Origin: Patescibacteria group bacterium
GTDB taxonomy: Bacteria > Patescibacteriota > Dojkabacteria > GCA-002793355
Direction of reading: 5' to 3'
Length of the DNA: 64,000 nt
Assembly (NCBI GenBank): GCA_016860985.1
Contig: BOKM01000001.1
Coordinates: forward strand, 719,462 to 783,461
Part shown: one piece after another, positions 1 through 64,000 of the stretch
Numbering within the stretch: the first letter of the stretch is position 1
How the letters are laid out: the number at the start of each line of letters is the position of its first letter
Translations under genes and position numbers: made by a program
The notes under the pieces: model-generated
Seen by the model: only the letters and a program-made list of their open reading frames with translations
The model's database searches: none
Told to the model about the DNA's origin: nothing

Positions 1-809
1 GTTGCTGCGGAGTAGATACCAAGTGTAAAGGCTGTTGTTAACCAAGGCATAATGACCTTGTCTATTTTCATATAGATGTTGGAGCCAAGCCCCGAAAGTA
101 TAAGTGGGAGCGTTTCACGAAATAGTTTTCTGACTTTAGTCTTATCGTAAACAAGTGAAGTAAGTGTAAAGGAAAAGTATTTTCGGGCGGTGATGTAAAC
201 AAAAATTCCTCCTAGTATCGAGTCAAGCGCGTATGTGAAGAGTACCGCAGCAAGTCCTAAGTCAAAGTATATAAAGGCAACTCGAAGTACTGATGTAAAG
301 AGAAAGCTAATCTGACTCGCGATGATTGGCTTTTTCTGTTGGTGTTTTGCAAGAAACCAGATTTCGATTGATTCCAAAAAATAGAAAAGGAACTGAACCG
401 TTGCGATAACAACTAAGAAAGGCTCATATTGTGGCTGGTTAGCAAAGAGTGCGAGCGATACAGCGAAAATAAAGGCAACTATTCCTCCAAAAAGTTTTAG
501 AAAGATTGCAGCATCAACGACTTTTCTTTCTTCTTCAGGGTGCGCAGCAACGTCCCTAATAATAAGGGAATTAACCCCCATGTTAGCGATTGGTCCAAAG
601 AGTGCAGCGTATGCCGTAAGCGCGCTTAATACACCATATTTTTCTGGCCCTAAGTAACGCGTAACGAGGGCACCTGTAAAAACGCTGATACCAAGCCGCA
701 CTATTTTATCGCCGGCAAGCCACGTTACACCTTTTAGCGCTAATTTTTTTGTACTAGATTGAGGGAGAACTTTCGCAACAAGATTCTGAATGGGAGAAAG
801 GATGTTCAT
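1..809 (-). CDS. Wzx-like polysaccharide flippase (MOP superfamily), N-terminal part; ORF runs off the window edge
   Basis: Minus-strand ATG at 809 and an open frame to position 1, absent from the ORF track because no stop lies in the window. The hand translation (MNILSPIQNLVAKVLPQSSTKKLALKGVTWLAGDKIVRLGISVFTGALVTRYLGPEKYGVLSALTAYAALFGPIANMGVNSLIIRDV...) is polytopic and resembles the N-terminus of polysaccharide biosynthesis (Wzx/RfbX) proteins. It sits 6 nt downstream of the stop of the 816..2147 gene. Confidence 0.55.
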   Translation of the reverse strand, partial: MNILSPIQNLVAKVLPQSSTKKLALKGVTWLAGDKIVRLGISVFTGALVTRYLGPEKYGVLSALTAYAALFGPIANMGVNSLIIRDVAAHPEEERKVVDAAIFLKLFGGIVAFIFAVSLALFANQPQYEPFLVVIATVQFLFYFLESIEIWFLAKHQQKKPIIASQISFLFTSVLRVAFIYFDLGLAAVLFTYALDSILGGIFVYITARKYFSFTLTSLVYDKTKVRKLFRETLPLILSGLGSNIYMKIDKVIMPWLTTAFTLGIYSAA

Positions 810-815
810 GTTTGA

Positions 816-2147
816 TTATACGATACTTTTGTTTGATCTGTGGAGCAAAGTTAAAAGATAAATACTTGGAAGAAGATGAAGAAGCAATCGACTAAACGAA
901 GTCGAGATATGCCAAACCATATCGTGTGGGGTAATAAGGTAGATGAGCATGTACAAAATGAATTGCCCTGCGATGAGTAACTGTGCAATATTTCGCTTTT
1001 GGTCTTTTCTTGGAATAAGGAGGAGAACAATAGCAGGAACGAGCAAAATTCCAAAACGATAACCATCGAGCAATCGAGGCATTACCTCTGTAATTAATAG
1101 GGGGATTCGTGTGATTACTTCAGAGAATAGTGGTGCCCCCACAACATCATTCTCTATACCAAGTTGCATTGTTGTAATTTTCCATGCAAGTAAGGGGAGC
1201 GAGAAGATTCCGGCACCGATTACTACAGGAAGGTATAGTTTGAACGAGCTTTTACTGAGTTTATGCGCTTGGAATATCTGCCACATTGCGAGCAGAGTAA
1301 CGATAATAAGAAATGGTTGCCCCTCGTTTTTGATTGTTGCTGCGAATAGTCCTGCTGCAATTGCAAGTAGTTGGGTCTTTGCTGTGTGGCTACTGGTTGC
1401 AAGCAGTGAGACCGAAACAAGAATCGCTAAGCTTAAAGGAACATCTGAAAGTCCGACCCATCCTTGGCGCAGATATTCTGGTGTTCCAACCAAAAGAAGC
1501 GCAAGGATAAGTGCAAATGGTCTTTTTACCGAGGTGTATGTAGTGATTGCCCAGAATAATCCCAACCCAAGCATGAAAAAGATGGTCATAGAAAAAATAC
1601 CCACCGCAGGTTCCCAAAAATGACCAATCGGACGCATTAAATCAGCGTAAAGTATAGGCATTGAAAGAGGATAGTCTTGGTGCGTGTAGGTAAAAATTGG
1701 ATTTTTTAGCTGTGCGAAAAATGCTTCGTGTCCTAAAAATATCCCTTTTGCCTTGAGCATCCATATCCCGCGCGCGTCGTTTGCAAGTATTGCGTGTGTA
1801 CTTACACTCAGTACGCTCACAATATATAAAACCGCAGTAACGACTTTGGCGAGAACATTTGTAAAAAATAATTTTGACAGGAACTTTTTTTCATAAATAA
1901 GAAAAAAGAGAATCGCAGCGATGGCTAAAACCCAAACAAGGAGAGTCGCAAAGGAGAGCTGCTTTAAGATGAGGCCAAATGTCAGGATACCTGCACTAAG
2001 TGCTGCACCCGCTGTAAAGCTATACACAGTAAAAAGCGATATTGGGAGGTTTTCTGTCAACATTTTTTTGCGTTGTGCAATTCGAATTCCAGTTGCGCCA
2101 ATAGCAAAATATTTTGCAATTCCAATTAACGTAAAGAGAACTTCCAT
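816..2147 (-). CDS. polytopic membrane protein, putative O-antigen polymerase/ligase-like or GT-C glycosyltransferase
   Basis: Open frame with at least 10 predicted TM helices and a large loop; no soluble domain recognised. The start is chosen at the internal ATG (MEVLF..., 2147), which leaves a 1-nt gap to the upstream gene's stop at 2149-2151. Flanked by the Wzx-like gene and the GT2/GtrA pair. Confidence 0.35.
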   Translation of the reverse strand: MEVLFTLIGIAKYFAIGATGIRIAQRKKMLTENLPISLFTVYSFTAGAALSAGILTFGLILKQLSFATLLVWVLAIAAILFFLIYEKKFLSKLFFTNVLAKVVTAVLYIVSVLSVSTHAILANDARGIWMLKAKGIFLGHEAFFAQLKNPIFTYTHQDYPLSMPILYADLMRPIGHFWEPAVGIFSMTIFFMLGLGLFWAITTYTSVKRPFALILALLLVGTPEYLRQGWVGLSDVPLSLAILVSVSLLATSSHTAKTQLLAIAAGLFAATIKNEGQPFLIIVTLLAMWQIFQAHKLSKSSFKLYLPVVIGAGIFSLPLLAWKITTMQLGIENDVVGAPLFSEVITRIPLLITEVMPRLLDGYRFGILLVPAIVLLLIPRKDQKRNIAQLLIAGQFILYMLIYLITPHDMVWHISTSFSRLLLHLLPSIYLLTLLHRSNKSIV

Positions 2148-2148
2148 G

Positions 2149-2640
2149 TTATTTTTTATTGATGAGGTAAAGATAATATTCTGCATGTGGGTGAAGCTCA
2201 ATACCTGAAGCTTTTAATGCGGGTTGTTGGAAGGGGCTAACGATAATGGCTTGTGTCTCGTTTTGGCTTAAGCGGGAAATTGCCTCTGCATGGTTTAGGT
2301 GGTCCAAGATAAAAACTTCCTTTGGATAGGCAAGATACGTTGTTTGAATTCGTTGCCAAGAGGTTACCGTTGCTGAAGAATCTGGGTTATCAGAAATAAA
2401 ATAGAGGAGTGCGTTTGGGTACTGTTCGATTGCTTGGGTTATTGGGTTGTATCGATCTGATTTTCGGTATGCAACAGAAAAAGATTGATTCGCTATAAGG
2501 CTTGTGGCAGTTTGAGCTAACGCTTTTGTTCGATTATATATAAAAGGAAGGAGACAAATGACAGCTAGCGCAAAAAGTGGGATATATTGAAAAAGCGTAC
2601 GCCATTTCGTTTTCATAAGAGAGTATAACAAAAATCCCAT
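2149..2640 (-). CDS. hypothetical membrane-anchored protein
   Basis: Internal start MGFLLYSLMKTKW at 2640, chosen because it avoids overlap with the divergent GT2 gene. One N-terminal TM helix; no recognisable motifs. Confidence 0.4.
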   Translation of the reverse strand: MGFLLYSLMKTKWRTLFQYIPLFALAVICLLPFIYNRTKALAQTATSLIANQSFSVAYRKSDRYNPITQAIEQYPNALLYFISDNPDSSATVTSWQRIQTTYLAYPKEVFILDHLNHAEAISRLSQNETQAIIVSPFQQPALKASGIELHPHAEYYLYLINKK

Positions 2641-2689
2641 AATTCGCGAAGGTAGACAGCTCCGAATAACATTGCTACTATACGGGAGT

Positions 2690-3406
2690 ATGAAACTCTC
2701 ACTTATTATGCCCGCACGCAACGAGCAACATACTCTTCGTGAAATTGTCGAAAAAGTTGTACAAACGCTCGCAGGGATAGACTTCGAATTGATTATGGTT
2801 AACGACGGTTCTACCGATGAAACGTTGTCCCTCATGAAGGAACTTCAAAATAAGTACGGCAGCCGGCTCGAAATTATTGATAAGGCTCACTCCGGAAAGT
2901 CGCAAACAGTTAAACAAGGAATTCTCGCAAGCAAAGGTGAATATGTCGTCATTCAAGATGCCGATATGGAATATGAACCAGCAGACTTATTAGTTATGCT
3001 CGAAAAGATTCAAAACGAAGGACTTGATGTGCTGTACGGCAATCGGTTCGGGCTTAAAAATGAAGTGGTCTACTTCCAAAACTGGCTTGGGAATACTGCA
3101 TTGAGTTTTTTGTCGGCAGTTATTACAGGTTTCCGTGCAAATATGTGGCCACGAGATATGGAAGTATGTTACAAAATGGCCAAAGGAGACCTCTTCCGTT
3201 CACTTGCAAAAGGTTTAGTCGCAACCACAAATTTTGGTTTTGAACCCGAGATAACCGCAAAATTCTCTAAAGTAAAAGGTGTTAAATTTGCGCAAGTACC
3301 GATACACTATTATCCAAGAACCATAGCAGAAGGAAAGAAAATGAACGCGTTAAAGCACGGTATTGAGGCATTGAAAGAGATTATTACCTACAATTTTGGC
3401 AAATAA
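2690..3406 (+). CDS. GT2 family polyprenol-phosphate glycosyltransferase (GtrB / DPM1 / ArnC-like)
   Basis: MKLSLIMPARNE...IMVNDGSTDET...VIQDADMEYEP is the typical GT-A DxD architecture of bactoprenol-phosphate sugar transferases. ATG at 2690 is preceded by GGGAG; the listed ORF starts at an upstream TTG (2672). Confidence 0.8.
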   Translation: MKLSLIMPARNEQHTLREIVEKVVQTLAGIDFELIMVNDGSTDETLSLMKELQNKYGSRLEIIDKAHSGKSQTVKQGILASKGEYVVIQDADMEYEPADLLVMLEKIQNEGLDVLYGNRFGLKNEVVYFQNWLGNTALSFLSAVITGFRANMWPRDMEVCYKMAKGDLFRSLAKGLVATTNFGFEPEITAKFSKVKGVKFAQVPIHYYPRTIAEGKKMNALKHGIEALKEIITYNFGK

Positions 3407-3868
3407 ATGAACCGTTCAATTCTTGGTCAGGTAAAAAACTTTGTAGTAAGCAAACGCTCATTCTTCCTTTATATTACGATTGGTTTTACAGGGCTCACAC
3501 TTGATCTTATCAGTTTTATATTGATGGTACGGTTTTTGCACGTCAGTGAATATGTTGCTAATCCGATTTCGATGTCTGTCGGTATTATCAACAATTTTTT
3601 CCTTAATGCATACTTTAATTTTAAACAAACTGACAAGCTACTCGCTCGTCTTGCTTCCTTTTATCTCGTTGGTTTAACGGGGATAGTGGTAGGCAACGTG
3701 TTTCTATGGCTATTCAATGACGTTTTGGGGCATTCTTTATTTGAAATTCTCTCCTTTTTCTCACCAATTTTGGCAAAGTACCAACTTGAGTTAGTTAAGG
3801 CAGCATCAATTGTTTTTATCGCAATTATGCAATATTTCTTGAATAAACGATTCTCTTTTAAGAAGTAG
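3407..3868 (+). CDS. GtrA-family small membrane protein (polyprenol-linked sugar translocation)
   Basis: 153 aa with 4 TM helices and a GtrA-like C-terminal motif (QYFLNKRFSFKK). It starts on the nucleotide immediately after the GT2 stop. Confidence 0.7.
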   Translation: MNRSILGQVKNFVVSKRSFFLYITIGFTGLTLDLISFILMVRFLHVSEYVANPISMSVGIINNFFLNAYFNFKQTDKLLARLASFYLVGLTGIVVGNVFLWLFNDVLGHSLFEILSFFSPILAKYQLELVKAASIVFIAIMQYFLNKRFSFKK

Positions 3869-3885
3869 TGTGCTATCGTTCTTAG

Positions 3886-4833
3886 ATGAATGCAGCGATT
3901 GAAGTTAGGAATCTGATAAAAAGATATGCAAAGTCTCCGGTGAATGCAGTAGATAATATTAGTTTTTCTGTAAAAGAAGGAGAATTCTTTGCATTTTTGG
4001 GTCCAAACGGTGCGGGAAAAACGACTGCTATTTCAGTTCTTACAACTACTTTGGCTAAAACATCTGGAGAAGTACAGGTGGCAGGGTATGATATTGCGAC
4101 ACAAGCAGCACAAGTGCGCCAAAACATTGGAATCATTTTTCAAAATCCGAGTCTCGACAAAAACCTTACGGCAGAAGAGAATATTAGATTTCATGCAGTT
4201 TTATATGGCCTATATCCCTTTAGCCCATTCTTTTCATGGATGCCAAATGAGTACAAACAAAAGGTAAAGGAACTATCAGAACTTATTGGAATTAGCGATG
4301 CCCTCGATAAACCAGTAAAAACTTTCTCGGGCGGAATGAAGCGAAAGCTAGAGATAGTACGAAGTTTGCTCCACAATCCTAAAGTACTTTTTCTGGATGA
4401 ACCAACAACAGGGTTAGATCCAGCAAGTAGAAAAAGTTTATGGGAATATATATTGCAAGTCAGAAAAACTCAGGGAACTACAATATTCCTTACCACTCAC
4501 TATTTAGATGAAGCCGAAGGTGCGGATAGAGTAGTGGTCATTAACAAGGGCAAAATCATTGCAGATGGCACGCCTCAGGCTTTAAAGCGCGAACTTACCA
4601 AAAATTTTATGCGAGTGACTCCAAAGACATTGTCAAAATTTGTAAAAGAGCTGCAATCTCTTGGAATTGAATACTCCGTAGAAGGGATTCATGTGAATAT
4701 TCCAATAAAGAATGCTGGTGTCGACGTCCAAAAACTCCTGAAAACAATAGAATCTGAGCTTGTTGATATCGATATTCACTCACCCTCTCTAAACGATGCC
4801 TACATTCAATTAATAACAACTGAACATGAATAG
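3886..4833 (+). CDS. ABC transporter ATP-binding protein (ABC-2 exporter type)
   Basis: Walker A GPNGAGKTT, signature FSGGMKRKLEI, Walker B LFLDEPTTGLD. Confidence 0.9.
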   Translation: MNAAIEVRNLIKRYAKSPVNAVDNISFSVKEGEFFAFLGPNGAGKTTAISVLTTTLAKTSGEVQVAGYDIATQAAQVRQNIGIIFQNPSLDKNLTAEENIRFHAVLYGLYPFSPFFSWMPNEYKQKVKELSELIGISDALDKPVKTFSGGMKRKLEIVRSLLHNPKVLFLDEPTTGLDPASRKSLWEYILQVRKTQGTTIFLTTHYLDEAEGADRVVVINKGKIIADGTPQALKRELTKNFMRVTPKTLSKFVKELQSLGIEYSVEGIHVNIPIKNAGVDVQKLLKTIESELVDIDIHSPSLNDAYIQLITTEHE

Positions 4834-5617
4834 ACTTAGAACACGGCTCTCTGTAATTGCCACCATTGCATATAGAGATGTGATGAAATTTTTGCGCGAC
4901 CGAATGAGAATAATTTTCAGTTTTGTTTTTCCCGTAATGTTTGTTGGTGTGTTGGGTGGAGGGCTTCAGTCCAGTTTAGGTGCAGCGTCTGGCAAAGACT
5001 TACTCACTATGACTTTTTTGGGAGTACTAGCACAAACACTTTTTCAATCGACAGCCTCTGGTATCATCTCGCTCATAAACGACCGCGAAAATGATTTTAG
5101 CCAAGAAATTTTCGTATCACCCACCAGCAGGTATGCAATTATTTTCGGGAAAATAGTAGGTGAGTCTACCATTTCATTTCTTCAGGTTGTGGGAATCCTT
5201 ATCTTTGGCGCAGTAATTGGAATTAAAATTACACTGGTTGGTTTGCTCGCAATATTTCCTGCGATGGTCGCAGCAGCGCTACTTGGGGGAGCCTTTGGTA
5301 TTTTAGTACTCGGTAATTTAAATAACGAACGGACAGCGAATCAAATCTTTCCTTTTCTTGTTATGCCTCAGCTCTTTTTATCTGGCGTATTTGTTCCTCT
5401 GGCAGGTACTTCTGGGTTATTACTTACGCTTGCAAAGTTTATGCCGCTCACATACGCAGTTGATTTAATGCGCGGAATGTATTTTCTTAATGACGTAAAT
5501 GCACAAAAAGATTTGCTCCATTCTCCTTTGGTGAATGCGCTCGTTATCGCTGCGATGTTTACTGTTTTCTTGACTATTGGTACCATTCTCTTTGTAAAAA
5601 AAGAGAAAGAACGATAG
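4826..5617 (+). CDS. ABC-2 type transporter permease
   Basis: Six TM helices and an 8-nt overlap with the ATPase gene, the typical ABC-2 operon arrangement. Confidence 0.75.
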   Translation: MNRLRTRLSVIATIAYRDVMKFLRDRMRIIFSFVFPVMFVGVLGGGLQSSLGAASGKDLLTMTFLGVLAQTLFQSTASGIISLINDRENDFSQEIFVSPTSRYAIIFGKIVGESTISFLQVVGILIFGAVIGIKITLVGLLAIFPAMVAAALLGGAFGILVLGNLNNERTANQIFPFLVMPQLFLSGVFVPLAGTSGLLLTLAKFMPLTYAVDLMRGMYFLNDVNAQKDLLHSPLVNALVIAAMFTVFLTIGTILFVKKEKER

Positions 5618-5624
5618 AAAACTA

Positions 5625-6230
5625 TTACTTATTTTGGTCAGTTTCTAAATAGCGTGAGTCAATGTTGTACAACTTGGCAATATAGGAGGAAACCGAGAGA
5701 AAGTTCCGTCCTTGTGGCGTTAGCATGTATTTTTCCTCTTGTTGTTTGATATTATTTGAAGCCAGTTGCTCATTTATTCGTCTTCCAACAGCGTCAAACT
5801 CGTTAACATATTCTTGGACAAATATCGTCTGCATCTGTTCTTTTGTGATGCCTTGTGAATTCTCCGAGCTATTCATTCTTGAGAGAAGAAAAGTCGAAAC
5901 TGAGCGGTCCAGAGTAACTGGCACCAGAATAAAAAAACAAAGATGTAGTGAGGCAACCGCAATAACAGAAGAAAAATATGTCTCTACAGAAGGTATCTGT
6001 GCAGTTTGAATACCTCGCTTCTTTAGTAACTGTACCGTAGCATAAAAGGATAATAAGGTAAGCAGTGTTGCGGTAACAATAATAATGATACCGCGGTAAA
6101 ACAAAATGACATGACCAAAAAAGGGTGTTTGGAAAAGAAGGAACACACATAATGTCAAAAATAGTGCAGCTAACATGTAACTGGCTAGAAGGGTAATCAC
6201 CCGCTGTTTGATGGTCATAGGTATGAACAA
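5625..6230 (-). CDS. hypothetical membrane protein (4 TM, cytoplasmic C-terminal domain)
   Basis: Open frame with an N-terminal hydrophobic block; no recognisable motifs. Confidence 0.4.
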   Translation of the reverse strand: MFIPMTIKQRVITLLASYMLAALFLTLCVFLLFQTPFFGHVILFYRGIIIIVTATLLTLLSFYATVQLLKKRGIQTAQIPSVETYFSSVIAVASLHLCFFILVPVTLDRSVSTFLLSRMNSSENSQGITKEQMQTIFVQEYVNEFDAVGRRINEQLASNNIKQQEEKYMLTPQGRNFLSVSSYIAKLYNIDSRYLETDQNK

Positions 6231-6312
6231 AATCTAATTGTATTTACACTATCATTTTTTCACTGAAGTATAAACTGCTTGGAAAACATGAGCATTTGAG
6301 TTACAGTAGAGT

Positions 6313-7764
6313 GTGAAAAAGCATTTGGCAACGGTACTTTTGGTAGTTGGAGCAATCGTTTACATGCTCTTGCTCACGAGAGGGTATGTCGGTTTGCATA
6401 GCGACTCAGTTGCCTACCTGTCGGCTGCTGAAAACCTTGTGACAGGAAGAGGGCTTACAATTTATCGATTGTTTGAGAACTCTACGCCACTTTCGAGTTT
6501 CCCTTTTTTGTATCCAATCCTACTTGCTCCTTTTCGTAGTATGCCACTCTTTGGTATTTTTCTTTTAAACTCGATTAGTTTTTTTATCTTCTCTCACTCA
6601 CTAATTAAAATAATTACATTACTGGTTAAGGATTCAAGTAAGTTGAAGACAGCCATTCTTTATGCACTAGTTGTTGTTGGAGCTCCAATAATTTACGCTT
6701 ACTCGATGGCATTAACGGAGCCACTTTTTCTGGCTGCAGTTTTCTTTTTATTACGTCTGATTCTAGAAGGGAAGTTAGAAGGCAAACGCTTGTTTGTCGT
6801 AGTCTTGCTCTCTTCGTTATTACCTCTTTTGCGCTATGCAGGTGTGTTTGTATGGCTTTTTGTCGGAGGTTTATTACTTGTTCAAGCAGATTCGCTAAAA
6901 CTCAAAATAAAGCATGTTGCAGTTTATAGTTCATCCTGTATTCCTTTGCTCTTATGGTTCTTGTACTTACGTTCTCTTGGTGCGGAATCAAGGCAGTTAG
7001 TTTCTGATCCCTTAACTCTTGATTTCTTAGTGGTTGCGGCAAAAACAATGTGGATGTGGGTGTTTCCTGCTGGAACTCTCGGACTTGGTATTGGCAGCGC
7101 GTTTTTAGTGGTGGCTGCCTACGGTATGTATTCCTCGTTGAAAAATAAGAATAGAGAAGCAGTAATTCTGCTCTGGTTTTTTACTTCGTATATTCTGTTT
7201 ATTATTGCGAGTTACGCCTTTTTTGATAGAGCAATTGCCTCTGATTTCCAGAGAATACTTACTCCACTTTTTCCAATTGTGATTATGCTTGTTGGCGCAG
7301 CGCTTTTTTCAATCACAAAGGTGTGGGTACGGCGTGTAGGAATAGTCCTGCTTTCGGTAATGGTAGTGTCGATTCATATGGGAACTGGCGTAAAATTGAT
7401 TCAAAATGGTCCACCGTTATCTTACAGAACTTGGCAGAAAAATGATTTGGTCGCGTATGTTAGGGAGAATAGAGAAAAATTCAATTTTGTAAGTAATGCG
7501 TGGGAACCACTGTATGTGTATGCAGGTGCTTATGTAGATAGAATACCCGTAAAAGGGCAAGAAAAACGAGATAAGACTACGGAATACTTTAAACGCGCAC
7601 TAGATCGAGATAAGCCCTTGGTCTTTGTGTTCGCAAAAAATCACCCAAAGTTTAATTATCTGAGTAGTCCCGAGTCGCTTGGGGAATTTTATGAGCTCTC
7701 GCTGCTCGAAGAGTTTCCTGAAGGGACGGTCTACCAAATTCAAGAGAAAAGAGATGTCCCGTAA
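6313..7764 (+). CDS. GT-C fold membrane glycosyltransferase-like protein (ArnT/PMT-like) with C-terminal soluble domain
   Basis: GTG start. The N-terminal segment LTRGYVGLHSDSVAYLSAAENLVTGRG resembles the first-loop acidic motif of lipid-carrier-dependent GT-C enzymes. Multiple TM helices precede a roughly 130-aa hydrophilic C-terminus. Confidence 0.4.
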   Translation: MKKHLATVLLVVGAIVYMLLLTRGYVGLHSDSVAYLSAAENLVTGRGLTIYRLFENSTPLSSFPFLYPILLAPFRSMPLFGIFLLNSISFFIFSHSLIKIITLLVKDSSKLKTAILYALVVVGAPIIYAYSMALTEPLFLAAVFFLLRLILEGKLEGKRLFVVVLLSSLLPLLRYAGVFVWLFVGGLLLVQADSLKLKIKHVAVYSSSCIPLLLWFLYLRSLGAESRQLVSDPLTLDFLVVAAKTMWMWVFPAGTLGLGIGSAFLVVAAYGMYSSLKNKNREAVILLWFFTSYILFIIASYAFFDRAIASDFQRILTPLFPIVIMLVGAALFSITKVWVRRVGIVLLSVMVVSIHMGTGVKLIQNGPPLSYRTWQKNDLVAYVRENREKFNFVSNAWEPLYVYAGAYVDRIPVKGQEKRDKTTEYFKRALDRDKPLVFVFAKNHPKFNYLSSPESLGEFYELSLLEEFPEGTVYQIQEKRDVP

Positions 7765-7768
7765 CACG

Positions 7769-7796
7769 TTGCGATTGCGCGTAACTGTGCTATAAT
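7769..7796 (+). promoter_or_regulatory. sigma70-like promoter upstream of rpsF (TTGCGA -16- TGcTATAAT)
   Basis: -35-like TTGCGA at 7769-7774 and an extended -10 TATAAT at 7791-7796. The -10 ends 7 nt before the ATG at 7804, so the transcript is leaderless unless the true start is the downstream GTG at 7842. Confidence 0.4.
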
Positions 7797-7803
7797 TCCC
7801 ACT

Positions 7804-8223
7804 ATGGCAAAGAGAAAAACAGAAGAAACAATTATCAATGTGGTTCGAAAACCAGTGCCATATGAAATGGTCGTCGTTTTCAAGCCTTTTTTACCCGATA
7901 AAGTCCGCAACGAAGCAGACTCAAAGGTAGAGCAGATCATTACTGATGCAAATGGATCAGTATCCCTCAGAGATATCTGGGGTAAGCGATATCTTGCATA
8001 CGAACTTGATAAGCATGTAGAAGGATACTATGTAATGTATCAATTCGAAGCACCTGCAGCATCAATGGATGGTATCAAGAAGTTGATGAACCGACATCAG
8101 GAGATCCTCCGATATTTGGTCATCAAAAAAGATGCAAAAGAAGGCACAGCAACAAAGATAAAAGTTAAAAAAACAATTACTCGCGAAGAGTCGGAAAGCA
8201 AAAAGAAAGTGAGTAAGTCATAG
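7804..8223 (+). CDS. rpsF: 30S ribosomal protein S6
   Basis: YEMVVVFKP...WGKRYLAYEL...GYYVMYQFEA matches the S6 core. The true start may be the GTG at 7842 (MVRKPVPYEM...). Confidence 0.85.
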   Translation: MAKRKTEETIINVVRKPVPYEMVVVFKPFLPDKVRNEADSKVEQIITDANGSVSLRDIWGKRYLAYELDKHVEGYYVMYQFEAPAASMDGIKKLMNRHQEILRYLVIKKDAKEGTATKIKVKKTITREESESKKKVSKS

Positions 8224-8277
8224 TTGCGACATCTTCATTCGAAGAGTACAGTAGAGTATAAACTAATTCTAAACAAT

Positions 8278-8775
8278 GTGAGATCTGTAAACAAAGTGAT
8301 TTTGGTAGGAAACGCAACTCGAGACGGAGAAGTTAGTTATACAAAAAGTGGTATTGCATTATGTAACTTTACAGTCGCCACAAACCGCGCATGGAAAGAT
8401 GCAAATGGAGAGTGGAAAGATGAAGCAAGCTTTCACAATGTAACGGCATGGGGTAAATTCGGTGAGAGTCTCTCAAAATCGTTGCAAAAAGGAATGAAGG
8501 TTTACGTAGAAGGTACCCTAACGTACTATGAAAAAAGAGATGAAGCAGGAAAATTGATTAGCAAAGATGCTCGTATTCGTGCAGACTCCGTTGTCTTACT
8601 TGATAAATCCGGAAGACCAGGTGCCAGTGAAGATTTTGAGGGTGGACAAAGTGAAAGCTCAAAACAAGGGGCTGACTTTGATGTCGATGCAGTTGCACAA
8701 GGTTTAGACGAAGCAAAATCTGCAGGTGGTAAGGCAGCACCTGCACCTATTTCTGATGACGATCTGCCATTTTAA
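8278..8775 (+). CDS. ssb: single-stranded DNA-binding protein
   Basis: The OB-fold begins at VNKVILVGNATRDGEV and the protein ends in the acidic tail DDDLPF. GTG at 8278 is chosen because homology starts there; the listed ORF opens at TTG 8224, directly after the rpsF stop. Confidence 0.85.
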   Translation: MRSVNKVILVGNATRDGEVSYTKSGIALCNFTVATNRAWKDANGEWKDEASFHNVTAWGKFGESLSKSLQKGMKVYVEGTLTYYEKRDEAGKLISKDARIRADSVVLLDKSGRPGASEDFEGGQSESSKQGADFDVDAVAQGLDEAKSAGGKAAPAPISDDDLPF

Positions 8776-8840
8776 GATTTGCGATTATTGCGAGCGAAAG
8801 CGAGCAGTGAAAGATATTATTTAAAAAGCCAAAAGATACT

Positions 8841-9221
8841 ATGGTTAAAAGAGTAAAAGACATGTCCGTATCTGTGGGAACAGATAGTGCTAAGGCCGAC
8901 ATTAAGCGCACACTTTCAGATGTCGCGCAGGTTGATACACTCGTGTCTATCGAGACGGAATCAGGAAGTGACGAACGTCGTCACGGACAACAGGCAATGG
9001 TGCCAGACACCTGCCCAGTGTGCGATATGAGATTAGGAAAGCATGACATTAAATATTATGATGTTGCTTTATTGAAAAAATTCATGTCGGTTCGTGGAAA
9101 AATTATCCCACGAAGCAAGTCTGGTGTTTGTGCATCACATCAGAGAGCACTGAAAGAAGCAATTAACAGAGCTCGATACCTCGCATTGTTGCCATACGTA
9201 GATTTGGGAACACAAGGCTAA
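8841..9221 (+). CDS. rpsR: 30S ribosomal protein S18 (conserved core from ATG 8997; upstream in-frame extension uncertain)
   Basis: [62 protein letters not shown] matches the S18 core. An ordinary-length S18 would begin at MVPDT (8997). The 52-codon in-frame N-terminal extension from 8841 has no S18 similarity. Confidence 0.8.
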
Positions 9222-9238
9222 TAGCTTTTAGTAAGGTT

Positions 9239-9278
9239 AAACGGCTGTACTTCGAAAATGAGGTGCAGCCGTTTTTTT
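9239..9278 (+). terminator. rho-independent terminator after rpsR
   Basis: aaaCGGCTG...CAGCCGttttttt: a GC-rich stem followed by a 7-T tract, 18 nt after the rpsR stop. Confidence 0.6.
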
Positions 9279-9344
9279 GTCTTGTAAAACATTGTCGGTC
9301 AAATTGTAAGGGAATCTATTTTGGAATTCTGATACAATGGACTC

Positions 9345-10616
9345 ATGGAATCTACTGCCCAGTCCAGTCGTAAAACAACGTTGTATCTTTCTGAATTGGC
9401 TAACGGATTGGTTTTTACGTTGGCTATAAAAGATACGAAAACTGGGGAGCATGAAAAGCATGTTTGGAAAACCTCATATCCTCTGCTCGATTTGCTCTAT
9501 CCACATTGGGTGCCGAAGCGATCAGTAAATACACCAATCAATTTTCTTTCTCAGGCAATTACTCAAGCTGGTGCTGCCTTTGGCTGGAAGTTAGTTACAG
9601 AAAGTGGTCGCTTTATAGTTCCTGAAAAGTCGTTTGGAGAAGGCTTAGACCGTGTTAGCATGCTACAGGAAAGTTCCACAAACGGGCTTGTTTCTGGAAT
9701 TGTGTCAGACAAGTTTGTCAGTACGGTAAAGCGAAAAGATCTTTCAATTGGAAAACTCCTTTTGCAGGATATCGAAGGGACCACTGAACCCGTGGTGGTC
9801 GTTGTTGCAAACTTTTATTCGATTGAAGTAATCGAATGTATTCCTAGAATAGTTGGGAAGATGCGGAAATGGGAATACAAATCGTCAAAAATTCAGTATG
9901 CAAACGAACAAGAATTTGTCGATATGCTTGCCACCAAAAAGTTTCTGCCTTTTGTTGGCGAACACATGCCAGAAGGGCAGATATTTAACACTTTGCTTAA
10001 CTATATCTACTGGAGACCTCTCACGACCTCATCTCAAATGGTTCGAGATATTTGGCGGGCATTATTAACGTCTCAACTCATCGAATTAGGCAAGTATTTA
10101 TCTGTACAGCAGTTTGATAAAGGGCATGTGTATGTCACGGGTGAGGTTCCGTTGTTTGTGCATGACAATCCTCGTTTGCAACTTGCCGTGGTTGATGGAC
10201 TTGGTTTATCGGGTGCGTGGACTGTTTTAGTAGACGAGCATTATCAGATGTTACCGTTTCTTGCCGAAGGAGAAGAGAATAACGTTTTCAATGAACTATC
10301 GGCTGAAAAATGTAGTTTGTGGATAATTCCTCAAATCAAAAAGCAAAAAAGTATCGTAAAAGTTAAGTCCGGAGATTCGGAATACCAAGGAGTTTACGGA
10401 AATTTGTATACATATAGTATCCGGAGTAAGTCCCACGCCTTTGAGTATGATATAGATGGCCAAAAATCGACATTCGAGCTCCCTAAATATTGTAACGTGG
10501 CATCTGTAACTATAGATACGCGAGAGTGGCCGGTGGTTTATGGCCCAAATACAGTTGCAAACAGTGTAAAAATTCCGCAATGGATTGATAGAATAAGAAA
10601 ACAGATAAAAACATAG
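9345..10616 (+). CDS. hypothetical protein (423 aa, soluble, no recognisable motifs)
   Basis: Long open frame with no TM segments; inserted between rpsR and rplI. Confidence 0.5.
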   Translation: MESTAQSSRKTTLYLSELANGLVFTLAIKDTKTGEHEKHVWKTSYPLLDLLYPHWVPKRSVNTPINFLSQAITQAGAAFGWKLVTESGRFIVPEKSFGEGLDRVSMLQESSTNGLVSGIVSDKFVSTVKRKDLSIGKLLLQDIEGTTEPVVVVVANFYSIEVIECIPRIVGKMRKWEYKSSKIQYANEQEFVDMLATKKFLPFVGEHMPEGQIFNTLLNYIYWRPLTTSSQMVRDIWRALLTSQLIELGKYLSVQQFDKGHVYVTGEVPLFVHDNPRLQLAVVDGLGLSGAWTVLVDEHYQMLPFLAEGEENNVFNELSAEKCSLWIIPQIKKQKSIVKVKSGDSEYQGVYGNLYTYSIRSKSHAFEYDIDGQKSTFELPKYCNVASVTIDTREWPVVYGPNTVANSVKIPQWIDRIRKQIKT

Positions 10617-10620
10617 GACT

Positions 10621-11535
10621 ATGGAAAGAGTAGTAACACGAAAAACAATACAAGTGGTCGGTGCTTTTACCTCTGCACAAAAAATTGGAAGTGTTATTAG
10701 ACCAAATGACACTCTAGGTCACACACGTGTGCCGGTCGTACTCGAGGTTCACTCTTTAGAGAATGGAAGGGTACTGGTAGACGACGGAGTCTTTGTAACA
10801 GCACAAACGCCTTTAGTTGAATACAAGAGAGGTTTTCGCCGTGAAATTGTTGGCTCAATGCATGAGGGTATCGTAAGGATTAGTAAAAATGCGGTCTCGC
10901 TTGTTGCAGAAGATACAGAAGAGCCAGTTGTAAGCACTTTGTGGGGGCGAGTGATGTCGGTCGCTGAAAACTCTTATACGGTCGAAGTTAAGTACTTAAA
11001 AATGCCGATTTTTGTCTCTCGAGGATTTAAAGTAGAGGCACCATTACACGGGTTATTGCAGAAGGGGGCAATAACTGCACCACATCATATAAATGATGAA
11101 GTTCGCGAAAAAATCGTATTACTGCCTGGAGCAGTAACCAAAGAAACATATCACGAGATTATGAATAGAGGAGCGATGGGTGTACTTGCTCCTTCGGTTG
11201 ATTGGAATGATTATCTTGATATCTTTTCCAATCCAAATGGGAACATCGGTATTTTACACGGCTTTGGGATGTTCCCCTTGTGGCGGTGGTACTATCACTT
11301 ACTCTCAAAGATGCACAACGTACTTGTTGAGGTAGATTATGCTAATTCGTATTTGTACATTCCTATCAGTGATATACTTATGGGAAGCTTAGAGCAGGAT
11401 TTACTCCTTTTCAAAGAGTATTGGTGGGGCAAACAGGTAAAATCGTTGCAACACGAATCGGGTGATTTAATTGCGACCTTAGAAACAGGCGAGCAAACTC
11501 CCGTTATGGCAGAAGAGCTTTTTAATATTAGGTAA
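10621..11535 (+). CDS. hypothetical protein (304 aa)
   Basis: Begins 4 nt after the previous gene. Beta-rich N-terminal half; no recognisable motifs. Confidence 0.5.
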   Translation: MERVVTRKTIQVVGAFTSAQKIGSVIRPNDTLGHTRVPVVLEVHSLENGRVLVDDGVFVTAQTPLVEYKRGFRREIVGSMHEGIVRISKNAVSLVAEDTEEPVVSTLWGRVMSVAENSYTVEVKYLKMPIFVSRGFKVEAPLHGLLQKGAITAPHHINDEVREKIVLLPGAVTKETYHEIMNRGAMGVLAPSVDWNDYLDIFSNPNGNIGILHGFGMFPLWRWYYHLLSKMHNVLVEVDYANSYLYIPISDILMGSLEQDLLLFKEYWWGKQVKSLQHESGDLIATLETGEQTPVMAEELFNIR

Positions 11536-11544
11536 CAATTCAAT

Positions 11545-12807
11545 ATGGAACAGAAAACAACCACGAAAACATCGTTTTTTGATAAAAAAGTTTCAGTATC
11601 CAACATTATTGTACTTACGGGAATCTCCCTTTTGTTTGGCGTTGGTATTGGAGCCTCGAGTACACCACTAAAAAACTATGTAAACGATAAGATGGTAACA
11701 GTCGTTCCATCCGGTGATCTCAGCAAAAAGAGTTTTAGCCTGTACTGGGAAGTGTATAACAAGCTTCGTGATTATTACGTTGACCCTGCAAAACTAGAAA
11801 CGAATGAACTCTTTTATGGCAGCATTAAAGGTATGGTTGAATCTCTTAGCGATGCCCCAACAGCTTTTTACACCCCAGAAGAAACAGCTGAATATAAAAA
11901 GGCACAAAGCGGTTCCTATTCTGGAATCGGTGCAGAGCTCGACTTTGTGAATAATAGCGTAGTAGTGGTTGCGCCCTTTGATGGTTCTCCAGCCCAGAAA
12001 GCGGGTATCGAGGCGCAAGATGTGATTTCAAAAGTTGATGATAAGTCAACTGCAAACAAAACAATAACTCAGGTTGTCTCTGAAATTAGAGGTCAAGCAG
12101 GTACAAAGGTTGCTCTGACTATTCTTCGGCCTCGTGAAAATTTCAAGGAACACGTAATTGAAATTATACGAGGGAATGTATCAGCACCAAGTATTGAAAT
12201 TAAAGAGGTAAAAGATAAGATTGCTGTTGTCAAAATAAGTCGATTTACCGAGAGCACAATGTCTGAGTGGGTAAGCAAATGGAATGTTGTATCAGACAAT
12301 ATTGCAACACAATACAAGAATGGAAGCGTGACGCATTTAGTGCTCGATCTTAGAAATAATCCCGGAGGCTTCTTTGATGCTGCCGTCGTGCTAGCTGGAG
12401 ATTTTCTTCCAAAAGGCTCAATCGTTGCCTACCAACGAGAAAGAGCAGGGGCAGATAAAGTATTCCCAACCGCCACCGAGCCACGCCTCGCAGACATCCC
12501 TGTCACAATTCTTGTAAATGGAAGCAGTGCATCTGCTTCAGAGATTTTTACTGGTGCTATGCAATACTATAAACGAGCCAAAGTGATTGGCGAACAAACG
12601 TATGGTAAGGGAACAGCTCAAGTAGTTCTGCCTGTTAGTGACGGTGCTTCGCTCCATGTCACAATAAGCAAGTGGTTGCTACCAGATAAAGAATGGTTAA
12701 ACCCAGAAAACACTATTGAACCAGACACAATCGTGAAGCTCGACTACGATCTACGCGCAAAAGGTATAGATAACCAGATGGAAGAAGCTCTTAAGCTCGC
12801 AAAATAG
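11545..12807 (+). CDS. S41 family C-terminal processing (tail-specific) peptidase with PDZ domain
   Basis: N-terminal TM helix, a PDZ-like segment, and the catalytic Ser/Lys region ...NGSSASASEIFTGAMQ...IGEQTYGKGTAQ. Confidence 0.8.
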   Translation: MEQKTTTKTSFFDKKVSVSNIIVLTGISLLFGVGIGASSTPLKNYVNDKMVTVVPSGDLSKKSFSLYWEVYNKLRDYYVDPAKLETNELFYGSIKGMVESLSDAPTAFYTPEETAEYKKAQSGSYSGIGAELDFVNNSVVVVAPFDGSPAQKAGIEAQDVISKVDDKSTANKTITQVVSEIRGQAGTKVALTILRPRENFKEHVIEIIRGNVSAPSIEIKEVKDKIAVVKISRFTESTMSEWVSKWNVVSDNIATQYKNGSVTHLVLDLRNNPGGFFDAAVVLAGDFLPKGSIVAYQRERAGADKVFPTATEPRLADIPVTILVNGSSASASEIFTGAMQYYKRAKVIGEQTYGKGTAQVVLPVSDGASLHVTISKWLLPDKEWLNPENTIEPDTIVKLDYDLRAKGIDNQMEEALKLAK

Positions 12808-12901
12808 CATTCAATCTTCTGTTAAAAAACGAGGGTTCCTTGCAATGGTATAATGTGTGCAATTACTATTTCTGTAATGAGATAATTTTGAAGGAACGCA
12901 T

Positions 12902-13432
12902 ATGGCAAAGGTTGTATTACTCGCGGATGTTCCGCAAATTGGCAAAAAAGGTATGATTGTAGATGTAAAAGAGGGCTATGCCTCAAACTTTCTATTTCCG
13001 AAAAAACTTGCTCGATTATCAGTAGCTGCAGACGAAAAGAAAATGTTGCAAATACAAGAGAACGCCCAATCAGCAGCAAAAAATAAGCAACGAATGATTA
13101 CAAAACTTATTTCCTACGCTTCGTCACAACTAATTAAGAAACCCATTAAAGTTTCTGTTAAAACGGCAGTTGGTGGAAGAGTATTCGGAAGCATTGACCC
13201 ACAGCAAGTGCTCGATGGATTATTTGAAGAAATGCCACAGTTAAAGGCACTAGATAGAAGCGAATTTCAGATTAAGATTCCACAACGCGTAGAATATGCC
13301 GGAAAATATGTATTCGAAATGCTTGTAAACGTTGATGGAGCTGAGCATAAAGATATGACAGTGGTTCCTTTGTATGTAGATATCGTTCCTCTAACCGAGG
13401 CACGCCAACATCACGGAGCAGGGAGGAAATAG
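12902..13432 (+). CDS. rplI: 50S ribosomal protein L9
   Basis: MAKVVLLADVPQIGKKGMIVDVKEGYASNFLFPKKLA is the canonical L9 N-domain. Confidence 0.85.
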   Translation: MAKVVLLADVPQIGKKGMIVDVKEGYASNFLFPKKLARLSVAADEKKMLQIQENAQSAAKNKQRMITKLISYASSQLIKKPIKVSVKTAVGGRVFGSIDPQQVLDGLFEEMPQLKALDRSEFQIKIPQRVEYAGKYVFEMLVNVDGAEHKDMTVVPLYVDIVPLTEARQHHGAGRK

Positions 13433-13568
13433 GTTCTTCTTTTTACGCAAACGTCAGTGTTCAAACGCTACACTTGGATAGAACTTCTTGAAAATTTCAC
13501 AATGGTCATGTTACCATGTGTGCACATGTACTTAGAAACCGCAGCTAGATAAGTTTACATACGTACAA

Positions 13569-14840
13569 ATGGAGTCAAAAGAAAAGCAACCAGTTGCGCC
13601 GACCACGGCGCAAAAAGAAACAGTAACCCCTAAAGTTGAAACCCCAGTAGCAGCGAAACCAGTTAAGAAAAAACGCCGAGGTGGCGCCATTTTGTTTGTA
13701 CTTTTTCTAATCTGTGGCTTTGGTACTTTATTCACGATTTTTGGTGTTTATGTCGCACGCTCTGTTGTTCCTGAAATTCAAAATTGGTTAGTGAGCCATA
13801 ACTTTGTGGCTACACCTAATACGAATAATGGCCAAGACAAATCTCCATTTGTTCCTCAGAATAATGATTCAATTGGAAAAACTGGTGATGCCCTTACAAT
13901 CCCGCAGGTAGTAAAGAAAGCTTCACCTAGTGTCGTGAGTATCGCAATTGCAGGTGAGCAAAATCCCGTTCCTGGAACAGAAGGGGAGTTCGACAAAATT
14001 GGTACCGGCTTTATCGTTGATGCAAAGGGAATTGTGGTAACAAATCAACATGTAGTTCGAGATTTAAAGGCAGAATATCAAGTAATTACACAAGATAATA
14101 AATCGTATAAGGCAAAAACAATCGTACGCGACGAAGTCAACGATATTGCAATTATTGTGGTAGATGCAAACGACCTTCCTGCTTTGCCAATTGGTAACTC
14201 CGCTTCAATTGAAGTAGGGGAGACCGTTATTGCCATAGGCACCCCACTTGGTGAGTATCCCGGAAGTGTAACCGTTGGCGTTATTAGTGGAGTAGGGCGA
14301 TCAGTCAGAACAGGGGACGGGTTTTGGGAAGCAGCGAAAGAGTACGAAAACGTATTACAGACAGACGCTGCAGTAAACCCAGGTAATTCTGGTGGTCCGT
14401 TATTGAACTTGTTTGGAGAAGTTGTTGGGGTAAACTTTGCGACCACAAGTGGCGCAGATAATATCTCATTTGCTTTACCGATTGATATCGTTGCACAACG
14501 AGTAAGTGAGTATAAACAATATGGAAAATTCAGAACACCGTACCTTGGAGTAAATTACCGAATGGTATTGGCACAAGAGGCAGAGTTCTACAATGTCGAG
14601 CCTGGTGCTTTGGTCAGAACTGTTGCAAAAGACTCCCCAGCAGAGAAAGCTGGCTTACGGGTTGGAGATATTATCACCAAAATAAACGGTAAAATGGTGA
14701 CAACAAGTCTTGCAGCAACACTCTCAAGAAATAATGTTGGCGACGAGATTAGTATTACGATAGTAAGAACGAGCATAACTGGTAACTCTGAAACCGTCAC
14801 GCTTAAGGCAACACTTTCAGAAAGACCAGCGTCAGAGTAG
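13569..14840 (+). CDS. HtrA/DegP-family serine protease with PDZ domain, membrane anchored
   Basis: N-terminal TM helix; trypsin-fold motifs TNQHVV (His), DIAII (Asp) and GNSGGPLLN (Ser); C-terminal PDZ. Confidence 0.85.
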   Translation: MESKEKQPVAPTTAQKETVTPKVETPVAAKPVKKKRRGGAILFVLFLICGFGTLFTIFGVYVARSVVPEIQNWLVSHNFVATPNTNNGQDKSPFVPQNNDSIGKTGDALTIPQVVKKASPSVVSIAIAGEQNPVPGTEGEFDKIGTGFIVDAKGIVVTNQHVVRDLKAEYQVITQDNKSYKAKTIVRDEVNDIAIIVVDANDLPALPIGNSASIEVGETVIAIGTPLGEYPGSVTVGVISGVGRSVRTGDGFWEAAKEYENVLQTDAAVNPGNSGGPLLNLFGEVVGVNFATTSGADNISFALPIDIVAQRVSEYKQYGKFRTPYLGVNYRMVLAQEAEFYNVEPGALVRTVAKDSPAEKAGLRVGDIITKINGKMVTTSLAATLSRNNVGDEISITIVRTSITGNSETVTLKATLSERPASE

Positions 14841-15641
14841 GTCGCTGATGCAATTCTGATCCTTATATTCTGTGCAAAAACGCTGAATCATTTTGCCTTC
14901 TGTATCGTTATACTCTAAGAAAAAACTGACACTCTTTTGGTTGCTCACCAAAGTATCAAGGTAGTGCAGCAAATTCTTAAGTAACAACGGTTGAACAAGT
15001 AATGCATGCTCGGGCTCATAATCTTTCACTGATGAAGGTAGAACGTCAAAGTGCTTCTGTTGAATATATGGAGGATTTGCGAGAACGACAATATGTGACG
15101 AGCTTGGAACTATAGGGATACTGCCATTTTTGGGAAAATCACTGCATTTTAAAAATTGGATTCTCTCTTTGACTCCGTAGAATACGGCATTCTCTTCCGC
15201 AGTTGCTACTGCTGTTTCCGAATCATCGATTGCAATTATTGGCGTGACATATAGTGTCGTTTCGAGTGCCATGGTAATTGCAATTGCTCCCGAACCCGTA
15301 CCGATGTCGATAACGGTAACATCTCCCTTGTTTGGGATTTCATCGAAGTGTAGGAGCGCTTGTTCAATCATTTTTTCTGTATCGAACCTGGGTATCAATA
15401 CATTTCGGTTAACATTAAAGTATCGTCCAAAAAACATCGCTTTCCCAACGATATATTCAATTGGCGTTTGCTGCGAAATAAGAAACAATAGGTATTGAAG
15501 TTTGCTTGATTGATTTGCGCTGAGTGGTTCGGTAGAGTAATCGAGGGCAAGGTGAGATATAAGTTCCTGTAGGTAACTTTGCGGATAATCGGCACTCTTT
15601 AGTGCAGCTGAGAGTACCCCAATAGCTTGGTTATTCGTCAT
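14832..15641 (-). CDS. prmC: release factor glutamine N5-methyltransferase PrmC/HemK
   Basis: SAM-binding IDIGTGSGAIAI and the NPPY motif (VLANPPYI). Start MTNNQ at 15641 overlaps the prfA end by 11 nt; the listed ORF extends to 15707. Confidence 0.8.
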   Translation of the reverse strand: MTNNQAIGVLSAALKSADYPQSYLQELISHLALDYSTEPLSANQSSKLQYLLFLISQQTPIEYIVGKAMFFGRYFNVNRNVLIPRFDTEKMIEQALLHFDEIPNKGDVTVIDIGTGSGAIAITMALETTLYVTPIIAIDDSETAVATAEENAVFYGVKERIQFLKCSDFPKNGSIPIVPSSSHIVVLANPPYIQQKHFDVLPSSVKDYEPEHALLVQPLLLKNLLHYLDTLVSNQKSVSFFLEYNDTEGKMIQRFCTEYKDQNCISDLL

Positions 15642-16734
15642 CGTCGCCACCTTCCTGAATGCCTTTTTCTGCAATAAGGTTTCGCACATCGGAGAGCACA
15701 GCTTCAATCTTTCCGTTCATTACTTCGTTGATGTTAAACCAAGATTTTTTTACACGATGGTCGGTTACTCTGCTTTGAGGAAAATTGTATGTTCGAATCT
15801 TTTCTGAGCGATCACCTGTTCCAATTTGTCCTCGGCGAAGGTCACCCATCTCTTTTGTTTGTGCTTCAAGTTGCGCTTGGTAGAGTTTTGACTTCAAAAT
15901 TCGCATTGCTGCGTCTTTGTTTTTAAGTTGTGAACGTTCGGTTTGCGAAGAAACGATAATCCCACTTGGAACATGTCGTAAACGAACTGCAGAAGAAACT
16001 TTATTGACGTTCTGCCCACCTGGTCCACTTGAACGGAATGCCTCCATTTCCACATCTCTTGGATCAAGCTTTACATCTACATCTTCAACTTCTGGAAGAA
16101 TTGCAACACTGATGGTTGAAGTATGAATTCTGCCTGAGCTTTCTGTTGCGGGAACTCGTTGTACTCGATGCACACCGCTCTCGTATTGCAGCCAGAAATA
16201 AGCATCATCACCTTCAATATATGCGTCTGCGTGGCGAAAACCACCTTGTTCGGATACTTCGCTGTCGGTTAATTCAACTTTCCACCCTCGTTCAACTCCA
16301 AATTGTTGGTACATTCGAAACACCTCTTGAGCAAAGAGTGCAGCTTCTTCACCGCCTGCTCCCGCGCGAATTTCCATGACTACGTTTTGGAATTTTGAGG
16401 TTTCGCTCATGTGAGAATCGTAGAGCTTTTGAATTTCAGGGTTTCTTTGCGCTACTTCTTGCTGAGCTAATTCAATGAGTAATGGATCAGTTGATGCTCC
16501 AGAGAGTATTTTTGTCGCGTCAAGATAAGCACTAACCGATGCGCCAAGAGATAGTAACCCTTCTTCTTGTTGAGAAATTTTACTCAATCTCTTGTGTCCC
16601 TGAATATAATCATCAGAAGAGAAGTCAGTAATGGATTCAAGCTTTTCAGTTAAATCCAATCGTTCTTGCTTGAGCTTTTTTGTTTTCTCATTAATCTGTG
16701 GTTCAAGGGCAACAATATCAGACTGCGTTAGCAT
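15631..16734 (-). CDS. prfA: peptide chain release factor 1
   Basis: GGQ motif (SGPGGQNVNK) and the RF1-type PAT tripeptide (VQRVPATESSGR). Confidence 0.9.
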   Translation of the reverse strand: MLTQSDIVALEPQINEKTKKLKQERLDLTEKLESITDFSSDDYIQGHKRLSKISQQEEGLLSLGASVSAYLDATKILSGASTDPLLIELAQQEVAQRNPEIQKLYDSHMSETSKFQNVVMEIRAGAGGEEAALFAQEVFRMYQQFGVERGWKVELTDSEVSEQGGFRHADAYIEGDDAYFWLQYESGVHRVQRVPATESSGRIHTSTISVAILPEVEDVDVKLDPRDVEMEAFRSSGPGGQNVNKVSSAVRLRHVPSGIIVSSQTERSQLKNKDAAMRILKSKLYQAQLEAQTKEMGDLRRGQIGTGDRSEKIRTYNFPQSRVTDHRVKKSWFNINEVMNGKIEAVLSDVRNLIAEKGIQEGGDDDE

Positions 16735-16755
16735 AGATGAACGACTGGAAATTAA

Positions 16756-16986
16756 TTATTTCTTTCCTGCTTTCATTGCCTCTGCTTTCTTTTGTCGTTC
16801 CATGAACTTTGATACTCGGTTGGCTGTGTCGATAATTGACTGTGCGCCGGTATAAGCTGGGTGACAATGTGAGCAAAGTGCCACGCTGAATCCTTTTGGT
16901 GCTGTTGTTCCGACAATAAAGTCTGTCCCGCAGTTTGAGCAGGTAAGTGTCATGACTTGGTACTGTGGATGCGTGTTCTGTTTCAT
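16756..16986 (-). CDS. rpmE: 50S ribosomal protein L31
   Basis: MKQNTHPQY...CSNCG...CSHCHPAYTG is the L31 zinc-ribbon signature. Confidence 0.85.
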   Translation of the reverse strand: MKQNTHPQYQVMTLTCSNCGTDFIVGTTAPKGFSVALCSHCHPAYTGAQSIIDTANRVSKFMERQKKAEAMKAGKK

Positions 16987-17006
16987 AGGTGAATTATATC
17001 ATATTA

Positions 17007-19040
17007 TCAAGACTCAAGACCAAGTGCTTGCTTGGCAATTGCTGCAACTTCTTCTTGAGGGACGCCGTCACAATTTTTATCGACGGTTTGCATTCCAAGA
17101 GATCTGCATGCATCAATTAATCCATACTTCCAGTCAACGTACTGCCAGTATCGAGAAGGTCGCTGCCCTTGAAGGTAGTCAAATTTCACATGAACGCGTT
17201 CGTTTGTTTCTTGAAGATGTATTCGTACGAGTTCTTCTAACGCTGCAAGGCTCTCTGCTTTTCCGAAGGTTTCCTTGATTGCCTCAATCGCTGCTTGTGA
17301 TAGTAACCCGCCCTCGAACTGAAAGTAAGAAGTAATGAGCGATGGTGCATTGTTGAGAACGAGGCTTTCGTGAACATCTTTTTCTACAACTGGTAGTTGT
17401 TGTAAGGCGTTACGAATGAACTGCGCGATTTGGCGTACTGCAGCTGTGTGTTCAGTTGGAATCATTCCAAGAGTTTCATTGCCGGTTGCGAGTACGTCTT
17501 GAATAAAAGACTGAACCGCTTTGTCTGGTTGAAGCGAACTCGCTTCGACTATTGTGGTGAGTCGCTCTTTTGCAGCATCAGAGAGTTTTCCGGTTTCCGG
17601 ATTAATTTCTACAAGTGCCGCTAGGGTAGGTGCGTTAGAAAAATCAATGCCGACTAGTTCATCTGCGCGAATATCACCTTTTGTTTTAAAACTAAAGGCA
17701 GCACGACCTAAGGTTCGTACCGCTGCTGTCTGTTCAGAAATCATTTGATAGAACAATCCGCCGAGCTTTTCTTTGTCTAAGTATTGGAATAGGTATTCTG
17801 CCTGTTGTTTATTTCTTGGAGCGCCGTCAAGTACGATAGGTTCGTGAATCCTGCCTTGCTCGTCAAGTTTGCGTCTTGTTTCAAGCATGATATCGGCAAA
17901 CATAACCGTAAGCACTTTATTCGGAATCTGAACGCCACGGCTTCTTGGTCTGTCAAAGCCCCGCATATAGTGTTCGTACTGATCATACCAACTCATTTTC
18001 TCAATAAATTCTATTGGTGAGGGCTCTCGCTCTGTACTGTCGTTTTCTGGTTCCCCCCATCGCAATTCTTGCCCATCCATCATTTGTACTTTGATTCGTT
18101 TTCGGAGTACTTCGTCTAGGTCTGCAACCTCGTCGCGTGTTTTTGTGAATGTTTGGCCGTCTTTTTCTATGACGACTTTTTCAATTCCTCTGCCTGCGCC
18201 ACCTTCTGTACCTGATGCGGCGATTACAAGTTGTAAAATATCTCCTGTTGTTCCTTTTCCTGCTGCTGGTGGGCCAGAAATAACGGCAATATTTTTTTTA
18301 CGGGGAATGTATTCGCCGGATTCTGGGTTGTAGGCATAGTCAAGTGCAAAACTCATTTGTTTCAAGTGTTCTTGAAGTTTTGCTTCGTCGATAGAAGCAT
18401 CTAATTCTCGATAATATTGAAGTTGTAATTCGGTAGCAATATCTTCACACAGTTTATAAAGTGGCGTATTCTTTTTGATGTTTACAGGAGGATATTTATC
18501 TGTTGTTGCGGTATTGTCGAGTGCAAAACCTACTTCTCGCGCAATGTATTGAAGTGCAAGTACTCGTTCTTCCGGTACTTCAGTTGCCCTCCATATTGGT
18601 TTGATTATTTCTTCACCAAGCTGAATGTTGTTTACGTAATCCGTTACAGGAAGCCCAATCATGTCGGCTTCGCTAAGGTCAGGAATGGCAGAAACCATTT
18701 GTGCACGTTCTCGGACTGCTCGAAGTAGTGCAGCGTACGCGGTTGCTATAGAATCTGCGGTGAATCTTGATTCAGGCGTTTTTTCATCATTTGATAACCC
18801 ATTCGTTGTTTCCCATAATAACGTGAATTTTCGTGACCGTGATTCTTTTATTGAATAAAAGGGGAGTTTGCCACCAAATAGTGTTTCTTGTCGAGTTAAT
18901 GGATCCAAAACGATTCCAATCGCCTCTCTTGCCGTATATGGCGCTGGTTTGCTGTTAGCGTCAGAACTAAACGGCGAGTGTGTTACACCGTCGTAGACAT
19001 TTTCGCTGTGGGCAGTGGCTGTTTTCTTTGTACTTAACAT
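17007..19040 (-). CDS. large hypothetical protein with embedded adenylate-kinase-like (NMP kinase) P-loop domain
   Basis: 677 aa. The central segment NIAVISGPPAAGKGTTGDIL matches the ADK P-loop GPPGAGKGT, and IVLDGAPRNKQQAEYL about 150 aa later resembles the ADK LDGFPR motif. Long N- and C-terminal regions are unrecognised. First gene of the rpmE-prfA-prmC co-directional array. Confidence 0.45.
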   Translation of the reverse strand: MLSTKKTATAHSENVYDGVTHSPFSSDANSKPAPYTAREAIGIVLDPLTRQETLFGGKLPFYSIKESRSRKFTLLWETTNGLSNDEKTPESRFTADSIATAYAALLRAVRERAQMVSAIPDLSEADMIGLPVTDYVNNIQLGEEIIKPIWRATEVPEERVLALQYIAREVGFALDNTATTDKYPPVNIKKNTPLYKLCEDIATELQLQYYRELDASIDEAKLQEHLKQMSFALDYAYNPESGEYIPRKKNIAVISGPPAAGKGTTGDILQLVIAASGTEGGAGRGIEKVVIEKDGQTFTKTRDEVADLDEVLRKRIKVQMMDGQELRWGEPENDSTEREPSPIEFIEKMSWYDQYEHYMRGFDRPRSRGVQIPNKVLTVMFADIMLETRRKLDEQGRIHEPIVLDGAPRNKQQAEYLFQYLDKEKLGGLFYQMISEQTAAVRTLGRAAFSFKTKGDIRADELVGIDFSNAPTLAALVEINPETGKLSDAAKERLTTIVEASSLQPDKAVQSFIQDVLATGNETLGMIPTEHTAAVRQIAQFIRNALQQLPVVEKDVHESLVLNNAPSLITSYFQFEGGLLSQAAIEAIKETFGKAESLAALEELVRIHLQETNERVHVKFDYLQGQRPSRYWQYVDWKYGLIDACRSLGMQTVDKNCDGVPQEEVAAIAKQALGLES

Positions 19041-19170
19041 ACGCCACTTTGATTGAATTCAGTCGGTAATTATACCCGTATTACTATGATATTGCAACGC
19101 GTGAATTGTTATGTCTTGACGGTGCAAACCTGTACGCTGGGCCTGTTTTGTGGGGTTTTGAGGTTTAGTG

Positions 19171-19199
19171 TTGGCAATCACTGACAAATCAGATATACT
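19171..19199 (+). promoter_or_regulatory. sigma70-like promoter TTGGCA -17- TATACT, leaderless transcript for the TrmB-family gene
   Basis: -35 at 19171-19176 and -10 at 19194-19199, with the ATG at 19206 only 7 nt downstream. Confidence 0.45.
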
Positions 19200-19205
19200 G
19201 TTTTT

Positions 19206-19973
19206 ATGAAATCACTGCTCATGCTTTTATCTCAATTAGGTTTTGATGAAGCTCAGTCTCAGTTGTTCACTGAAATTGCTTCTACCGGACCGCTAACTGT
19301 TCTTGAGCTGTCACGGACAACCAACATTAAACGTACGACAGTCCATTTTCATGTAGAACAGCTTATCTCAAAGGGGTTGGTAACCGAAGGCGTACGCCGT
19401 GGAAGACGAGTACTTGTTGCTGTGAATACAGACCGCCTTGCTGAGATTGTCGAAGGGCATAAAATGCAGGTCGCCGCAATGGAAAAGTCTCTCGCACGTG
19501 TACTGCGCGATGCAACTGAAGCTGGAACGGGCGATCAGTCGTATGGTGTTGGGTTCGTGGTCGAAGATGGAGTTAATGCTTTAGAAAGAATATATAAAGA
19601 GGCGCTAGAAAGTGGTGAAGTTCTTTCATATCTTGATGTTGCAAAGCTTGATGGCCTACATGATATTCGAATGGAACACATTAACGATATTTCTCTCCGT
19701 TCCTCTTTGTATTCATTTAAGGAGCTCTTTTATGCTCGGGATCCAGGTCAGCCAGAATATGTGAAAAAATTAAAGGCGTACAAACCTTTTCAATGTATAC
19801 GTTCTTCTGTCAAATTATCTGGGAATGTCGTCAATATTCTAGTGTTCGAAAAAACAGTAGCTTTTATTGTCAGAGATACTGAATGGAAGGTCATTAGAGT
19901 AACCCAGGGCTTACTTGCTCCGTTTGTCGCAAATATGCTGGAATTGTGTATGAAACCTGTAGTGTCGAATTGA
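19206..19973 (+). CDS. TrmB-family transcriptional regulator
   Basis: N-terminal wHTH (LGFDEAQSQLFTEIASTGPLTVLELSRTTNIKRTTVHFHVEQLISKGLV) followed by a TrmB-type C-terminal domain. Confidence 0.6.
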   Translation: MKSLLMLLSQLGFDEAQSQLFTEIASTGPLTVLELSRTTNIKRTTVHFHVEQLISKGLVTEGVRRGRRVLVAVNTDRLAEIVEGHKMQVAAMEKSLARVLRDATEAGTGDQSYGVGFVVEDGVNALERIYKEALESGEVLSYLDVAKLDGLHDIRMEHINDISLRSSLYSFKELFYARDPGQPEYVKKLKAYKPFQCIRSSVKLSGNVVNILVFEKTVAFIVRDTEWKVIRVTQGLLAPFVANMLELCMKPVVSN

Positions 19974-20014
19974 AGAGGGCTGTAAAAAGTACGAAAAAGT
20001 GGTAGAATCCATTC

Positions 20015-21082
20015 ATGAAGCGTCTTTCGTTAAAACAGCTACTTGCCGGTGGCATTATTATATCTCTGAGCGTTGTAAGTATATTTGGTACTTCGTCAAT
20101 TCCTCAGTATAAAACAACAACATTACAGTCTGCAGTTGTAAAAAAAGAAGTTGATTTTACCTCCTATTGGTACCCCCAGGGGTATGCAAAAGTTGCGGTC
20201 GGTTCGTCATCTTTAGATGTAAAGCACGTTAAGGTAAAAGAAGGGGATTCGGTCGACAAAGGTGAAGTGCTTGTGCAGCTTGTTGATGATACAGAATACA
20301 ATCAGTATAAAGCGGCTCAGGCTTCATATTATGCGGCAATTAAAGCGAAAAAGAATGCCGAAGCAACCCCAATGACACCACAATCAACGATTGATACTTT
20401 ACAAGGGCAGATAAATAGTGCTTACTACCAAGTCAAGAATGCAGAGGTAAACCTCAATAGAAAAAAAGTTAAGTCCCCAATCACCGGAAAAGTAGTAGAA
20501 ATCGATATTACGGATTATTCAACAACGACAACCAGTGCATTATCTGCCTCTGTGAGTACATTGGGCAATTATATTGTGATTGCAAATGTGAAAGATGCTT
20601 CTTTTACCGCAACAGTAGGGGAACGAGATGTCGCAAAACTGAAAACTGGCATGGAAGTATCAATAACTACAAGAGTGTCTGAGAATGTGTATCGTGCAAA
20701 AATTGTAAAGATTTCGAAATCACCAGTTACTTCAACAACTGCAGATGCAGAATATCAAATTGTTGTTAAGTTTGATACGTACCCATCAGAGCTTGCCTAC
20801 GGAACCAAACTTGAAGGTGCAATTATTACAGCCAACAAAGAAGGTGCGTCAGCTGTTCAATACGATGCGCTTACAATCGACTCAGCCACAACGGGGTCTG
20901 TTTTAATTCTTAATAACGATCAAGTAACACCACGGAATGTCACTATCGGAGTGGTCGGTGACGATTCAGTTGAAGTACTTAGCGGTATTAACGAAAATGA
21001 ACAAATTGTGATTGATCAACTTCCAGATAAAAAAGTAATTACAGTGAGACCATGGCTGAAAAAGCTCTTCGGAAGCAAGTAA
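20015..21082 (+). CDS. efflux periplasmic adaptor (HlyD/MacA membrane-fusion family)
   Basis: N-terminal TM helix, lipoyl-like hairpin VKVKEGDSVDKGEVLVQL, coiled-coil and beta-barrel segments. Lies upstream of the MacB-type ABC pair. Confidence 0.7.
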   Translation: MKRLSLKQLLAGGIIISLSVVSIFGTSSIPQYKTTTLQSAVVKKEVDFTSYWYPQGYAKVAVGSSSLDVKHVKVKEGDSVDKGEVLVQLVDDTEYNQYKAAQASYYAAIKAKKNAEATPMTPQSTIDTLQGQINSAYYQVKNAEVNLNRKKVKSPITGKVVEIDITDYSTTTTSALSASVSTLGNYIVIANVKDASFTATVGERDVAKLKTGMEVSITTRVSENVYRAKIVKISKSPVTSTTADAEYQIVVKFDTYPSELAYGTKLEGAIITANKEGASAVQYDALTIDSATTGSVLILNNDQVTPRNVTIGVVGDDSVEVLSGINENEQIVIDQLPDKKVITVRPWLKKLFGSK

Positions 21083-21732
21083 TCAAAATTGAGCACCTGC
21101 ATAAATGGTACCGGAACGATGGATTGGAGTTTCATGCGCTTGATGATGTTTCTTTGCAGATCGATAAGGGCGAATTCGTTGCTATTGTAGGCCCTTCGGG
21201 AAGTGGAAAATCAACACTCATGAATGTTATCGGATGTTTAGACAGATACGAACAGGGCAACTACTTTCTTGCAGGGCAAGACGTCGCAAAACTTTCTGAT
21301 ACTGAACTTGCGCACTATCGTGGCAAGGTAATTGGTTTTGTATTCCAGTCCTTTAATTTGCTAGAAAGGTATACTGTTCTGGACAACGTAATGCTTCCTT
21401 CCTTTTACGTTCCTGTCGAAAATGCAAGAAAGCACGCGATGGAATTACTTGAAATGCTCGATATTGCAGATAAGGCTTTAAATCTTCCTTCGCAAATCTC
21501 AGGTGGACAAAAACAGCGAGTCGCAATTGCTCGTGCACTAATGACAGACCCAGAACTTATTCTTGCCGACGAGCCTACTGGTAACCTAGATTCTAAAACA
21601 GGAAAGGTTGTGCTTGAAATTTTTGAAAAACTACACCACATGGGAAAGACCCTTGTGCTGATTACACACGACGCGAATATTGCGGAATACGCTCATAGAC
21701 AGATTAAGATTCTTGACGGAAAAATAGCATGA
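21052..21732 (+). CDS. ABC transporter ATP-binding protein (MacB/LolD family)
   Basis: [25 protein letters not shown] and [11 protein letters not shown] motifs. The start is uncertain because it overlaps the adaptor gene by 31 nt. Confidence 0.85.
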
Positions 21733-22949
21733 TTACAAAATTTGTAAAAGGCGCACTCCGTGATGTATTAGTTAATAAAGTACGATCTTTTTTGACCGTA
21801 CTCGGTATACTTATCGGCATTGCAAGTGTCACGATGATGGTAAGCATCGGTGGAAGTGCACAAGAATATATCAGCCAGAGCATTACCAGTCGGTTAGGAA
21901 AAAATCTGATTATCGTGCAACCTGGAGGGCAGAGCAATGGGAGAGGTGGAGTGAGTTTTAATTTTAGTTCAGTTCTTTCAAGCTTTACCGACGATGAATA
22001 CAATGCAGTTAAAAAGCTTGACTCGGAACAACTTGATTACGTTTCTCGTCGTTTGATTGCTTCACAAAGTGTGAGCTATGCGGGTGCAGAAGCGGACTCC
22101 TTGCTTTACGCAGTTGATCCCGAATATTTTAAAATTGTAGATATTCCTTTGGCCTCTGGTCGATATTTTCGAATTGCGGGCGACAACAACCAAGAGGTAA
22201 TTCTGGGGCAAGGTTTAGCAAAAAAGTTATTCAAATTACAAAGTCCACTTAATCGGCAAATTTCAATAGACGGAAGAGATTTCACCGTAATTGGTGTAGT
22301 CGAAGATGTCGCAGGAGCAGCGTTTGGATCGGAAACACTTGAGGTTTATATGGATATTCGAACATATAGAAATGCATTTAATAAACCTGAACGTGTAAAT
22401 GCGGTGGTTATTGCTGCAAATAACAATGCCTCAATGGACTTGGTCGAGAAGCAACTGGAGCGTGCGCTCAGAAATGCGAGAGACTTAGCACCATCAGAAG
22501 ATGCCGATTTTTCAATTACAACACAATCAGATATTATTGAAACTTCAACAACAATTCTTGGAACTGTAACTCTCTTTATCGCCGTTATTTCTGCCATCTC
22601 ACTTATTGTTGGAGGTATTGGTGTCATGAATATTATGTTGGTTTCAGTAAAAGAAAGAGTTAAGGAGATAGGTCTTAGAAAGGCGATTGGAGCAACAAAT
22701 CAGGATATACAAACGCAAATTTTAGTAGAAGCAGTACTTTTCTCTCTAATTGGTGGTTTGTTGGGAATTCTTGTTGGAGCTGCAGGAGCTTTGTTAATAG
22801 AACAAGTTGGCGGACTTCCGTTATATATTTCAACAAACGCTATTTTGACATCAATCGGAGTATCGTCTTTTGTTGGTATTGTTTTTGGATTGTATCCTGC
22901 AATTCAGGCGGGTAGGTTATCACCGATTGAGGCGTTAAGGAGTAATTAA
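21729..22949 (+). CDS. ABC transporter permease, FtsX-like / MacB permease
   Basis: N-terminal TM helix, a large periplasmic domain, then 3 C-terminal TM helices. Overlaps the ATPase gene by 4 nt. Confidence 0.8.
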   Translation: MITKFVKGALRDVLVNKVRSFLTVLGILIGIASVTMMVSIGGSAQEYISQSITSRLGKNLIIVQPGGQSNGRGGVSFNFSSVLSSFTDDEYNAVKKLDSEQLDYVSRRLIASQSVSYAGAEADSLLYAVDPEYFKIVDIPLASGRYFRIAGDNNQEVILGQGLAKKLFKLQSPLNRQISIDGRDFTVIGVVEDVAGAAFGSETLEVYMDIRTYRNAFNKPERVNAVVIAANNNASMDLVEKQLERALRNARDLAPSEDADFSITTQSDIIETSTTILGTVTLFIAVISAISLIVGGIGVMNIMLVSVKERVKEIGLRKAIGATNQDIQTQILVEAVLFSLIGGLLGILVGAAGALLIEQVGGLPLYISTNAILTSIGVSSFVGIVFGLYPAIQAGRLSPIEALRSN

Positions 22950-23010
22950 ATCTTCATCATTTGTGTTTTTGTTGTCTTGCGTCGATAGATTTGTAGGTAT
23001 ACGATTGTGT

Positions 23011-23913
23011 ATGGCAGAAAATACACAACATTTTCCTGAAAAGAAATACGCGGCCTTCGCTTTTGTTGGCGGAATGGTCGTTATTGGAGTACTTTGGTTT
23101 GGCAGTTCACTCGTATTGCCAGCAACTAGTTACCGAAACTACAGCGAAAGCAGTGGTGGGTTTTATTCAGCAATGGGAAACGTTGCTTATGATACGGTCA
23201 AAATGGCAGCTCCTGTATCTGAGGTCGTAGGAAATATGACCCAAGATCGCAAAGTGACCAATAACTATGTGAGTGTTCATGTTAAAAGTGTAAAAGATTT
23301 TCATAATACTATTACGATGTTTGTTGATTCGGTCGAAGGAAAGGTTATGAATGAATATGTAACTGTTTCTTCAGATGATCAGGCAGAATCGGGAACCATG
23401 ACTGTACTTGTTCCAAACAAAAACTCGCAGCAATTTTTTGAAGCTGCAGCAAAGGCCGCCATAAAGATTGTTGATAGGCAGGTCAATTCTTACGAAATTT
23501 CTCAAGAATATACCGACCTAGGTAGAAAGCTAGCCCAATACGAAGCAACGTACGAAAAGGTACTCAAGTACTATGACAAGGCCGTTTCTGTCGAAGAATT
23601 ACTAAAAGTACAAAATCAACTCGATCAGTTGCAACAGCAAATAGACTCTGTAAAGGGCCGAAAAATGGCTTTAGAAGAGCTCTCGAATAATACGCAATAC
23701 ACCCTCTACTCGAGCACGAATGAATACAATTTGCCATATGTTCCTCAAGGAACGTTCGAAGTCGCAAAAACCTTTAAGTTGGCTGTTCGGTCGTTAGTAC
23801 TAACGGCAGACAAAGTAGTTGCCGGAGCTATTTACGTATTGGTGTATGTACCATTTATACTCGTTCTTGGTGGAATTGCACTACTCGTAAAGAAGTATCT
23901 TGTAAAAAGATAA
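23011..23913 (+). CDS. membrane protein with coiled coil, DUF4349-like architecture
   Basis: N-terminal TM helix, a central coiled coil (LKVQNQLDQLQQQIDSVKGRKMALEEL) and a C-terminal TM helix. The family assignment is from memory of domain architecture only. Confidence 0.35.
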   Translation: MAENTQHFPEKKYAAFAFVGGMVVIGVLWFGSSLVLPATSYRNYSESSGGFYSAMGNVAYDTVKMAAPVSEVVGNMTQDRKVTNNYVSVHVKSVKDFHNTITMFVDSVEGKVMNEYVTVSSDDQAESGTMTVLVPNKNSQQFFEAAAKAAIKIVDRQVNSYEISQEYTDLGRKLAQYEATYEKVLKYYDKAVSVEELLKVQNQLDQLQQQIDSVKGRKMALEELSNNTQYTLYSSTNEYNLPYVPQGTFEVAKTFKLAVRSLVLTADKVVAGAIYVLVYVPFILVLGGIALLVKKYLVKR

Positions 23914-23920
23914 TCAGCAA

Positions 23921-24283
23921 TTATGTTTCTGTGGGCTCGGTCTCTGATGCTGGAATCTGTTTGCCGATAAGCTCAAAAACTGTTTGCTGTAACAACTGTG
24001 GCTCTTGAATGCCCATGTATTGCTTTGCAATCTGTTCTTTGTAGAAAATCAGGGTAGTGGGGATGGTAATTATGCTAAAACGCTCAGTGAGTTCTTTTTC
24101 TACATCAATATCAACAAAGCCGAATATTGCATCCTCACCACAAAGTTCAACTGCGTCGACGATTCGATCACGATACATAAGGCAGGCGACACTCCAGGGG
24201 GCTTCGAATACAACTACGACTGGTTTTTCGGTCTGATGTATTGCTTGTTCAAACCCTTCGTTTGTAAATGCTTGTGGTTCCAT
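23921..24283 (-). CDS. thioredoxin-fold protein with monothiol WSVAC active-site variant
   Basis: FEAPWSVAC...ITIPTTLIFYKEQ follows the thioredoxin pattern, but the WCGPC site is replaced by WSVAC (SxxC). Confidence 0.55.
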   Translation of the reverse strand: MEPQAFTNEGFEQAIHQTEKPVVVVFEAPWSVACLMYRDRIVDAVELCGEDAIFGFVDIDVEKELTERFSIITIPTTLIFYKEQIAKQYMGIQEPQLLQQTVFELIGKQIPASETEPTET

Positions 24284-24329
24284 ATTTAATACTAGTGATT
24301 TTTATGCCGCCTGTCTAGTATACTGTACG

Positions 24330-25550
24330 ATGCAGCGCGCGCGACGATTTGGAAAACCTCAAACAAAGAATGTGTGGACTCCACAGAAAAACGTTGATCT
24401 TAGGGGATTGCGGTCTACAGCGAACTTTGCACGAGAACGTGGAGCAAAAATAGCGGCAACAAAGGCAGCACGTTTTTTTAAAGCGCTAGTAGTTGTAGTC
24501 GTTGTCGGAGTACTTTTTATAGGAGCAATTGGGTTTGCCGGTATGATTGCGTACTCAATAAAAAGTGGCGAGGAGTTGAACTTAAAAAAACAATTTACCG
24601 AATTGGTAAAAAAAACACCGTTGAGATCATTCTTAGGTGAGCAGCCTTCAGAGCAACAGTCACTTCAGGTTATTGGTTTGCAGAATATACCTGAATATCC
24701 CGAAAGCACCTTTGTTTTTGCGGATTATGTCGAAAGAATAGGAAGTGATGGATATCAGATTAAGGAAAAAGTTTTGTCGGCAAACGACGCTCAAGCGCTT
24801 TACACATTTCTTGCAAGTGGGCAGAGTGTATATAGGTTGCCCTTGAACGCTGAGTGGGAAGATATCCAAAGCTTTTATCGAGCTAAATTGTCCGAATTAG
24901 GATGGAAGACAGAACGTTCTGTGGCAGTTTCAGAAACAGAATATATTCCTGGTGACTATTACACAAAAGATGGAAAAGGGTTGCATGTGTATTCGGTCGC
25001 TTCTGATATATGGTATGAGGTTATTACTCAAGCGCAGGCGGAACAAGGTCTGCACGATAAAATCGTTGCGTATAAGGCAAAACAGGAACTTGTTGCTGCA
25101 GCTTCTGGTAAAGACCTGCCTGTTTCGGCAGAATGGCAACTTCGGTACTCAAGGGATTGGGAGGTCGAGTTGCAAAAAAATCCAATTTTTGGTGTAAACA
25201 ATGTCATCTTTACACATGATTCATCAAAAGAGAGGTTATTCATGTTGGTCGTAGATAGATACCGTGAGAATGTTGCGGATATCACCTATAAACAGCTAGA
25301 AACCTATGGGGTTAACTATATTTCAACCTGGCTTACAACGCAGCAAACAACTGTAACATTGCAAGGTTTTACCCGCACCGAACGTGAAGTGGCCAGCATA
25401 AAGGCGATGGAGTTTAGTGACGTTAAACAATCTGCGCACTTTCTAGTACTTGTGAATCCCAAGAACAGTATGGTGTATGTATTTCAATACATTGGAAAAG
25501 AGAACCCAGAGTTTTTTGAATATGTGAAGGGAAACCTAAAAATCAGGTAA
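24330..25550 (+). CDS. hypothetical membrane-anchored protein (basic N-terminus, 1 TM, large extracytoplasmic domain)
   Basis: Long open frame; hydrophobic segment ALVVVVVVGVLFIGAIGFAGMIAY. Confidence 0.45.
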   Translation: MQRARRFGKPQTKNVWTPQKNVDLRGLRSTANFARERGAKIAATKAARFFKALVVVVVVGVLFIGAIGFAGMIAYSIKSGEELNLKKQFTELVKKTPLRSFLGEQPSEQQSLQVIGLQNIPEYPESTFVFADYVERIGSDGYQIKEKVLSANDAQALYTFLASGQSVYRLPLNAEWEDIQSFYRAKLSELGWKTERSVAVSETEYIPGDYYTKDGKGLHVYSVASDIWYEVITQAQAEQGLHDKIVAYKAKQELVAAASGKDLPVSAEWQLRYSRDWEVELQKNPIFGVNNVIFTHDSSKERLFMLVVDRYRENVADITYKQLETYGVNYISTWLTTQQTTVTLQGFTRTEREVASIKAMEFSDVKQSAHFLVLVNPKNSMVYVFQYIGKENPEFFEYVKGNLKIR

Positions 25551-25553
25551 ATG

Positions 25554-25970
25554 CTATTCTTTTTCAGCTGTAATCTCTTGGTACGCTTTTTTATCTCCGT
25601 ATTCTAAAAAGGATTCGTGATGAGTGGGAGCTTTAAAAGAAGCATCCGACTTATGCTTGATGCTGCACCAATATTTTTCAGTCTCTGCTGCGACTTGAAC
25701 TGCATAAGCGAATAAGCCATTGACGTATCCGCAATACATGCAGTTAAGCTTCTCCATAAATGTAAGATACTCGAGTTTTTGTCGGTCGATTCTTATGTAA
25801 TTTTTTCGTTTTACGTATGCGATACCATATAGTGGGAAGCAAATTGTGTGATATACCTCCAAGGTTAGGTCGAGCACTAGCGCGGGGAGAATCATGCCAT
25901 AGATAAAAGGCATTGAGAGTAAGTGGCGAATTTTTCTTTCAGGATAAAGTTTGAATTTCATAATACGCAC
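25554..25970 (-). CDS. hypothetical small membrane protein with Cys-rich segment
   Basis: 138 aa containing CMYCGYVNG...YWC; not recognised. Confidence 0.35.
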   Translation of the reverse strand: MRIMKFKLYPERKIRHLLSMPFIYGMILPALVLDLTLEVYHTICFPLYGIAYVKRKNYIRIDRQKLEYLTFMEKLNCMYCGYVNGLFAYAVQVAAETEKYWCSIKHKSDASFKAPTHHESFLEYGDKKAYQEITAEKE

Positions 25971-26041
25971 ATTCTAACAGTGAATATAAAATAAGCAACA
26001 CGGACATATGACGTGTAAGTGCGGGTAGTGTAGAATGAATA

Positions 26042-27589
26042 ATGCGACGAGTACCAGGCCCCGTGGTCCTACTAATATTAGATGGTGTTGCAAGCAACGA
26101 ACCTTACAGTGGTAATGCTGTTGCAGCTGCACGAACTCCTTTTCTTGAAAGTTTGTGGGATTCATACCCTCATGGGCTTTTGCACGCCTCTGCAGAGCAT
26201 GTTGGCTTACCTGTTAATGTCAAAGGGAATAGTGAGGTAGGTCACACGAATATTGGCGCAGGGCAGGTTGTATACCAATATCTTCCTCGAATTAACGCAG
26301 CTATCGAAAAAGGAGCTTTCTTTATGAACGATGCCTTAAAGCAAGTTGTCGAACAAACTAAAGTTAAAGGTACCTCGTTGCATATTATCGGATGTTTAAG
26401 TGATGGCAATGTTCATACTGCACTTGGGCATTTTAGGGCGATGTTGGAGTTTTGTTCCAAGCATGGTTTAAGAAAAGTTTTCGTCCACGCATCGACAGAT
26501 GGTCGTGATACTGAGCCAAAGGCTGCTTCAAAATATTTTGAACAATTAGATCAATGGCTTAAGGAACTTGGCGTAGGAAAACTAGCAACAGTGATCGGTC
26601 GACAGTATTCAATGGATAGAAATAAAACATGGGTAAGAACCAAAAAAGCGTACGATATGTTAACTCAGCATGAAGGTACCCCCATTGCACATTGGAGCGA
26701 AGCTCTCGCAAAATCTTATGCACAAAATATAACCGATGAATTTTTAGAGCCGTATATTCTAAACGACAGCGAAGTGCAAGCAGATGGGTTTATTAAAGAT
26801 GGTGATGGGGTAGTGTTCTTGAACTATCGACCTGACCGTGCGCTGCAGCTTACACAAGCGTTTGTATTGGAGGATTTTGTAGGATTTGAGCGAGTAAAAA
26901 AGCCAAAAGATTTATCGTTTGCAACAATGGTTAGGTACCAAAAAGATTTACCTACAAAAATTGCATTCCCTCCTATGGATGTAAAAATGCCACTTGGTCG
27001 AGTCGTTTCTATGGCCGGTATGCGACAACTCCGACTAACCGAGTCACAAAAATTTCCTCATGTAACGTATTTCATTAACGGTGGCGTTAATACTGTTTAC
27101 CCTGGAGAAATGCGAGTTTGTATTCCCTCACCCGATGTTCCTACATTTGATATGAAGCCTGAAATGAGTATTTACGAAATAACCGAAACATTTAAAAAGA
27201 ACCTTGATTACGGTATTTATGATTTATTCATTATGAACTTTGCAAACGGCGATATGGTTGGTCATAGTGGAGTTTTTGATGCAGGAGTTAAGGCAGTGGA
27301 GCATGTTGATACATGCGCAGCTCAAGTAGTTAAGCAGGTACTTGCACGCAATGGAGCGGTATTTGTGACTGCCGATCACGGTAACGTAGACGAAATGACC
27401 AACGAGACCACAGGCGAAATTGATACGGAGCACTCGATATATCCTGTGCCTTTTGTCAGCGTGTACAAAGGCGCAAAAAATAACTATCAGTTTCCGTTAG
27501 GTAGCCTGCAAGATATCGCCCCAACAGTATTAGATTTTCTTGGGTTAGAAATTCCATCCGATATGACAGGGAGAGTGTTAATTGATTAG
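26042..27589 (+). CDS. gpmI: 2,3-bisphosphoglycerate-independent phosphoglycerate mutase
   Basis: LLILDGV...HTNIGAGQVVYQ...IIGCLSDGNVHT...ASTDGRDT are iPGM signatures. Confidence 0.9.
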   Translation: MRRVPGPVVLLILDGVASNEPYSGNAVAAARTPFLESLWDSYPHGLLHASAEHVGLPVNVKGNSEVGHTNIGAGQVVYQYLPRINAAIEKGAFFMNDALKQVVEQTKVKGTSLHIIGCLSDGNVHTALGHFRAMLEFCSKHGLRKVFVHASTDGRDTEPKAASKYFEQLDQWLKELGVGKLATVIGRQYSMDRNKTWVRTKKAYDMLTQHEGTPIAHWSEALAKSYAQNITDEFLEPYILNDSEVQADGFIKDGDGVVFLNYRPDRALQLTQAFVLEDFVGFERVKKPKDLSFATMVRYQKDLPTKIAFPPMDVKMPLGRVVSMAGMRQLRLTESQKFPHVTYFINGGVNTVYPGEMRVCIPSPDVPTFDMKPEMSIYEITETFKKNLDYGIYDLFIMNFANGDMVGHSGVFDAGVKAVEHVDTCAAQVVKQVLARNGAVFVTADHGNVDEMTNETTGEIDTEHSIYPVPFVSVYKGAKNNYQFPLGSLQDIAPTVLDFLGLEIPSDMTGRVLID

Positions 27590-27637
27590 TTGGTCGTGTA
27601 TGATGGTTTGGATGTTTAAATTTTGTTATAATTCGGG

Positions 27638-28255
27638 ATGTTATTACACCGTCAGGTGCAGCGTAAGAGAATACAACGGCTGGTGCTTTCAACGGTAATT
27701 GTAGGTTTCATCTTTTTTTCAGTTTTTGGATATGGGCTCTATAAATGGACAAATGAGCAGGGCGAAGAGCATGTACAAATGTTGCAAACAATGGCACTTT
27801 ACACAAATGTAATTGCCACTGAATCTGAAATCGTTATTCCTGATAAATACGACGTTACGGTCGCCGATCCTCGAAAAACAGAGTTGTTTTTAAAAAAGGT
27901 CGCAGCAGTTAAGTCTTTTTTTAAGAAGTACGGCGCTCCTTTACAAAAAAATGCTGAAGATTTTGTTCGAGCTGCGGATATGTACGGGATAGATTATCGC
28001 TTGGTTCCTTCTATTTCGATGATAGAGTCAAGTGGTGGAAAGGTCCTGTTTAGGCCGTATAATCCCTTTGGATGGGGGAGATCAGGGTATCCTTCGTTTA
28101 CTGCCGCCATTTATGATGTATCAAGAGGAATGTCTCGATATTACGCTGGAGGTCTCAAACAATGTGAGCGAATTGCGTACCGCTATAATCCGGTTACCCC
28201 AGAATCGTGGGGGAGAAAATGCCGCTCTTTCACGAACCAGATGCCTGCGCTATAA
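27638..28255 (+). CDS. membrane-anchored protein with GH73-like (glucosaminidase) peptidoglycan hydrolase motifs
   Basis: N-terminal TM helix. MIESSGG...YNPFGWG...YPSFTAAIYDVSRGMS resembles the GH73 E-S-G-W-G / NNLFG / F..Y.S blocks. Confidence 0.4.
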   Translation: MLLHRQVQRKRIQRLVLSTVIVGFIFFSVFGYGLYKWTNEQGEEHVQMLQTMALYTNVIATESEIVIPDKYDVTVADPRKTELFLKKVAAVKSFFKKYGAPLQKNAEDFVRAADMYGIDYRLVPSISMIESSGGKVLFRPYNPFGWGRSGYPSFTAAIYDVSRGMSRYYAGGLKQCERIAYRYNPVTPESWGRKCRSFTNQMPAL

Positions 28256-28261
28256 TGGGGA

Positions 28262-29098
28262 ATGGAATTTGCAACACTTCTACAAAAAAGAATTGCGATT
28301 GTCGCAATATTAGGTATTAGCGCATTTATTGGCTTGGCCTGGACCGTCGGTGATGGTGTAGTGGAATATGCCTCCTGGTATGTTCGACCCGAAGGCGGCA
28401 CACAAGTGCTCGGTGAAAAAACGGAATCCCCAGCCAGTTGTCTTCCGAAAGAAACGATGGAGCAGTTTTTTATAGATACGCAAAAAACAATTACTTTATA
28501 TTCACCCGATAAAACAGTAATTTTTCCGCTAGATTCTTTAAAGTCCTGTTATGTTGCAAAAGGATGTGGGACCGAAGGGTTTACATGTAAAGAGGGAACA
28601 ATCTCACTCGATTCGGCATGTGTAGCAGCTTTTTTCAAAAAAGCACCTCTCGGAGTAGAACAAACCAAATTGGTTGCAGGAGAAACTGTAGTTGCTCAGG
28701 TTAAGGTACAAGATTGGTCGGTAAATTACGATAATCTTGCAGAACAGTTAACAAAAGCGATTGAAAATGAGATTAAATATTGCCAAGTAATAAAAGAGGA
28801 AGAGCAAACGAGACAAAATATCGGTAACTTACAATTGGTGGTTTCAGATGAACTTCCTGGTATGGTTGGTGGCGATTTTACACTACGCTTTTTAGAAGTG
28901 GATATTTCGAAAGGAAAGGGGTATTTTTGGAACGACGGAGTGTATCAGGTACTCTCAACTATTCCTGGAGCGCGCTTGCCAAAAGAAGGTATCTATACCG
29001 TTTCGTCACTTGAGCTTTCCAAATACTTTAGTAGCGCGGACCTTTCTTACATTAACCGAAACGCGCAAGGAAGCGATTACGTAGTTGTCCACAAATAG
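28262..29098 (+). CDS. hypothetical secreted or membrane-anchored protein
   Basis: Signal peptide or TM-like N-terminus with 5 Cys in the mature part; no recognised domain. Confidence 0.4.
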   Translation: MEFATLLQKRIAIVAILGISAFIGLAWTVGDGVVEYASWYVRPEGGTQVLGEKTESPASCLPKETMEQFFIDTQKTITLYSPDKTVIFPLDSLKSCYVAKGCGTEGFTCKEGTISLDSACVAAFFKKAPLGVEQTKLVAGETVVAQVKVQDWSVNYDNLAEQLTKAIENEIKYCQVIKEEEQTRQNIGNLQLVVSDELPGMVGGDFTLRFLEVDISKGKGYFWNDGVYQVLSTIPGARLPKEGIYTVSSLELSKYFSSADLSYINRNAQGSDYVVVHK

Positions 29099-29134
29099 CA
29101 TTTACGGGAATCGAGCGTAGTCACGCAAGGAATT

Positions 29135-29734
29135 CTAGAGCTTTGTCAGTACTTTTTGCCCAACAGTAATTCCGTTTTGTTGCGCACTTTTTGCGTTAAT
29201 TTCGAGCACGCTTCGGTATGGTTTTGAAGGAACATAGGTAGGGCAGGTACGTTGCTCAGGATCACTTTCTTTACAGGGGCGAACGTTTTCACGGATATCG
29301 ATAATAACGCCATTAGAATCTATAAAAAGCATGTCGAGTGGTATTTCACAATTCTTCATCCAGAAGCCATGGAAAACGTCTTGATCGTAAACAAAATACA
29401 TGCCGCTATATTGAGGAAGTGACGTTCTATACATAAGTCCGACCGCTTGCGAAGTCTGGTCTGCTGCAATTTCTGCAGTAAAGGTTATATCACCTTTTTC
29501 TGTTTGAATTGTGACTTTTGTTGATTCTGGGAGCGTTGGAACAATGGTCGTTGTTGGTGTTCCTGTAAACGAAGGAATAGCAGGGAGGGTAATACTTGGG
29601 AGTAGAGCTCCGATTGGTGAATTTTTTACTGTTTGATATTGGGTAACGACTGCATAAGCCAATGCAAGAACAAGTACAAGCGAGATGATCCAACGGGCAT
29701 TTTTGAGTAACGCAAAAAATAGTTTGAATAACAT
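29135..29734 (-). CDS. DUF192 domain protein
   Basis: AVGLMYRTSLPQYSGMYFVYDQDVFHGFWMKNCEIPLDMLFIDSNGVIIDI matches the DUF192 core (GLM.R...GMLF.F......FWMKNT.IPLD..F.D); N-terminal TM helix. Confidence 0.6.
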   Translation of the reverse strand: MLFKLFFALLKNARWIISLVLVLALAYAVVTQYQTVKNSPIGALLPSITLPAIPSFTGTPTTTIVPTLPESTKVTIQTEKGDITFTAEIAADQTSQAVGLMYRTSLPQYSGMYFVYDQDVFHGFWMKNCEIPLDMLFIDSNGVIIDIRENVRPCKESDPEQRTCPTYVPSKPYRSVLEINAKSAQQNGITVGQKVLTKL

Positions 29735-29735
29735 G

Positions 29736-30473
29736 CTACAGTTTTTTAAGTACTTCAGTTTCTACATTGTAGATAAACATATCTTTGCCAAGCTCTTGCA
29801 TCTCTTCTGCTTCCCATTCGTTGTGGAGAAAAATGCTCGCACCACTTGGAACCTGCATTGCTCCGGTAACTAATTGTAGAAAAACTGTTGTAATGTCAGT
29901 TGTTTTCATGAACTCGTCTCGTTCGGCAACTGCCTCTGGGCCAACCGCTTCAATGATTGGAGTGTCGACACCACTTGGGTGAAGGTTATATACGGTAATT
30001 TCAGGATTCTCCGTCGCAAATGACTTCATATGAAGCCAAAGTGCTGCTTTTGGCGCTCCGTAAAGTCCATACCTCGGCCATCCTATATGTGTAGAATCTG
30101 TGAGAGTAGAAATAACCATTCCTCCATTAAGTTTTTGAGATAGGTGACATACGAGCTCCATAGGTCTTGCGTAATGTACGGAAAAAATCTGCTGATAATT
30201 CGCTTCATCCCACACATTCGCATCTTGCATAATAACCATACCTGCATTGTTTACGAGTAAATCAATATGCGCTTCTCCAACTGCATTGGTAAGTAATCTT
30301 TTGTCCAGAGGTTTAGAAAGGTCGATTAACAATTGCCTAAAGTTCTTGTGTGCAACCAGTTCTTTATTTTCTCGACGAGAAATGCCGTAAACTTTCCATC
30401 CGAGCTCGAGAAGTTGTCGGGCGAAGTCTTCTCCGATGCCGGAACTAGTACCTGTAATAATTGCAGTCTTCAT
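29736..30473 (-). CDS. SDR family oxidoreductase
   Basis: TGTSSGIG Rossmann motif, a catalytic Tyr-x3-Lys region, and NNAG. Confidence 0.8.
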   Translation of the reverse strand: MKTAIITGTSSGIGEDFARQLLELGWKVYGISRRENKELVAHKNFRQLLIDLSKPLDKRLLTNAVGEAHIDLLVNNAGMVIMQDANVWDEANYQQIFSVHYARPMELVCHLSQKLNGGMVISTLTDSTHIGWPRYGLYGAPKAALWLHMKSFATENPEITVYNLHPSGVDTPIIEAVGPEAVAERDEFMKTTDITTVFLQLVTGAMQVPSGASIFLHNEWEAEEMQELGKDMFIYNVETEVLKKL

Positions 30474-30486
30474 AGAGGAGTATACC

Positions 30487-30514
30487 GCGGATTTTTGCTA
30501 AGCAAAAATCCGCG
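30487..30514. other. perfect 13-bp-stem hairpin between thrS and the SDR gene
   Basis: CGCGGATTTTTGC taa GCAAAAATCCGCG; no flanking T-tract on either strand. Confidence 0.5.
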
Positions 30515-30532
30515 ATACAACAACCTGACAAT

Positions 30533-32314
30533 CTAAAGATCAATTGCCTTAGTGGCAATCTTCTCTTTGATTCGACTAATAGCGTCTTCAAGCGCTAAAC
30601 CATTGAGGTTCTCTCCTGTTCGAAGTCGTACACTAACCGTATTATTGGCAACTTCTTGCTTTCCAAGAATAAGCATGTACGGAATTTTTTGCTGCTGAGA
30701 AACCAGAATTCGTTTACCAAGTGTATTGTTATCCTCGTCAATTGATAATCTTACGCCGGGGATTGCCTCTTTAATTGCAGTGGCAACTTGTGCTGCATAT
30801 GCCTTTTGGTCTTCTCCTATTGGGATAATTACCACCTGTTCTGGGTGTAGCCAGACGGGGAAGTTGCCTGCATAGTGTTCAATTAAGAAAGCCATGACAC
30901 GTTCAATCGCGCCAATTGAGGATCGGTGGATAACGATTGCTTCTTTTTCTTGTCCATCTTCTGCGATGTAGTTCAGCTTAAATCGCTTTGGCATAACAAA
31001 GTCGTATTGCACTGTAAATGCCGTGTCTTCTTTGCCCAGTACATTCTTCATCTGCACGTCAATTTTTGGTCCGTAGAAAGCAGCTTCGTGTTCAGCTTCG
31101 TAGTACTCTGCGTGTCGTTCGTCTAACACTTCACGTAAGACGTTTTCAGCAAAATCCCATGCTGTGTCATCTTTGAAGTATTTCTTTTCGTCTGCACGAT
31201 CACCGAGTGAGAGCCTAAATCGGAAATTCTTTCCAGGTTCAAGCCCGAATGTCTTTGCGATGTCTTCGATTAGGTCAAGTACTTCAGAAATCATCTGCTT
31301 CGCTTGGTCAGGTTTGGCCACGATGTGTGCGTCTGCAAGACAAAAAGTTCTCACACGCATCAACCCAGAAAGTTCGCCCGATTTTTCGTAGCGATACAAC
31401 TGTGCAAGCTCAGCAATTCTCATTGGAAGTTCTCTGTAGCTTCGCTGTTTGCTCAAATACAACTCAAAATGATGTGGGCACGTCATGGGGCGAAGCATAA
31501 AGCGTTCTCCTTCATCTTCGATTGGTGCATACATACTTTCCTTGTAGTAAGGGTAATGCCCCGACTTCTCATACAACTGAATGCGAGCAATATCTGGAGT
31601 ATTAACATGAAGATAACCCCTTCTTATCTCTTCATCTACGATGTATCGTTCCAATTCACGTCGAACTGTTGCTCCACGTGGCGTCCAGAGTGGGAGACCT
31701 TTTCCAACGACTTCTGAGAATACAAAAAGGTCCAAATCTTTGCCGAGTTTTCGGTGATCTCTCATTTTTGCCTCCTCTAATCGCTTCAGGTAATCATCAA
31801 GTTCCTCTTGAGATTTAAACGAAACACCGTAAATACGTGTAAGCATTTCATTCTTTTCGTCGGCTCTCCAGTACGCACCGCCAATTGAAAGAAGTTTAAA
31901 GGCTTTTATTTCGCCCGTACTTTCGACATGTGGTCCTTTGCATAAGTCGACGTACTCGTCGCCAGTCCAATAAACTGTTACTTCTTTATCTGCTTGCGCA
32001 ATTTCTTCGAGCCATTCAAGTTTAAAGGGGTTATCTTTGAACAGTTCTTTAGCTTTTTCGTAAGTCACTACCTCTTTGCGGATTGGAAGATTTCGCTCAA
32101 TAATTTTCTTCATCTCTTTTTCAATTTTTTCGAGATCTTCAATAACTGGGGCCGTGTCCCAATGTGCATCGTTTGCGAAGCCATCTTCATCGATATGTGC
32201 GACGGCAAGCTTAATTTTGCCTGGGTAAAGTTTGGTTATGGCGTGGGCAAGTACGTGTTCACTGGAGTGCCAGAGTTTGTAGTGATACGAGTCTTCGAAT
32301 TTTTCTTGTTTCAT
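30533..32314 (-). CDS. thrS: threonine--tRNA ligase (lacks the N-terminal TGS domain)
   Basis: RDHRKLGKDLDLF, class II motifs (MTCPHH Zn-site region, YRYEKSGELSGLMRVRTFCLADAHI) and the anticodon-binding domain FPVWLHPEQVVIIPI. Confidence 0.9.
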   Translation of the reverse strand: MKQEKFEDSYHYKLWHSSEHVLAHAITKLYPGKIKLAVAHIDEDGFANDAHWDTAPVIEDLEKIEKEMKKIIERNLPIRKEVVTYEKAKELFKDNPFKLEWLEEIAQADKEVTVYWTGDEYVDLCKGPHVESTGEIKAFKLLSIGGAYWRADEKNEMLTRIYGVSFKSQEELDDYLKRLEEAKMRDHRKLGKDLDLFVFSEVVGKGLPLWTPRGATVRRELERYIVDEEIRRGYLHVNTPDIARIQLYEKSGHYPYYKESMYAPIEDEGERFMLRPMTCPHHFELYLSKQRSYRELPMRIAELAQLYRYEKSGELSGLMRVRTFCLADAHIVAKPDQAKQMISEVLDLIEDIAKTFGLEPGKNFRFRLSLGDRADEKKYFKDDTAWDFAENVLREVLDERHAEYYEAEHEAAFYGPKIDVQMKNVLGKEDTAFTVQYDFVMPKRFKLNYIAEDGQEKEAIVIHRSSIGAIERVMAFLIEHYAGNFPVWLHPEQVVIIPIGEDQKAYAAQVATAIKEAIPGVRLSIDEDNNTLGKRILVSQQQKIPYMLILGKQEVANNTVSVRLRTGENLNGLALEDAISRIKEKIATKAIDL

Positions 32315-32537
32315 ATTGGCTTGTAATAATTAATCAGTTTTCACCATATCTTCTCACACTTTTGCCTTTCTCGTAAGGTAGTGGAGTAACCCTAGAAATT
32401 TTTGTTGAAAATTTGCAACGATAAAAAGATTAACCCCGAAGGGTAGTGAACACGGTTGAAAATGTGACCCATGTTTGTTGCATTTGTAATTATACGCGCA
32501 TTCTGTATTTAAAAGCAAGTAAACGGTATAATACACT

Positions 32538-33599
32538 ATGGGGCAATCAGGAAGGGGAGAGTTAGACGACAAAACACTTTCAGTCAACGCTTTTTACGAA
32601 CAAGCAATAGAAAGGCAAGAAGACGGCACCTTGCTCATTATGAATGCGATAGAACCATGGATGAGCAAGCACGATGATATTGATGGGCAAATACTTCATA
32701 ATGCACTCTCTCGTATTACAGGCAAAGATACAACAATAGCCTTTTGGCCAACAGGTGGGAGCGAATCATTTGTTAGTGGAAAACTTCCACAACGAAATGC
32801 TCTGTTTGGGCTGAGTTATCCGTTTATTGTAGGTGCAAACATTAAACAGAACGGAACGAGTATCGGCGTAACGTACAGACATGAGGGGATTGCTGCTTAT
32901 GGTGTTGCTAGAGATCCCCGAAACAAAAGGAAGAGAGCAGAGGTCAAATCTTTACCTCGCTCAGTTATTGAAAGGCAAAGCCGTGGTTGCGAGATTACGG
33001 TTTCAGGAATCCCTGGATTCAGTGAAAACAACCTCCCACTTATTGTTCTTCGTGGCGCAACCAACCCTGAGGAGAATCATAAAGTCGTACTCGAGTCTGT
33101 CGTTGCTACAGAATGCCTAAAGGATATACCTTATGTAATCGAACGGACATACAGCAAAGTTGGTAATACTATGCGGTTGCAAGCCCTTCGCTTCATTCAC
33201 ACAGAGGCATATAAAACAAGCGATTTTAGTGAATATATCTCACTCTCAAACCCTGCGCGCGGCATGGTATTTCGCGGTAAAGAGGTTCAGTCGACAAACG
33301 GTACTATCTTGCTTGCAAAACATAAATCAGTACATGGAGAGTTTCTTGTTCCCATGGATTGTGATGTAGTAATTGCTAATGTAAACGAACAAGAAAACAA
33401 CCTGGCTTTGGAGGTGCGTTTTGAGCAATTTGAATGTCCTTCTCATACTCAAAATTTTAGTATTCCACTCTCTATTAGTCTTGAGTCTGCGCTGGTTCGG
33501 ACCTTTGCAGAATACGATCTTTGGAAGAATAAAGGGGTAGAGGGGTTGGCAACTTCAGTTTCTCAGATGTGGTCTGCTGTAGAGCTTGTTGCGCCATAG
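32538..33599 (+). CDS. hypothetical protein (353 aa, soluble)
   Basis: Long open frame with no recognisable motifs, divergent from thrS across a 223-bp spacer. Confidence 0.45.
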   Translation: MGQSGRGELDDKTLSVNAFYEQAIERQEDGTLLIMNAIEPWMSKHDDIDGQILHNALSRITGKDTTIAFWPTGGSESFVSGKLPQRNALFGLSYPFIVGANIKQNGTSIGVTYRHEGIAAYGVARDPRNKRKRAEVKSLPRSVIERQSRGCEITVSGIPGFSENNLPLIVLRGATNPEENHKVVLESVVATECLKDIPYVIERTYSKVGNTMRLQALRFIHTEAYKTSDFSEYISLSNPARGMVFRGKEVQSTNGTILLAKHKSVHGEFLVPMDCDVVIANVNEQENNLALEVRFEQFECPSHTQNFSIPLSISLESALVRTFAEYDLWKNKGVEGLATSVSQMWSAVELVAP

Positions 33600-33638
33600 A
33601 ATTGTTGTGTGTAGTGTCACTTCCAGCTATACTGGCGC

Positions 33639-34577
33639 ATGTCTGTTTTGTTTGAACTTCTTTTAATATTGGGCGGTATAGCAATTATGCTATACGGTGC
33701 AAATCTACTTGTTGGAAAAGCAGCCAAATTTGGAAGAGCAAAAAATTGGCCACCCGTGTTGGTAGGTATTACTGTTCTTGCCATGGGAACGTCTCTTCCT
33801 GAGCTTATTGTGAGTGTGCTTGCTGCCATTCAAGGGCACCCGTTGCTTGCTGCCGGAAATATCATTGGTAGTAACATTACAAATATTGGGTTAATCGTTG
33901 GTTTAGCAGCCACCTTGGGCGAAATCAAGTTGAGTAAAAAAACCGTAAATTACGATATCCCATTGAGTATTGCCCCTCTTGGGGTACTGGTGTTCGGCTT
34001 TATTCTCAAATCGACTCTAACAAGTTACTTTGGAATACTGCTTATTCTTGCGTACTTTGCATACGTAGGGATTACTGCAAAAGAATATGAAAGGCAAGAA
34101 CAAACAGCAGTAAAACGCCCACGCTTTACCATCCTCGATTTCGGTATTTTGCTTGCAGGACTTGCCATGTTACTTTCAGGTGGAGAACTCACGCTCCACT
34201 ATTCCGAGATATTCTTTACAAGGATTGGAGTATCAGAAACAGTTGTTGGGGCAGTACTTCTTGCTTTTGGAACATCCTTTCCTGAACTTGTGGCAACACT
34301 TACTGGGGTAGTCAAAAAAAATCCACAGATTGCGATTGGTAACATCTTGGGGTCAAACGTGTTTAATTCACTTTTCGTGCTTGGGTCTACCGCACTTTTT
34401 GCTCCTGTGCAGGTGAATAAGCTTCTCCCTGAAATTATATTTCTTGGCTTGATGTCTGGTTTATTCGTGCTTGCTGCAAAATTGGGGAGAAAGCATATAC
34501 TCTCAAAGAGTGAGGGGATAGCCCTCTTTTTTGCCTACATCGTTTATGTCTGCATTATGACTTTAATTATTAACTAA
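33639..34577 (+). CDS. CaCA-family cation/Ca2+ exchanger (YrbG-like)
   Basis: Two alpha-repeat motifs (GTSLPELIVSVLAA...GNIIGSNITNI and GTSFPELVATLTG...GNILGSNVFN). Confidence 0.8.
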   Translation: MSVLFELLLILGGIAIMLYGANLLVGKAAKFGRAKNWPPVLVGITVLAMGTSLPELIVSVLAAIQGHPLLAAGNIIGSNITNIGLIVGLAATLGEIKLSKKTVNYDIPLSIAPLGVLVFGFILKSTLTSYFGILLILAYFAYVGITAKEYERQEQTAVKRPRFTILDFGILLAGLAMLLSGGELTLHYSEIFFTRIGVSETVVGAVLLAFGTSFPELVATLTGVVKKNPQIAIGNILGSNVFNSLFVLGSTALFAPVQVNKLLPEIIFLGLMSGLFVLAAKLGRKHILSKSEGIALFFAYIVYVCIMTLIIN

Positions 34578-34584
34578 ACACGCA

Positions 34585-35148
34585 ATGGAAACGATTCAAC
34601 TTCTTTTGGGATTACTACTTGTGCTACTGGTGAGTGCTTTTTTTCTTCGCTCTTTTCTTCAACGGTTTCTTACGTATTTTGCATACATCCTCCTTGCAAT
34701 TGGAGGTGTCGGTGCCATACTCGGAGTATTTGCCACAAGACCTTTTGAGGCAATGGCATACCGAACACTACAAAAAAATGGCACGATAGAAACGATAAAA
34801 ACAATTGATTCGTATCTGAAGTTAGAAAGTGCAGTTGTGCCTGTTACGAATCTTGTTGAAAACATTAAAAATTGGTGGAACAAAACACCGTCTGCCGAAG
34901 TTGAAGATGTCGAAAAGATTGATGCTGCTAACGCTCCGCTGCTTGAGAAGAATCTTGTACCCGGATTAGTTACATCACTCATGAGTATTTATAAAAGTGT
35001 CACGCTTGTTTTGTCATTCGCACTTTTAGTCCTTGCCGTGTATTTGAATTACTTAAATGCTTCGGCTTCTGAAATCGCCGCACTTACCCGTAAGTATCAA
35101 CAACTGGAAGCAAAAATTTCTCAGTATGAAAAAGAAGGTCCAAAATAA
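34585..35148 (+). CDS. hypothetical membrane protein with C-terminal coiled coil
   Basis: Two or three TM helices; the C-terminus overlaps the umuD start. Confidence 0.4.
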   Translation: METIQLLLGLLLVLLVSAFFLRSFLQRFLTYFAYILLAIGGVGAILGVFATRPFEAMAYRTLQKNGTIETIKTIDSYLKLESAVVPVTNLVENIKNWWNKTPSAEVEDVEKIDAANAPLLEKNLVPGLVTSLMSIYKSVTLVLSFALLVLAVYLNYLNASASEIAALTRKYQQLEAKISQYEKEGPK

Positions 35149-35560
35149 GCAAAATATACCAATTGTTGCGGGAATCCCTGCAGGATTCCCGCTTCCTGCC
35201 TCATCGTTTTCTGAGTCATTAATGAATTTAAACGACTTGGTTGTTGAACATCCTGCAGCAACATATTTTATTCAAGTACAGGGGAGTTCAATGACAGGCG
35301 CCGGTATTAGCAGCGGGGATATTCTCGTTGTTGATCGGTCGCTGGAGTTTCGCAACAATGATATCGTTGTTGCAGTTCTTGATGGCGAATTTACCGTCAA
35401 GAGAGTTGGCTCACAAGGAGGAAAATCGTTTTTGATTGCCGAAAACAAGGAGTACAATCCTATCGAACTGCGTGAAGGAATGTCAGTACAGGTATGGGGC
35501 GTTGTTACCTTTGTGATTCACCGCGTTTCTGGCGCGAAACCTCTTGTCCGTAAAGAATAG
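35126..35560 (+). CDS. umuD: UmuD-like S24 self-cleaving peptidase (translesion polymerase accessory subunit)
   Basis: Cleavage-site AG (IVAGIPAG), Ser in VQGSSMTGAGI and Lys in EFTVKRV, with an S24 C-terminal beta-domain. Start MKKKVQNK at 35126. Confidence 0.7.
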   Translation: MKKKVQNKQNIPIVAGIPAGFPLPASSFSESLMNLNDLVVEHPAATYFIQVQGSSMTGAGISSGDILVVDRSLEFRNNDIVVAVLDGEFTVKRVGSQGGKSFLIAENKEYNPIELREGMSVQVWGVVTFVIHRVSGAKPLVRKE

Positions 35561-36722
35561 TAAAGATACCCATTCCAAGCAATAAGAATACTCCGAACAT
35601 AGATGCAAACGTATTTACCGAGGTCGCATCGATTATACGTCCACCAAAAAATACAACGAGAGTATAGGGGAGTGTGTAGAGCAGAGAAAAGGTTGAGAGC
35701 GCTGTAGCGCGGTTTTTTGAGGAAATTTCGTTATTCAGGAGTACGCTTCTAATATTTGCAAAGGTCGACGAAGAACTGATACGTCCCATAATGAGGGTCA
35801 TTCCGACAATTGGAGAAACAAACATTGCAGCAAGGTACGAGAGTAACATGAAACACCCTGCGGTTAAAGCAATACCAATATGAGAAAACTTATTTTGAAG
35901 CTTAGCAAAAAACTGAGCAAGTACTGCAGAAACAATGTAACCTCCGGTGAATAATAAACTGACCTGTGTCGCAGATAAATTGAACCCTTTTCCTTGAGAA
36001 ACTCCAAGAAATTCTGATGCGGTGTAATATCCCAATGTTCCGACCAAAAGCAGTAAAACCATGTATGCGATTCGACGTGTTTTAAATAGCTCGTGAAAGC
36101 CCGACATTGTTTGCTGTAGATACTGTTTGAAAGTAAAGCCTTTTTCGGTATCAACCGAGGGTTCGCGGAGTGCAAACAGAATAAGTAGAAGTGAGAGAAA
36201 ATAGAAGCCTGCCAGAAGTAAATAGGGGAGCCGATATGAATAGTCATATAACGCGCCTCCTGCAATGCCAGCGATTATGTAGGCAACCCAAGAGAGTGAC
36301 GTAATTTTTGCATTGACTACTCCATATTCTTTTTCCCTTCCGGCTCCTGCAAGCGAGTCGTAGGTTAAAGCTTCAAACGTACCCGAAGAGAGGGACTTAG
36401 CAATACCTTTAAGAAACTCGAGAACGAAAAATATCCAAAAATGTGTAAAGAATGGAGTAAGCGCAAGGCTAATCGTATAAAGCAGGTAACTTATCGCAAG
36501 CGTTTTCTTTTTTCCGAGAAGGTCGGCAATAGCTCCGGTTGGGATTTCGAATACAAGTTGCACAACTTGCTGCATTACCACTAATGTTGTAATTTCAGAG
36601 AAGGTAAGATATCGAGTGTAGAAAAATAGCCACACTGCCATGGTTAGGTAACACTCACCAAGAAAGGTTATAAGATAAATCCACTTGATATTGGTGGCCG
36701 AGTTTCCGTTTGTCGATTGCAT
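35505..36722 (-). CDS. MFS transporter
   Basis: 12 TM helices and an MFS-like loop motif GAIADLLGKKKTL. Confidence 0.75.
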   Translation of the reverse strand: MQSTNGNSATNIKWIYLITFLGECYLTMAVWLFFYTRYLTFSEITTLVVMQQVVQLVFEIPTGAIADLLGKKKTLAISYLLYTISLALTPFFTHFWIFFVLEFLKGIAKSLSSGTFEALTYDSLAGAGREKEYGVVNAKITSLSWVAYIIAGIAGGALYDYSYRLPYLLLAGFYFLSLLLILFALREPSVDTEKGFTFKQYLQQTMSGFHELFKTRRIAYMVLLLLVGTLGYYTASEFLGVSQGKGFNLSATQVSLLFTGGYIVSAVLAQFFAKLQNKFSHIGIALTAGCFMLLSYLAAMFVSPIVGMTLIMGRISSSSTFANIRSVLLNNEISSKNRATALSTFSLLYTLPYTLVVFFGGRIIDATSVNTFASMFGVFLLLGMGIFTILYGQEVSRQKRGESQR

Positions 36723-36759
36723 AAAGTATTTTACTCTACTTTCACAGTATAATCAGGTA

Positions 36760-37944
36760 ATGTATGCGGTTTTTGATGCAAACAACTTTTACGTGTCGTG
36801 TGAACGGGTGGTTCAACCATACTTGCAGAAAGTTCCCCTTGTCGTGGCGAATCCAGGAGGAATTGTTTTAGCGCGATCTAACGAAGCAAAGGCACTTGGT
36901 GTCAAAATGGCGGAACCACTTTTCAAAATTCAGGAGTTAGTAAAAGAAAAGGGAATTCATGTAGCGGAAACTCGTTTTGCGCTTTATACTGACCTCTCAA
37001 ATCGGATTGCATCGATACTTCACCTACATTTTTCTGAAGTAGAAGAGTACTCGATTGATGAAAGCTTCGTTCATTTTTCTTCTGTCTTTTCGGATGAAAA
37101 ATTAGAGTCAATTTGCCGTATGGTGAGAAAGCAAATATTAGATTGGGTCGGGGTTCCGGTATCTGTTGGCATTGCCCCAACTAAAACACTCGCAAAAGTG
37201 GCAGTTAAGCTCGCCAAAAAAGATGAATCTGGGGTAAAAGTTCTGTCAAACAAATCTGACATCGAAAATCAATTAAAAGCGTTACCCGTTGGGGATGTTT
37301 GGGGAATAGGAAGAGCGTTGAGTAAAAAATTGCCGGTGTATAACATTACAACCGCAGCGCACCTTGCTGCGCAAGACCCACTCCAAATTCGAAAGCAATT
37401 TTCTGTGACGTTGGCTTATACGATAAATGAACTTAATTGCCTGCCGTGTTTTACCCAGACCGTGTCACCAAAACCAGCCCAATCCCTTATGTGCACAGAG
37501 TCTTATCACGCCGAGATTACAGAGGTAGAAAATATAAGAGAAAAACTAAAGCACCTTGCAGAGAGAGCGGGTAGGCAACTACGTAAGCAAAAAGAAGTAG
37601 CGGGTGTCATGGGAATCTTTACGCGAGGAAATCGTTTTCACAAAGAGCGTGGGTACTTGGCCCTTCAGGCGATTACAACCTTTGCCCCGGCTTCTGCGGA
37701 TACTTCTGATTTTCTTGGATTTATCGACGAATCGATTGATAAGGTTTTTCCTTATGGTGCTCGTGTTAAGCGCGCGGGCGTATTCTTTTATAACCTTATC
37801 CCCGAAAAAGAAAGGCAAATGGGGCTTTTTGAAGCAGAAAACTCAATGAATCGTCAAAAAAGAGAACGTGCTCAAGCCGTTATTGATGAGATTGAAAAAA
37901 AGTGGGGTAAGAAACCAGCACCATTTCTAACCATTACAGTGTAG
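36760..37944 (+). CDS. umuC: Y-family DNA polymerase (UmuC/DinB-like)
   Basis: MYAVFDANNFYVSCERV...SIDESF...GIAPTKTLAKVA matches the Y-family palm and fingers motifs. Start at ATG 36760. Confidence 0.75.
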   Translation: MYAVFDANNFYVSCERVVQPYLQKVPLVVANPGGIVLARSNEAKALGVKMAEPLFKIQELVKEKGIHVAETRFALYTDLSNRIASILHLHFSEVEEYSIDESFVHFSSVFSDEKLESICRMVRKQILDWVGVPVSVGIAPTKTLAKVAVKLAKKDESGVKVLSNKSDIENQLKALPVGDVWGIGRALSKKLPVYNITTAAHLAAQDPLQIRKQFSVTLAYTINELNCLPCFTQTVSPKPAQSLMCTESYHAEITEVENIREKLKHLAERAGRQLRKQKEVAGVMGIFTRGNRFHKERGYLALQAITTFAPASADTSDFLGFIDESIDKVFPYGARVKRAGVFFYNLIPEKERQMGLFEAENSMNRQKRERAQAVIDEIEKKWGKKPAPFLTITV

Positions 37945-37981
37945 TATTTCGAAAAATTGGGCAAAATTGATATAATTCAGC

Positions 37982-38824
37982 ATGGCATTACGACAAGCCG
38001 AAACGGCAGTAGAACAATTTAGGCAGAATATTGGGTTAGTTCCTCAGCTGCAAAATTTTTATGAGTCAGGCTGCGATGAATGGGTCGGTGACGATAAGGA
38101 AAGCGGCGCGATGTATATCGGAAGAACGTATATTGGGTACCTTAAATGCCTCAAGGCCGTTGCAACTCTTTCAAATGCGGACGTAAAAAAAATAATAAAA
38201 ATCGAGCGCTTAATAGACGAAGACGATGCAAAAAGAGCAGCAGATGCAGGGCTAGAAGTTAATAAAGGATCTGCCGCAAAATTCTCTCATGGCGAGGTCC
38301 TTCGAATGCTCAACTCAAAAAAAAGGAACGAGTTGTTTGATCTCGCTCTTGCCGGCGCAGATGCCTCTTCTCCGATTTTTGCTGGTGCGGTACATGAATG
38401 TACTACACGTCTAGTAAAAGGGAGTGAATTAGTAGCGGCAGGTGAAAAACCTGGCGACGATAACCCGCTTTTTGATGCAGCGTATAGTGGTCATACAAGA
38501 GGTATTGCGCCGCGTACGATGGTACATTTTATTATTAGTCACTATCTTACGCGGACATTTCAAGCACGATATGACGGAGATCGAAAACTCGGGGAGCTTG
38601 CGTTTGATAAAGACGCGATGCATGGCTTGTTAAGTGTCGGCATTCGAATTCTGGTTGCTCGTGGGCAGTGTCCCCCTGAAATTGTTGAAATGTGGAATAG
38701 AACGAGAGCAGAGGGTGGATTACAGTGGCACAATGATAAGTATGATCCGAATAACAAACAGGACCCAAAGCAGCACTTTTACAATAAAGCGTTCCTAAAG
38801 AAGAAAAAGGAGGGTAAAAAATGA
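37982..38824 (+). CDS. hypothetical protein (280 aa)
   Basis: Soluble with a lysine-rich C-terminus; its stop overlaps the mnmA start (ATGA). Confidence 0.45.
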   Translation: MALRQAETAVEQFRQNIGLVPQLQNFYESGCDEWVGDDKESGAMYIGRTYIGYLKCLKAVATLSNADVKKIIKIERLIDEDDAKRAADAGLEVNKGSAAKFSHGEVLRMLNSKKRNELFDLALAGADASSPIFAGAVHECTTRLVKGSELVAAGEKPGDDNPLFDAAYSGHTRGIAPRTMVHFIISHYLTRTFQARYDGDRKLGELAFDKDAMHGLLSVGIRILVARGQCPPEIVEMWNRTRAEGGLQWHNDKYDPNNKQDPKQHFYNKAFLKKKKEGKK

Positions 38825-40026
38825 TACCTAGAATCTACGTCGCATTGTCAGGAGGTGTTGACAGTGCGGTAGCTGCTGCCTTACTCAAACGACAAGGTTA
38901 TGAGGTCGTAGGTGTGTACATGAAAAACTGGGCGGACGATTTTGGTATATCCGCAGATTGCCCGTGGGAAAAAGATGTAGAAGACGTAAAAAAAGTTGCT
39001 GAGCATTTAGGTATAGAATGGAAAGTCTTTAACTTTGAAAAGGAGTATAAAGAACGGATACTTGATTACTTTTTTGCAGAGTATAAAGCAGGTCGAACTC
39101 CTAATCCCGACATTCTTTGTAATAACCTAATCAAATTCGACCTCTTTGCGCAAAGAGCCTTTGCAGAGGGAGCGACTCACATTGCAACTGGGCACTATGC
39201 CCGAAGGCAAAGTAGCCAAGGGTTTCCTTGGGAAACACAAGGTGAGTTAGGGCTATTTACTGCGCTTGATCCGCAAAAAGATCAGTGTTACTTCTTGCAG
39301 CGATTGTCCAGCGACCAACTGAATCGTGCATTGTTCCCACTTGGGGGGTATTATAAGCAAGAGGTCCGTGCCATGGCACTTGACTTAGGGCTCCCTAACG
39401 CACAAAAGAAGGACAGCCAAGGTATTTGTTTTATCGGTGATATCGATGTAAGAGATTTCATTCGGCAACATTTGAGCAATAACCCAGGGAATATTATTGA
39501 AAGCGAGTCGGGTAGAGTAGTCGGAAAACATCAAGGTTTGTGGTTTTATACGATTGGTCAGCGTCAAGGAATCGGAGTAAGCAGCCCTGATATTCCATAT
39601 TATGTAGTAGAAAAACGTAAGGAGACAAACGAATTAGTAATTGCCAAAGGAAGAGAAAATAAACTCTTGCGAAAGCAGAAGCTTACACTTGGGGCATTGC
39701 ATTCGATTTCGGGGCAATTTCACGAGGGGCAAGCGGTTCAAGTATCTCTTCGCTATAGAGAGAATCCTATTCCGGCCGTTATCGAAGAAATTAACAACAG
39801 TAACGCAGTCATTGTTTCACAATCCAATAAGGGGTTTTGGGCTCCTGCTCTGGGACAAGGAGGGCTTTTCTATAAAAATGAAAATGTAGACAAACTTGCT
39901 GAGAAATCGGACGTTGAGAAAAATTCCGATGTCCTCTATAAATATTTCACAGACAGTGGAACAAGATCTCGTGTGCGATGCTTACAAGTACTCGGATCTG
40001 GAGTAGTAGAGGGGGCAAATGAGTAA
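38821..40026 (+). CDS. mnmA: tRNA 2-thiouridine(34) synthase MnmA with C-terminal extension
   Basis: PP-loop IYVALSGGVDSAVAA; catalytic Cys regions (DILCNNLIKF, CFIGDID). Confidence 0.85.
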   Translation: MIPRIYVALSGGVDSAVAAALLKRQGYEVVGVYMKNWADDFGISADCPWEKDVEDVKKVAEHLGIEWKVFNFEKEYKERILDYFFAEYKAGRTPNPDILCNNLIKFDLFAQRAFAEGATHIATGHYARRQSSQGFPWETQGELGLFTALDPQKDQCYFLQRLSSDQLNRALFPLGGYYKQEVRAMALDLGLPNAQKKDSQGICFIGDIDVRDFIRQHLSNNPGNIIESESGRVVGKHQGLWFYTIGQRQGIGVSSPDIPYYVVEKRKETNELVIAKGRENKLLRKQKLTLGALHSISGQFHEGQAVQVSLRYRENPIPAVIEEINNSNAVIVSQSNKGFWAPALGQGGLFYKNENVDKLAEKSDVEKNSDVLYKYFTDSGTRSRVRCLQVLGSGVVEGANE

Positions 40027-41245
40027 CCACGAAGTACCGAATATTCATCTTGAGGGTAAAGATAGCGTCGGAAAGGGTGATGCAGCAAAAAACACGGTCG
40101 CATCGCTACTATTTTCAAAAGAGATTCACTTTGAAGGGAGGAGTTATTCACCACAAGATGTTGTCGTTTTGCAAACGGATTTCCCTCAATATTGGGGTTT
40201 AGGGGCATTGATTAGAAAAATGAACAGCAGGCAAGTAGGAGGCAAATATTTTGCAGAAAAAAGCTACTCGCCAGAGGAGACCCTCCATTTAAGAAAGGCA
40301 ATGTACGCGATTGATAGGTTAGTGACCTTGCTTGTGATGGAAAGTATTCCAAAAAATCCTAACAAGCTGTATATTCATATTTCAGATAGAGGTCCATATT
40401 CTCAAACAGTTACCCATGCAGTTTGTTTTACAGAGAAAAATAGATATCTTCATTCGTTAGAATCTGTTGTCGATGCCGATGAATGTTATGTCTCGAGAGT
40501 AAACCCGAGAAGTATCCTTCTTGATGCAGCCGAATCGGGGATAGGTGGAAATGGCGGAAGAGGCGAGCTTGATGAGCTCGAAAAACCACTGTATCAGCAA
40601 CTTTCAGAAAAAGGTTTTGAATGGTTTCTTGAACAACCCGAAGCACATATGACGAAGGTAGTAACTCGAAAAGGGAAGCAGTGGCGACCAAGACAGGAAA
40701 TAGCCACTGAAATACTTGATTCAATTGGCGTTGAATGTACAGAAATGCCAGATTTTGAAAAGTTAAAAGCTAGGGACTTTGCAGGAAAGCGAAGAAGTGG
40801 CAATCTTGTTCAAATTGGAGCAACGGAATTAATGAATTACCTTTATCCGTCGATTTCTCCGGAAGAAAATCTAGAACTTAGCGGTATTCATAATTTTGAT
40901 TTGTGGCGCAAAGTTGCTTATTTTTCAAATGGTGACGATATTTCTCCAATTGTCGGCAATGCTCATGCGGATAAAAAAGAAATTATTGTTAATCACGAGG
41001 AGCTGAATTCCAAACAAATTGGTAGATTTCTCCTAAAAAATCCTCTTGCTCCACGAGCTATACCCGAAGATATTCGATCGTATGCATATTACTTGATTAC
41101 CGAATACACTGGGGGAGAGCTGCTGGAATTAGTACATTATCTTGATAAGCTTCATGCACACGGAAGAGTGTATAGCGAAAGTGAGAGGAGTGGGTATGTA
41201 GAGTTGCTCAGAACCTTATTTGTGCCAGAAGTTAGGTACTGGTGA
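40019..41245 (+). CDS. hypothetical protein with degenerate P-loop-like N-terminus
   Basis: IHLEGKDSVGKGDAAKN loosely resembles the PPK2 / dTMP-kinase Walker A (EG.D..GKG.), but the T/S is replaced by D. Overlaps mnmA by 8 nt. Confidence 0.4.
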   Translation: MSNHEVPNIHLEGKDSVGKGDAAKNTVASLLFSKEIHFEGRSYSPQDVVVLQTDFPQYWGLGALIRKMNSRQVGGKYFAEKSYSPEETLHLRKAMYAIDRLVTLLVMESIPKNPNKLYIHISDRGPYSQTVTHAVCFTEKNRYLHSLESVVDADECYVSRVNPRSILLDAAESGIGGNGGRGELDELEKPLYQQLSEKGFEWFLEQPEAHMTKVVTRKGKQWRPRQEIATEILDSIGVECTEMPDFEKLKARDFAGKRRSGNLVQIGATELMNYLYPSISPEENLELSGIHNFDLWRKVAYFSNGDDISPIVGNAHADKKEIIVNHEELNSKQIGRFLLKNPLAPRAIPEDIRSYAYYLITEYTGGELLELVHYLDKLHAHGRVYSESERSGYVELLRTLFVPEVRYW

Positions 41246-41759
41246 GCGTGCCTTTTATAAATGGAGCCTTCTTCTGTGTATAAAACCCCATTCGTTTTAT
41301 CAGTATTCGCAGGTATTTTTTTGCTTTCTTTTTTGAAGAGAACTCTGTTGCGAGTGCTACATTCGTTTCCTCAGAGGTAAAAAATCGTTTGAGTACTTTT
41401 TGGTAGGGCTTGGGGTAGATCTGGTAGGCACGTTTTACTTCAATTCTTTTTGCTAGAAGAGTTGTCGATAGCTGTAATAGCTCCATTTTATCAAAGCTTT
41501 TCGACTGTGTAGCCAAATCAGGAGAGGTAAATAGAGCAACAAGGTGGGCAAGCGTAGGCAGCGTCAAAGATTGTACTTTTTGCATACCGAAGATTATGGT
41601 TTTGGGCACAGTTTCTAGCATATCTTGCTCATCAAAGGCTAGGGTTGGGTATTTTTTTTCAAAATAATTTTTTAGCTCAAGCAAAACTGCATCTGCAGGA
41701 AGTGTTCCTTCTTTAAATTCTTTCTTTCTTTTTGTTTGAAAGGGCACGAGTTCCGTCAT
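41232..41759 (-). CDS. hypothetical protein
   Basis: Internal start MTELVPFQ at 41759, chosen to avoid overlap with the CsoR-like gene. Confidence 0.35.
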   Translation of the reverse strand: MTELVPFQTKRKKEFKEGTLPADAVLLELKNYFEKKYPTLAFDEQDMLETVPKTIIFGMQKVQSLTLPTLAHLVALFTSPDLATQSKSFDKMELLQLSTTLLAKRIEVKRAYQIYPKPYQKVLKRFFTSEETNVALATEFSSKKKAKKYLRILIKRMGFYTQKKAPFIKGTLTST

Positions 41760-41834
41760 GTTCGTATTGTACGCCAAGTCAGAAATATTCGCAAAACGTT
41801 GACGGAGATACCCCTGGGGGTATATACTGAAGGC

Positions 41835-42065
41835 ATGAAACAAGAGGTCCGGGACCAACTCATTAACCGTCTAAAACGTATCGAAGGTCAGGTAAAAGCA
41901 GTACAGCGAATGATTGAAGAGGAATCAAACGAACCAAAACAGGTACTGACGCAACTGACTGCGGTTATCTCATCTTTAGAAACTACAAAAATCGCCTTGG
42001 TCGAAGAATATACTAAGGAAAAGATTATGGCTTCGCTTGATAGTCTTTCCGACCTTTTGAAATAG
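41835..42065 (+). CDS. CsoR/RcnR/FrmR-family (DUF156) transcriptional repressor-like protein lacking the canonical Cys
   Basis: LINRLKRIEGQVKAVQRMIEEE...QLTAVISSLETTKIALVEEY matches the RL.RIEGQ.RGI..M fingerprint. The usual metal-ligand Cys is absent. Confidence 0.6.
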   Translation: MKQEVRDQLINRLKRIEGQVKAVQRMIEEESNEPKQVLTQLTAVISSLETTKIALVEEYTKEKIMASLDSLSDLLK

Positions 42066-42097
42066 TAGGGCGCTCTTGTGGGTGCTATAATCACGGT

Positions 42098-42691
42098 ATG
42101 CAACTGTCAAAACTCAAGAAAATTAATGCGATTCAATTAGAGGTTCGCGATACAAAGGTTATCTGGCTAATAGATACCGTTATGACTCCCTCGGATATCG
42201 ACGGAAAAATTCCAGAAGGTACTGATGTCTTTTTAGTTAACCGTACAGAGCCCTTTACCTCTGCCTCCGAAGTAGAGAAGTGGGATTTATATTCACAAAG
42301 AATCAAGTCTGAAAGAAATACAGTTATCATCTTTTCAGCCGGAGAGTATCGAGTAAAAGATGTTCACCTAAAAGGTAGTAGCCTTGATCCAAAGGTCCAC
42401 TTTGTTGTTGAAACCCCAGAAGGCAGTGTTGGATTCTTTCAATCTGAACCAAGTGATTCATTTATTAAACAATATGCACCAATCGATGTCATCGTTGGAA
42501 GAGACATGGCATTAGCAGGTGTCCAGCTCGATTTTGAGCCTTTCTATGTTGTACTTGCTACGTTCTCCGAAGAATACCAAAAGAAGAGTGGCGTGAGCGA
42601 AGTAACCTCAAACGACAAGCTTTCGGTAAAGAAGATTGACCAAGCGGCACGAGAAGGTACCGTGAGTATGTCAGTTTATTCGTTGGCATAA
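42098..42691 (+). CDS. hypothetical protein (197 aa)
   Basis: Open frame with no recognised motifs. Confidence 0.4.
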   Translation: MQLSKLKKINAIQLEVRDTKVIWLIDTVMTPSDIDGKIPEGTDVFLVNRTEPFTSASEVEKWDLYSQRIKSERNTVIIFSAGEYRVKDVHLKGSSLDPKVHFVVETPEGSVGFFQSEPSDSFIKQYAPIDVIVGRDMALAGVQLDFEPFYVVLATFSEEYQKKSGVSEVTSNDKLSVKKIDQAAREGTVSMSVYSLA

Positions 42692-43743
42692 TGTCGAGCG
42701 CAGACTTACTCTCATTCGAAAATAAAACGTCTCCAAACTCTTTATTCGCTATTACCGCTGCCATAGTTACAGAATTGGAAGGGGAACGTTTTGCTGAAAC
42801 AAAAAAATACGAACCTGCCGCAGTGGCTCCAGCAGAAAAAGTAATAAAAGAGAAGCTACAACTCCCAGAGTTCGACCAAGATGAAGTACCGTTTGCCGAG
42901 TATACACAAGGATTGCTCCACGAAGAAGATGAGTATACAGACGAAAAACCATGGAAATTACGTTGGAAATTGGGCGAGGGGCATATACCAGTTTTAAATG
43001 CAAACTCCGCTCTTCCACAAGCGCTTTCTGCAAAAAGCGCAAAAGAGGTTCACAATACTCTCTACTTTAGAAACAAACTTGGTGCAGTGCTCGACGCCTT
43101 TGAAATGAACACTCCCGAGCGTGAGCAAATGCTTGCCTTTTGGGATGGCAAACCCGGATTTGCGGCAGGTTTTACGAAAAGCATTGTGCCACTTTTGGCG
43201 TTACGAGAACTTGCCTCCAAAGAACGAACGGAGGATATTGACCATTACATGGACGACTATTACTGGAGAGTATCGCTTGCAAAATCAGAGAAAACACGTG
43301 ATCCAGTTAATTACCGAGTTGCTGCCGTTTTATCGGTGCTCGCGCGTCAAAAAGAGACTGGTTTTACACTAGATACAGTGGAGGATATATTCGATACTTT
43401 CAAGCTTGTAGATAAAGATGGCGAAATACAACACAGAACAAAAGCACGAGAGTTACTCACTCGCTGTGTTGCGGAGCAGTCGCTTGTACCGATGTTCGAA
43501 GAAAACGCCAGAATAGTGGGGAGATTGATATTGCAAGGGTATTATAATTCGCGCAAAAAAGACTTACTCTCTGGATTTATTGATGTACCTGAACATGAAT
43601 TATACAAACGAATTCTTAACGAAATGGTGGTACTGGCATTGCTCAAGGTTACTCCAACTCATCCTGTATTTGAAAGATTGCAGAATATGGATTCGGAAAA
43701 ATTGGACGCGATTGTAGACGGCTTGTTTACTGTGGCGAAATAA
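42691..43743 (+). CDS. hypothetical protein (350 aa, soluble)
   Basis: Open frame starting on the nucleotide after the previous stop. Confidence 0.45.
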   Translation: MSSADLLSFENKTSPNSLFAITAAIVTELEGERFAETKKYEPAAVAPAEKVIKEKLQLPEFDQDEVPFAEYTQGLLHEEDEYTDEKPWKLRWKLGEGHIPVLNANSALPQALSAKSAKEVHNTLYFRNKLGAVLDAFEMNTPEREQMLAFWDGKPGFAAGFTKSIVPLLALRELASKERTEDIDHYMDDYYWRVSLAKSEKTRDPVNYRVAAVLSVLARQKETGFTLDTVEDIFDTFKLVDKDGEIQHRTKARELLTRCVAEQSLVPMFEENARIVGRLILQGYYNSRKKDLLSGFIDVPEHELYKRILNEMVVLALLKVTPTHPVFERLQNMDSEKLDAIVDGLFTVAK

Positions 43744-43759
43744 GTGATACACTATAGGT

Positions 43760-45076
43760 ATGGTTCAGAAGATTCCTCCACAGAATATCGAAGTTGAAAA
43801 AAGTCTTTTAGGAGCGATCTTGTTAGATCGAGATGCGCTTGTTCGTGTGCTTACTTTTTTGCGTGCAGAGCATTTTTACGAGAAGCGACATGCCGTAATT
43901 TACGAGGCTATGAAGTCTCTTTTTATGGCTTCAATTTCGATCGATCAGCTTACGTTAACCGACTATTTACAAAAGCAGCATACACTCCAAGAGGTCGGGG
44001 GTCGTTCTTATTTAGTCGAGTTAGTTGAAGGTGTACCAACTTCTGCACACGCAGAGCAATATGCCAAAACAATCAAAGAAAAGGCCCTTAGGCGTAATTT
44101 GATTACCGCAGCAGCAACCATTACCGATCTCGCGTTTGACGAAGAAAAGCCCACAAACGACGTTGTAAATCAATCTCAACACGAGCTGTTTCAGGTTTCT
44201 GTGCAGGGTGTAGACAAAGGTTTTACACATATTAAAGATGTTCTAGCACAGGTTTACGAAGAAGCAGCTGCAGTAGATCCGTCTCAAGGTTCAATGCTCG
44301 GAGTTCCCACGGGATTCCGTGATTTAGATGCAATGTTGGGTGGTTTGCAAAAGTCTGACTTGGTTATTCTTGCAGCTCGACCATCAATGGGTAAAACCTC
44401 TTTGGCACTCGATATGGTCCGAAATATTGCACTTGAAAGTAAAAAAGTTGCATTCTTTTCTCTTGAAATGTCTCAACAACAGCTTGCCTCGAGGCTTCTT
44501 GCGTCACAAAGTGGGGTAGGACTATGGCAGATGCGAACTGGAGGGCTTACAGAAGATGAATTTGCAAAATTATCAGAAGGAACGGGTATTCTTTCTGATT
44601 TGGATATTTCTATCGACGACTCTCCTGGTGCTAATATCGTAGAAATCCGAACAAAAGCCCGAAGATTGTATATGGAGCAGGGTATAGATGCCATATTTAT
44701 TGACTACTTGCAGTTAATCCAAGGGAATGCCCGCGAAGGACGTGTGCAAGAAGTGTCCCAAATCTCACAGGAATTAAAGAACATGGCGCGTGAGCTTAAG
44801 GTTCCTGTTGTGGCGTTGTCACAGCTTTCGCGTAAGACCGAAGATAGACCCGACAAAATGCCACAATTGTCAGATTTACGTGATTCGGGTTCTATCGAAC
44901 AAGATGCAGACGTTGTGATGTTTATCCATCGTGAAGATTATTATGATCCTGAGAGCGAGAAGAAGGGTATCGCAGAGATTAAGATATCAAAGCATCGAAA
45001 TGGTCCAACTGGCTCAGTTGATCTCGCGTGGGTTAAGGAAATGGCCAGCTTTAGGAATCTTGCAAAAGATCAATAG
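43760..45076 (+). CDS. dnaB: replicative DNA helicase DnaB
   Basis: N-terminal domain (EKSLLGAIL), Walker A ARPSMGKTSLAL, Walker B IFIDYLQL, and an Arg-finger region. Confidence 0.9.
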   Translation: MVQKIPPQNIEVEKSLLGAILLDRDALVRVLTFLRAEHFYEKRHAVIYEAMKSLFMASISIDQLTLTDYLQKQHTLQEVGGRSYLVELVEGVPTSAHAEQYAKTIKEKALRRNLITAAATITDLAFDEEKPTNDVVNQSQHELFQVSVQGVDKGFTHIKDVLAQVYEEAAAVDPSQGSMLGVPTGFRDLDAMLGGLQKSDLVILAARPSMGKTSLALDMVRNIALESKKVAFFSLEMSQQQLASRLLASQSGVGLWQMRTGGLTEDEFAKLSEGTGILSDLDISIDDSPGANIVEIRTKARRLYMEQGIDAIFIDYLQLIQGNAREGRVQEVSQISQELKNMARELKVPVVALSQLSRKTEDRPDKMPQLSDLRDSGSIEQDADVVMFIHREDYYDPESEKKGIAEIKISKHRNGPTGSVDLAWVKEMASFRNLAKDQ

Positions 45077-45151
45077 GTATAGGTAGTATCTCATTTAGTC
45101 GATTAGTGCACTTTTTTCTTATGGGACATTCTACCATCTTGTGCTTTTTCT

Positions 45152-45160
45152 TGCTATAAT
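45152..45160 (+). promoter_or_regulatory. extended -10 element TGcTATAAT upstream of tRNA-Leu
   Basis: TGCTATAAT lies 12 nt before the tRNA 5' end; the -35 is weak. Confidence 0.4.
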
Positions 45161-45171
45161 TCCTAATCTTT

Positions 45172-45257
45172 GGGCAGGTGGTGGAATGGCAGACACGGAA
45201 GACTCAAAATCTTCTGCGGGTTACCCCCGCGTGAGGGTTCGACTCCCTCTCTGCCCA
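45172..45257 (+). tRNA. tRNA-Leu (anticodon CAA), class II with long variable arm
   Basis: Hand-folded cloverleaf: acceptor GGGCAGG/TCTGCCC, anticodon stem GAAGA/TCTTC with loop CTCAAAA, variable arm GCGGGttacCCCGC, T-arm GAGGGttcgactCCCTC, discriminator A. Confidence 0.8.
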
Positions 45258-45278
45258 AAGTAGTTCACTTGAAAAATT

Positions 45279-46034
45279 TTGAGTATGTATACACTCCTCG
45301 CACAGGCAGGAACCCCTGCAACAGATATTGGCACCTACTTACAAAGTATGTTTCAACAGGCAATTGGTATTGATGTTATGCTTGCCTTTAAAATGCTTGG
45401 TTTATGGGTTTTTATTATCTGGCTGGTCTTTGCGTTGTGGGTTGCAGTCGATGCAAGTGCACGATACAAACAGTGGCAAGTCGCCGTTTTATGGTTCCTT
45501 TTCGTTCTTCCGTTTAACGTCTTGGGCTTTGTCGGATATTTGTTTATGCGACCTCCAGTTACTATCGATGAGCATCAATGGACCAAACTCGAAAGCAAGT
45601 ATTTAATGCACGAACTTAGTTCTGTAAACGACTGTCCGACTTGTGGGACACTTGTTCCTGTATCGCATAATTTTTGTCCTGTTTGTGGAACTCAAATGAA
45701 TGTAACCTGTGCTAAGTGCGAAGCAACTCAGAGCATTTACCATATTCACTGTACAAATTGTGGCGAAAAGATTGGAGAAGAGCAAAAGCAGGTGTCAAAG
45801 TTAAAGATCGTCTCACACAAGCAGGATATTTTTCAGAAAATCGGCGAAGCAGTAATTGGTACCAAAAATGGATTAGTTCAGAAGTTACGCGATATTCGTA
45901 CAAAAATTACAACTCGTAAGCCAAAAGCACCAAAAGTTGCCCCCGAAGTTACCGCAACCGAAGCAAAGATTGAAGAAAAGTCGCCGGAAACACCAACAGA
46001 AAAAGAAAATACTTCGACCCAAGAAAAAGCATAA
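45279..46034 (+). CDS. membrane protein with PLDc_N-like TM domain and two zinc-ribbon motifs
   Basis: VDASARYKQW...VGYLFMRP resembles the small PLD-N membrane domain. Two CPxCG ribbons follow (CPTCG...CPVCG and CAKCE...CTNCG), then a K-rich tail. Confidence 0.5.
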   Translation: MSMYTLLAQAGTPATDIGTYLQSMFQQAIGIDVMLAFKMLGLWVFIIWLVFALWVAVDASARYKQWQVAVLWFLFVLPFNVLGFVGYLFMRPPVTIDEHQWTKLESKYLMHELSSVNDCPTCGTLVPVSHNFCPVCGTQMNVTCAKCEATQSIYHIHCTNCGEKIGEEQKQVSKLKIVSHKQDIFQKIGEAVIGTKNGLVQKLRDIRTKITTRKPKAPKVAPEVTATEAKIEEKSPETPTEKENTSTQEKA

Positions 46035-46036
46035 TT

Positions 46037-46537
46037 ATGCTGCTTACTGTTGCGCTTATTTGTATCGGTTTCGTGGTACTTTATACAGTGTGGCGTGTTT
46101 TTATATCGACGTGGGGAAGACTTTCTGAATTAGGTATTACACACCGCAACTCTTCCGTAACATATTTCGACAAGATTCTTTACTCAGGACTGTTTGGGTT
46201 GTTGATTTCTCGGATCGTATGGATGGTAATGAATAGAGCAGTGTACGCAGATGTACCTTGGGGAATCTTGCCGTATAGCAGAAGCGCAACTGAGTTTATT
46301 TGGTTCACACTCTTTCCATGGCGCTTTTTTAGAATAACAGAAGGAATTATGCTCCCCCTCCTTTGGGGTTTAATGTGCGCGGGTATTGTATGGCTTATCT
46401 CTATTCCTACGTTCAGGCTGGTTCGTACCTTAAAAATTGAGAAGCGTGGTGTAATGCGAGCTTTTCTTTTGAGAATAGTGGCAGGCACCTTGCTTATGAT
46501 TGGCTATTTTGCTGTATTGATTTATTTTGCCGTATAA
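46037..46537 (+). CDS. hypothetical membrane protein (4-5 TM)
   Basis: Hydrophobic open frame beginning 3 nt after the previous stop. Confidence 0.4.
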   Translation: MLLTVALICIGFVVLYTVWRVFISTWGRLSELGITHRNSSVTYFDKILYSGLFGLLISRIVWMVMNRAVYADVPWGILPYSRSATEFIWFTLFPWRFFRITEGIMLPLLWGLMCAGIVWLISIPTFRLVRTLKIEKRGVMRAFLLRIVAGTLLMIGYFAVLIYFAV

Positions 46538-47620
46538 TTGCGTATGAGATTAGACATGTATCTACAAGAAGCGATAGAGAAGGGATATGGAATTAAGCTC
46601 TCTCGCTCCTATATTGAACGAATTTTAGAAAGTGGAGCAGTCTTATTTAACGACGAAGTTATCAAGAAGAAAGGCTTTGATTTTGATCCTGCTAAGCAGC
46701 TTCCTGTATTGATCGAAGACAAAGTAAAAAACATTATCTCAGTCTACCGTACTGGCAAGAAGCAAGATGAAGAAGCTGGCGCTTGGGATGCAAGCGAAAT
46801 GGGGATCGAATTAGACGAATATAGAGTTCAAAAAGCAGCTGATATACGTCCACGAATCATTTTGGAAACAGACGATATTATCGCGGTCGATAAACCCCAG
46901 GGGGTATCAAGTCACCCCGGAAAGGGAGACCGTGGTGCAGACAGTATGGTGTATCAATTTATCAAATACATGCGCGAAGCTCATAAATATATTCCTCGTG
47001 CAGGTTTACTTCACCGTTTAGATAAAGATACACAAGGCATCCTCCTGTTTGCAAAGAATATGGAAACCTATAATGAGGTAAAATCTCAATTTGAAACTCG
47101 CGGGATTAGTAAATATTACCTTGCTGTTTGTGAAAAAACACCGCGAATGCACGCTTCTTTGACTCAACATCTTTCCTACTTAAAAAAAGCGACGAAAGGT
47201 TCCAAAACCTACAGTGAATACGCAACGACAGAAGAATTGGTTGCAGAAGTAACCTCTTCGCAACGATCCCTTAAGCTAGAAGGGTATATAGGAAGGCGAA
47301 AAGGAACTCCATATATGGTTTATACCCCAGATTCTCACACCGCTCGTGCTCTTGTTGGATCCAAATCGTGTGTAAGTGAAGTATTTGTTATTTCCGAATC
47401 TGACTCTGAAGTACAACTCTTATTCAAACCACATACAGGCAGAACACATCAAATCAGAGCGCAGGCAAGATACCTTGGTGCACCAGTGCAAAACGACCGT
47501 GTATATGGGAACAAAGATACCCTTGGGGGTACAATGAAGCTGTGTGCAATTGCTGTTTCATTGACTCTAAAAGGAGAACAGCAGCAAATCTCGTTGCCGC
47601 TTCAGAAAATCTTCTCGTAA
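46538..47620 (+). CDS. RluA-family pseudouridine synthase (RluD-like, with S4 domain)
   Basis: S4-like N-terminus and the catalytic motif RAGLLHRLDKDTQGILLFAKN. Confidence 0.8.
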   Translation: MRMRLDMYLQEAIEKGYGIKLSRSYIERILESGAVLFNDEVIKKKGFDFDPAKQLPVLIEDKVKNIISVYRTGKKQDEEAGAWDASEMGIELDEYRVQKAADIRPRIILETDDIIAVDKPQGVSSHPGKGDRGADSMVYQFIKYMREAHKYIPRAGLLHRLDKDTQGILLFAKNMETYNEVKSQFETRGISKYYLAVCEKTPRMHASLTQHLSYLKKATKGSKTYSEYATTEELVAEVTSSQRSLKLEGYIGRRKGTPYMVYTPDSHTARALVGSKSCVSEVFVISESDSEVQLLFKPHTGRTHQIRAQARYLGAPVQNDRVYGNKDTLGGTMKLCAIAVSLTLKGEQQQISLPLQKIFS

Positions 47621-48066
47621 ATAAGAATTTTTTATCTTTTAGAGTGTTTTTCTCTAGTCACAGTGTAATAACTATAGGCTAATGTGCGCTGTCATATCAT
47701 AGCGTTGACTCGCTTTATTGAGCGGAATTTCAAGTATTGTTGCACGACGTCAAATAACCGCTATTGAACAAAAAAGGTGTTCGCCAAGTAAGTTCGTTAG
47801 GTTAGAGAAAAATGAGATTTTCTATCTTACTGCATTGATATGGAACAACACGTGGTAAGTATTATGATATTTAAGTGGAAAACCAGAGGAGAAAAATTTG
47901 GAAAACATTGAAAATATAGTGCAAAGCAGGATAAAAAAACGTATCATAAAAGAGTCATTGCGTGTGGCGTTGAAATGATTGGTTATATCAACAGAAATTA
48001 GAAGCATACTATTGTTACTTGTATAGTCGAAAAAGGAATGTACAAAGAAGGTGTTATAATGTACCA

Positions 48067-48693
48067 ATGATTGGGTATCTAAAAGGTAAAGTCCTTCAAA
48101 AGTTTAAAACAGGCAAAAATGTTGTAACGCTCACGCTGCAAGTGACCCCGGAGGGAGAATATGGAATTGGATACGCAGTGCTAGTAACAGAAATGTGTGG
48201 GTCTACTATTCCTGTGCAGTCATTCACCGAACTTTGGACGTATGCGGTTCATTCTGAGAATGATTCTTACCTCATTGGTTTTTCAACTCCAGATAAAATG
48301 AATATATTCTTGGATTTACTAAGTGTTTCTGGGGTCGGTCCGAGAACTGCAATGCTCATTGTTGATTCTGTTGGCGTAGAGCAGATACGGCATGCGCTTG
48401 TGGCCAAAGATGTAAATGTATTTTCGAAGGTTCCAGGAATCGGCCATAAAACTGCTGCAAAAATTGTTGTCGAGCTTTCAGGTCGCGGAGTTGACGTTGC
48501 AAACATGCTGTACCAGTCAAATGTTCAGAACGATTTATCCTCCAACTATGCAGATGTGTATGCAACCTTGCTCAAGTTAGGTTATTCCACGAGTGCGGCC
48601 AAAGAGGCCTTGCAAAGGGCTGCACCGTTACTTCAGGCGAACGAAAACAAAACGACGGCAGAAAAAGTAACGTTAATTCTTGCTAATTCATAA
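48067..48693 (+). CDS. ruvA: Holliday junction DNA helicase subunit RuvA
   Basis: MIGYLKGKV...GIGYAV for the OB domain and two HhH motifs (GVGPRTA, GIGHKTAAKI). Start at ATG 48067. Confidence 0.85.
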   Translation: MIGYLKGKVLQKFKTGKNVVTLTLQVTPEGEYGIGYAVLVTEMCGSTIPVQSFTELWTYAVHSENDSYLIGFSTPDKMNIFLDLLSVSGVGPRTAMLIVDSVGVEQIRHALVAKDVNVFSKVPGIGHKTAAKIVVELSGRGVDVANMLYQSNVQNDLSSNYADVYATLLKLGYSTSAAKEALQRAAPLLQANENKTTAEKVTLILANS

Positions 48694-48695
48694 GT

Positions 48696-49757
48696 ATGAT
48701 TCAGGCTAATTCTGCAGAAAAGGGGCATCTTTTAATAAAGAAACTCGCTAAGGTAGATTCACTCGGCAGCCAGCAGGTGACTACTGATTTTTCACTCAGG
48801 CCAAAGCATCTGAAGGAATTAATTGGACGGGAGAAAGAAAAGCACATACTTTCTTTACTCATTCGCGCAACAAAGAAAAAGTGGGAAAAAGGGGAGAAAG
48901 CAGCAGCAGATCATGTGTTAGTATACGGACCTCCAGGTTTGGGGAAGACTACAATTGCGCATATCTTGTCAAACGAGCTCGGGGTTACAGTAAAAGTAAC
49001 CTCCGGACCAGCAATTGAACGTCAGGCTGATTTAATCGCTATTTTAACCAACCTTGCTGCTGGGGATGTTCTATTTATTGATGAGATTCATAGGCTTCGT
49101 AAGCCCGTTGAAGAACTATTGTACCCAGCAATGGAGGACTTTCAGGTAGATATTATTGTAGGGCAGGGGACTGCTTCGCAATCGGTACGTTTTACCCTTC
49201 CTCCTTTCACGCTCATTGGCGCAACAACCAGAATTGGGCTCCTTTCCTCTCCTTTGCGTGATCGATTTGGCGTATTGTTGCATTTGGATTTTTATTCTGT
49301 TGATGAATTGTCGGCAATGCTACTACGAATCGCGACACACGAAGGTGTTGGAACCGATGCAGACGCTCTGCACGAAATTGCATCTCGAGCACGGGGTACT
49401 GCCCGAATTGCTGTGCGTTTATACAAAAGGGTTAAAGAATATAATGCAGTACACGGTGCAGTAGAACAGTTAACTGCAAATCAAGCTGCAGAAGCACTTG
49501 ATTTGCTCGGAATCGATTCACTTGGATTAGATAGCTTGGATCGTCTGATACTTTCGACCATGATTACCAAATATAATGGCGGACCTTTGGGACTTAAAAC
49601 ACTCGCTGCAGCGGTTGCTGAAGACGAAGAAACCATCGAAACGGTGTACGAACCCTTTTTGATGAGGCAAGGCTTAATAAAAAGAACCCCGCGCGGACGA
49701 GTGGTCACCTCAAAAGCGTACGAACACCTTGGGATTCCCGTAATTTCTGATATATAA
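48696..49757 (+). CDS. ruvB: Holliday junction branch-migration ATPase RuvB
   Basis: Walker A GPPGLGKTT, Walker B FIDEIHRL, sensor and winged-helix regions. Confidence 0.9.
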   Translation: MIQANSAEKGHLLIKKLAKVDSLGSQQVTTDFSLRPKHLKELIGREKEKHILSLLIRATKKKWEKGEKAAADHVLVYGPPGLGKTTIAHILSNELGVTVKVTSGPAIERQADLIAILTNLAAGDVLFIDEIHRLRKPVEELLYPAMEDFQVDIIVGQGTASQSVRFTLPPFTLIGATTRIGLLSSPLRDRFGVLLHLDFYSVDELSAMLLRIATHEGVGTDADALHEIASRARGTARIAVRLYKRVKEYNAVHGAVEQLTANQAAEALDLLGIDSLGLDSLDRLILSTMITKYNGGPLGLKTLAAAVAEDEETIETVYEPFLMRQGLIKRTPRGRVVTSKAYEHLGIPVISDI

Positions 49758-49763
49758 TAACAA

Positions 49764-50753
49764 ATGGTTAAAGAACAACGCCGAATAACGAAAGGAGCGG
49801 AGCGAGTAGCCACAGTTTCAGACTCACTAGATTTATTACGAAGCAAAGATTCTCCTCTAACGAAGATAAGTGATCAACTTTCACAAATTCGGGCTAATTT
49901 TCAGGTTTTGCTATCTCCTGGGGATAAGCAATTTAAAGATTTGCCCAAGCGCGTAAGGCTTATGATTGTGTCGTTTCTCGTCCCTGCGTTGTTTGCAGCA
50001 AGTAAATTACTGCTCTTTACCTCTACAACGTCACCCCTTATCTGGAGCTTAATCGCCTTGGCGCTTGCAATTTTAACGTATGGAGGGATGTATTGGGGGG
50101 TAAAAGGTCAAATTCGTCGTGATTCTCTAACGTCTGTTTTGCCTTTGCCATCGCTTTTTGTCTTTGCAAATGTTCTCTTTTTAAGCACTGTTTTTGTGGG
50201 CGAAGTTAATAGGCTCTATTTATGGGGGCTTTTCTCTCTTGCGCTGATTACCTTTATGATTTTATTATATGTGCTTTCACTCGCTGTAAATATATTAAAT
50301 GTTACATTGTTTTACACCATACCACTCAGCAGACTAGGCGAGTCAGTTGCCTACTTATCTAGCCTTATTACGCTGTTTTTGTTCACCTATGCTGCAGGCG
50401 CAACCGCAGTTTCTCTGTTTGCAACCTCGTTTTGGCTCTGGTTATTACTTCTTGGTGTTATTGCGTTTTTATTCATCTTTATACTCACATATTCGTTGTG
50501 GCGTTATTTCATCGCAAGCGCCCAAGCGGTCGGACCTTTTTCGCTAGGGATTTCTGTGCTTTTGTTCGTTGTTTGGGGCTTTTTCGTCTTCGGATTGCCC
50601 CATATTTGGCTTAGTGCTGTTATGACTGGGCTTTCTGCCTACATTGTGTACGGATTTGTTATTCACAAAGAACAAAACACATTAAAAAGCGTGGTTAATA
50701 TCGAATATATGGTACTTTTGCTGCTTGCGTTTTTCGTCATCCTAGGTGCATAG
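49764..50753 (+). CDS. hypothetical polytopic membrane protein
   Basis: About 8 TM helices, directly after ruvB. Confidence 0.4.
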   Translation: MVKEQRRITKGAERVATVSDSLDLLRSKDSPLTKISDQLSQIRANFQVLLSPGDKQFKDLPKRVRLMIVSFLVPALFAASKLLLFTSTTSPLIWSLIALALAILTYGGMYWGVKGQIRRDSLTSVLPLPSLFVFANVLFLSTVFVGEVNRLYLWGLFSLALITFMILLYVLSLAVNILNVTLFYTIPLSRLGESVAYLSSLITLFLFTYAAGATAVSLFATSFWLWLLLLGVIAFLFIFILTYSLWRYFIASAQAVGPFSLGISVLLFVVWGFFVFGLPHIWLSAVMTGLSAYIVYGFVIHKEQNTLKSVVNIEYMVLLLLAFFVILGA

Positions 50754-51251
50754 GGTAGAGGGGTGTGGATAAGTATAGACCTATAGTGTACATATCCCAT
50801 AGTAATCAGTCTGGCTATTTGTATCTTTTATACAAATATATGGAGGAGTGGCTATTCCTTCGATGTTCTTTCAGAAATATAAGGAAATTCCAAAAGAAAA
50901 GAGTGATAATTTTTCATATTCTACTCTAAATGTTGTGCCTTACTTCATATCGGTGCATGCAGTGCTAAAGTGCCAAAATTGTAAGCGCTTTTAGATTGAG
51001 TATAATCTCCCTTATACGCAGTCGAAACCTGTCAAGGTGGGAGTAGTGCCCTATTTACGGTTGTTACAAACAAAAAACTTATTTCAAAATATTTTCGCAG
51101 TAATTCTCTATTATGTTTATTAAATTTGTAATTTTTTCTGAATTTCGACGGAAAGTCGCCTTTTCTTCGGTTCTCCCTCTCGCGGCCGGCTGTTTATCTT
51201 TTGACTCCCCTGCCTCACACTTTGGCTGAATCTGCGCTATACTGTGAAGGA

Positions 51252-52382
51252 ATGAGAAAAATATCCATACAACAGCTGATGGAAGGCGATAAAACGCCCA
51301 AACTTGAGCGACAAAACGAGTACCTGTTATCTCTTTATAACGACGATTACAGCGACGAAACCGTTTATAATTACAATAGGGATCTATCTTTCTTTGCAGA
51401 ATATCTTTTACTTTCTAATACATCTTTTGAAAATATCTCAAAGTTAACGATTACGTATTACAAAGGATGGCTTAAGGAGAGAAATCATATTCACCAGAAG
51501 GTTCACGAACAAGAAATGGCAAAACAAGATGGTGATGGTAAGAAAAAGCCCCAGAATACCGTTGAAACGCGTAAAAACGCCTCAAAATCAAACGATGTAG
51601 CTTCAGTTGATCAAAAGGACGTTAAAAAACTGCAAAAAGGAGGCTTTGTGAAGAATAACAACCCAGAACAGCTTGATGCACTTTCTATTAATAGAATTCT
51701 AGTTGCTCTTAGAAATTATCTTCGATTTTTAGTCGAGTATGATTATCCAGCTCCAATTGCACCCGACGCAGTCACCTTGGTTCGACTTGCAAAAAAGAAA
51801 CCTCAGGTTCCAAGCCTAGATGAAGTAGTCGCTTTGGTAGAAGCTCCAACACATTACGAGGCTGTTTCTATCATTGCCCTGAGAAACAGAGCAGCGCTTG
51901 AACTTTTACTTGCTACGGGTATGCGTATATCAGAAGTAGTGAGTATAAACAGAGATCAAATAAACGGCGAGGGAAAACTTTTGGTTAGGGGTAAAGGGCG
52001 CAAAGATAGGTTTGTGTATCTAACGCCACGAGCAGTGGGGCACGTTCAGGAATACCTGAAAAATAGAGTAGACTCCTACCCTGCTCTTTTTTTACCAACG
52101 AGTGGAAGGCGCTTAAAGGGCAATGATCCCCGAATTTCAACCAATTATCTGCAAATGAAAATCGCCTATTATCGACGGATGCTTGAGATCGTTGTTCCAA
52201 TTAGCGCGCATACAATTCGTCATGCATACGCAACGTATTTGGTCGAAAATGGCGCCAATCCTGCAGCAATTCAGATCTTGCTTGGGCACGAAAGCCTTCA
52301 AACAACGACAAAGTATGTACATGCAAGCGATAAATATGCAGAGGAAACACACAAAGAGTTTCATCCAGCAATGGATGAGTAG
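51252..52382 (+). CDS. tyrosine site-specific recombinase, XerC/XerD-like, with lysine-rich insertion in the N-terminal domain
   Basis: GMRISEVVSINRDQI...VRGKGRKDRFVYL...HTIRHAYATYLVENGANPAAIQILLGHESLQTTTKYVH gives the R..HxxR..Y catalytic signature. Start MRKISIQQ at 51252 follows GAAGGA. Confidence 0.8.
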   Translation: MRKISIQQLMEGDKTPKLERQNEYLLSLYNDDYSDETVYNYNRDLSFFAEYLLLSNTSFENISKLTITYYKGWLKERNHIHQKVHEQEMAKQDGDGKKKPQNTVETRKNASKSNDVASVDQKDVKKLQKGGFVKNNNPEQLDALSINRILVALRNYLRFLVEYDYPAPIAPDAVTLVRLAKKKPQVPSLDEVVALVEAPTHYEAVSIIALRNRAALELLLATGMRISEVVSINRDQINGEGKLLVRGKGRKDRFVYLTPRAVGHVQEYLKNRVDSYPALFLPTSGRRLKGNDPRISTNYLQMKIAYYRRMLEIVVPISAHTIRHAYATYLVENGANPAAIQILLGHESLQTTTKYVHASDKYAEETHKEFHPAMDE

Positions 52383-52430
52383 ACTCTATATGATGTTACT
52401 GTAATATCGCCGGCCAGCAAACTGTTGTTG

Positions 52431-53435
52431 TTAGTTGCGACTTACGGGCGTAGGAACGTATTCTCCTAAATACCCAAGGGTTATCTTTATCTTTTCTGCG
52501 TTCTTAATTCTTTCGACATAACCGAATGTCGTATTGCTTTCGTATTCGTTTCTGTGAGGTGTAATGTAGGGGGTAATACCTTTTTCAAGGTAAAGCTCAG
52601 TTAAACTATACTTTGGTTCCTCCGATGGAACTGTCCGATCTGGAATGGGAGTAAACGTTCCTTTAAAGTTCAATTGTTCGGGCACAAAAACAATGAGTTC
52701 TTGAAACCCTGTTGACCACAATGAAGTATCGACATCTTCTGGTGCGTCGTATTCAGCTGGGAAACTTGGTTCTTCCTGTTCGGAATATATCTCAACAACC
52801 ATTTTGCCATATGGATTGCTTGTTTTCTCAGTAGTCGTTTTGAGTTTGTAATTTGGACTGCCTGTAAATTGAATAAATACTTCTTCGTCTTTTAAATCTC
52901 GCCCGTGGTACACATAGACCGTTCTCATGTTTTTGGCTGGAAAAATAACTTCGAGTTCTTGGGCTTTATTGCCTTTTGTAACTGTCCATTTGGAGCGGAG
53001 TTCTTCTTGTGCTACGTTTGAATATCTACCTTCTGGTGTGGTTACGGTAAGATAGAGGTTTCGTGCAGCAACTGAAATTCCACTAAGTAAAGCAATAACT
53101 ACTGCACCTTGGAGAAGTTTTACCCCGAGTTGACGGTAACCAACGGTAGCTCCAAGAAGTGGGAGTTCGATTAGCTTTGGCACATTAAAATCTTTGACCA
53201 GATCTTGTACCTTTCCTAACGTTTCGAGAATAGTTTTTGCCTCTGCAAAATTGATTGTACTTGAGGCCGATTTTTCAGTTTTCTCCGTGATATGTGCGAG
53301 AATTTCTTCTCGTAAACCAGTGTAAGTCGCCTCTGGAAGATACACTTTGAAAAGGTCAAAATCTTCTAGGTATTTAGAGAATAGACGCGCAGCATCTTTC
53401 TCGATTTTGGGGCTTTGGAAAATGTTTTTTTCCAT
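52431..53435 (-). CDS. DUF1700-like N-terminal domain / DUF4097-like beta-rich C-terminal domain membrane protein (PadR operon partner)
   Basis: N-terminus LPEATYTGLREEILAHITEK...ILETLGKVQDLVKDF has a DUF1700-like pattern, followed by a TM helix and a beta-rich C-terminus. Begins 3 nt after the padR stop. Confidence 0.45.
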   Translation of the reverse strand: MEKNIFQSPKIEKDAARLFSKYLEDFDLFKVYLPEATYTGLREEILAHITEKTEKSASSTINFAEAKTILETLGKVQDLVKDFNVPKLIELPLLGATVGYRQLGVKLLQGAVVIALLSGISVAARNLYLTVTTPEGRYSNVAQEELRSKWTVTKGNKAQELEVIFPAKNMRTVYVYHGRDLKDEEVFIQFTGSPNYKLKTTTEKTSNPYGKMVVEIYSEQEEPSFPAEYDAPEDVDTSLWSTGFQELIVFVPEQLNFKGTFTPIPDRTVPSEEPKYSLTELYLEKGITPYITPHRNEYESNTTFGYVERIKNAEKIKITLGYLGEYVPTPVSRN

Positions 53436-53437
53436 TT

Positions 53438-53767
53438 TTATGTATATTTATGTGAGATTATTGTATTTACAATGGCAACGTATTCTTTCCATTGTTTTAT
53501 GCTTTCTGTAAGCATTTGTGTTCCCTTTTCTGTAATTTCATAGTATTTTCGTGGCCTTCCCTGTTCTGATTCTTCCCACGTTGCAACCAAGTAGCCATCA
53601 GTTCGCAGCCGGATTAGGATTGGATATAACGTACCCTCTGTGATAATCATTCCGAGTACTTTGAGTTGCTCGACAAGATCATAACCATATTTACGCTCCT
53701 TTTGAACAAGGGCCAAGATGCAGAGCTCTAGTGTCCCCTTTTTTAATTGTGTATCTAATTCGGCCAT
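53438..53767 (-). CDS. PadR family transcriptional regulator
   Basis: KGTLELCILALVQKERKYGYDLVEQL...EGTLYPILIRLRTDGYLVATWEE...PRKYYEITEKG is a canonical PadR wHTH. Confidence 0.85.
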   Translation of the reverse strand: MAELDTQLKKGTLELCILALVQKERKYGYDLVEQLKVLGMIITEGTLYPILIRLRTDGYLVATWEESEQGRPRKYYEITEKGTQMLTESIKQWKEYVAIVNTIISHKYT

Positions 53768-53793
53768 ACCTTATATTTTGTATTACAAGGTAT

Positions 53794-53822
53794 ATTGTAC
53801 TGCACTATCCTCTCGATGTCAA
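53794..53822 (-). promoter_or_regulatory. sigma70 consensus promoter TTGACA -17- TACAAT driving the padR operon
   Basis: On the minus strand, TTGACA (53817-53822) and TACAAT (53794-53799) are 17 nt apart, about 27 nt upstream of the padR ATG. Confidence 0.55.
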
Positions 53823-53953
53823 ATCAATTGACGATAATGCACAAAATAGTAAGGTTATTTATCTGTTTATAAAGATTCATGATTCAAGAGAGTACCGAGA
53901 AACAAACTGAATACTCTACTCTCTCGAACTGCGTGCCGATAACGATGCTCCAA

Positions 53954-55003
53954 TTAGAAAAGGTCATTGAAGAGGTAGTCCCCTTTTTGGCAGATTTGTG
54001 TTTTAAACAATGGAATGCTGACCATTTCGGGCTCACTCTCTCGTATTGAGGTAACTACCGATTCCCAAGTCGATTCTGCATTAAAAACTACAGGAATTTG
54101 ATATTTTGATTGAAGTTCTGCAAGTTGTTCGTCCGTTTGTGCGACCATAATTCTAACTGAATCCGAACCTTTCATTATTTCTGAATTGTAGTTCGTCGCT
54201 GTCATTATGACCTGAATGGGAGTTAACCATAAGGGCAGTCTACCGTTTGCCTCAATAATGCTAGCAATAATTCGTTCTGCCCCACCGAGGGTAAAGTCTA
54301 CAAGTATGCTCGCTTTGTTGCCAATCTCAACGTTAAATAATTCTAGCGCAGAAAGTTCAATTATTTTTCCGTTCGGAAGGGAAATGTTGAAGTCGAGTGC
54401 AAGCACAGCCTCCTCTTCAGAAGACAAGTTAATTTCGAATTTCTCTCCCCAGGCTTTTTCTAACTCTTCCCACGAAATAAGGGAATTGTCTTTTACATGA
54501 CATTTAACTGAGAACTTAACATTCCAATCGTTTTCGAAGCTACGGATACACTTCATCAACCCAATTACGTCGCTAAGCGCCTGATCTTTGTTTATTGTGA
54601 AAGAGTGAACATCAGTAACCTGAAATGCCGTCTGGCGTGTAAACGGTGTAAGTCTTGATTTTTCTTCTCCTCTAAACAGTATTCCTTGTTCTACAAATGT
54701 AAGTGGGAATTGTTCATTCGGTATGTCTTTGTCTTTGAGCGTCTTAAAGTAATAATGGTGAAATGTGTGTCTCATTGAACCCTCTGGGGATATTGAAATT
54801 GCTTCTTTCGAATGAGTAAGGTTGTCTTGGATTAAGGGGCTGTCTACGTAAATGGGATTATTAAAGTATTTGAATACTGCGCCAATACAGTATCTCTTTA
54901 TCAAATCAACGGTTGTTTTACCAAAAGGAGTAAATTTTAATGAAAGAAAATCGTCGACCGCATAGGGCTCTGCAAGAGTATTAAGAATATTTAGACTATT
55001 CAT
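53954..55003 (-). CDS. truncated threonyl-tRNA synthetase paralog (class II catalytic core plus partial anticodon-binding domain; zinc-site Cys lost)
   Basis: It aligns by eye with this window's own ThrS. PLTFVEQGILFRGEEKSRLTPFTRQTAFQVTDVHSFTINKDQA corresponds to [42 protein letters not shown] (motif 2). LPLWLTPIQVIMTA corresponds to FPVWLHPEQVVIIPI. The ThrS MTCPHH zinc-ligand segment reads MRHTFHH here. There is no N-terminal editing or TGS region, and the protein is 349 aa. Confidence 0.6.
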   Translation of the reverse strand: MNSLNILNTLAEPYAVDDFLSLKFTPFGKTTVDLIKRYCIGAVFKYFNNPIYVDSPLIQDNLTHSKEAISISPEGSMRHTFHHYYFKTLKDKDIPNEQFPLTFVEQGILFRGEEKSRLTPFTRQTAFQVTDVHSFTINKDQALSDVIGLMKCIRSFENDWNVKFSVKCHVKDNSLISWEELEKAWGEKFEINLSSEEEAVLALDFNISLPNGKIIELSALELFNVEIGNKASILVDFTLGGAERIIASIIEANGRLPLWLTPIQVIMTATNYNSEIMKGSDSVRIMVAQTDEQLAELQSKYQIPVVFNAESTWESVVTSIRESEPEMVSIPLFKTQICQKGDYLFNDLF

Positions 55004-56181
55004 TGTTTTATAATTTCTTTAATTAAATTTACACAAGACTCAATTTGTTCCTTGGTATTGTAATAATGTGGAGAAATTCTTAGGATGCTTTCATCACCTA
55101 TCTCCCGCGCAGCTAAAACAATCCTGTAATTATGTAATTTTGCAACGATCTCTGAAGGTTTTTTCCCTTCGATTTTGAAAGAGACGATTGATGTTCTCTT
55201 CGCAAGATCATTGACTCCTAATATTGATACTCCCGGTATATCGTTAAGTAGTTGAATTGTTAACGCAATTAATTCTTTGTTCTTCTTTGCAACTTCGCTA
55301 ATACCAACTCGATTCAACAATTCAATCGCCTTGAGTAGGCCCACAACTCCCGTATAATTTCTAAAACCGTTTTCAAATTTATATGGTCCAGGCTTTACAG
55401 TATAATCATCATTTGAAAAATTTAGCTTAACTTGAACCCCATCTGATATTGCCTCTAAAATTCTAACATCCATACCGTAGTAATTAATTAGTTTTTGTGT
55501 TTCTTTGCTAATATACAGAATCCCAATGCCTGGAGGAGCACAGAGCCATTTGTATCCAGAAAAAACCATATAATCGCAGCCAAGAGCTTTCACGTTAACA
55601 GGCAAGCAACCAACTGTTTGTGCAGCGTCGACGAGCACGGTGTAGCTATATTTTTTTGCAAGAAGTGCTATGGATTCTACGTCGAGGACTGTTCCAAGGT
55701 TGTAAAGTGCGTGCGCAATCGCAACTATACCCCCTGGTTTTTCTTTCATGAGCAGCTCAATCTTTTGAAGGTCTGGGTTGCCAAATTCGTCAGAGCCGGT
55801 GATTTGTAAATCAAGATTTTTCTCTTTTGCAATTTTTAGCCAAGGCAAGAAGTTAGCCACATGTTCCTTTGATGATTCTCTCAGGATAATTCTGTCATTT
55901 TCTTTCCAAGAATAACCTTCAGCGATGATATTGATTCCATGTGTAATACTTTGGGTAAAAATGACTTCCTCAGGGGAACACCCAATTAGTCCTGCAACTG
56001 CATTACGCGTTTCTTCAAAATACGCTTCCTTTTTTACAAAAGGTGAGTCGGGACCATTATGTGAGTATTCTTGCAAGTAAGCATGAGTATCATTTAATAT
56101 GCTTTCAGGAACCGGCCCGAATGCTGCGTTATTTAAATAGTTCGTCGTATTATTTATCGCAAAATCATCTGCTTCTATCAT
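55000..56181 (-). CDS. class V (fold type I) PLP-dependent aminotransferase/desulfurase-family enzyme lacking the desulfurase catalytic Cys
   Basis: The PLP-lysine region is FSGYKWLCAPPGIG. The C-terminal region is SufS/IscS-like (...ISPHYYNTKEQIESCVNLI), but the active-site loop reads AAREIGDES with no Cys. ATGA overlap with the downstream ThrRS-like gene. Confidence 0.65.
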   Translation of the reverse strand: MIEADDFAINNTTNYLNNAAFGPVPESILNDTHAYLQEYSHNGPDSPFVKKEAYFEETRNAVAGLIGCSPEEVIFTQSITHGINIIAEGYSWKENDRIILRESSKEHVANFLPWLKIAKEKNLDLQITGSDEFGNPDLQKIELLMKEKPGGIVAIAHALYNLGTVLDVESIALLAKKYSYTVLVDAAQTVGCLPVNVKALGCDYMVFSGYKWLCAPPGIGILYISKETQKLINYYGMDVRILEAISDGVQVKLNFSNDDYTVKPGPYKFENGFRNYTGVVGLLKAIELLNRVGISEVAKKNKELIALTIQLLNDIPGVSILGVNDLAKRTSIVSFKIEGKKPSEIVAKLHNYRIVLAAREIGDESILRISPHYYNTKEQIESCVNLIKEIIKQ

Positions 56182-56251
56182 TAACTAGTAAAAAAAGTTA
56201 GTATATTGCCTCGATTTCCGGTATTCTCTTCTCTTTTCATTTTGCTGTCAA

Positions 56252-56278
56252 GCCTAAGTAGTACGTTACTGCTTAGGC
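56252..56278. promoter_or_regulatory. 27-bp imperfect palindrome (candidate operator) in the divergent intergenic region
   Basis: GCCTAAGTAGTAC g TTACTGCTTAGGC: the two 13-nt arms match at 11 of 13 positions. It overlaps the predicted -35 region of the kinase promoter. Confidence 0.5.
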
Positions 56279-56293
56279 AATGCCGAATTAGAA

Positions 56294-56302
56294 TGTTATA
56301 AT
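56294..56302 (+). promoter_or_regulatory. extended -10 element TGtTATAAT for the kinase gene
   Basis: TGTTATAAT lies 26 nt upstream of the ATG at 56329. Confidence 0.4.
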
Positions 56303-56328
56303 ACGCGCATAATTCTACTCATACGTAC

Positions 56329-57246
56329 ATGACTACATTGGAGCCAGAAACAATTGAAAAAAATGAACTCGCAATAAAAAGGATTCAAGAAATTGTTGGT
56401 GCTGATTATGCTGTTAAGCCCCTGGATGGCGGCTTTTCTGGAGCCGGTAAGTTTACAGCAGAGAGCCCTAGTGGTTCGGAAAAGTTGTTCGTCAAATATA
56501 GTGAAGTAGATAACAGCCTGGCTCCACCGAGAAAATATGTTGATTGGCTAAATCAAGAAATTGATGTTATGGCGTCGATGGGTGAACAACCTTTCGTACC
56601 AAGTGTAATAAAGGCTTACAAGGGTGACGAATATAGCGTACTCGCAATTAATCAACTGGAGTGGCCCAATAAACAAATAACATGGACGATGGAAAATGTT
56701 CAAAAGGTTTTGAAGGTAGTTCGGCAACTAAAAGATGTCCGCACCTCAGACAAACCAGCAATACCTCCTCCAGATGCTGGTGAGCAAAATCCCTGGAAAG
56801 ATGTATTTGAACAAATTAAGTCATCGGATCCTTCCCCATATGCTTCAAGAGCTTGGTTAGAGCAAATTAGAACTCGAGTTTTGGCTCTTGACCCAACCGA
56901 GCTTCTTACTCCAAAAGATTTTGTTCACGGTGATTTAAGGAGCGATAATATTCGTCTTGGAGACGGGTTGCCTACCGTACTTGTTGACTGGACTTTTGCT
57001 GGAATGGGGAACCATGATTTAGATATCGCGTATTGGTTGCCCAGTGTGAAAATGGAGGGTGGACCAGAACCGTGGGAAATCATGCCAAATAGACCTGACC
57101 TTGCCATGATGGTTGTAGGTTACTTCTTTGCACGAGCGATGTTACCGGAAATACCTGATGCTCCAATGGTACGAACGATTCAAAGAAAACAACTAATAGC
57201 GGCACTCCCTTGGCTCGCTCACGAGTTGAATGTTCCGCTGCAATAA
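56329..57246 (+). CDS. APH-like phosphotransferase (aminoglycoside / homoserine-kinase-II / AmgK fold) kinase
   Basis: Catalytic loop VHGDLRSDNIRL, and VDWTFAGMGNHDLDIAYWL, corresponding to the DWE..G.G....D motif. Confidence 0.75.
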   Translation: MTTLEPETIEKNELAIKRIQEIVGADYAVKPLDGGFSGAGKFTAESPSGSEKLFVKYSEVDNSLAPPRKYVDWLNQEIDVMASMGEQPFVPSVIKAYKGDEYSVLAINQLEWPNKQITWTMENVQKVLKVVRQLKDVRTSDKPAIPPPDAGEQNPWKDVFEQIKSSDPSPYASRAWLEQIRTRVLALDPTELLTPKDFVHGDLRSDNIRLGDGLPTVLVDWTFAGMGNHDLDIAYWLPSVKMEGGPEPWEIMPNRPDLAMMVVGYFFARAMLPEIPDAPMVRTIQRKQLIAALPWLAHELNVPLQ

Positions 57247-57248
57247 CC

Positions 57249-58244
57249 CTAGTGTGTAAGAATTGTTATTTTCGCAGAATTTTCAATCGCTTTTACTTCG
57301 CACGTGCCTCCGATTGGAATTGTTGCATTCGGGGTTGTATGCCCAAAATCAACATTTGCTACAATCGGAATGTTACTCAGCTCTGGGTGAGATAGGAAAA
57401 TCTGCTCAAGCAATTTAGGTGTTATTCCTGAAATATTATGGAATCGACCAATTACAATTGCCTTGATTTCTGATGAGTAGGATCTATTCATAAACGATTC
57501 AAAAAGTCCTGCGAATGACTGCGCATGTATATCACTAGTCGCTTCGAGAAAAAGAATCGCATTGTGTAATGGTCTTTCGTACTCAGTTCCGGCGTTTAAT
57601 ACATAAGTAGAAGTATTTCCACCATATATCGTTCCGGTTGCTTTCCCCTCACGAATAACCCAATACCCCTCATTTCTGATATAAGAACGATTCTCCTGGT
57701 CTTTGAACCAAGTGTCGTCACTCCATTCTTCCGAGGGGAGTAACTCATATGGAAGTTTCTCGCTGCAACATTTAATAAAATATTCTAGAGAGTAATTAAA
57801 CCCATATTTCATTCCCCAGCTTGTGAAGTGTGGTCCTAAATAGGTAATTAGTCCGGTCTTTGCGTAGATACCGTTAAGGATTGAAGTAATATCAGAATAG
57901 CCACAAATGACCTTTGGATTTGCCGCAATCAAATCGTAATCTAAATATTTTAATAGTTGATTTGAAGTATAGCCTCCCAAAACGGTAAGTATGCCATCAA
58001 CGGTTGAGTCCGAAAAAGCAGCATGTATGTCATCTACGCGAGATTTTATTGAGGAGGAGTCAAAAGAATCCCTTTCATATACATGCTCCCCAAAAGATAT
58101 TGTAAAGCCAGTATCTTCGAGTCGTTGCTGTGCCAATGGAATGATATCTTGCTTGATAAATGCGAGCGAGCGTGCAGGGGCAATGATTCTCAAGTGGGCA
58201 AGCGGATTCAATCGCTTAGCAATCAAAATTTTTCCCAAAAACAA
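57249..58244 (-). CDS. S66 family peptidase (LD-carboxypeptidase LdcA / microcin C immunity MccF-like)
   Basis: LRIIAPARS...TVLGGYTSNQLL...VICGYSDITSI (Ser nucleophile in GYSD)...VDFGHTTPN (His). Confidence 0.8.
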   Translation of the reverse strand: MFLGKILIAKRLNPLAHLRIIAPARSLAFIKQDIIPLAQQRLEDTGFTISFGEHVYERDSFDSSSIKSRVDDIHAAFSDSTVDGILTVLGGYTSNQLLKYLDYDLIAANPKVICGYSDITSILNGIYAKTGLITYLGPHFTSWGMKYGFNYSLEYFIKCCSEKLPYELLPSEEWSDDTWFKDQENRSYIRNEGYWVIREGKATGTIYGGNTSTYVLNAGTEYERPLHNAILFLEATSDIHAQSFAGLFESFMNRSYSSEIKAIVIGRFHNISGITPKLLEQIFLSHPELSNIPIVANVDFGHTTPNATIPIGGTCEVKAIENSAKITILTH

Positions 58245-58318
58245 ATAATCTCAGTACAAGAAATCATGCACTATTATACTATGCCTTATTGTCGCTACTC
58301 AAGAAGCATTTAATATCA

Positions 58319-58327
58319 TGCTATAAT
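58319..58327 (+). promoter_or_regulatory. extended -10 element TGcTATAAT for the AlaRS-like/methyltransferase gene
   Basis: TGCTATAAT lies 27 nt upstream of the ATG at 58354. Confidence 0.4.
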
Positions 58328-58353
58328 TACGTTCAAAGTTAGGCAACAACTAC

Positions 58354-60276
58354 ATGCAAACAAAAGAAATAAATAGCTATGGGTTTCAAAATTTTGATAT
58401 TGATGCACCAAACGTAGCTAGTGAATCAAGACACTATGTAACCGAATTGCTTGACAAGTTTAGAAACTATTTCACAAAACTCGGTTACTTTGACCAGCCA
58501 CCTGCTCCAATAAGTTCGGGGATCGATCCTACCGTGCGTCTTATTGGCTCTGGTATTTCGACATTAAAAAGATTTATACCTCCCTTTGGGAATGATAGCC
58601 TTCCTTATCCAGGTGCATTTATTCTTCAACGTGCCGTCAGGACTCGAAATCGTTCAATACTTATGGACGATGAGAAAGTACCAAACTGGGGGTCATTGTT
58701 CACTAATATTGTTTGGATTACTTCTCCAAAACGGTTAAAAGAAGCAACTGAAGAAACATTTCATTTCTTTCTTGATGAATTAGGGATTAAAAAAGAAAAT
58801 TTGATGATTCGAGTCAAGAGTAGCGACTACCAGAATCTATGGATGTATGCGGAAAAGTTTGTAGAGAATATCGAAATCGATTCAAAACCGGATAAATATT
58901 ACACTCATCAACTCGGCACGGATATTCTTTATGCAAATAGTTATAATCTAGCGTTGAAGGACCCTGACCCAAGTTCAAAAAATTTCCAAGATATCGGCAA
59001 TATTATTTTACACAGAGACAAGAATGGCAAAGAGGTGCTAGTAGAAATCGGTTTTGGGGATAGTACAATTTTGCGAGCAATGCGAGGAGGGCATGTTATT
59101 GACTGGCGCTTTGTTCCGGGTTTGATGACAGTTGATCCGAACATACGTTTGAAGATGGCAGATGAATTAATAACTTCTGTTGAATTAGCACGTGAAGGCC
59201 TAGTACCCTCTTCAAAGGATAATAGGACAAAGCTATTTAAAGCATACTTGCACGCGCTTCTTCGTCACCAAGCGATTACTGGGATTTCAATGGCGAAACT
59301 TGAGGATATCATAAACGAATATGAGCGTCTTGAGTTCCCTAATAGCGTGCTAAATGCAGGAAGTCTTGTTACAGGTTATTTGAACATGTTAATGAAGAAG
59401 GTTCAGATGAAAAAATTGAGTGAACTCTCTCCAGATGAACTAAAATTGAAGGAAATTTTTGATAGATATCCTGTTCTTGGAAATTATCAAATAGAAGTAA
59501 AACAAGCACATATGAAACTTTCGGGTGAAAAAACAACCGAGGCACTAATACCTGTAATTGAGAGATTTAATACGTCAATAATCGTTGAAAAATATAAAGA
59601 TGCTATTGAGAATGTAGGAATATGGGAATCTGAAAGTATCGTTGCAAACGCCTATTTAAACAAAGATGATAGGATTCTAGAGCTTGGATGCGGTACAGGG
59701 AGATTCACGTTTGGTCTATACAAACTTGGGTTCCATCATATTACGGGGATAGATTTAGCAAAGGAGTTGATTATGGTCGCGAAAGATTATGCAAAAAAGC
59801 ATAACCTCCGCGTCGCATTTTCTTACCAAGACGCTCGTAAGCTTCAGTTCCCTAATGAATCATTTGACGGTATCGTTTTTCCCTTTAATGGCCTAATGAC
59901 CATTCCACTTGAAGAAAACAGAAAGCAGGTACTTTCCGAAATAGCGCGAGTGCTTAGACCTTCTGGTTATTTCATATTTACTACTCACGACAGATTAATC
60001 AATAAAAATTATTCAGAATTTTGGAAAAAGCAAAGAAGCAACTTCCGGAGTGGAAAACGGGAACTGGGGCAATACGAATATGGTGATTTACCATTAAAAG
60101 GTGCGGAAGATGACGCTTTTATTCATATCCCTAGTATGAGCGAGGTCCGAAGTTTATTGAAATCGTATGGCTTCAAAATTGTCTATACTCGAATGCGAAG
60201 CAAAATTGCGACCGAATCAGAAAATACTATGAAATTCTCCGCGGACTGCCGTTTTTGGGTTGTACAGAAATTGTAA
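58354..60276 (+). CDS. fusion protein: N-terminal alanyl-tRNA-synthetase-catalytic-core-like domain + C-terminal class I SAM-dependent methyltransferase
   Basis: The N-terminus (LLDKFRNYFTKLGYFDQPPAPISSGIDPTVRLIGSGISTLKRFI...ILQRAVRTRN...EETFHFFLDELGIKKENLMIRVKSSD) parallels E. coli AlaRS (FLDFFHSKGHQVV...DPTLLFTNAGMNQFKDVF...SQRCVRAGG...AIQFAWELLT...ERLWVTVYESD). The C-terminus has MTase motif I ILELGCGTGRFTFGL, motif II-III (FDGIVFPFNGLMTI) and LRPSGYFIFT. Confidence 0.5.
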   Translation: MQTKEINSYGFQNFDIDAPNVASESRHYVTELLDKFRNYFTKLGYFDQPPAPISSGIDPTVRLIGSGISTLKRFIPPFGNDSLPYPGAFILQRAVRTRNRSILMDDEKVPNWGSLFTNIVWITSPKRLKEATEETFHFFLDELGIKKENLMIRVKSSDYQNLWMYAEKFVENIEIDSKPDKYYTHQLGTDILYANSYNLALKDPDPSSKNFQDIGNIILHRDKNGKEVLVEIGFGDSTILRAMRGGHVIDWRFVPGLMTVDPNIRLKMADELITSVELAREGLVPSSKDNRTKLFKAYLHALLRHQAITGISMAKLEDIINEYERLEFPNSVLNAGSLVTGYLNMLMKKVQMKKLSELSPDELKLKEIFDRYPVLGNYQIEVKQAHMKLSGEKTTEALIPVIERFNTSIIVEKYKDAIENVGIWESESIVANAYLNKDDRILELGCGTGRFTFGLYKLGFHHITGIDLAKELIMVAKDYAKKHNLRVAFSYQDARKLQFPNESFDGIVFPFNGLMTIPLEENRKQVLSEIARVLRPSGYFIFTTHDRLINKNYSEFWKKQRSNFRSGKRELGQYEYGDLPLKGAEDDAFIHIPSMSEVRSLLKSYGFKIVYTRMRSKIATESENTMKFSADCRFWVVQKL

Positions 60277-60339
60277 TCATTCTTCAAGATTCATACTTGC
60301 TAGAAATTTCTGACTAGTATTTATAAATTGTTAGTTATG

Positions 60340-63264
60340 CTAACTCGCCAACCCCGTCACTTCGTCTCCTTCTGCAATTCGGAATACTTTTACTCCATAG
60401 GTTTGTCTGTTTGCAAGTACCGGAATGCTTTGGAAGTTGGTTTTGATTACTTGCCCCTGTTTGGAGATAAGTATTACCTCTTTGTCTTCGGTTCTTTCGG
60501 CATCAGGGAATATTCGGGCTACCCGCAGGTTACCTGTTTTGCCTCCAATCTTTGCAGCAAAGATGCCTGTGCCACCTCTGTGTTGTTGCTTAAACTCAGA
60601 CAATGCGGTGCATTTACCAAAACCTTGTGCAGACACAGTAAGGAGTAAGTCGGTCTCGCTAGAGACAACGTCGAAGGAGATAACTTCGTCATCTTTCTTC
60701 ATGCTAATGCCTTTTACGCCCATTGTGTTTCGGCCACTTTCTTTCACTTCTTTTTCGGCAAAGCGGATAGATTTTCCTTTTTGTGTGACAAGAATAAGCT
60801 CGTCTTTTGCTGTAGTAAGTTGGGCCTGTACCAATCGGTCCCCTTCTTTAAGAATTATGGATACGAGACCGTTCTTTCGGATGTTCTCATATTCATCGAG
60901 TGCGGTTTTCTTTACGATTCCGTTGGCAGTTGCCATTGCAATATATTTGCCATCAGCTCGGCTTTGTAACGAGAGCAATGAGCTGACCACTGTATTTGGA
61001 GTGATTTGCAATAAGTTCACAATTGGAAGACCCTTTGCAATTTTCTTTGCTTCTGGAATCTCATAGCCACGTAGTTTAAAGACTTTACCATCGGACATAA
61101 ATACAAGGAGCCAGTCGTGAGTATTACACAATAACGCATGGTTAACGTAATCATTTTCTTTGAGTTTTGCACCGATGCTTCCTTTTCCGCCTCTGTGCTG
61201 TAAGCGGTATTCTTCTGGAGATACTCGCTTGATATAGCCGGACTTGCTGATGGTTACAAAGGTTTGTTCGTTTGCTACCAAATCTTCTTCTTGTGGTTCG
61301 TCGACGTCACCTTTGTAGACTTTTGTACGTCGCTTATCTGCGTATTTCTCTTTGACTTCGAGTAGGTCGGTTTTTACTAACTCAAGAATTTTAATCTCTT
61401 CTGCGAGGTAAGACTCGTGATGTTTGATATTCTCAAGAAGACCGTTGTATTCATCTTGAATCTTTTGTCGTTCGAGTGCTGCCAACTTTCTAAGTTGCAT
61501 ATCGAGAATCGCTTGTGCCTGAACATCGGTTAGGTCAAAGCGTTCCATAAGCCCAATTTTTGCTTCGTCTGCATTCTTGGCTGCACGAATGAGTTTGATT
61601 ACTTCTTCAATAAAGTCGAGCGCTTTGAGTAAACCTTCTAAAATGTGAGCGTCGTATTTGTTTCTTGCGAGTTCGAATTCCAGTTTACGGATAATAACGG
61701 TCATTCGATGATCAAGATACAATTCCAAGATTCGCTTGAGGTTGAGTGTACGAGGCTGATCATCAACCAACGCAATCATGTTTGAGTTAAAGTTCATTTG
61801 CAGTGGCGTGTATTTGAACAGCTTCTGCATAATGATCTGTGGTGAGAAGCCAGACTTTACTTCGATGTAAATACGAATTTCGTTCTTCGAGGATTCGTCG
61901 CGGAGATCTTTTACGCCTTCAATCTTTCCGTCGTGGATTAGCTGTGCAATTTGCTCCATAAGTACAGCTTTGTTTACTTGGAATGGAATCTCAGTAATAA
62001 TAATTGCTTGTTTTCCACTGTTTGTTTCTTCGACAGTCATGACTCCGCGCATCTTTACCCGACCATTGCCGGTTTCGTACATGCTCAGGATATCTTTCTG
62101 GTTATAAATAACGCCACCGGTTGGGAAGTCAGGACCTTTAACGAATTGCATTAACTCTTGCGTGGTAACCTGCGAAATGAACTTTGGGTACAACGAAAGT
62201 ATCGGTGCTCCGTCAAATCCCTCTGCAAGTTTGGCTAAACTCTCTGTGTTTAACCCTAATTCGGCTGCGTTTTCAACTAATGTTCCTTCTTTGATAAAGA
62301 GTTCGAGCGCTGCGACTTTTTCTTTGAACAATGGGTCATTTGGCGCAATGTAATTGTCCCAGTACGTAAATGGCTCTGAGCTTAACAATTGAGGTACTCG
62401 TGTGTTTTGTTCTCTAAAGCTTCGAAGTAAATTGTATGCAGATTTTCCACCCCAGGTATTCCCTTGGTCGATCATGGAGATAAGCGCATCGATAAGTTCT
62501 CCGAGGTTATGTGGTGGAATTTTTGTCGCCATACCTACGGCAATACCACTCGTTCCGTTTGCAAGTAGGTTTGGAAACGCTGCAGGTAAAGCTACAGGTT
62601 CGTTTCGGGTTCCGTCGTAGTTGACACGGTATAGTACAGTTCCTTTGTCGATATCTTTTATTAATTCAACAGCTATTTTTGAATATTTTGCTTCGGTATA
62701 ACGCATGCTTGCTGCAACATCTCCGTCGATTGAACCGAAGTTCCCTTGGCCATGAACCAACGGATATCGCATGGTAAAAGGCTGTACCATGTTTACGAGA
62801 GTTTGATAGATTGCTTGGTCACCGTGTGGATGATAGTTACCCATTGCTTCACCAACGATTTTTGCGGATTTACGGGTTGCTCCAGTTGGCCAAAGGGTTA
62901 AATCTTTCATTGCAACGGTTACACGTCGCTGCGAGGGTTTAACGCCGTCTTTTACATCTGGAATGGCTCGATCAACAATTACGCTCATGGCGTAGTCGAT
63001 AAAGTCTTTCTTTAATTCGTCGGTGATTGATACAGATACTGTTTCTCCCGCTTTGAAGCCTGCACCGGTCGTGAGCATGTCACTAATGCCTTCGTTTGAT
63101 TCTTCGCCAATTTCAAGGTCACCAGTGGCAGTTTTATAGTCGTCTGACTCGAGCGAGTCTTGAGGTGCACTTTCTAAAGAGGTCGGCTCAGCAGCAGATT
63201 CTTTTATCTGTTCATCAATGAGGTTCTTTACGTCTTCTGGAATTGGTGTTTTGTCTTTTGCCAT
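60340..63264 (-). CDS. gyrA: DNA gyrase subunit A with acidic N-terminal extension
   Basis: DYAMSVIVDRAIPDVKDGVKPSQRRV, active-site AASMRYTEAK, and C-terminal beta-pinwheel repeats. A roughly 70-aa acidic low-complexity N-terminus precedes the conserved start. Confidence 0.9.
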   Translation of the reverse strand: MAKDKTPIPEDVKNLIDEQIKESAAEPTSLESAPQDSLESDDYKTATGDLEIGEESNEGISDMLTTGAGFKAGETVSVSITDELKKDFIDYAMSVIVDRAIPDVKDGVKPSQRRVTVAMKDLTLWPTGATRKSAKIVGEAMGNYHPHGDQAIYQTLVNMVQPFTMRYPLVHGQGNFGSIDGDVAASMRYTEAKYSKIAVELIKDIDKGTVLYRVNYDGTRNEPVALPAAFPNLLANGTSGIAVGMATKIPPHNLGELIDALISMIDQGNTWGGKSAYNLLRSFREQNTRVPQLLSSEPFTYWDNYIAPNDPLFKEKVAALELFIKEGTLVENAAELGLNTESLAKLAEGFDGAPILSLYPKFISQVTTQELMQFVKGPDFPTGGVIYNQKDILSMYETGNGRVKMRGVMTVEETNSGKQAIIITEIPFQVNKAVLMEQIAQLIHDGKIEGVKDLRDESSKNEIRIYIEVKSGFSPQIIMQKLFKYTPLQMNFNSNMIALVDDQPRTLNLKRILELYLDHRMTVIIRKLEFELARNKYDAHILEGLLKALDFIEEVIKLIRAAKNADEAKIGLMERFDLTDVQAQAILDMQLRKLAALERQKIQDEYNGLLENIKHHESYLAEEIKILELVKTDLLEVKEKYADKRRTKVYKGDVDEPQEEDLVANEQTFVTISKSGYIKRVSPEEYRLQHRGGKGSIGAKLKENDYVNHALLCNTHDWLLVFMSDGKVFKLRGYEIPEAKKIAKGLPIVNLLQITPNTVVSSLLSLQSRADGKYIAMATANGIVKKTALDEYENIRKNGLVSIILKEGDRLVQAQLTTAKDELILVTQKGKSIRFAEKEVKESGRNTMGVKGISMKKDDEVISFDVVSSETDLLLTVSAQGFGKCTALSEFKQQHRGGTGIFAAKIGGKTGNLRVARIFPDAERTEDKEVILISKQGQVIKTNFQSIPVLANRQTYGVKVFRIAEGDEVTGLAS

Positions 63265-63408
63265 AGTAACAATGTCGATTTGAGTTTTTCTTGCGTTTAA
63301 CGCGAATTTTATTACTCCTTTAGAGGAGAATTCCCTCTAGTGAGAAAGCTGTTATGCTGACCCGTGAGTATCGCTATATTATACGAAAAAATGGGGCGAG
63401 TCAATCAT

Positions 63409-63900
63409 TTAAGCGCAGATTTTTTCTACCCAGAATTGTGTGATGTGACCCAAGGCGAAGGACTGTAAGTCGGCGCTATTTTTTGAAACCCACCGTATGG
63501 TTTCAAAATCATTCTGATTCCAACGTAATGGCTCATTATGCCAATCCACAAGGTACATCTGAGCGAATTCTGATTGAGTGTCATACTGAAAGAAGGCTTT
63601 TCCTATTAGCTGCCAAGTTGTAGGCAGAAATCCGAATTCTTCTTTTACTCCTCGCTGCAATGCAGTTTCGTAAGTTTCTCCCGTAACTACATGTTCGCCT
63701 GCAAACATGAATTTCCCTGCATCGCCTTCTTTGTTGATGGGGCGTTTGGTAAGTAGAACTTGGTCATGTTGCCGGTCGTACAGCGTGAAGTGTGTGCATC
63801 GATGAAACAAAGAGCTATTGCGGTGGCACTCTTCTCTGGTTGCGGTTCCGATAACAATATCATCGCTATCAACGACATCCACAATTTCAGATGCCGGCAT
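63409..63900 (-). CDS. NUDIX hydrolase
   Basis: Nudix box GEHVVTGETYETALQRGVKEEFGF. Confidence 0.8.
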   Translation of the reverse strand: MPASEIVDVVDSDDIVIGTATREECHRNSSLFHRCTHFTLYDRQHDQVLLTKRPINKEGDAGKFMFAGEHVVTGETYETALQRGVKEEFGFLPTTWQLIGKAFFQYDTQSEFAQMYLVDWHNEPLRWNQNDFETIRWVSKNSADLQSFALGHITQFWVEKICA

Positions 63901-63906
63901 ATTTAT

Positions 63907-64000
63907 CTACTTAAACGAAATCATTTCGACTTCGAAAATCAGTGTTGCGTTTGGTGGAATAATTCCGCCTGCTCCTGCTGACCCGTAGCCTAAGGATGCT
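63907..64000 (-). CDS. FKBP-type peptidyl-prolyl cis-trans isomerase, C-terminal end (partial at window edge)
   Basis: The minus-strand frame ends ...GYGSAGAGGIIPPNATLIFEVEMISFK-stop, the typical FKBP C-terminus. It is absent from the ORF track because the start lies beyond the window. Confidence 0.6.
   Translation of the reverse strand, partial: ASLGYGSAGAGGIIPPNATLIFEVEMISFK

Follow-up and report, generated by a model that had tools for sequence, protein, structure and literature searches.

A divergent adenylate kinase relative with two inserted subdomains encoded beside rpmE, prfA and prmC in a Patescibacteria genome

Background

Patescibacteria have minimal genomes and are dependent on salvaged nucleotides. 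In Parcubacteria, one of the other lineages of the CPR/Patescibacteria, the genes cmk, gmk and tmk are reported to be poorly represented (PMC4508563). We have analysed a 64,000-nucleotide stretch of a Patescibacteria genome (hereafter the window) in which a long open reading frame, here called X, carries motifs of adenylate kinase in a protein of unusual size and lies directly ahead of the genes for ribosomal protein L31 and release factor RF1. Two questions follow from this arrangement: whether the motifs reflect true kinase ancestry, and whether the position of the gene says anything about its function.

X is recognised by no current profile library. As a constrained and highly remodelled enzyme with a predicted adenylate kinase (ADK) fold, it is a concrete candidate for filling gaps in the nucleotide interconversion of Patescibacteria; should it prove to be an ordinary extra nucleoside monophosphate (NMP) kinase, the gain would be the more modest one of improved annotation and a new family definition. 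In either case X shows the extent of domain insertion that the ADK scaffold tolerates at its NMP and LID hinges, which is relevant to the groups that use ADK as a model of conformational dynamics.

Results and Discussion

Gene reality and selection

The reading frame was placed by a preliminary description on the minus strand at 17007..19040, and it is found there complete, encoding 677 aa plus a stop codon from an ATG start. X is a real, well-conserved gene under strong constraint. Measured against a 93%-identical orthologue, its dN/dS is 0.049 overall and 0.02-0.07 in every segment (0.07 for residues 1-194, 0.02 for 195-246 and 0.06 for 467-625), with no nonsynonymous change at all in residues 247-287 at a dS of 0.43, or in residues 346-466 at a dS of 0.54. 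Independent assemblies from Logan, ENA and NCBI carry intact orthologues of 677, 696 and 622 aa, and the full-length architecture is repeated across them.

That the frame is an artefact, either two genes joined into one or a pseudogene in decay, is a reading to which we attach practically no weight. One NCBI MAG does annotate X in two pieces (243 and 358 aa). These correspond, however, to residues 1-243 and 320-677 and the P-loop segment is missing from both, which indicates a frameshift or assembly error in that MAG and not two natural genes; both halves of X are, moreover, required for the kinase fold in the AlphaFold2 (AF2) model. A dN/dS of about 0.05 likewise rules out both a fusion artefact and a pseudogene, and the fusion that the preliminary description had allowed for is discounted on these grounds together with the intact orthologues. 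A secreted or membrane protein was also considered and rejected, as the hydrophobicity of the full protein, N-terminal region included, revealed no segment at transmembrane level.

Homology to adenylate kinase

Two motifs had drawn attention to X, GPPAAGKGTTGD and LDGAPRNKQQAEYL, and these do lie at residues 256-267 and 404-417, respectively. Their resemblance to the P-loop and LDGxPR blocks of adenylate and UMP/CMP kinases is borne out by profile comparisons as true remote homology: X is an adenylate kinase relative of a highly unusual kind. When aligned to three ADKs using hhalign, a profile of the X family gave a probability of 95.5% and an E-value of 1.6e-8 over 120 columns, covering Adk residues 3-130. 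The same family profile, compared with the sequences of the PDB, returned adenylate kinases nearly exclusively (best E 5.2e-8) and paired the family's 'iRpDD' with the 'IRSDD' of the ADK LID, such that the P-loop does not belong to some other class of NTPase with LDGAPR as a coincidental match.

The curated profiles, by contrast, place X below their thresholds. The NCBIfam adk model (TIGR01351) scores 31.3 bits (E 1.4e-7) against a threshold of 168, and Pfam ADK (PF00406) scores 17.5 bits against 26.8, with an E-value of 0.0047 for all four close homologues; deleting both insertions described below in silico gave a Pfam ADK score of 21.5 bits, still under the threshold. Pfam Zeta_toxin, another profile proposed for this check, has no significant match to X and in the family gave an E-value of 0.13, over the P-loop only, in the core of one member (P0018). 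Single sequences detect even less: phmmer with E. coli Adk found no match in the window, direct comparison of X with E. coli Adk found the P-loop alone, and the 26-sequence profile was needed for this reason. A profile of just four X sequences reached 46% in hhalign against E. coli Adk.

Structure prediction agrees with the profiles. The AF2 model of X (pLDDT 85.5, pTM 0.70; an earlier run from four sequences reached a pLDDT of 52 overall) has as its top Foldseek matches in the PDB the short AK1-type adenylate and UMP/CMP kinases, at a probability of 1.0 and a target TM of ~0.5, with E-values of only ~2e-3 because of the insertions. A fold search with X against BFVD returned insignificant matches only.

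Domain layout

A kinase domain embedded at residues 240-470, between unrecognised regions of about 250 aa on either side, had been proposed for X. The model leads us to a different layout. X is modelled with a single ADK-type fold that starts near residue 247, continues to the end of the protein and has a five-stranded core, P-loop, NMP-binding region and short LID; this fold is split by two inserted subdomains (288-345 and 467-625), and ahead of it lie an N-terminal region specific to the clade and a conserved helix pair. Residues 1-246 are thus extra to the kinase fold, as had been suggested, and are the only such part, while the C-terminal 250 aa consist mostly of the second insertion, the remainder being the end of the kinase core.

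The N-terminal region (residues 1-194; 18459..19040, minus strand) occurs in the window clade only. Its residues 1-96 are predicted to be disordered and 100-175 to be helical; the earlier four-sequence model reached a pLDDT of 78-88 over residues 100-170, a fold search with that model gave noise only, and the region has no Pfam match. It is followed by a helix pair (YYxxxDxxIDExKL) and beta-hairpin (residues 195-246; 18303..18458, minus strand) which is conserved family-wide, has a model pLDDT of 86-96 and leads directly into a near-invariant R247.

The first part of the kinase core (residues 247-287; 18180..18302, minus strand), aligned by hhalign to Adk residues 3-40, comprises strand 1, the P-loop GPPAAGKGT (residues 256-264; minus strand, 18249-18275), a short helix 1, strand 2 and a glycine-rich loop, SGTEGGAGRG, that occupies the place of the ADK 'STGDxLR' helix. 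Insertion 1 (residues 288-345; 18006..18179, minus strand) then interrupts the NMP-binding region with what the model shows as a beta-hairpin, a long helix and an acidic disordered loop. It is confined to the window clade and accounts for a doubled spacing that had been pointed out correctly: from the P-loop lysine to the (L)DG block there are 143 residues in X and 71 in E. coli Adk. The K-to-(D/S)G spacing is 143-156 among the four close homologues, compared with 78-97, and mostly 78-81, in the other 22 members.

The second part of the core (residues 346-466; 17643..18005, minus strand), aligned to Adk residues 41-130, holds what remains of the NMP-binding region (FDRPR and IP), a helix with the family-invariant R389 and D393, strands 3 and 4 and the short LID. 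LDGAPRNKQQA lies on strand 3 (residues 404-414; minus strand, 17799-17831) and the LID, with R442, R446, R458 and D460, follows strand 4 (minus strand, 17658-17717). Insertion 2, a mostly helical subdomain (residues 467-625; 17166..17642, minus strand), separates the RxDD motif of the LID from the last part of the core. Every family member has an insertion at this site, of variable length (45-170 aa), and the distance from RxDD to SRY is 172 in X, 88 in the member P0004 and 55-125 in the others, against 11 in Adk. The final part of the core (residues 626-677; 17010..17165, minus strand) consists of the R630 helix (SRYxxY), the last strand (VDKNCDG) and a C-terminal helix, modelled at 630-647, 651-656 and 662-672 with a pLDDT of 91-95.

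Conserved residues and the proposed function

Conservation was counted over 26 homologues that are just ~20-30% identical. In all 26, G256, G261, the P-loop lysine K262, G280, R389, D393, G406, R442, R446, D460 and R630 are invariant, and T264, P408, R409, Q413 and R458 are conserved in at least 90%. Many of these have counterparts in Adk: R442, R446, R458 and D460 correspond to R119, R123, R156 and D158, and R630 to R167, the last by motif and model topology; on the acceptor side R409 corresponds to R88, Q413 to Q92 and I372-P373 to V59-P60. The LID and catalytic arginines, whose conservation had been singled out for checking, are therefore kept across the 26 homologues, and the counterparts of Q92 and R156 are nearly invariant. 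X has the P-loop GxPGxGKGT except that the fourth glycine is alanine in the window clade (it is glycine in most other members), and the (L)DGFPR...Q block appears as LDGAPRNKQQ (404-413), in which the Mg-related aspartate of LDG becomes serine in most other members of the family. Judged by these residues, the ATP-side machinery of X is intact and the acceptor site intact in part. The part that differs is the NMP-binding helix STGDxLR, with Adk R36, which is missing and has a loop of the form (E/S)TGT(D/E)GxxGRG in its stead; hhalign places R284 of X two positions away from R36, and ~8 of the 26 members lack this arginine.

We consider the prospects about even that X is a soluble, cytoplasmic P-loop phosphotransferase descended from the adenylate/NMP kinase family. 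Its likeliest predicted role is to act on an NMP-like acceptor as an active, ATP-dependent phosphotransferase. X would bind ATP and pass the gamma-phosphate to an acceptor resembling a nucleoside monophosphate, with its LID and NMP regions presumably closing as in ADK, while the N-terminal region and the insertions, which vary greatly between lineages, would be accessory and serve in regulation, partner binding or oligomerisation. The exchange of the R36 helix for the TGTxGxxGRG loop, along with new charged residues (the invariant R389 and D393, and D363 and R366, conserved in most of the 26 members), suggests that the acceptor may differ from plain AMP, and the large insertion beside the LID could obstruct the acceptor site or reshape it. 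It is accordingly possible, if on the doubtful side, that X is a Patescibacteria-specific offshoot of the ADK fold with a newly gained acceptor or role, such as a broad or alternative (d)NMP kinase replacing cmk, gmk or tmk, or a nucleotide-dependent factor that acts on a macromolecular partner via the inserted subdomains and the N-terminal domain.

A more radical change of acceptor strikes us as rather unlikely; X would in that case phosphorylate a macromolecule or some small molecule other than a nucleotide (candidates are RNA ends, proteins and, as with the zeta toxins, precursors of the cell wall). The insertions and N-terminal domain would then build a new substrate site, for which the glycine-rich loop and the new conserved charged residues, the 45-170-aa insertion beside the LID in every member and the fast divergence of positional orthologues described below would all speak, as would the presence of zeta toxins and AvrRxo1 among the weaker fold matches. 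Yet the family conserves the counterparts of R88, of Q92 and of the V59-P60 wall in the AMP pocket, Zeta_toxin is without a significant match, no small antitoxin-like gene adjoins X, and neither PADLOC and PHROGs nor a scan of viral contigs yielded a significant match or homologue.

The Zeta/PezT toxins and AvrRxo1 are P-loop kinases that share this broad fold and act on UDP-GlcNAc or NAD. X shares with them the P-loop kinase core, the extra elements and the larger size (fold matches E 0.02-0.2); it differs in having the ADK-specific LDGxPR and RxDD motifs and in the absence of a cognate antitoxin or chaperone gene nearby. A zeta toxin or toxin-antitoxin identity was rejected given the lack of a Zeta_toxin match, the weakness of the fold matches and the absence of an adjacent antitoxin gene. 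A defence or phage gene was rejected in the same way: X matches nothing in PADLOC or PHROGs (P0018 does so weakly at best, E 0.0034) and has no relative in IMG/VR contigs.

With the ADK and UMP/CMP kinases (PF00406, TIGR01351), in particular the short-LID enzymes such as AK1 and yeast uridylate kinase, X shares the P-loop GxPxxGKGT, (L)DGxPR...Q, a short LID that begins with RxxxR and contains RxDD, the C-terminal helix arginine, an identical strand order and the overall fold. It departs from them, as does its family, in length (413-870 aa against the ~190-240 aa of the compact single-domain ADKs), in the N-terminal helical domain and conserved pre-kinase helix pair, in the loop that replaces the R36 helix and the frequent serine of LDG, in the obligatory insertion after the LID with a second in the NMP region of the window clade, in its scores and in its very narrow and patchy distribution. 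Large proteins with ADK domains are otherwise known as the eukaryotic AK7, AK8 and AK9 of cilia, and multidomain eukaryotic AKs are among the Foldseek and PDB profile matches of X (9d2f_A, 9fqr_G8). The ADK domains of AK7, AK8 and AK9 are, however, canonical, uninterrupted and above family thresholds, and nothing indicates common descent of their extra regions with those of X.

Distribution of the family

The family is rare and undescribed and occurs only in tiny-genome Patescibacteria. Among 1.84 billion representatives, 24 clusters (at 50% identity) match it, all of 413-870 aa, and a 12-sequence profile searched against 185,579 GTDB species genomes found one locus, in a Saccharibacteria MAG. 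A word-indexed protein search with the 26-sequence alignment yielded nothing past the four close homologues, a metagenome scan with RF1 as query, for relatives with or without X, gave two contigs, distant and short, and no description of the family was found in the literature on adenylate kinase in Patescibacteria or Saccharibacteria. Some of its members carry the label 'adenylate kinase family enzyme' in IMG. X is a fast-evolving accessory gene of this small group: positional orthologues share only 20-23% core identity, compared with 70-74% for the adjacent RF1, their N-terminal architecture also diverges quickly, and X ranks first in divergence within its syntenic block in one comparison (with lineage L016) and near the top in the others.

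This distribution bears on whether X could be the housekeeping adenylate kinase of the organism with added domains, an idea that we regard as improbable. The complete ADK-type ATP-side and LID arginine set would suit it, as would the IMG label, and canonical adk is absent from the window and from the loci compared. The usual place of canonical adk is the ribosomal-protein cluster, a region outside the window. An essential enzyme would be far more widespread than a family so scarce, X stands out by its divergence within the block, and canonical adk is reported to be well represented in CPR genomes (PMC4508563).

Neighbourhood and putative promoters

X lies between a gene for a TrmB-like regulator and rpmE. 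Downstream of X, and in the same orientation, come rpmE (16756..16986, minus strand), after a gap of 20 bp, prfA (15631..16734, minus strand) and prmC (14832..15707, minus strand; start uncertain), named from the Pfam matches of orthologous loci and, for prfA, from RF1 homologues. The preliminary description had X heading an rpmE-prfA-prmC operon. The same-strand adjacency holds; a functional operon link is not borne out, in view of the extent of the syntenic block, the other contexts of the family and a box of rpmE's own. The order X-rpmE-prfA-prmC is kept in six syntenic lineages, with 20-77 bp between X and rpmE and RF1 only 70-83% identical, but the whole 15-kb block around X is syntenic in these lineages, so that the adjacency of X and rpmE is not specific, and other family members adjoin mraZ, SHMT or further genes. 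The position of X beside the L31 and RF1 genes looks like inherited lineage synteny and is no evidence of a role in translation termination.

By analogy with Fap7/AK6, an ADK-like ribosome assembly factor, X might instead be an ATPase or nucleotide-dependent factor of the translation apparatus, which would explain its placement with L31, RF1 and PrmC. We hold this to be a poor prospect. The short and persistent same-strand spacing to rpmE in six lineages that differ so much in RF1, and the failure to find a terminator between X and rpmE, are in its favour; against it are the unspecific synteny, the members in the Saccharibacteria MAG and on other contigs away from translation genes, the promoter box that rpmE retains, the GKGT/LDGxPR/RxDD signature, which is that of true ADKs, and the absence of any AK6/Fap7 chain among the best 60 PDB profile matches listed. 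In Bacillus subtilis, tdk-prfA-prmC lies near rpmE, placing a gene for a nucleotide-salvage kinase beside rpmE, prfA and prmC. The thymidine kinase fold is unrelated to X, but the precedent implies that the adjacency of a kinase to these genes need not mean a function in translation.

Immediately after the stop codon of X is an extended -10 box, TGATATAAT (16993..17001, minus strand), 6 nt 5' of the rpmE ATG (16986). It keeps the same distance to rpmE in all six lineages compared, including L016 with its 77-bp spacer, and such strict conservation suggests a separate, leaderless transcript; the box is probably the own promoter of rpmE-prfA-prmC. X in turn has a putative promoter, TTGCAA-17-TATAAT (19069..19097, minus strand), 28 nt 5' of its ATG, and its leader carries AAGTGGCG, which is also present in the locus of a 45%-identical orthologue.

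Homology to adenylate kinase

The gene studied here, X, is an ORF at 17007..19040 on the minus strand with an ATG start, as the preliminary description had it, and it encodes an acidic protein of 677 aa. NCBI labels its protein cluster 'hypothetical protein, Patescibacteria group bacterium', IMG tags a few family members 'adenylate kinase family enzyme' and the literature searched held no published description of the family. The two kinase-like motifs lie at residues 256-267 (GPPAAGKGTTGD) and 404-417 (LDGAPRNKQQAEYL), and the spacing between them is indeed doubled, with 143 residues from the P-loop lysine to the (L)DG versus 71 in E. coli Adk. The single-sequence evidence for a resemblance to adenylate kinase (ADK) is weak: X scores E 0.0047 and 17.5 bits against Pfam ADK (threshold 26.8), E 1.4e-7 and 31 bits against NCBIfam adk (cutoff 168), and its top PDB match is AK2 at E 0.045. 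It falls under the curated ADK profile thresholds even with both of its insertions taken out in silico.

When 1.84 billion cluster representatives were searched exhaustively with HMMER, only 24 proteins reached E <= 1e-3, all of 413-870 aa and none of them a canonical ADK, which form a coherent family when aligned. Among PDB sequences the family profile finds adenylate kinases almost exclusively (best E 5.2e-8), setting 'iRpDD' of the family opposite the LID 'IRSDD' of ADK, and hhalign of the profile with three ADKs gives a probability of 95.5% and E 1.6e-8, spanning Adk residues 3-130. An AlphaFold model of residues 195-677, computed from a 26-sequence alignment of X and its relatives, is confident (pLDDT 85.5, pTM 0.70); its top PDB fold matches are the short-LID adenylate and UMP/CMP kinases 5xru, 1uky, 2c95 and 1z83 (probability 1.0, target TM ~0.5), with zeta toxins and thymidylate kinases scoring below these. 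Since family profile, hhalign and fold matches agree, X is homologous to the ADK family rather than to another P-loop class, and the resemblance first noted is not coincidental.

Domain organisation and conserved residues

The kinase domain had been placed at residues 240-470, limits that the fold exceeds, as judged from the secondary structure of the model, the alignment blocks and the motif spacings. A clade-specific N-terminal region (residues 1-194), predicted to be disordered for the first ~96 residues and then helical, has no Pfam match and no fold match; after it come a helix pair (YYxxxDxxIDExKL) and a beta-hairpin (195-246) that are conserved throughout the family. The core itself comprises strand 1, the P-loop, a short helix, strand 2 and the glycine-rich loop SGTEGGAGRG (247-287), then the remaining NMP region, the LDGAPR strand, strand 4 and a short LID (346-466), and lastly the SRYxxY helix, the last strand and the C-terminal helix (626-677). 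Insertion 1 (288-345), confined to four close homologues, accounts for the doubled spacing; from the P-loop Lys to (D/S)G is 78-97 residues, mostly 78-81, in other family members. All members carry an equivalent of insertion 2 (467-625), a helical subdomain, with 55-172 residues between RxDD and SRY versus 11 in Adk. No hydrophobic segment of X is strong enough to span the membrane.

Conservation was scored over the 26 sequences, which share just ~20-30% identity. Invariant residues with an Adk counterpart include K262 (Adk K13) of the P-loop, G406 (G85 of LDG) and D460 (D158); G256 and G261 of the P-loop are likewise invariant, as are G280 of the glycine-rich loop and the family-specific R389 and D393, these three without an Adk counterpart. 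The LID or NMP-binding arginines had been left to be checked, and those of the LID and the catalytic site are retained: R442 (R119), R446 (R123) and R630 (R167) are invariant, and R409 (R88) and R458 (R156) are kept in at least 90%. Q413 (Q92) also reaches at least 90%, as do R247, T264, G277, T278, G283 and P408. By alignment and hhalign, I372-P373 corresponds to V59-P60 of Adk, the wall of the AMP pocket. The family departs from ADK in its TGTxGxxGRG loop, which stands in place of the R36 helix, in a Ser for the LDG Asp in most members, and in new conserved charges, R389 and D393 together with D363 and R366 (the latter pair invariant in a 12-sequence subset). X shares its fold and most catalytic motifs with its closest known kind, the short-LID adenylate / UMP-CMP kinases, but lacks the R36 helix and differs in architecture. 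The homology of this rare, Patescibacteria-restricted, insertion-bearing ADK-like family is solid and its architecture unusual.

Integrity of the gene and selection

Independent assemblies contain the gene undamaged, with orthologues 677, 696 and 622 aa long. Against the 93% orthologue, dN/dS is 0.049 overall and 0.02-0.07 across every accessory segment, and core parts 1 and 2 (247-287 and 346-466) carry zero nonsynonymous changes at dS 0.43-0.54. This purifying selection and the intact orthologues rule out an artefactual fusion of two genes. In one MAG the annotation is split into residues 1-243 and 320-677, with the P-loop missing, which we attribute to a sequencing or assembly defect.

Possible function

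X is under strong purifying selection; its ATP site, of the ADK type, and its LID are intact, as is part of the NMP acceptor site. The likeliest reading, which we hold at about even odds, is that X is catalytically active and transfers phosphate from ATP to an NMP-like acceptor. With its acceptor region remodelled and insertions present, X could instead act on a changed substrate, which we consider unlikely. Less likely still, and each rather improbable, are a translation-linked ATPase and the housekeeping adk. Searches for signatures of defence, phage or toxin genes turned up none for X. One published analysis of Parcubacteria noted that adk is well represented there, and cmk, gmk and tmk only poorly (PMC4508563), which makes a substitute NMP kinase a testable idea.

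Synteny and putative promoters

On the same strand, X is followed by rpmE (20-bp gap), prfA and prmC, identities with which Pfam calls at orthologous loci concur. This order is retained in the close homologues and also in P0023 and P0028, a pair of highly diverged family members whose core identity to X is only 20-23% versus 70-74% for the adjacent RF1. The syntenic block runs from a TrmB-like regulator to L9 and beyond, and of its genes X has diverged most relative to L016 and ranks near the top for divergence in the other comparisons; since the whole block is syntenic, the X/rpmE adjacency is not specific evidence of functional coupling. Members from other lineages sit in unrelated surroundings: flanked by mraZ and a gene for a solute-binding protein (in a Saccharibacteria MAG and one more contig), beside SHMT, or in various other contexts. 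The proposal that X heads an rpmE-prfA-prmC operon thus does not hold, given block-wide synteny, these other locations and probable separate promoters.

The positional orthologues 5' of rpmE at loci L015 (1432-2865) and L016 (8001-9242) have 20-23% core identity and are 200-260 aa shorter than X; either they have diverged very rapidly or a different member of the family has replaced the gene in place. P0023 is immediately preceded, on the same strand, by an EamA/DMT-family transporter gene, and such a gene also lies two genes upstream of the family member P0013 in an unrelated context (L015 472-1383; L011 4569-5471; L012 967-1869); this may reflect an uptake/phosphorylation salvage link, or coincidence.

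Exactly 6 nt separate the sequence TGATATAAT (16993-17001, minus strand) from the rpmE ATG downstream of it, a distance kept in all six lineages, even with a 77-bp spacer; the sequence is a predicted extended -10 box placed for a leaderless rpmE transcript. A TTGCAA-17-TATAAT site lies 28 nt 5' of the X ATG. Given these two sites, X and rpmE-prfA-prmC are probably on separate promoters; read-through could occur, as no terminator was found between X and rpmE. Just 5' of the X ATG, the leader (19041-19068, minus strand) carries AAGTGGCG, also present right before the ATG (upstream of position 8001) in L001, the locus of a 45%-identical orthologue; it is not a canonical Shine-Dalgarno. The orthologue P0003 (696 aa; L002 8001-8027) has been called from a TTG that overlaps the gene's own promoter-like TATAAT box; translation probably begins nine codons later, at an ATG, giving ~687 aa.

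A box reading TATAAT or TAGAAT, in many cases TGnTATAAT, ends 5-7 nt short of the ATG, without a Shine-Dalgarno, at no fewer than 9 of ~55 window genes (plus-strand starts 7804, 20015, 26042, 27638, 28262, 32538, 37982, 42098 and 49764), as well as at 16993-17001 (minus strand), with probable further cases at 46544, 48067 and 36760. Roughly estimated, ~0.25 cases would be expected by chance, and the pattern suggests that leaderless transcripts are widespread in this genome.

Other genes of the window

The surrounding genes, among them GyrA, ThrRS, DnaB, RuvA, SSB, L9 and a RuvB-like P-loop ORF identified solely by its GPPGLGKTT motif, mark the window as part of the chromosome of a bacterium with a small genome; the closest named RF1 is from a Candidatus Dojkabacteria MAG (71% identity). 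Several large ORFs of 304-483 aa match nothing in Pfam at E <= 0.001 (816-2201, 6313-7764, 9345-10616, 10621-11535 and 24330-25550); the last three are matched by syntenic genes, 45-92% identical, in related genomes. An 86-nt tRNA gene (45172-45257) is followed ~6 kb further downstream by a gene for a tyrosine recombinase of the phage integrase family (51201-52382, plus strand), which could be XerC/D or a sign of an integrated element. The GyrA ORF (60340-63264, minus strand) is long, at 974 aa, and matches the topoisomerase domain in two stretches and from residue 99 only. The ORF may thus have an extended N-terminus or a wrongly assigned start, or the domain may contain an insertion.

Follow-up and report, generated by a model that had tools for sequence, protein, structure and literature searches.

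A strain-variable cassette of aminoacyl-tRNA synthetase paralogs and an MccF-like S66 peptidase in a Patescibacteria genome

Results

A five-gene cassette that differs between sibling strains

We analysed a 64,000-nucleotide stretch of a Patescibacteria genome, here denoted the window. Within it, a strain-variable cassette (53805..60340, no strand assigned) holds exactly five genes, all of them present at the coordinates and on the strands given in an earlier note on this DNA. Contigs of a sibling strain (L034/L035) match the flanks at 97.2% (window 38696-53804) and 98.9% (60341-64000) identity and carry, at the cassette site, 1.68 kb with one unrelated 515-aa ORF. The GC content of the cassette is 38.8% compared with 41.5% in the rest of the window, and is below that of every equal-sized window taken from the remainder (237/237). 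The five genes are one unit, being exactly the segment that differs between the sibling strains. As the sibling strain does without the cassette, it is dispensable and not part of core translation; most likely it is an accessory, horizontally exchanged and swappable unit of specialised metabolism. Most of its components are degenerate copies of enzymes that charge tRNA, and to these is added an S66 peptidase of the kind that inactivates aminoacyl-nucleotide antibiotics.

A ThrRS-core paralog coupled to a Cys-less PLP enzyme, and a divergent kinase

The first gene (53954..55003, reverse strand) encodes a ThrRS-core paralog of 349 aa, comprising a catalytic domain and a degenerate anticodon-binding-like tail, without N-terminal editing domains. 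The protein matches TIGR00418 thrS at E 4e-13 (49 bits; cutoff 384) and Pfam tRNA-synt_2b at 25.9 bits, short of the gathering score (29.3). Its sequence matches in the PDB are essentially only ThrRS chains, with one unrelated match at E 0.046, and the top 49 Foldseek matches of its predicted model, a poor one (pLDDT 58), are all ThrRS. The genome also encodes a canonical ThrRS (30533-32314, 638 bits), to which the paralog is 22% identical. Comparison of the two zinc sites showed that the Cys is replaced by His82, His133 is kept, and the third ligand, a His, is Val235, bearing out the proposal that the zinc Cys that binds Thr had been lost. Motif 2 (FRGE; R111, E113) and motif 3 (GGAER; R244) are retained. 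Only four relatives of this protein were found among 5.8e9 proteins.

The second gene (55000..56181, reverse strand) encodes a class V, SufS-like PLP enzyme (Pfam Aminotran_5, E 5e-67) that nevertheless scores far under cutoff. It is translationally coupled to the ThrRS-like gene by the predicted ATGA stop/start overlap (caATGAatag, 55000-55003), and it immediately precedes the ThrRS-like gene in 5/5 loci (the window, L007, L008, L009 and L033), counted only over loci with sequence at that position. In 3/3 homologues a deletion of 9 residues takes the place of the catalytic-Cys loop (GHHCA), in line with the description of the enzyme as Cys-less. Both the PLP lysine (SGYKW) and Arg368 remain.

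On the forward strand, the third gene (56329..57246) encodes a small-molecule kinase of 305 aa. The APH fold that had been predicted for it was confirmed (Pfam APH, E 1e-10), its translation and the alignment both show the catalytic motif HGDLRSDN, and there is a weak match to type II homoserine kinase. Kinase orthologues adjoin the AlaRS-like gene described below in L007 (54% identity) and L010 (35% identity).

Between the kinase gene and the PLP/ThrRS-like operon, which diverge from one another, is a control region (56182..56328, no strand assigned). Both -35-like boxes in it are overlapped by an inverted repeat of 12 nt (56252-56278), and a TG-extended -10 is present at 56274-56302. A second divergent region, between the S66 and AlaRS-like-methyltransferase genes (58245..58353, no strand assigned), has mirrored -10 boxes, ATTATA and TGCTATAAT, within 58273-58327. 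The palindromic and extended -10 elements that had been noted between the divergent units were thus found; region-wide, promoter-like sites were not above chance (20 observed vs 18.8 expected).

The earlier note had likened these three enzymes to tRNA-dependent amino-acid conversion of the SepRS/SepCysS or PSTK/SepSecS style, in which the ThrRS-like protein would charge a tRNA and the kinase would phosphorylate the hydroxy-aminoacyl ester, which would then be rewritten by the PLP enzyme. The trio is present as such a route would have it, and in L010 a tRNA-Thr(UGU) gene precedes the kinase gene by 33 nt, with another near an APH/PurD-like unit in L028. However, the kinase has the APH fold and is not PSTK, and the PLP enzyme, its Cys loop deleted, scores E 2e-63 with the SufS profile vs E 1e-11 with that of SepCysS. 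A Pfam scan detected no HGTP_anticodon domain in the ThrRS-like tail, and no tRNA gene was found in or beside the cassette. In addition, L033 has PLP and ThrRS-like genes without a kinase, and also without AlaRS-like or S66 genes. With a canonical ThrRS in the genome and the cassette dispensable, we consider membership of these routes very unlikely. A kinase-then-PLP step making the amino acid itself is possible.

An MccF-like S66 peptidase and an AlaRS-like-methyltransferase fusion

The fourth gene (57249..58244, reverse strand) encodes an S66 serine peptidase of the MccF-like clade, 331 aa long from a TTG start; copies of the same locus are annotated elsewhere at 325-329 aa. The family assignment in the earlier note held, as both Pfam domains of the family were found. 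The protein matches B. anthracis BA_5613, labelled 'MccF-like', and Lmo1638 at E 1e-97, MccF proteins at about E 1e-33 to 1e-36, and LdcA at E 5e-19, so that by sequence it is far more like the MccF-type enzymes than like LdcA. MccF cleaves aminoacyl-nucleotides, against which LdcA gives no protection (PMC8323819). In the literature searched, no substrate is published for the BA_5613/Lmo1638 subclade.

The fifth gene encodes a 640-aa fusion protein on the forward strand. Residues 1 to about 375 (58354..59478) form a truncated AlaRS-like domain, and residues about 425-640 (59626..60276) a class I SAM-dependent methyltransferase (E about 1e-22). As a single sequence, the N-terminal part reached only E 0.03 with tRNA-synt_2c. 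The family profile, on the other hand, matched AlaRS 1riq at E 2e-20 over residues 5-349, and the first structural matches of the predicted model, a good one (pLDDT 86.8), were AlaRS catalytic fragments (E 4e-15, TM 0.67). Together with the methyltransferase match, these data agree with the fusion described earlier, and both synthetase-like ORFs of the cassette do match class II synthetases. In L010/L008 the two parts are separate, overlapping genes.

The AlaRS-like family is large and uncharacterised, with 228 cluster representatives at E<=1e-30. The domain in the cassette combines the aminoacylation fold with a helical subdomain resembling that for tRNA recognition. In 57 members, the position of the motif-3 Arg is never Arg, and the equivalent of Asp235, which binds the amino group, is Glu or Gln but never Asp. 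None of these members varies at the motif-2 Arg, the adenine-stacking Phe or Lys72. The family retains Asn216 and an acidic residue at 213, hence ATP use is possible.

Related loci in other bacteria

Using the AlaRS-like domain alone as query, we collected 24 loci, sampled from Patescibacteria, proteobacterial MAGs, a Calothrix plasmid and a Firmicute. An S66 gene adjoins the AlaRS-like gene in 22/24 of them, and the window's S66 is 42-52% identical to those of the 21 other loci. The recurrence of this core pair across many bacterial phyla suggests an undescribed pathway that makes or neutralises an aminoacyl-nucleotide-type compound. In at least 10 other loci, the gene immediately upstream of the AlaRS-like one encodes a methyltransferase, and 15 loci carry an AsnRS-core paralog retaining motifs 2 and 3. 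Beside the AlaRS-like/S66 pair, a methyltransferase and a second synthetase core with adenylation motifs, AsnRS-like or, as in the window, ThrRS-like, are usual.

The AlaRS-like, methyltransferase, kinase, PLP and ThrRS-like genes are kept together in L007, which has no S66, and in L010/L008, in different genomic contexts, and L027 combines AlaRS-like/S66 with a different ThrRS-like gene, an APH kinase and a PurD-like ligase. Between loci, the methyltransferases (27% identity over the SAM-binding core) and the kinases (no pairwise similarity) are not clearly orthologous. Two overlapping modules meet in the window, AlaRS-like with methyltransferase and S66, and PLP with ThrRS-like with or without the kinase. 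The notion that the five genes belong together stood in part: they form one strain-variable segment and sub-sets of them are co-localised in unrelated genomes, but the complete set was not found conserved elsewhere.

Further neighbours in family loci, which handle nucleotides or act as tailoring enzymes, encode HIT, HD, HAD, AAA_18 kinase, radical SAM, PurD-like and P450 proteins and a uridine-phosphorylase/AMP-nucleosidase-like protein; Amidohydro_2 occurs in four loci. Two family loci each have two full-length GlyRS paralogs, 64-67% identical. Duplication of this kind is the classic mark of a synthetase copy that confers resistance or serves supply.

These data bear on a mundane reading, in which the kinase and the peptidase would act like AmgK and LdcA in peptidoglycan recycling or remodelling and the synthetase paralogs would either be neighbours without a shared function or attach amino acids to stem peptides. 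In favour of this, S66 is the family of LD-carboxypeptidases, and cross-bridges could in principle be built or amidated by chemistry of the AlaRS, GlyRS and AsnA types. Nevertheless, an NCBIfam scan gave no AmgK match for the kinase, no MurU-like gene was found within +/-10 kb, and the S66 falls on the MccF side. The tight adjacency of S66 and AlaRS-like genes across phyla and their HIT, HD, radical SAM, P450 and PurD-like neighbours do not fit this reading, the dispensability of the cassette also speaks against it, and we regard it as highly improbable.

Discussion

We tentatively propose that the cassette makes, and protects against, an aminoacylated antimetabolite, probably an aminoacyl-nucleoside or -nucleotide mimicking an aminoacyl-adenylate. 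The idea of an aminoacyl-nucleotide producer or immunity locus, raised in the earlier note, fits the adjacency of the AlaRS-like and MccF-clade S66 genes as well as the HIT, HD, HAD, nucleoside-phosphorylase-like, PurD-like and kinase neighbours, the duplicated GlyRS and the likeness to AcmF. All chemical steps given here are inferred. The APH-fold kinase would phosphorylate a hydroxyl group, and the Cys-less PLP enzyme would then reshape an alpha-amino acid by elimination or replacement. The ThrRS-like core, its metal site remodelled and its adenylation motifs kept, may activate the reshaped amino acid as an adenylate. The AlaRS-like domain, with no motif-3 Arg and with Glu for the amino-binding Asp, presumably does not activate alanine; as an AcmF-like transferase, it could move an aminoacyl group from aminoacyl-tRNA or an adenylate to an amine of the acceptor, and the fused methyltransferase would methylate the same molecule. 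Cleavage of the aminoacyl-amide bond by the MccF-clade S66 would provide self-immunity or uncapping. Against the proposal speak L007, with no S66, L033, with neither AlaRS-like nor S66, the unclear orthology of methyltransferases and kinases between loci, and the residues that would allow the AlaRS-like family to use ATP.

Alternatively, the cassette might be an immunity or detoxification island only, directed against aminoacyl-nucleotide or Trojan-horse peptide antibiotics from other organisms. The S66 would hydrolyse the antibiotic, the AlaRS-like-methyltransferase protein would block its alpha-amino group by aminoacylation or methylation, much like acetylation by MccE/RimL, and the synthetase cores would serve as decoys or insensitive binders. 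The cassette is accessory and strain-variable, as such an island would be, and we saw in it no exporter, no precursor peptide and no clear enzyme for building a nucleoside, which also weighs against production; provisionally, no exporter or scaffold-building gene was seen either among the selected family-locus neighbours run through Pfam/NCBIfam. Moreover, immunity is a known role of proteins of the MccF and HIT types, which are often encoded by stand-alone genes (PMC8323819). However, five to seven enzymes, including an adenylation-competent synthetase core, a PLP enzyme, a kinase, a P450, a radical SAM protein and a PurD-like ligase, exceed the needs of any known immunity function. The duplicated full-length GlyRS suggests a producer guarding its own target, and the PLP/ThrRS-like coupling is as expected for successive biosynthetic steps. 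We therefore find immunity alone rather unlikely.

A defence or antagonism module, releasing a translation-blocking aminoacyl-nucleotide on phage infection or host contact with the S66 as antidote, seems decidedly unlikely. The site is a hot spot, where the sibling strain carries a different unknown gene, the distribution over phyla is patchy, and L020-L023 have a radical SAM gene with a weak viperin-model match (54 bits vs cutoff 180), a small kinase and a HIT gene beside AlaRS-like/S66. Against this, PADLOC returned only generic hits, phage, viral-contig and plasmid collections yielded no homologues, and no sensor or effector domains were recognised.

Returning to the proposed antimetabolite, the HIT gene of family loci is comparable to the MccH immunity protein, and the closest precedent is AcmD/E/F of ascamycin. 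AcmF is a truncated AlaRS-like enzyme of 370 aa in which the residues for ATP/Ala activation are absent and D232 is replaced by Glu (D232E); it moves Ala from Ala-tRNA to a nucleoside sulfamate via R93, W100, F104, E216, Q219 and E232, and an extra AlaRS (AcmD) and a hydrolase (AcmE) are encoded beside it (PMC12945691; PMC4257720). Set against these published residues without an alignment, the AlaRS-like protein of the window has R96, W112-x3-F116, D213, N216 and E231.

Results

All five ORFs proposed in the earlier note were found exactly where it had placed them, within a 6.5-kb interval here denoted the cassette. Two genes on the minus strand, encoding a ThrRS-like protein (53954-55003, 349 aa) and a PLP enzyme (55000-56181, 393 aa), are joined by the ATGA overlap that had been reported. 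They are followed by a kinase gene on the plus strand (56329-57246, 305 aa), an S66 peptidase gene on the minus strand (57249-58244, 331 aa) and a plus-strand gene encoding an AlaRS-like domain fused to a methyltransferase (58354-60276, 640 aa). The PLP/kinase spacer of 147 bp contains a 12-nt inverted repeat, GCCTAAGTAGTA-cgt-TACTGCTTAGGC (56252-56278), overlying both -35-like boxes, and a TG-extended -10 box lies 5' of the kinase gene. Mirrored -10 boxes occupy the 109-bp spacer between the S66 and AlaRS-like genes. The elements of the divergent promoters claimed for these spacers are thus present, but their number is at chance level: promoter-like matches across the whole region amount to 20 versus 18.8 expected from shuffled sequence, which is no excess. 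It is the placement of these elements alone, and not their frequency, that is suggestive.

Housekeeping proteins of the window are >90% identical to Patescibacteria MAG proteins. In a sibling strain (GCA_049325555.1, with a matching Logan contig), the sequence corresponding to 38696-53804 agrees with the window at 97.2% identity, and that corresponding to 60341-64000 at 98.9%. Its PadR and GyrA genes enclose a 1.68-kb segment that encodes one 515-aa ORF; the window has 6.5 kb there (53805-60340), made up of exactly the five genes. Because the sibling carries a different ORF in the cassette's place, the PadR/GyrA junction behaves like an accessory-gene hot spot with alternative contents. Searches of Pfam and NCBIfam gave no match for the 515-aa ORF, which lies at 15225-16772 (minus strand) of sibling contig L034 and is also found in sibling contig L035. 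The GC content of the cassette is 38.8% versus 41.5% elsewhere in the window, below that of all 237 equal-sized windows. Strain replacement of exactly five genes, together with low GC, therefore indicates that their adjacency is not fortuitous and that the cassette is accessory and exchanged as a block. Fortuitous adjacency, which the earlier note had named as a possible flaw of its reading, is essentially excluded, as the sibling swaps the five genes together and subsets of them recur elsewhere.

To the left of the cassette lie genes for a XerC/D-like tyrosine recombinase (51201-52382, plus strand), a 334-aa protein containing a single hydrophobic stretch (52431-53435, minus strand) and a PadR regulator (53438-53767, minus strand). 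Since the cassette-free sibling has all three, they are flank and not cargo. Rfam searches of the entire window, and of 53300-60500 at relaxed thresholds, detected one tRNA-Leu (45171-45258) and no riboswitch or T-box. A defence or antagonism module would agree with the hot-spot behaviour; however, PADLOC, run on the five cassette proteins plus four from sister loci, gave only generic matches (SspA/DndA to the PLP fold, mad2 to the methyltransferase fold) and no known defence signature, and we consider such a module very unlikely.

By sequence comparison and modelling, the ThrRS-like protein is a genuine, very divergent ThrRS-core paralog. TIGR00418 (thrS) matches it with E 4e-13 and 49 bits, not reaching the equivalog cutoff of 383.65, and a PDB sequence search returned essentially ThrRS chains only. 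Its structure model is poor (pLDDT 58), yet the top 49 Foldseek matches are ThrRS. The window also encodes a canonical ThrRS (30533-32314, minus strand, 593 aa; TIGR00418 638 bits), 22 kb from the paralog and 22% identical to it. Motif 2 FRGE (R111, E113) and motif 3 GGAER (R244) are kept and are invariant in four ThrRS-like homologues. The cleanest residue map of the zinc site came from pairwise BLAST to the canonical ThrRS: the zinc Cys, recorded as lost in the earlier note, aligns to His82, His133 is kept, and the second His is replaced by Val235 with Asp236 adjacent; these assignments are from sequence alignment, and HMM alignments differ on Asp236 versus Val235 as the third ligand. His82 falls inside an invariant RHTFHH motif. 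The protein starts at the catalytic core, missing the N-terminal editing domains. Pfam detected no HGTP_anticodon domain, and the C-terminal 90 residues resemble only the start of the anticodon-binding domain, a remnant. The family is rare, with four proteins among 5.8 billion and one further metagenome locus.

The PLP enzyme is SufS-like (Aminotran_5 E 5e-67; SufS model 214 bits versus a cutoff of 475). It lacks the catalytic Cys, as had been read from the window: a 9-residue deletion takes the place of the 'GHHCA' catalytic-Cys loop in all three homologues, while the PLP lysine (SGYKW) and the carboxylate-binding Arg are kept. Loss of the loop with retention of these residues argues for an enzyme that would act on an alpha-amino acid, not a desulfurase. 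The kinase was likewise correctly assigned to the APH fold, matching Pfam APH with an intact catalytic motif HGDLRSDN; NCBIfam matches are confined to APH(3'), GntI and type II homoserine kinase, with no specific subfamily. The earlier note had likened this combination to tRNA-dependent amino-acid conversion by SepRS/SepCysS or SerRS-PSTK-SepSecS. The protein families disagree, with an APH kinase, a ThrRS-like aaRS and a PLP enzyme that SepCysS models match at E 1e-11 to 5e-15 versus 2e-63 for SufS; moreover, the cassette is dispensable and a canonical ThrRS is present. As the sole hint of such a route is the presence of tRNA-Thr genes adjoining one sister locus (L010) and near another (L028), we regard it as highly improbable.

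The S66 protein contains both Pfam domains, N-terminal (E 2e-31) and C-terminal (E 3.5e-22), and the motifs around its catalytic Ser (GYSD) and His (GHTTP) line up with those of Bacillus anthracis BA_5613. Its closest affinities among proteins of solved structure are to BA_5613 ('MccF-like') and Listeria Lmo1638 (E 1e-97, 330 bits). Characterised MccF proteins match at E 4e-36 (B. anthracis) and 4e-33 (E. coli), far more strongly than LdcA (5e-19), and a Trp-rich loop, EEWSDDTWF, is a candidate site for a counterpart of the adenine-stacking Trp186 of MccF. Literature searches on the function of BA_5613 and Lmo1638 found nothing relevant and no published substrate. These matches to the two Firmicute proteins are stronger than expected for many window housekeeping genes, which is consistent with a putative horizontal spread of the BA_5613/Lmo1638 subclade. 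Annotated start codons vary among copies of the locus (325-331 aa). Murein recycling, in which the kinase and the peptidase would be AmgK and LdcA, had been offered as a mundane explanation of these genes. The affinities for MccF over LdcA (LdcA model 87 bits versus a cutoff of 378), the lack of an AmgK match, the lack of a nucleotidyltransferase (MurU) gene within +/-10 kb and neighbours that do not fit make this hardly credible.

The C-terminal third of the 640-aa protein is a class I SAM methyltransferase. Its N-terminal 375 residues match Pfam tRNA-synt_2c with E 0.03 and 13 bits from the window sequence alone, and a relative (P0007) scores 30.4 bits, equal to the gathering score. A profile of 57 family members matches Aquifex AlaRS (1riq) with E 2e-20 over residues 5-349. 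The structure model (pLDDT 86.8, pTM 0.87) has AlaRS catalytic fragments as its top Foldseek matches (E 4e-15, TM 0.67), with other class II enzymes ranking after them (E 1e-5 to 1e-6). Both aaRS-like assignments of the earlier note, including the methyltransferase fusion, hence stand: each protein matches a class II family by profile, and each model, even the poor ThrRS-like one, ranks its own family first. The AlaRS-like domain ends at ~375 aa, with the editing and C-Ala domains missing. At the motif-3 Arg position, Thr is found in 45 of the 57 members and Arg in none. The equivalent of Asp235, which binds the alanine amino group in E. coli AlaRS, is Glu in 52/57, Gln in 5/57 and Asp in 0/57. 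Motif-2 R96, adenine-stacking F116, Lys72, Asp213 and Asn216 (56/57) are conserved across the family (numbering of the window protein).

At E<=1e-30 the AlaRS-like family comprises 228 cluster representatives; at E<=1e-3 there are 675, of which the weaker ones may belong to canonical AlaRS. The exhaustive profile search showed nearly all of them to be stand-alone proteins of 320-400 aa. In a large protein search the 57-member profile found 9 proteins, none a named relative, and NCBIfam and PADLOC gave no match for the family, with Pfam giving only the weak tRNA-synt_2c match. With the AlaRS-like domain as the sole query, a scan limited to one genome for each species found 19 loci, from Staskawicz-, Colwell-, Parcu- and Saccharibacteria, Paceibacterota, proteobacterial MAGs, a complete Calothrix plasmid (AP018229) and a Firmicute. 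The tblastn search of phage and plasmid collections (the plasmid set without AP018229) and a scan of viral contigs gave no match to the domain.

An S66 gene, 42-52% identical to that of the window, adjoins the AlaRS-like gene in 22 of 24 loci, the exceptions being L007 and the contig-end loci L010/L008. Fifteen loci encode an AsnRS-core paralog that lacks the anticodon-binding domain, mostly right after S66; it keeps motif 2 MRGE and motif 3 GLGIER, and matches AsnRS and AsnA models, both below cutoff. In a Parcubacteria GW2011 locus (L015 2792-3816) the AsnRS-like gene is split into two ORFs of 148 and 197 aa by a frameshift or sequencing error. A methyltransferase gene lies directly upstream of the AlaRS-like gene, often overlapping it, in at least 10 loci. 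Locus L007, with different flanks, and L010/L008 keep the AlaRS-like, methyltransferase, kinase, PLP and ThrRS-like genes. In L010/L008 the AlaRS-like and methyltransferase genes are separate and overlapping; the window protein is therefore a Rosetta-stone fusion. The PLP gene is adjacent to or overlaps the ThrRS-like gene in every locus with sequence there (the window, L007, L008, L009 and L033). Conservation is thus that of two overlapping modules, AlaRS-like with methyltransferase and S66, and PLP with ThrRS-like, with or without the kinase: subsets of the five genes recur in other genomes, but the full set is not conserved elsewhere. Between different types of locus, orthology could not be demonstrated either for the methyltransferases or for the kinases.

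Further genes accompany these modules. In L027 an AlaRS-like/S66/AsnRS-like locus occurs with a different ThrRS paralog (429 aa, 190 bits, below cutoff), encoded in a divergent operon on the minus strand (5743-9928) with an APH kinase, a PurD-like ligase and a 190-aa protein; the divergent operon of L028 (6960-9918, minus strand) encodes the kinase, the ligase and the 190-aa protein. The ligase resembles phosphoribosylamine-glycine ligase (279 bits versus a cutoff of 288). An HD phosphohydrolase neighbours the AlaRS-like module in 3 loci, a HIT protein with a small kinase and a radical SAM protein in 4, and Amidohydro_2 in 4. Other neighbours are HAD phosphatases, a uridine-phosphorylase/AMP-nucleosidase-like protein, a ProRS-like paralog, an aspartoacylase-like protein, a P450 and an S9 hydrolase. 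In the proteobacterial loci L020-L023 (~7040-9955) the AsnRS-like gene is missing; radical SAM (weak viperin-model match), AAA_18 small kinase and 270-aa HIT protein genes lie 5' of the AlaRS-like gene, and a SAM-synthetase fragment lies 3' of S66. In L007, EF-P and an EpmA/GenX-type LysRS paralog (316-1860, minus strand; 282 bits versus a cutoff of 287) lie ~1.5 kb from the cluster copy and are probably unrelated neighbours.

Two full-length GlyRS genes bracket the AlaRS-like/S66/AsnRS-like module in two unrelated loci, a Staskawiczbacteria MAG (L014 1872-3272 and 8870-10273, 66.5% identical) and a Coprosoma genome (L031 4437-5858 and 8773-10143, 63.5% identical). These copies suggest GlyRS as a target, or Gly-tRNA as a supply. 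A single extra GlyRS gene is found in L011, L026 and L033. Genes for tRNA-Thr(UGU) (L010 633-705, 33 nt upstream of the kinase gene), tRNA-Thr (L028 6214-6288, near the APH/PurD-like unit) and tRNA-Ala and tRNA-Ser (L017 8184-8387, directly 5' of an HD-methyltransferase-AlaRS-like operon) may mark integration sites or be partners in function. No exporter was seen among the annotated neighbour genes, which cover part of all neighbours. This agrees with an island that confers immunity only, but the number of biosynthetic-type enzymes does not fit, and we consider immunity alone unlikely.

Discussion

Our tentative reading, held with somewhat less than even confidence, is that the cassette makes, and protects from, an aminoacyl-nucleoside or aminoacyl-nucleotide mimicking an aminoacyl-adenylate. 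We infer the nature of this product from the nucleotide-handling neighbours, the HIT proteins and the GlyRS copies. An adenylating aaRS core (ThrRS-like here, AsnRS-like elsewhere) would activate an amino acid, which in this cassette the kinase and the Cys-less PLP enzyme probably supply or reshape. The non-adenylating AlaRS-like domain would move an aminoacyl group to an amine of the acceptor, and the coupled methyltransferase would modify the same molecule. The MccF-clade peptidase may then cleave the aminoacyl-amide bond, for self-protection or uncapping. A bolder form, which we think quite unlikely, is a widespread system in which parts derived from aaRSs alone assemble a toxin that mimics an aminoacyl-adenylate, with no need of NRPS, ThiF-type or ribosomal peptide machinery. 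One aaRS core would adenylate; a truncated AlaRS that does not adenylate, coupled to the methyltransferase, would be the 'transferase', and the MccF-clade peptidase would act as a built-in antidote. Ultra-small Patescibacteria would carry the system in the form of an exchangeable cassette and direct it against hosts, competitors or phages.

Patescibacteria, with their tiny genomes, are usually thought to be without specialised-metabolite pathways. If the aminoacyl-nucleotide reading is true, the cassette is among few candidate specialised-metabolite or antagonism pathways in this group, and the combination of AlaRS-like gene, S66 gene, second aaRS core and methyltransferase becomes a genome-mining signature for aaRS-directed antimetabolites and their resistance genes. 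Should the guess at the product be wrong, three families could still be tested directly as translation enzymes put to new use: the ThrRS core with its altered metal site, the SufS-like PLP enzyme that has lost its Cys, and the AlaRS fold lacking the motif-3 Arg.

Neither this gene combination nor the AlaRS-like family turned up in literature searches, among whose results the work on AcmF alone was relevant. AcmF, of the ascamycin cluster, is a 370-aa truncated AlaRS-like protein with aminoacylation and tRNA-recognition domains only; it lacks the residues for ATP and alanine activation, carries D232E, and moves alanine from Ala-tRNA(Ala) to the sulfamoyl nitrogen of a nucleoside, using R93, W100, F104, E216, Q219 and the essential E232 (PMC12945691; PMC4257720). 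By its published description, it is like the family reported here in being truncated, in having lost the activation residues and in its D-to-E change. The window protein has R96, W112-x3-F116, D213, N216 and E231 against the AcmF set, with an Asn-Glu spacing that appears, from published residue numbers, to be similarly short. The family has Asn (N216) where AcmF has Gln219, so that AcmF's N-to-Q change is absent, and the AcmF residue pattern was not found among 150 family matches.

In the ascamycin sub-cluster (acmD/acmE/acmF, Streptomyces sp. 80H647 / JCM9888), the neighbours of AcmF are AcmD, an additional AlaRS that is resistant, and AcmE, a hydrolase that takes the alanine off (PMC12945691; PMC4257720). 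The S66 gene adjoins its AlaRS-like partner as acmE adjoins acmF, although its product is a peptidase and not an alpha/beta-hydrolase, and AcmD has its parallel in the extra full-length GlyRS copies of L014 and L031. Unlike in ascamycin, the AlaRS-like domain comes with a methyltransferase, as a fusion or a coupled gene, and has a second aaRS core as its partner, and the sulfate-activation, sulfatase and halogenase genes of ascamycin have no counterpart in the cassette. If our reading is true, the very recent AcmF finding extends to a large family over many phyla.

Immunity to microcin C-type compounds involves MccF (S66) and the HIT protein MccH (PMC8323819); the cassette S66 is far nearer MccF than LdcA, and HIT genes occur in some sister loci. 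The called genes of the cassette and its flanks include no MccB (ThiF-like adenylyltransferase), MccA precursor peptide or exporter (MccC). In albomycin biosynthesis an aaRS-type enzyme, AbmK (SerRS), supplies an activated amino acid that AbmF couples to a nucleoside, and the parts list is similar, with PLP enzymes AbmD/H, methyltransferase AbmI and radical SAM tailoring (PMC8323819). AbmK is a full functional SerRS, unlike the aaRS paralogs of the cassette, and the albomycin siderophore genes have no counterpart here.

In dehydrophos biosynthesis, DhpH-N is a PLP domain acting on the amino-acid warhead and DhpI is an O-methyltransferase. The logic is like that proposed for the cassette, with a kinase, a PLP step, aminoacyl-tRNA-dependent capping and methylation. 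Capping is tRNA-dependent, by DhpH-C/DhpK, and the product is a Trojan-horse peptide (PMC12945691). These transferases have a GNAT/Fem fold and are not aaRS-derived, and the phosphonate genes are absent from the cassette.

AsnA, EpmA/PoxA, HisZ and the amino acid:carrier-protein ligases are non-translational, stand-alone class II aaRS cores without full tRNA-recognition modules that serve in ligation or regulation. No member of this group is known to descend from AlaRS or ThrRS or to be linked to S66 peptidases, and there is no carrier protein near the cassette. We tentatively classify the cassette as specialised metabolism from aaRS paralogs, directed at translation.

Follow-up and report, generated by a model that had tools for sequence, protein, structure and literature searches.

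The gene analysed here encodes a neofunctionalised descendant of the catalytic domain of threonyl-tRNA synthetase (ThrRS), with motifs nearest those of archaeal-type ThrRS. To judge from its sequence, this protein (the paralog) could well be a tRNA-independent amino-acid-adenylating ligase. We put this forward as a tentative reading, in which the paralog would act with a PLP enzyme and the rest of a small gene cassette in a small-molecule, possibly aminoacyl-nucleoside, pathway. The relevant features of the window, that is, the whole 64,000-nucleotide stretch of DNA that was analysed, are collected in Table 1.

Table 1. Positions of the paralog, its functional elements, the neighbouring cassette genes and the housekeeping thrS in the window.
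Feature	Position	Strand	Basis or remark
ThrRS-derived paralog, 349 aa	53954..55003	(-)	class II catalytic core ~20-256 and reduced anticodon-binding-like domain ~257-330
MRHTFHH, residues 77-83	54755..54775	(-)	His82 (54758..54760) aligns with the Zn-ligand Cys (LRPMTCPHH)
Motif 2 and loop, residues 110-135	54599..54676	(-)	ATP residues R111, E113, R123, F127
His133, counterpart of second Zn ligand (E. coli His385)	54605..54607	(-)	alignment
Strand before motif 3 and motif 3, residues 236-244	54272..54298	(-)	GGAER holds motif 3 arginine R244
Asp236, counterpart of third Zn ligand (E. coli His511)	54296..54298	(-)	hhalign and MAFFT agree
Reduced anticodon-binding-like domain, residues 257-330	54014..54235	(-)	predicted-structure model
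SufS-like fold-type I PLP enzyme, 393 aa	55000..56181	(-)	Pfam Aminotran_5, E 5.5e-67
APH-family (protein-kinase-like fold) small-molecule kinase, 305 aa	56329..57246	(+)	Pfam APH, E 1.1e-10
S66 serine peptidase, MccF-like clade, 331 aa	57249..58244	(-)	Pfam S66 and S66C, GYSD nucleophile motif
AlaRS-like/methyltransferase fusion, 640 aa	58354..60276	(+)	N-terminal ~400 AlaRS-like; ~430-640 class I SAM methyltransferase
Housekeeping thrS, 593 aa (comparator outside the cassette)	30533..32314	(-)	TGS/editing half, SGH..Y, MTCPHH, FYGPK, Zn His

The open reading frame of the paralog is intact. MRHTFHH, FRGEEKSRLTPFTRQTAFQVTDVHSF (residues 110-135) and LPLWLTPIQVIMTA (from residue 256) are found as a sequence-only reading of this DNA had quoted them, and the ATG start shares nucleotides with the stop codon of the PLP gene upstream (...CAATGAAT...), also as described there. 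The alignments proposed in that reading show that the homology is real and the match not spurious. A profile search with TIGR00418 (thrS) gave an E value of 4e-13, and BLASTP against the thrS of the window gave 4e-9, with 22% identity of residues 24-267 to residues 210-496. Profile-profile comparison with ThrRS reached a probability of 99.6% (E 5.9e-24). All PDB sequence matches were ThrRS except for one that was marginal and unrelated. By these comparisons, homology to ThrRS is far above chance. The fold of the class II core of subclass IIa (Pfam PF00587, tRNA-synt_2b) is present with motifs 1-3, and an AF2 model built from a 26-sequence alignment has a pLDDT of 92 (58 from 4 sequences). This model superposes on ThrRS over 318-322 residues, compared to 228-245 residues, in the core only, for SerRS.

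The paralog is nevertheless no genuine ThrRS, as had been proposed. It scored 49 bits on TIGR00418, below the cutoff of 383.65 for an equivalog, and 33.4 bits on PRK03991, where the cutoff is 484. A normal thrS lies in the same window, and the protein cluster of the latter is named threonine--tRNA ligase [Patescibacteria group bacterium]. The paralog itself is labelled hypothetical by NCBI and threonyl-tRNA synthetase by JGI. The second label is a mislabel, and counting the paralog as a second thrS in annotation would be an error.

The residues that bind ATP in class II synthetases are kept in the paralog, in motif 2 (fRxE...R...F) as well as in motif 3 (GxxER). In the 26-sequence alignment, which includes canonical ThrRS, R111, R123, H133, E243, R244 and P257 are invariant, so that both motif arginines, which had been named for checking, are conserved throughout. 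E113, F127 and G240 are invariant within the paralog family. An alignment of eight family sequences contains 29 invariant columns, clustered in the active site and including D236, G240, E243 and R244. The class II ATP signature is strictly conserved even among members as low as ~19% identity. Because of this conservation, the paralog is most economically read as an adenylate-forming ligase, and the earlier suggestion of an ATP-binding ligase appears well founded at the level of sequence. The LPxWLxPxQ linker into the C-terminal domain is kept as well.

The zinc site of ThrRS normally binds threonine by chelating its alpha-amino and beta-hydroxyl groups. Alignment of the paralog with E. coli ThrRS places His82, His133 and Asp236 at the positions of the zinc triad C334/H385/H511, and the Cys/His/His set is therefore not retained. 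The register at the first ligand depends on the method, with His82 assigned by MAFFT and BLAST and Thr80 by hhalign, which is shifted; His82 is invariant in 8/8 family members. On the alignment, the metal site looks remodelled to His82/His133/Asp236, not simply lost. The sequence-only reading was right that the zinc-ligand Cys is gone. Other parts of the amino-acid pocket have also changed. Q381, Q479 and Q484 of the E. coli enzyme correspond to V129, E216 and E221, and the Y462/K465 loop is deleted. As this loop touches the adenylate in ThrRS, its deletion could impair adenylation by the paralog. The SGH..Y and FYGPK segments are deleted in all family members of the 26-sequence alignment. Loss of SGH..Y is an 8-residue deletion at the position of E. 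coli H309, a residue that ThrRS requires for transfer to A76 of the tRNA.

Consistent with the proposed loss of the whole N-terminal half, which the alignment bears out, the N1/N2 and editing domains are missing. At the C-terminus, the anticodon-binding domain is preserved beyond its start, which was all that the earlier reading, correct about motif 2, had assumed. The predicted structure shows a compact beta-alpha-beta-alpha-beta-alpha remnant of ~70 residues that superposes on the ThrRS anticodon-binding domain. In the model it consists of three strands and two to three helices, while the long helix alpha-1 and the beta4-beta5 hairpin are missing. The C-terminal remnant is acidic (pI 4.3 for residues 262-349), and Pfam HGTP_anticodon (PF03129) has no match in the paralog. 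The distant family member P0007 carries a full-length anticodon-type domain, seen as an insertion in the alignment.

An exhaustive profile search found ~7 relatives of the paralog among 1.84 billion cluster representatives. A word-indexed protein search returned three, and scans of genome contigs and of metagenome contigs returned one locus each. The family is truly rare, since the exhaustive profile search agrees with the faster ones. A tblastn search of plasmids with the paralog gave ordinary thrS genes only. Nine contigs encode the identical protein, and homologs of 347-350 aa with 50-58% identity are found in 5 lineages; P0007 and P0009 are distant members with 19-29% identity. Within the family, pN is 0.28-0.36 compared to a saturated pS of 0.71-0.88, and the paralog is under purifying selection. 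Only 4-5 loci, all of them metagenome-derived, carry the gene, so statistics on gene linkage are thin; the gene-neighbourhood comparison covered the relatives that were traced to contigs, which P0005-P0007 were not.

The PLP gene precedes the paralog in a coupled arrangement in 4/4 loci, and the coupling noticed in the window is thereby found to be conserved in four independent loci. The two genes overlap by 4 nt in the window and by 14 nt in L003 and L007, and are separated by a 4-nt gap in L001. The PLP enzyme retains the PLP lysine K211 (SGYKW) and the substrate-carboxylate arginine region. Alignment to 5b7s showed a 9-residue deletion that removes the GHHCA catalytic-Cys loop, and the same LAAREIG deletion is common to all four PLP orthologs. 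Because the Cys loop is deleted, the enzyme is unable to form a persulfide. It lies below every cutoff of the SufS/Csd desulfurase models and lacks the persulfide Cys. SepCysS models also match it (E 5e-15 and 2e-11), but weakly and without reaching their cutoffs. Its activity is probably that of a lyase, a transaminase or a beta-replacement enzyme.

The pair belongs to a wider cassette that had gone unseen in the sequence-only reading. Divergent from the PLP gene lies the gene of the APH-like kinase, which matches APH(3') and GntI weakly and has cassette orthologs in L001 (54% identity) and L006 (35%). The S66 peptidase matches BA_5613 'MccF-like' (E 1e-97), MccF (4e-36) and LdcA (5e-19) in the PDB. 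It has the sequence features of an MccF-type peptidase and, to judge from these matches, is closer to MccF than to LdcA. A literature search on the BA_5613/Lmo1638 subfamily returned no paper dealing with its function. Linkage of the peptidase and AlaRS-like genes is seen both in the window and in L004/L005, where a 49%-identical ortholog of the peptidase overlaps the AlaRS-like gene by 4 nt; the peptidase gene is absent from L001. In the fusion protein, the methyltransferase part is recognised by Pfam (E 7.5e-22). The AlaRS-like part was matched to A. aeolicus AlaRS by a profile of five homologs (E 2.2e-7), at positions 27-164 only, and Pfam tRNA-synt_2c matches its homolog P0099 (E 2e-7). 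Homology is supported only for about the first 160 residues, and the second half of the domain has no PDB match. The domain is truncated, with ~400 aa in the fusion and 352-378 aa in stand-alone homologs. E231 of the fusion presumably replaces AlaRS D235, as in the D232E change of AcmF.

The APH-like, AlaRS-like, methyltransferase, PLP and paralog genes occur together in three independent loci, in differing order and fused or split; in L006 and L004, the AlaRS-like and methyltransferase genes are separate and adjacent. All intergenic gaps of the cassette in the window are < 190 bp. The 13-kb contig L003 lacks the kinase and AlaRS-like/methyltransferase genes. There, a gene of the nucleoside-phosphorylase family precedes the PLP-paralog pair, and a 235-aa ORF after the paralog has no matches. 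No acceptor molecule or transporter could be identified for the cassette. An Rfam scan over 50500..60500 showed no riboswitch, T-box or other RNA, and neither att-like repeats nor a tRNA-Thr fragment were found flanking the cassette. PADLOC gave generic DndA/SspA and methyltransferase matches only, and thus no known defence system. Two familiar pathways were considered and rejected. Methionine salvage, with the APH-like kinase as MtnK and the PNP-family gene as MtnP, was dismissed for lack of MtnK-specific matches. A phosphocholine pathway, built from the kinase, a phosphoethanolamine-methyltransferase-like methyltransferase and a PLP decarboxylase, was dismissed because the methyltransferase matches are generic and the two synthetase-like proteins would be left unexplained.

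Taken together, we propose that the paralog binds ATP and most likely forms an acyl-adenylate with an amino acid other than threonine, and that it would not charge tRNA(Thr). Because the zinc site appears rebuilt and the remaining pocket remodelled, we infer that its substrate is a small alpha-amino acid whose beta-substituent can chelate a metal. The PLP enzyme would work with the paralog, making or consuming this amino acid, and the pair would form one module of a rare Patescibacteria cassette. A second module would comprise the APH-like kinase, an AcmF-like truncated AlaRS domain and the SAM methyltransferase, joined by the MccF-like peptidase in some loci. The product would most plausibly be a modified aminoacyl compound, for example an aminoacyl-nucleoside or an aminoacyl-adenylate-like antimetabolite, against which the cassette would also protect the cell. 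Against this reading, a genome of ~1 Mb would be an unusual place for a biosynthetic cluster.

A bolder version, which we regard as rather doubtful, is that two retired synthetase domains assemble a Trojan-horse inhibitor of aminoacyl-tRNA synthetases, an aminoacyl-adenylate or aminoacyl-nucleoside mimic, in a few Patescibacteria. A ThrRS-derived adenylating ligase with a His/His/Asp site would then act alongside an AcmF-like aminoacyl-tRNA transferase that derives from AlaRS and is joined to a methyltransferase. A beta-substituted amino acid would come from the kinase and the PLP enzyme, and the MccF-like peptidase, perhaps also the kinase, would give self-immunity. If true, it would mark the first case of a biosynthetic ligase derived from ThrRS, and also the first antibiotic pathway of this kind in an ultra-small episymbiont.

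Several other explanations have to be weighed against a tRNA-independent ligase. The fixed gene order and translational coupling in 4/4 loci suggest a stoichiometric complex, and several substrate- and tRNA-contacting motifs of the paralog are deleted. Both points would suit a non-catalytic regulatory or scaffold subunit of the PLP enzyme that senses a ligand (amino acid or ATP) or holds the enzyme, and HisZ, the HisRS-like subunit of ATP-PRT, and SepCysE in the SepRS-SepCysS complex are precedents. Pure scaffolds, however, seldom retain the class II catalytic arginines. In this family the arginines of motifs 2 and 3, E113 and F127 are invariant even in P0007 and P0009, the putative metal triad is invariant too, and HisZ is a far weaker structural match to the paralog than ThrRS. 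We therefore consider such a subunit unlikely; for the same reason, the invariant catalytic arginines, the regulator offered as an example in the sequence-only reading has become less likely. Alternatively, the paralog might charge a tRNA with Ser, Thr or homoserine, which the kinase would phosphorylate and the PLP enzyme convert on the tRNA, following the logic of SepRS/SepCysS or SerRS/PSTK/SepSecS. The target of the AlaRS-like methyltransferase would be the acceptor end. In bringing together a kinase, a fold-type I PLP enzyme and a protein related to a synthetase, the cassette does resemble PSTK/SepSecS. The SepCysS matches of the PLP enzyme, weak and below cutoff, point the same way, as do the AlaRS-like domain, which suggests acceptor-stem binding, and a tRNA-Thr(UGU) gene that lies 33 nt upstream of the L006 cassette. 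This tRNA looks like an ordinary tRNA-Thr, however, and no tRNA was found near the cassettes of the window, L001, L003 or L004. Moreover, the paralog lacks SGH..Y with the H309 equivalent, and its anticodon remnant is acidic and without alpha-1 and the beta4-beta5 hairpin. The PLP enzyme, for its part, retains the arginine region that in SufS binds a free alpha-carboxylate, and the cysteines used by SepCysS are missing from it. These observations make conversion on a tRNA clearly unlikely.

Self-resistance comes to mind since the paralog is a second ThrRS homolog where thrS is already present, and since its neighbours, an APH-like kinase and an MccF-like peptidase of the immunity type, represent enzyme classes well known from resistance. 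It could replace an inhibited ThrRS, as BorO and ObaO do, or act as a decoy that sequesters an aminoacyl-adenylate mimic. Known resistance synthetases are full, active and close to the housekeeping enzyme, whereas the paralog is 22% identical to thrS and reaches 49 bits against the 384-bit cutoff. As it is missing FYGPK, the H309 motif, the zinc Cys and, it seems, a functional anticodon domain, the paralog would be unable to take over from ThrRS. Sequestration, on the other hand, would leave the obligate coupling to the PLP enzyme unexplained, and we judge a resistance role very unlikely. An amino acid:[carrier protein] ligase that loads a phosphopantetheinyl carrier, like the truncated SerRS-like Bll0957 and Atu2573, would follow the same evolutionary logic, a class II core that depends on a metal and has no functional tRNA-binding domain, and a ligase of this type had been suggested as an example. 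No carrier-protein gene was found in or beside the cassette in the window, L001, L003, L004 or L006/7, and in the window, with its narrow intergenic gaps, none would fit. Together with ThrRS, not SerRS, being the much closer relative, this renders a carrier ligase extremely improbable. Finally, the absence of half of ThrRS and of several catalytic motifs might recall a decaying thrS duplicate or a pseudogenised fragment. The intact reading frame, identical on its 9 contigs, the conserved length, the invariant columns, a pN well below the saturated pS and the confident AF2 model effectively refute this, and its probability is next to nil.

We thus return to the adenylating ligase as the favoured explanation. 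Repurposed synthetase paralogs have repeatedly opened new biochemistry, as in HisZ, AsnA, EpmA, GluQRS, the amino acid:carrier-protein ligases, AcmF and SbzA. Literature searches found no published account of a stand-alone ligase that descends from ThrRS and has its metal site rebuilt, and searches on ThrRS-like paralogs, on aaRS-like proteins together with MccF and on Patescibacteria aaRS paralogs returned nothing on this family. If the paralog is active, the zinc site by which ThrRS discriminates threonine would be retunable to a different amino acid that chelates the metal, with Cys/His/His becoming His/His/Asp. Its pairing with a Cys-less SufS-like enzyme and its recurrent neighbours would provide a testable gene set of small, expressible parts. 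Patescibacteria, whose genomes (~1 Mb) are thought to be poor in secondary metabolism, would gain a candidate offensive or defensive small-molecule pathway.

Compared to known systems, the paralog shares with canonical ThrRS (E. coli ThrS, 1EVK and 1QF6, and the thrS of the window) the motif 2 R/E/R/F residues, GxxER, the second zinc His and the linker, but it lacks the TGS, N2 and editing domains, and its anticodon domain is reduced and acidic. Catalytic and anticodon domains only, as in the paralog, are also found in yeast mitochondrial MST1 (3UGQ) and Aeropyrum pernix ThrRS-1/ThrRS-cat (3A32), and the family shares a D[VI]HSF variant of motif 2 with archaeal-type ThrRS sequences. MST1 and the crenarchaeal ThrRS-1 are true ThrRS that charge tRNA(Thr); their zinc site is Cys/His/His and their anticodon domain is complete. 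The paralog family appears to depart from them in each of these sequence features. Bll0957 and Atu2573 (3MEY) descend from a methanogen-type SerRS and are encoded beside a carrier-protein gene, unlike the paralog with its ThrRS parent and no such gene.

With microcin C, the cassette has in common an S66 peptidase of the MccF clade, and its methyltransferase-fold protein and PLP enzyme belong to the broad classes of MccD and the MccE N-terminal domain; the methyltransferase match to MccD is weak (E 8e-5) and non-specific. An MccB-type adenylyltransferase, a precursor-peptide gene and an MccC exporter, on the other hand, are not found in the cassette. AcmF is a truncated AlaRS-like enzyme that makes the aminoacyl-nucleoside sulfamate ascamycin, and AcmF, AcmD (ascamycin) and SbzA (SB-203208) are synthetase-derived enzymes that build aminoacyl-nucleoside-type aaRS inhibitors (PMC12945691). 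The truncated AlaRS-like domain of the fusion and its stand-alone homologs may be comparable to AcmF. The cassette differs from the ascamycin system in having no sulfamate, halogenase or other acm/nuc genes and in its host, a Patescibacterium and not Streptomyces. AcmF is without most key residues for ATP binding and alanine activation and uses Ala-tRNA (PMC12945691); its ATP site is degenerate, whereas the ThrRS-like paralog keeps its own. The same holds in comparison with HisZ, which is not adenylating, while the paralog family keeps an invariant class II ATP signature (R111, R123, R244).

The ThrRS-like ORF noticed in the sequence-only reading was confirmed: the frame is intact and is supported by profiles, BLASTP and a structural model, and the three peptides quoted from it were located at residues 77-83, 110-135 and 256-269. 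The similarity of this paralog to ThrRS is genuine yet remote. TIGR00418 matched at E 4e-13 with 49 bits (cutoff 384), Pfam tRNA-synt_2b gave 25.9 bits, slightly under its gathering score, and all PDB sequence matches were ThrRS except one, which was marginal and unrelated. In BLASTP against the housekeeping thrS product of the window (30533..32314, 593 aa), residues 24-267 aligned with 210-496 at 22% identity (E 4e-9). Profile-profile comparison of eight paralog-family members with 16 ThrRS gave a probability of 99.6% (E 5.9e-24), and the AlphaFold2 model, for which a 26-sequence alignment was the input, was confident (pLDDT 92.1, pTM 0.91). Motif 2 of the family has the form D[VI]HSF and the family profile scores better to archaeal-type ThrRS-like sequences (P0008, P0095, P0096), which suggests descent from an archaeal-type ThrRS core. 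These three sequences carry LRFAGDFG in place of the canonical RPMxCP, with Asp opposite the zinc Cys, and the editing domain of P0096 is the archaeal one; the three may represent a genuine change of ligand, or else forms resembling ThrRS-ed.

Features of the window cassette, its flank and related metagenome contigs
Locus	Feature	Coordinates	Strand	Remarks
Window	Tyrosine recombinase (Phage_integrase family)	51201..52382	+	long lysine-rich N-terminal region
Window	PadR regulator	53438..53767
Window	ThrRS-derived paralog	53954..55003	-	intact ORF, 349 aa, ATG start
Window	SufS-like fold-type I PLP enzyme	55000..56181	-	Aminotran_5, E 5.5e-67
Window	APH-family kinase	56329..57246
Window	S66 peptidase	57249..58244	-	MccF-like clade
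Window	Fusion protein, 640 aa	58354..60276	+	N-terminal AlaRS-like, C-terminal class I SAM methyltransferase
L001	EF-P gene beside EpmA/GenX-like gene	316..1860	-	about 5 kb from cassette
L003	331-aa ORF, upstream	5035..6030	+	no family match; N-terminal DAHTH motif
L003	235-aa ORF, directly after ThrRS-like gene	9424..10131	+	no Pfam, NCBIfam or PDB match
L004 (same in L005)	Variant cassette	3550..7541
L006	tRNA-Thr(UGU), ordinary-looking	633..705	+	33 nt upstream of kinase gene opening cassette

In the 26-sequence alignment, R111, R123, H133, E243, R244 and P257 are the same in every sequence, canonical ThrRS included; E113, F127 and G240 do not vary among family members. In the numbering of E. 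coli ThrRS, known from structural work, the conserved residues are equivalent to R363, E365, R375, F379 and R520, which make up the class II ATP site. The active-site Cys had been reported lost. It is indeed absent, but the pattern is one of ligand substitution and not of decay: each of the eight family members, at identities down to 19%, has His82, His133 and Asp236. His82 aligns with zinc ligand C334 in MAFFT and BLAST (Thr80 in hhalign), His133 is the retained H385, and Asp236 lies opposite H511 in MAFFT and hhalign. ThrRS uses H309 in transfer to A76; in the same alignment, an 8-residue deletion removes SGHxxxY, including the H309 equivalent, the FYGPK loop (Y462, K465) is deleted, Q381 is replaced by V129, and Q479 and Q484 become E216 and E221, both invariant. 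As had been proposed, the N-terminal half is missing, with no TGS, N2 or editing half. In the model, a remnant of the anticodon-binding domain, folded beta-alpha-beta-alpha-beta-alpha, occupies the last 90 residues. Helix alpha-1 and the beta4-beta5 hairpin are missing from this remnant, which is acidic, with a pI of 4.3 where the thrS domain has 6.9; in the distant member P0007 the domain is still full-length. Of the five ThrRS features compared, the paralog departs in four: profile score, zinc triad, the SGHxxxY and FYGPK segments and, probably, a complete anticodon-binding domain; the ATP-binding residues of motifs 2 and 3 are kept.

Orthologs measure 347-350 aa at 50-58% identity, and pN is 0.28-0.36 against a saturated pS of 0.71-0.88. 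The paralog is therefore a functional gene and not a pseudogene, a reading that we exclude. Its family is very rare: when 1.84 billion cluster representatives were searched exhaustively with the profile, only four proteins came below E 1e-30 and seven below 1e-10; one match was a repetitive artefact, and all beyond were ordinary ThrRS with E above 1e-8. The identical protein occurs on nine contigs, the longest of 1,051,512 bp. By protein clustering, housekeeping products of the window group with entries labelled 'Patescibacteria group bacterium'. No description of the family was found in the searchable literature; NCBI names the protein 'hypothetical', and the JGI name, threonyl-tRNA synthetase, is a mislabel.

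The ATG of the paralog overlaps the TGA of the upstream PLP gene. All four loci keep this order of PLP gene and paralog with tight coupling: a 4-nt overlap in the window, a 4-nt gap in L001 and 14-nt overlaps in L003 and L007. All cysteine-desulfurase models score under cutoff on the PLP enzyme. Alignment to 5b7s showed that the GHHCA loop with the catalytic Cys has been lost through a 9-residue deletion, with the PLP lysine retained, so a persulfide-forming desulfurase is ruled out; the enzyme is more probably a lyase, a transaminase or a beta-replacement enzyme. Since the deletion (LAAREIG) is common to all four orthologs, the enzyme is, judged by sequence, a distinct Cys-less subfamily.

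The AlaRS-like part of the fusion matched A. aeolicus AlaRS by profile (E 2.2e-7), and Pfam tRNA-synt_2c attained its gathering score on the homolog P0099. Both matches are confined to about the first 160 residues of the domain (about 27-164), and no tool supported a match in its second half. Only five homologs were found among 5.8 billion proteins. The S66 peptidase scored E 1e-97 with BA_5613, 3e-90 with Lmo1638, 4e-36 with MccF and 5e-19 with LdcA. It is thus far nearer to the two Firmicutes 'MccF-like' proteins than to MccF proper or LdcA, and may have entered the Patescibacterium by horizontal transfer; no functional study of the BA_5613/Lmo1638 subfamily was found in the literature searched. 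Between the recombinase and the cassette are about 1.5 kb of DNA, with the PadR regulator and a 334-aa protein without a family match; a search of 50500..60500 for flanking direct repeats was negative.

All five components (kinase, AlaRS-like, methyltransferase, PLP enzyme and paralog) occur in three independent loci, which share 35-61% identity across their common proteins and keep this set despite different gene orders and fusion states; this is good evidence that the genes are functionally linked. L001 has the fusion, kinase, PLP enzyme and paralog. L006 and L007 overlap, with identical methyltransferase and paralog segments, and jointly read kinase, AlaRS-like, methyltransferase, convergent with PLP enzyme, paralog; the AlaRS-like and methyltransferase genes are separate and adjoining there, as in L004. 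L003 has the PLP-paralog pair only, preceded by a PNP/UDP-family nucleoside-phosphorylase-like gene and set among housekeeping synthetase genes, those for CysRS, GlyRS and an archaeal-type ProRS. Two ORFs without family matches also lie on this contig, of which the upstream one may, from its DAHTH motif, be an amidohydrolase. The L004/L005 variant follows directly after a GlyRS gene and reads methyltransferase, AlaRS-like, S66 peptidase (4-nt overlap) and a 373-aa AsnRS-like catalytic core that lacks the OB anticodon domain and is also matched by AsnA-like models; neither a ThrRS-like nor a PLP gene is present. We read these arrangements as two modules, PLP plus ThrRS-like and AlaRS-like plus methyltransferase (with or without kinase and S66 peptidase), that usually occur together. 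On L001, the EpmA/GenX-like gene (282 bits, slightly under cutoff) is a second synthetase-derived paralog; EpmA/GenX is a LysRS-derived EF-P lysine aminoacylase, and the gene is probably unrelated to the cassette.

With somewhat less than even confidence, we propose that the paralog is active as a ligase that does not depend on tRNA and that serves a small-molecule pathway. It would still make an aminoacyl-adenylate, the rebuilt metal site would still chelate a small amino acid, not threonine, through its alpha-amino group and beta-substituent, and the acceptor would not be tRNA. It is unlikely that the paralog instead serves the PLP enzyme as a non-catalytic partner, in the manner of HisZ or SepCysE, given its invariant catalytic arginines. 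A role in tRNA-dependent conversion is less probable still: the H309 motif is deleted, the anticodon remnant is degenerate and acidic, and no conserved tRNA accompanies the cassette. In L001, L003, L004 and the window, the cassette has no neighbouring tRNA gene, and the window cassette itself contains neither a tRNA nor a riboswitch nor any other RNA family; the tRNA-Thr of L006 may mark a site where an island attached, may hint that tRNA(Thr) takes part, or may stand there by chance. A resistance or decoy ThrRS is very improbable, since the paralog has degenerated too far for that role and the role would not explain the PLP coupling. An amino acid:carrier-protein ligase, one example offered by the sequence-only reading, has hardly any likelihood, as no carrier-protein gene fits anywhere in the cassette.

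For the ligase that we favour, the PLP enzyme would supply or consume the amino acid, and the kinase might create a phosphate leaving group, as in homoserine kinase/threonine synthase or PSTK/SepSecS. Serine is naturally accepted by the pockets of ThrRS and AlaRS, and SufS-type enzymes have beta-substituted alanines as substrates; by analogy, alanines of this kind may therefore be the theme common to the cassette. Known relatives of the MccF-type peptidase hydrolyse aminoacyl-nucleotide antibiotics, and its presence would fit a product of that class. That the cassette makes an aaRS inhibitor, with immunity, is a possibility we regard as doubtful.

What makes this system notable is an apparently rebuilt metal site, a conserved cassette, known from few loci, that brings together two synthetase-derived proteins, and its occurrence in Patescibacteria. 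The closest precedent for the AlaRS-like module is AcmF, a truncated AlaRS-like enzyme in which most of the residues key to binding ATP and activating alanine are missing; AcmF makes ascamycin by moving Ala from Ala-tRNA onto a nucleoside sulfamate (PMC12945691). The paralog itself would work most like the repurposed synthetase paralogs, namely the aa:CP ligases, EpmA, AsnA, HisZ, AcmF and SbzA, but belongs to none of them.
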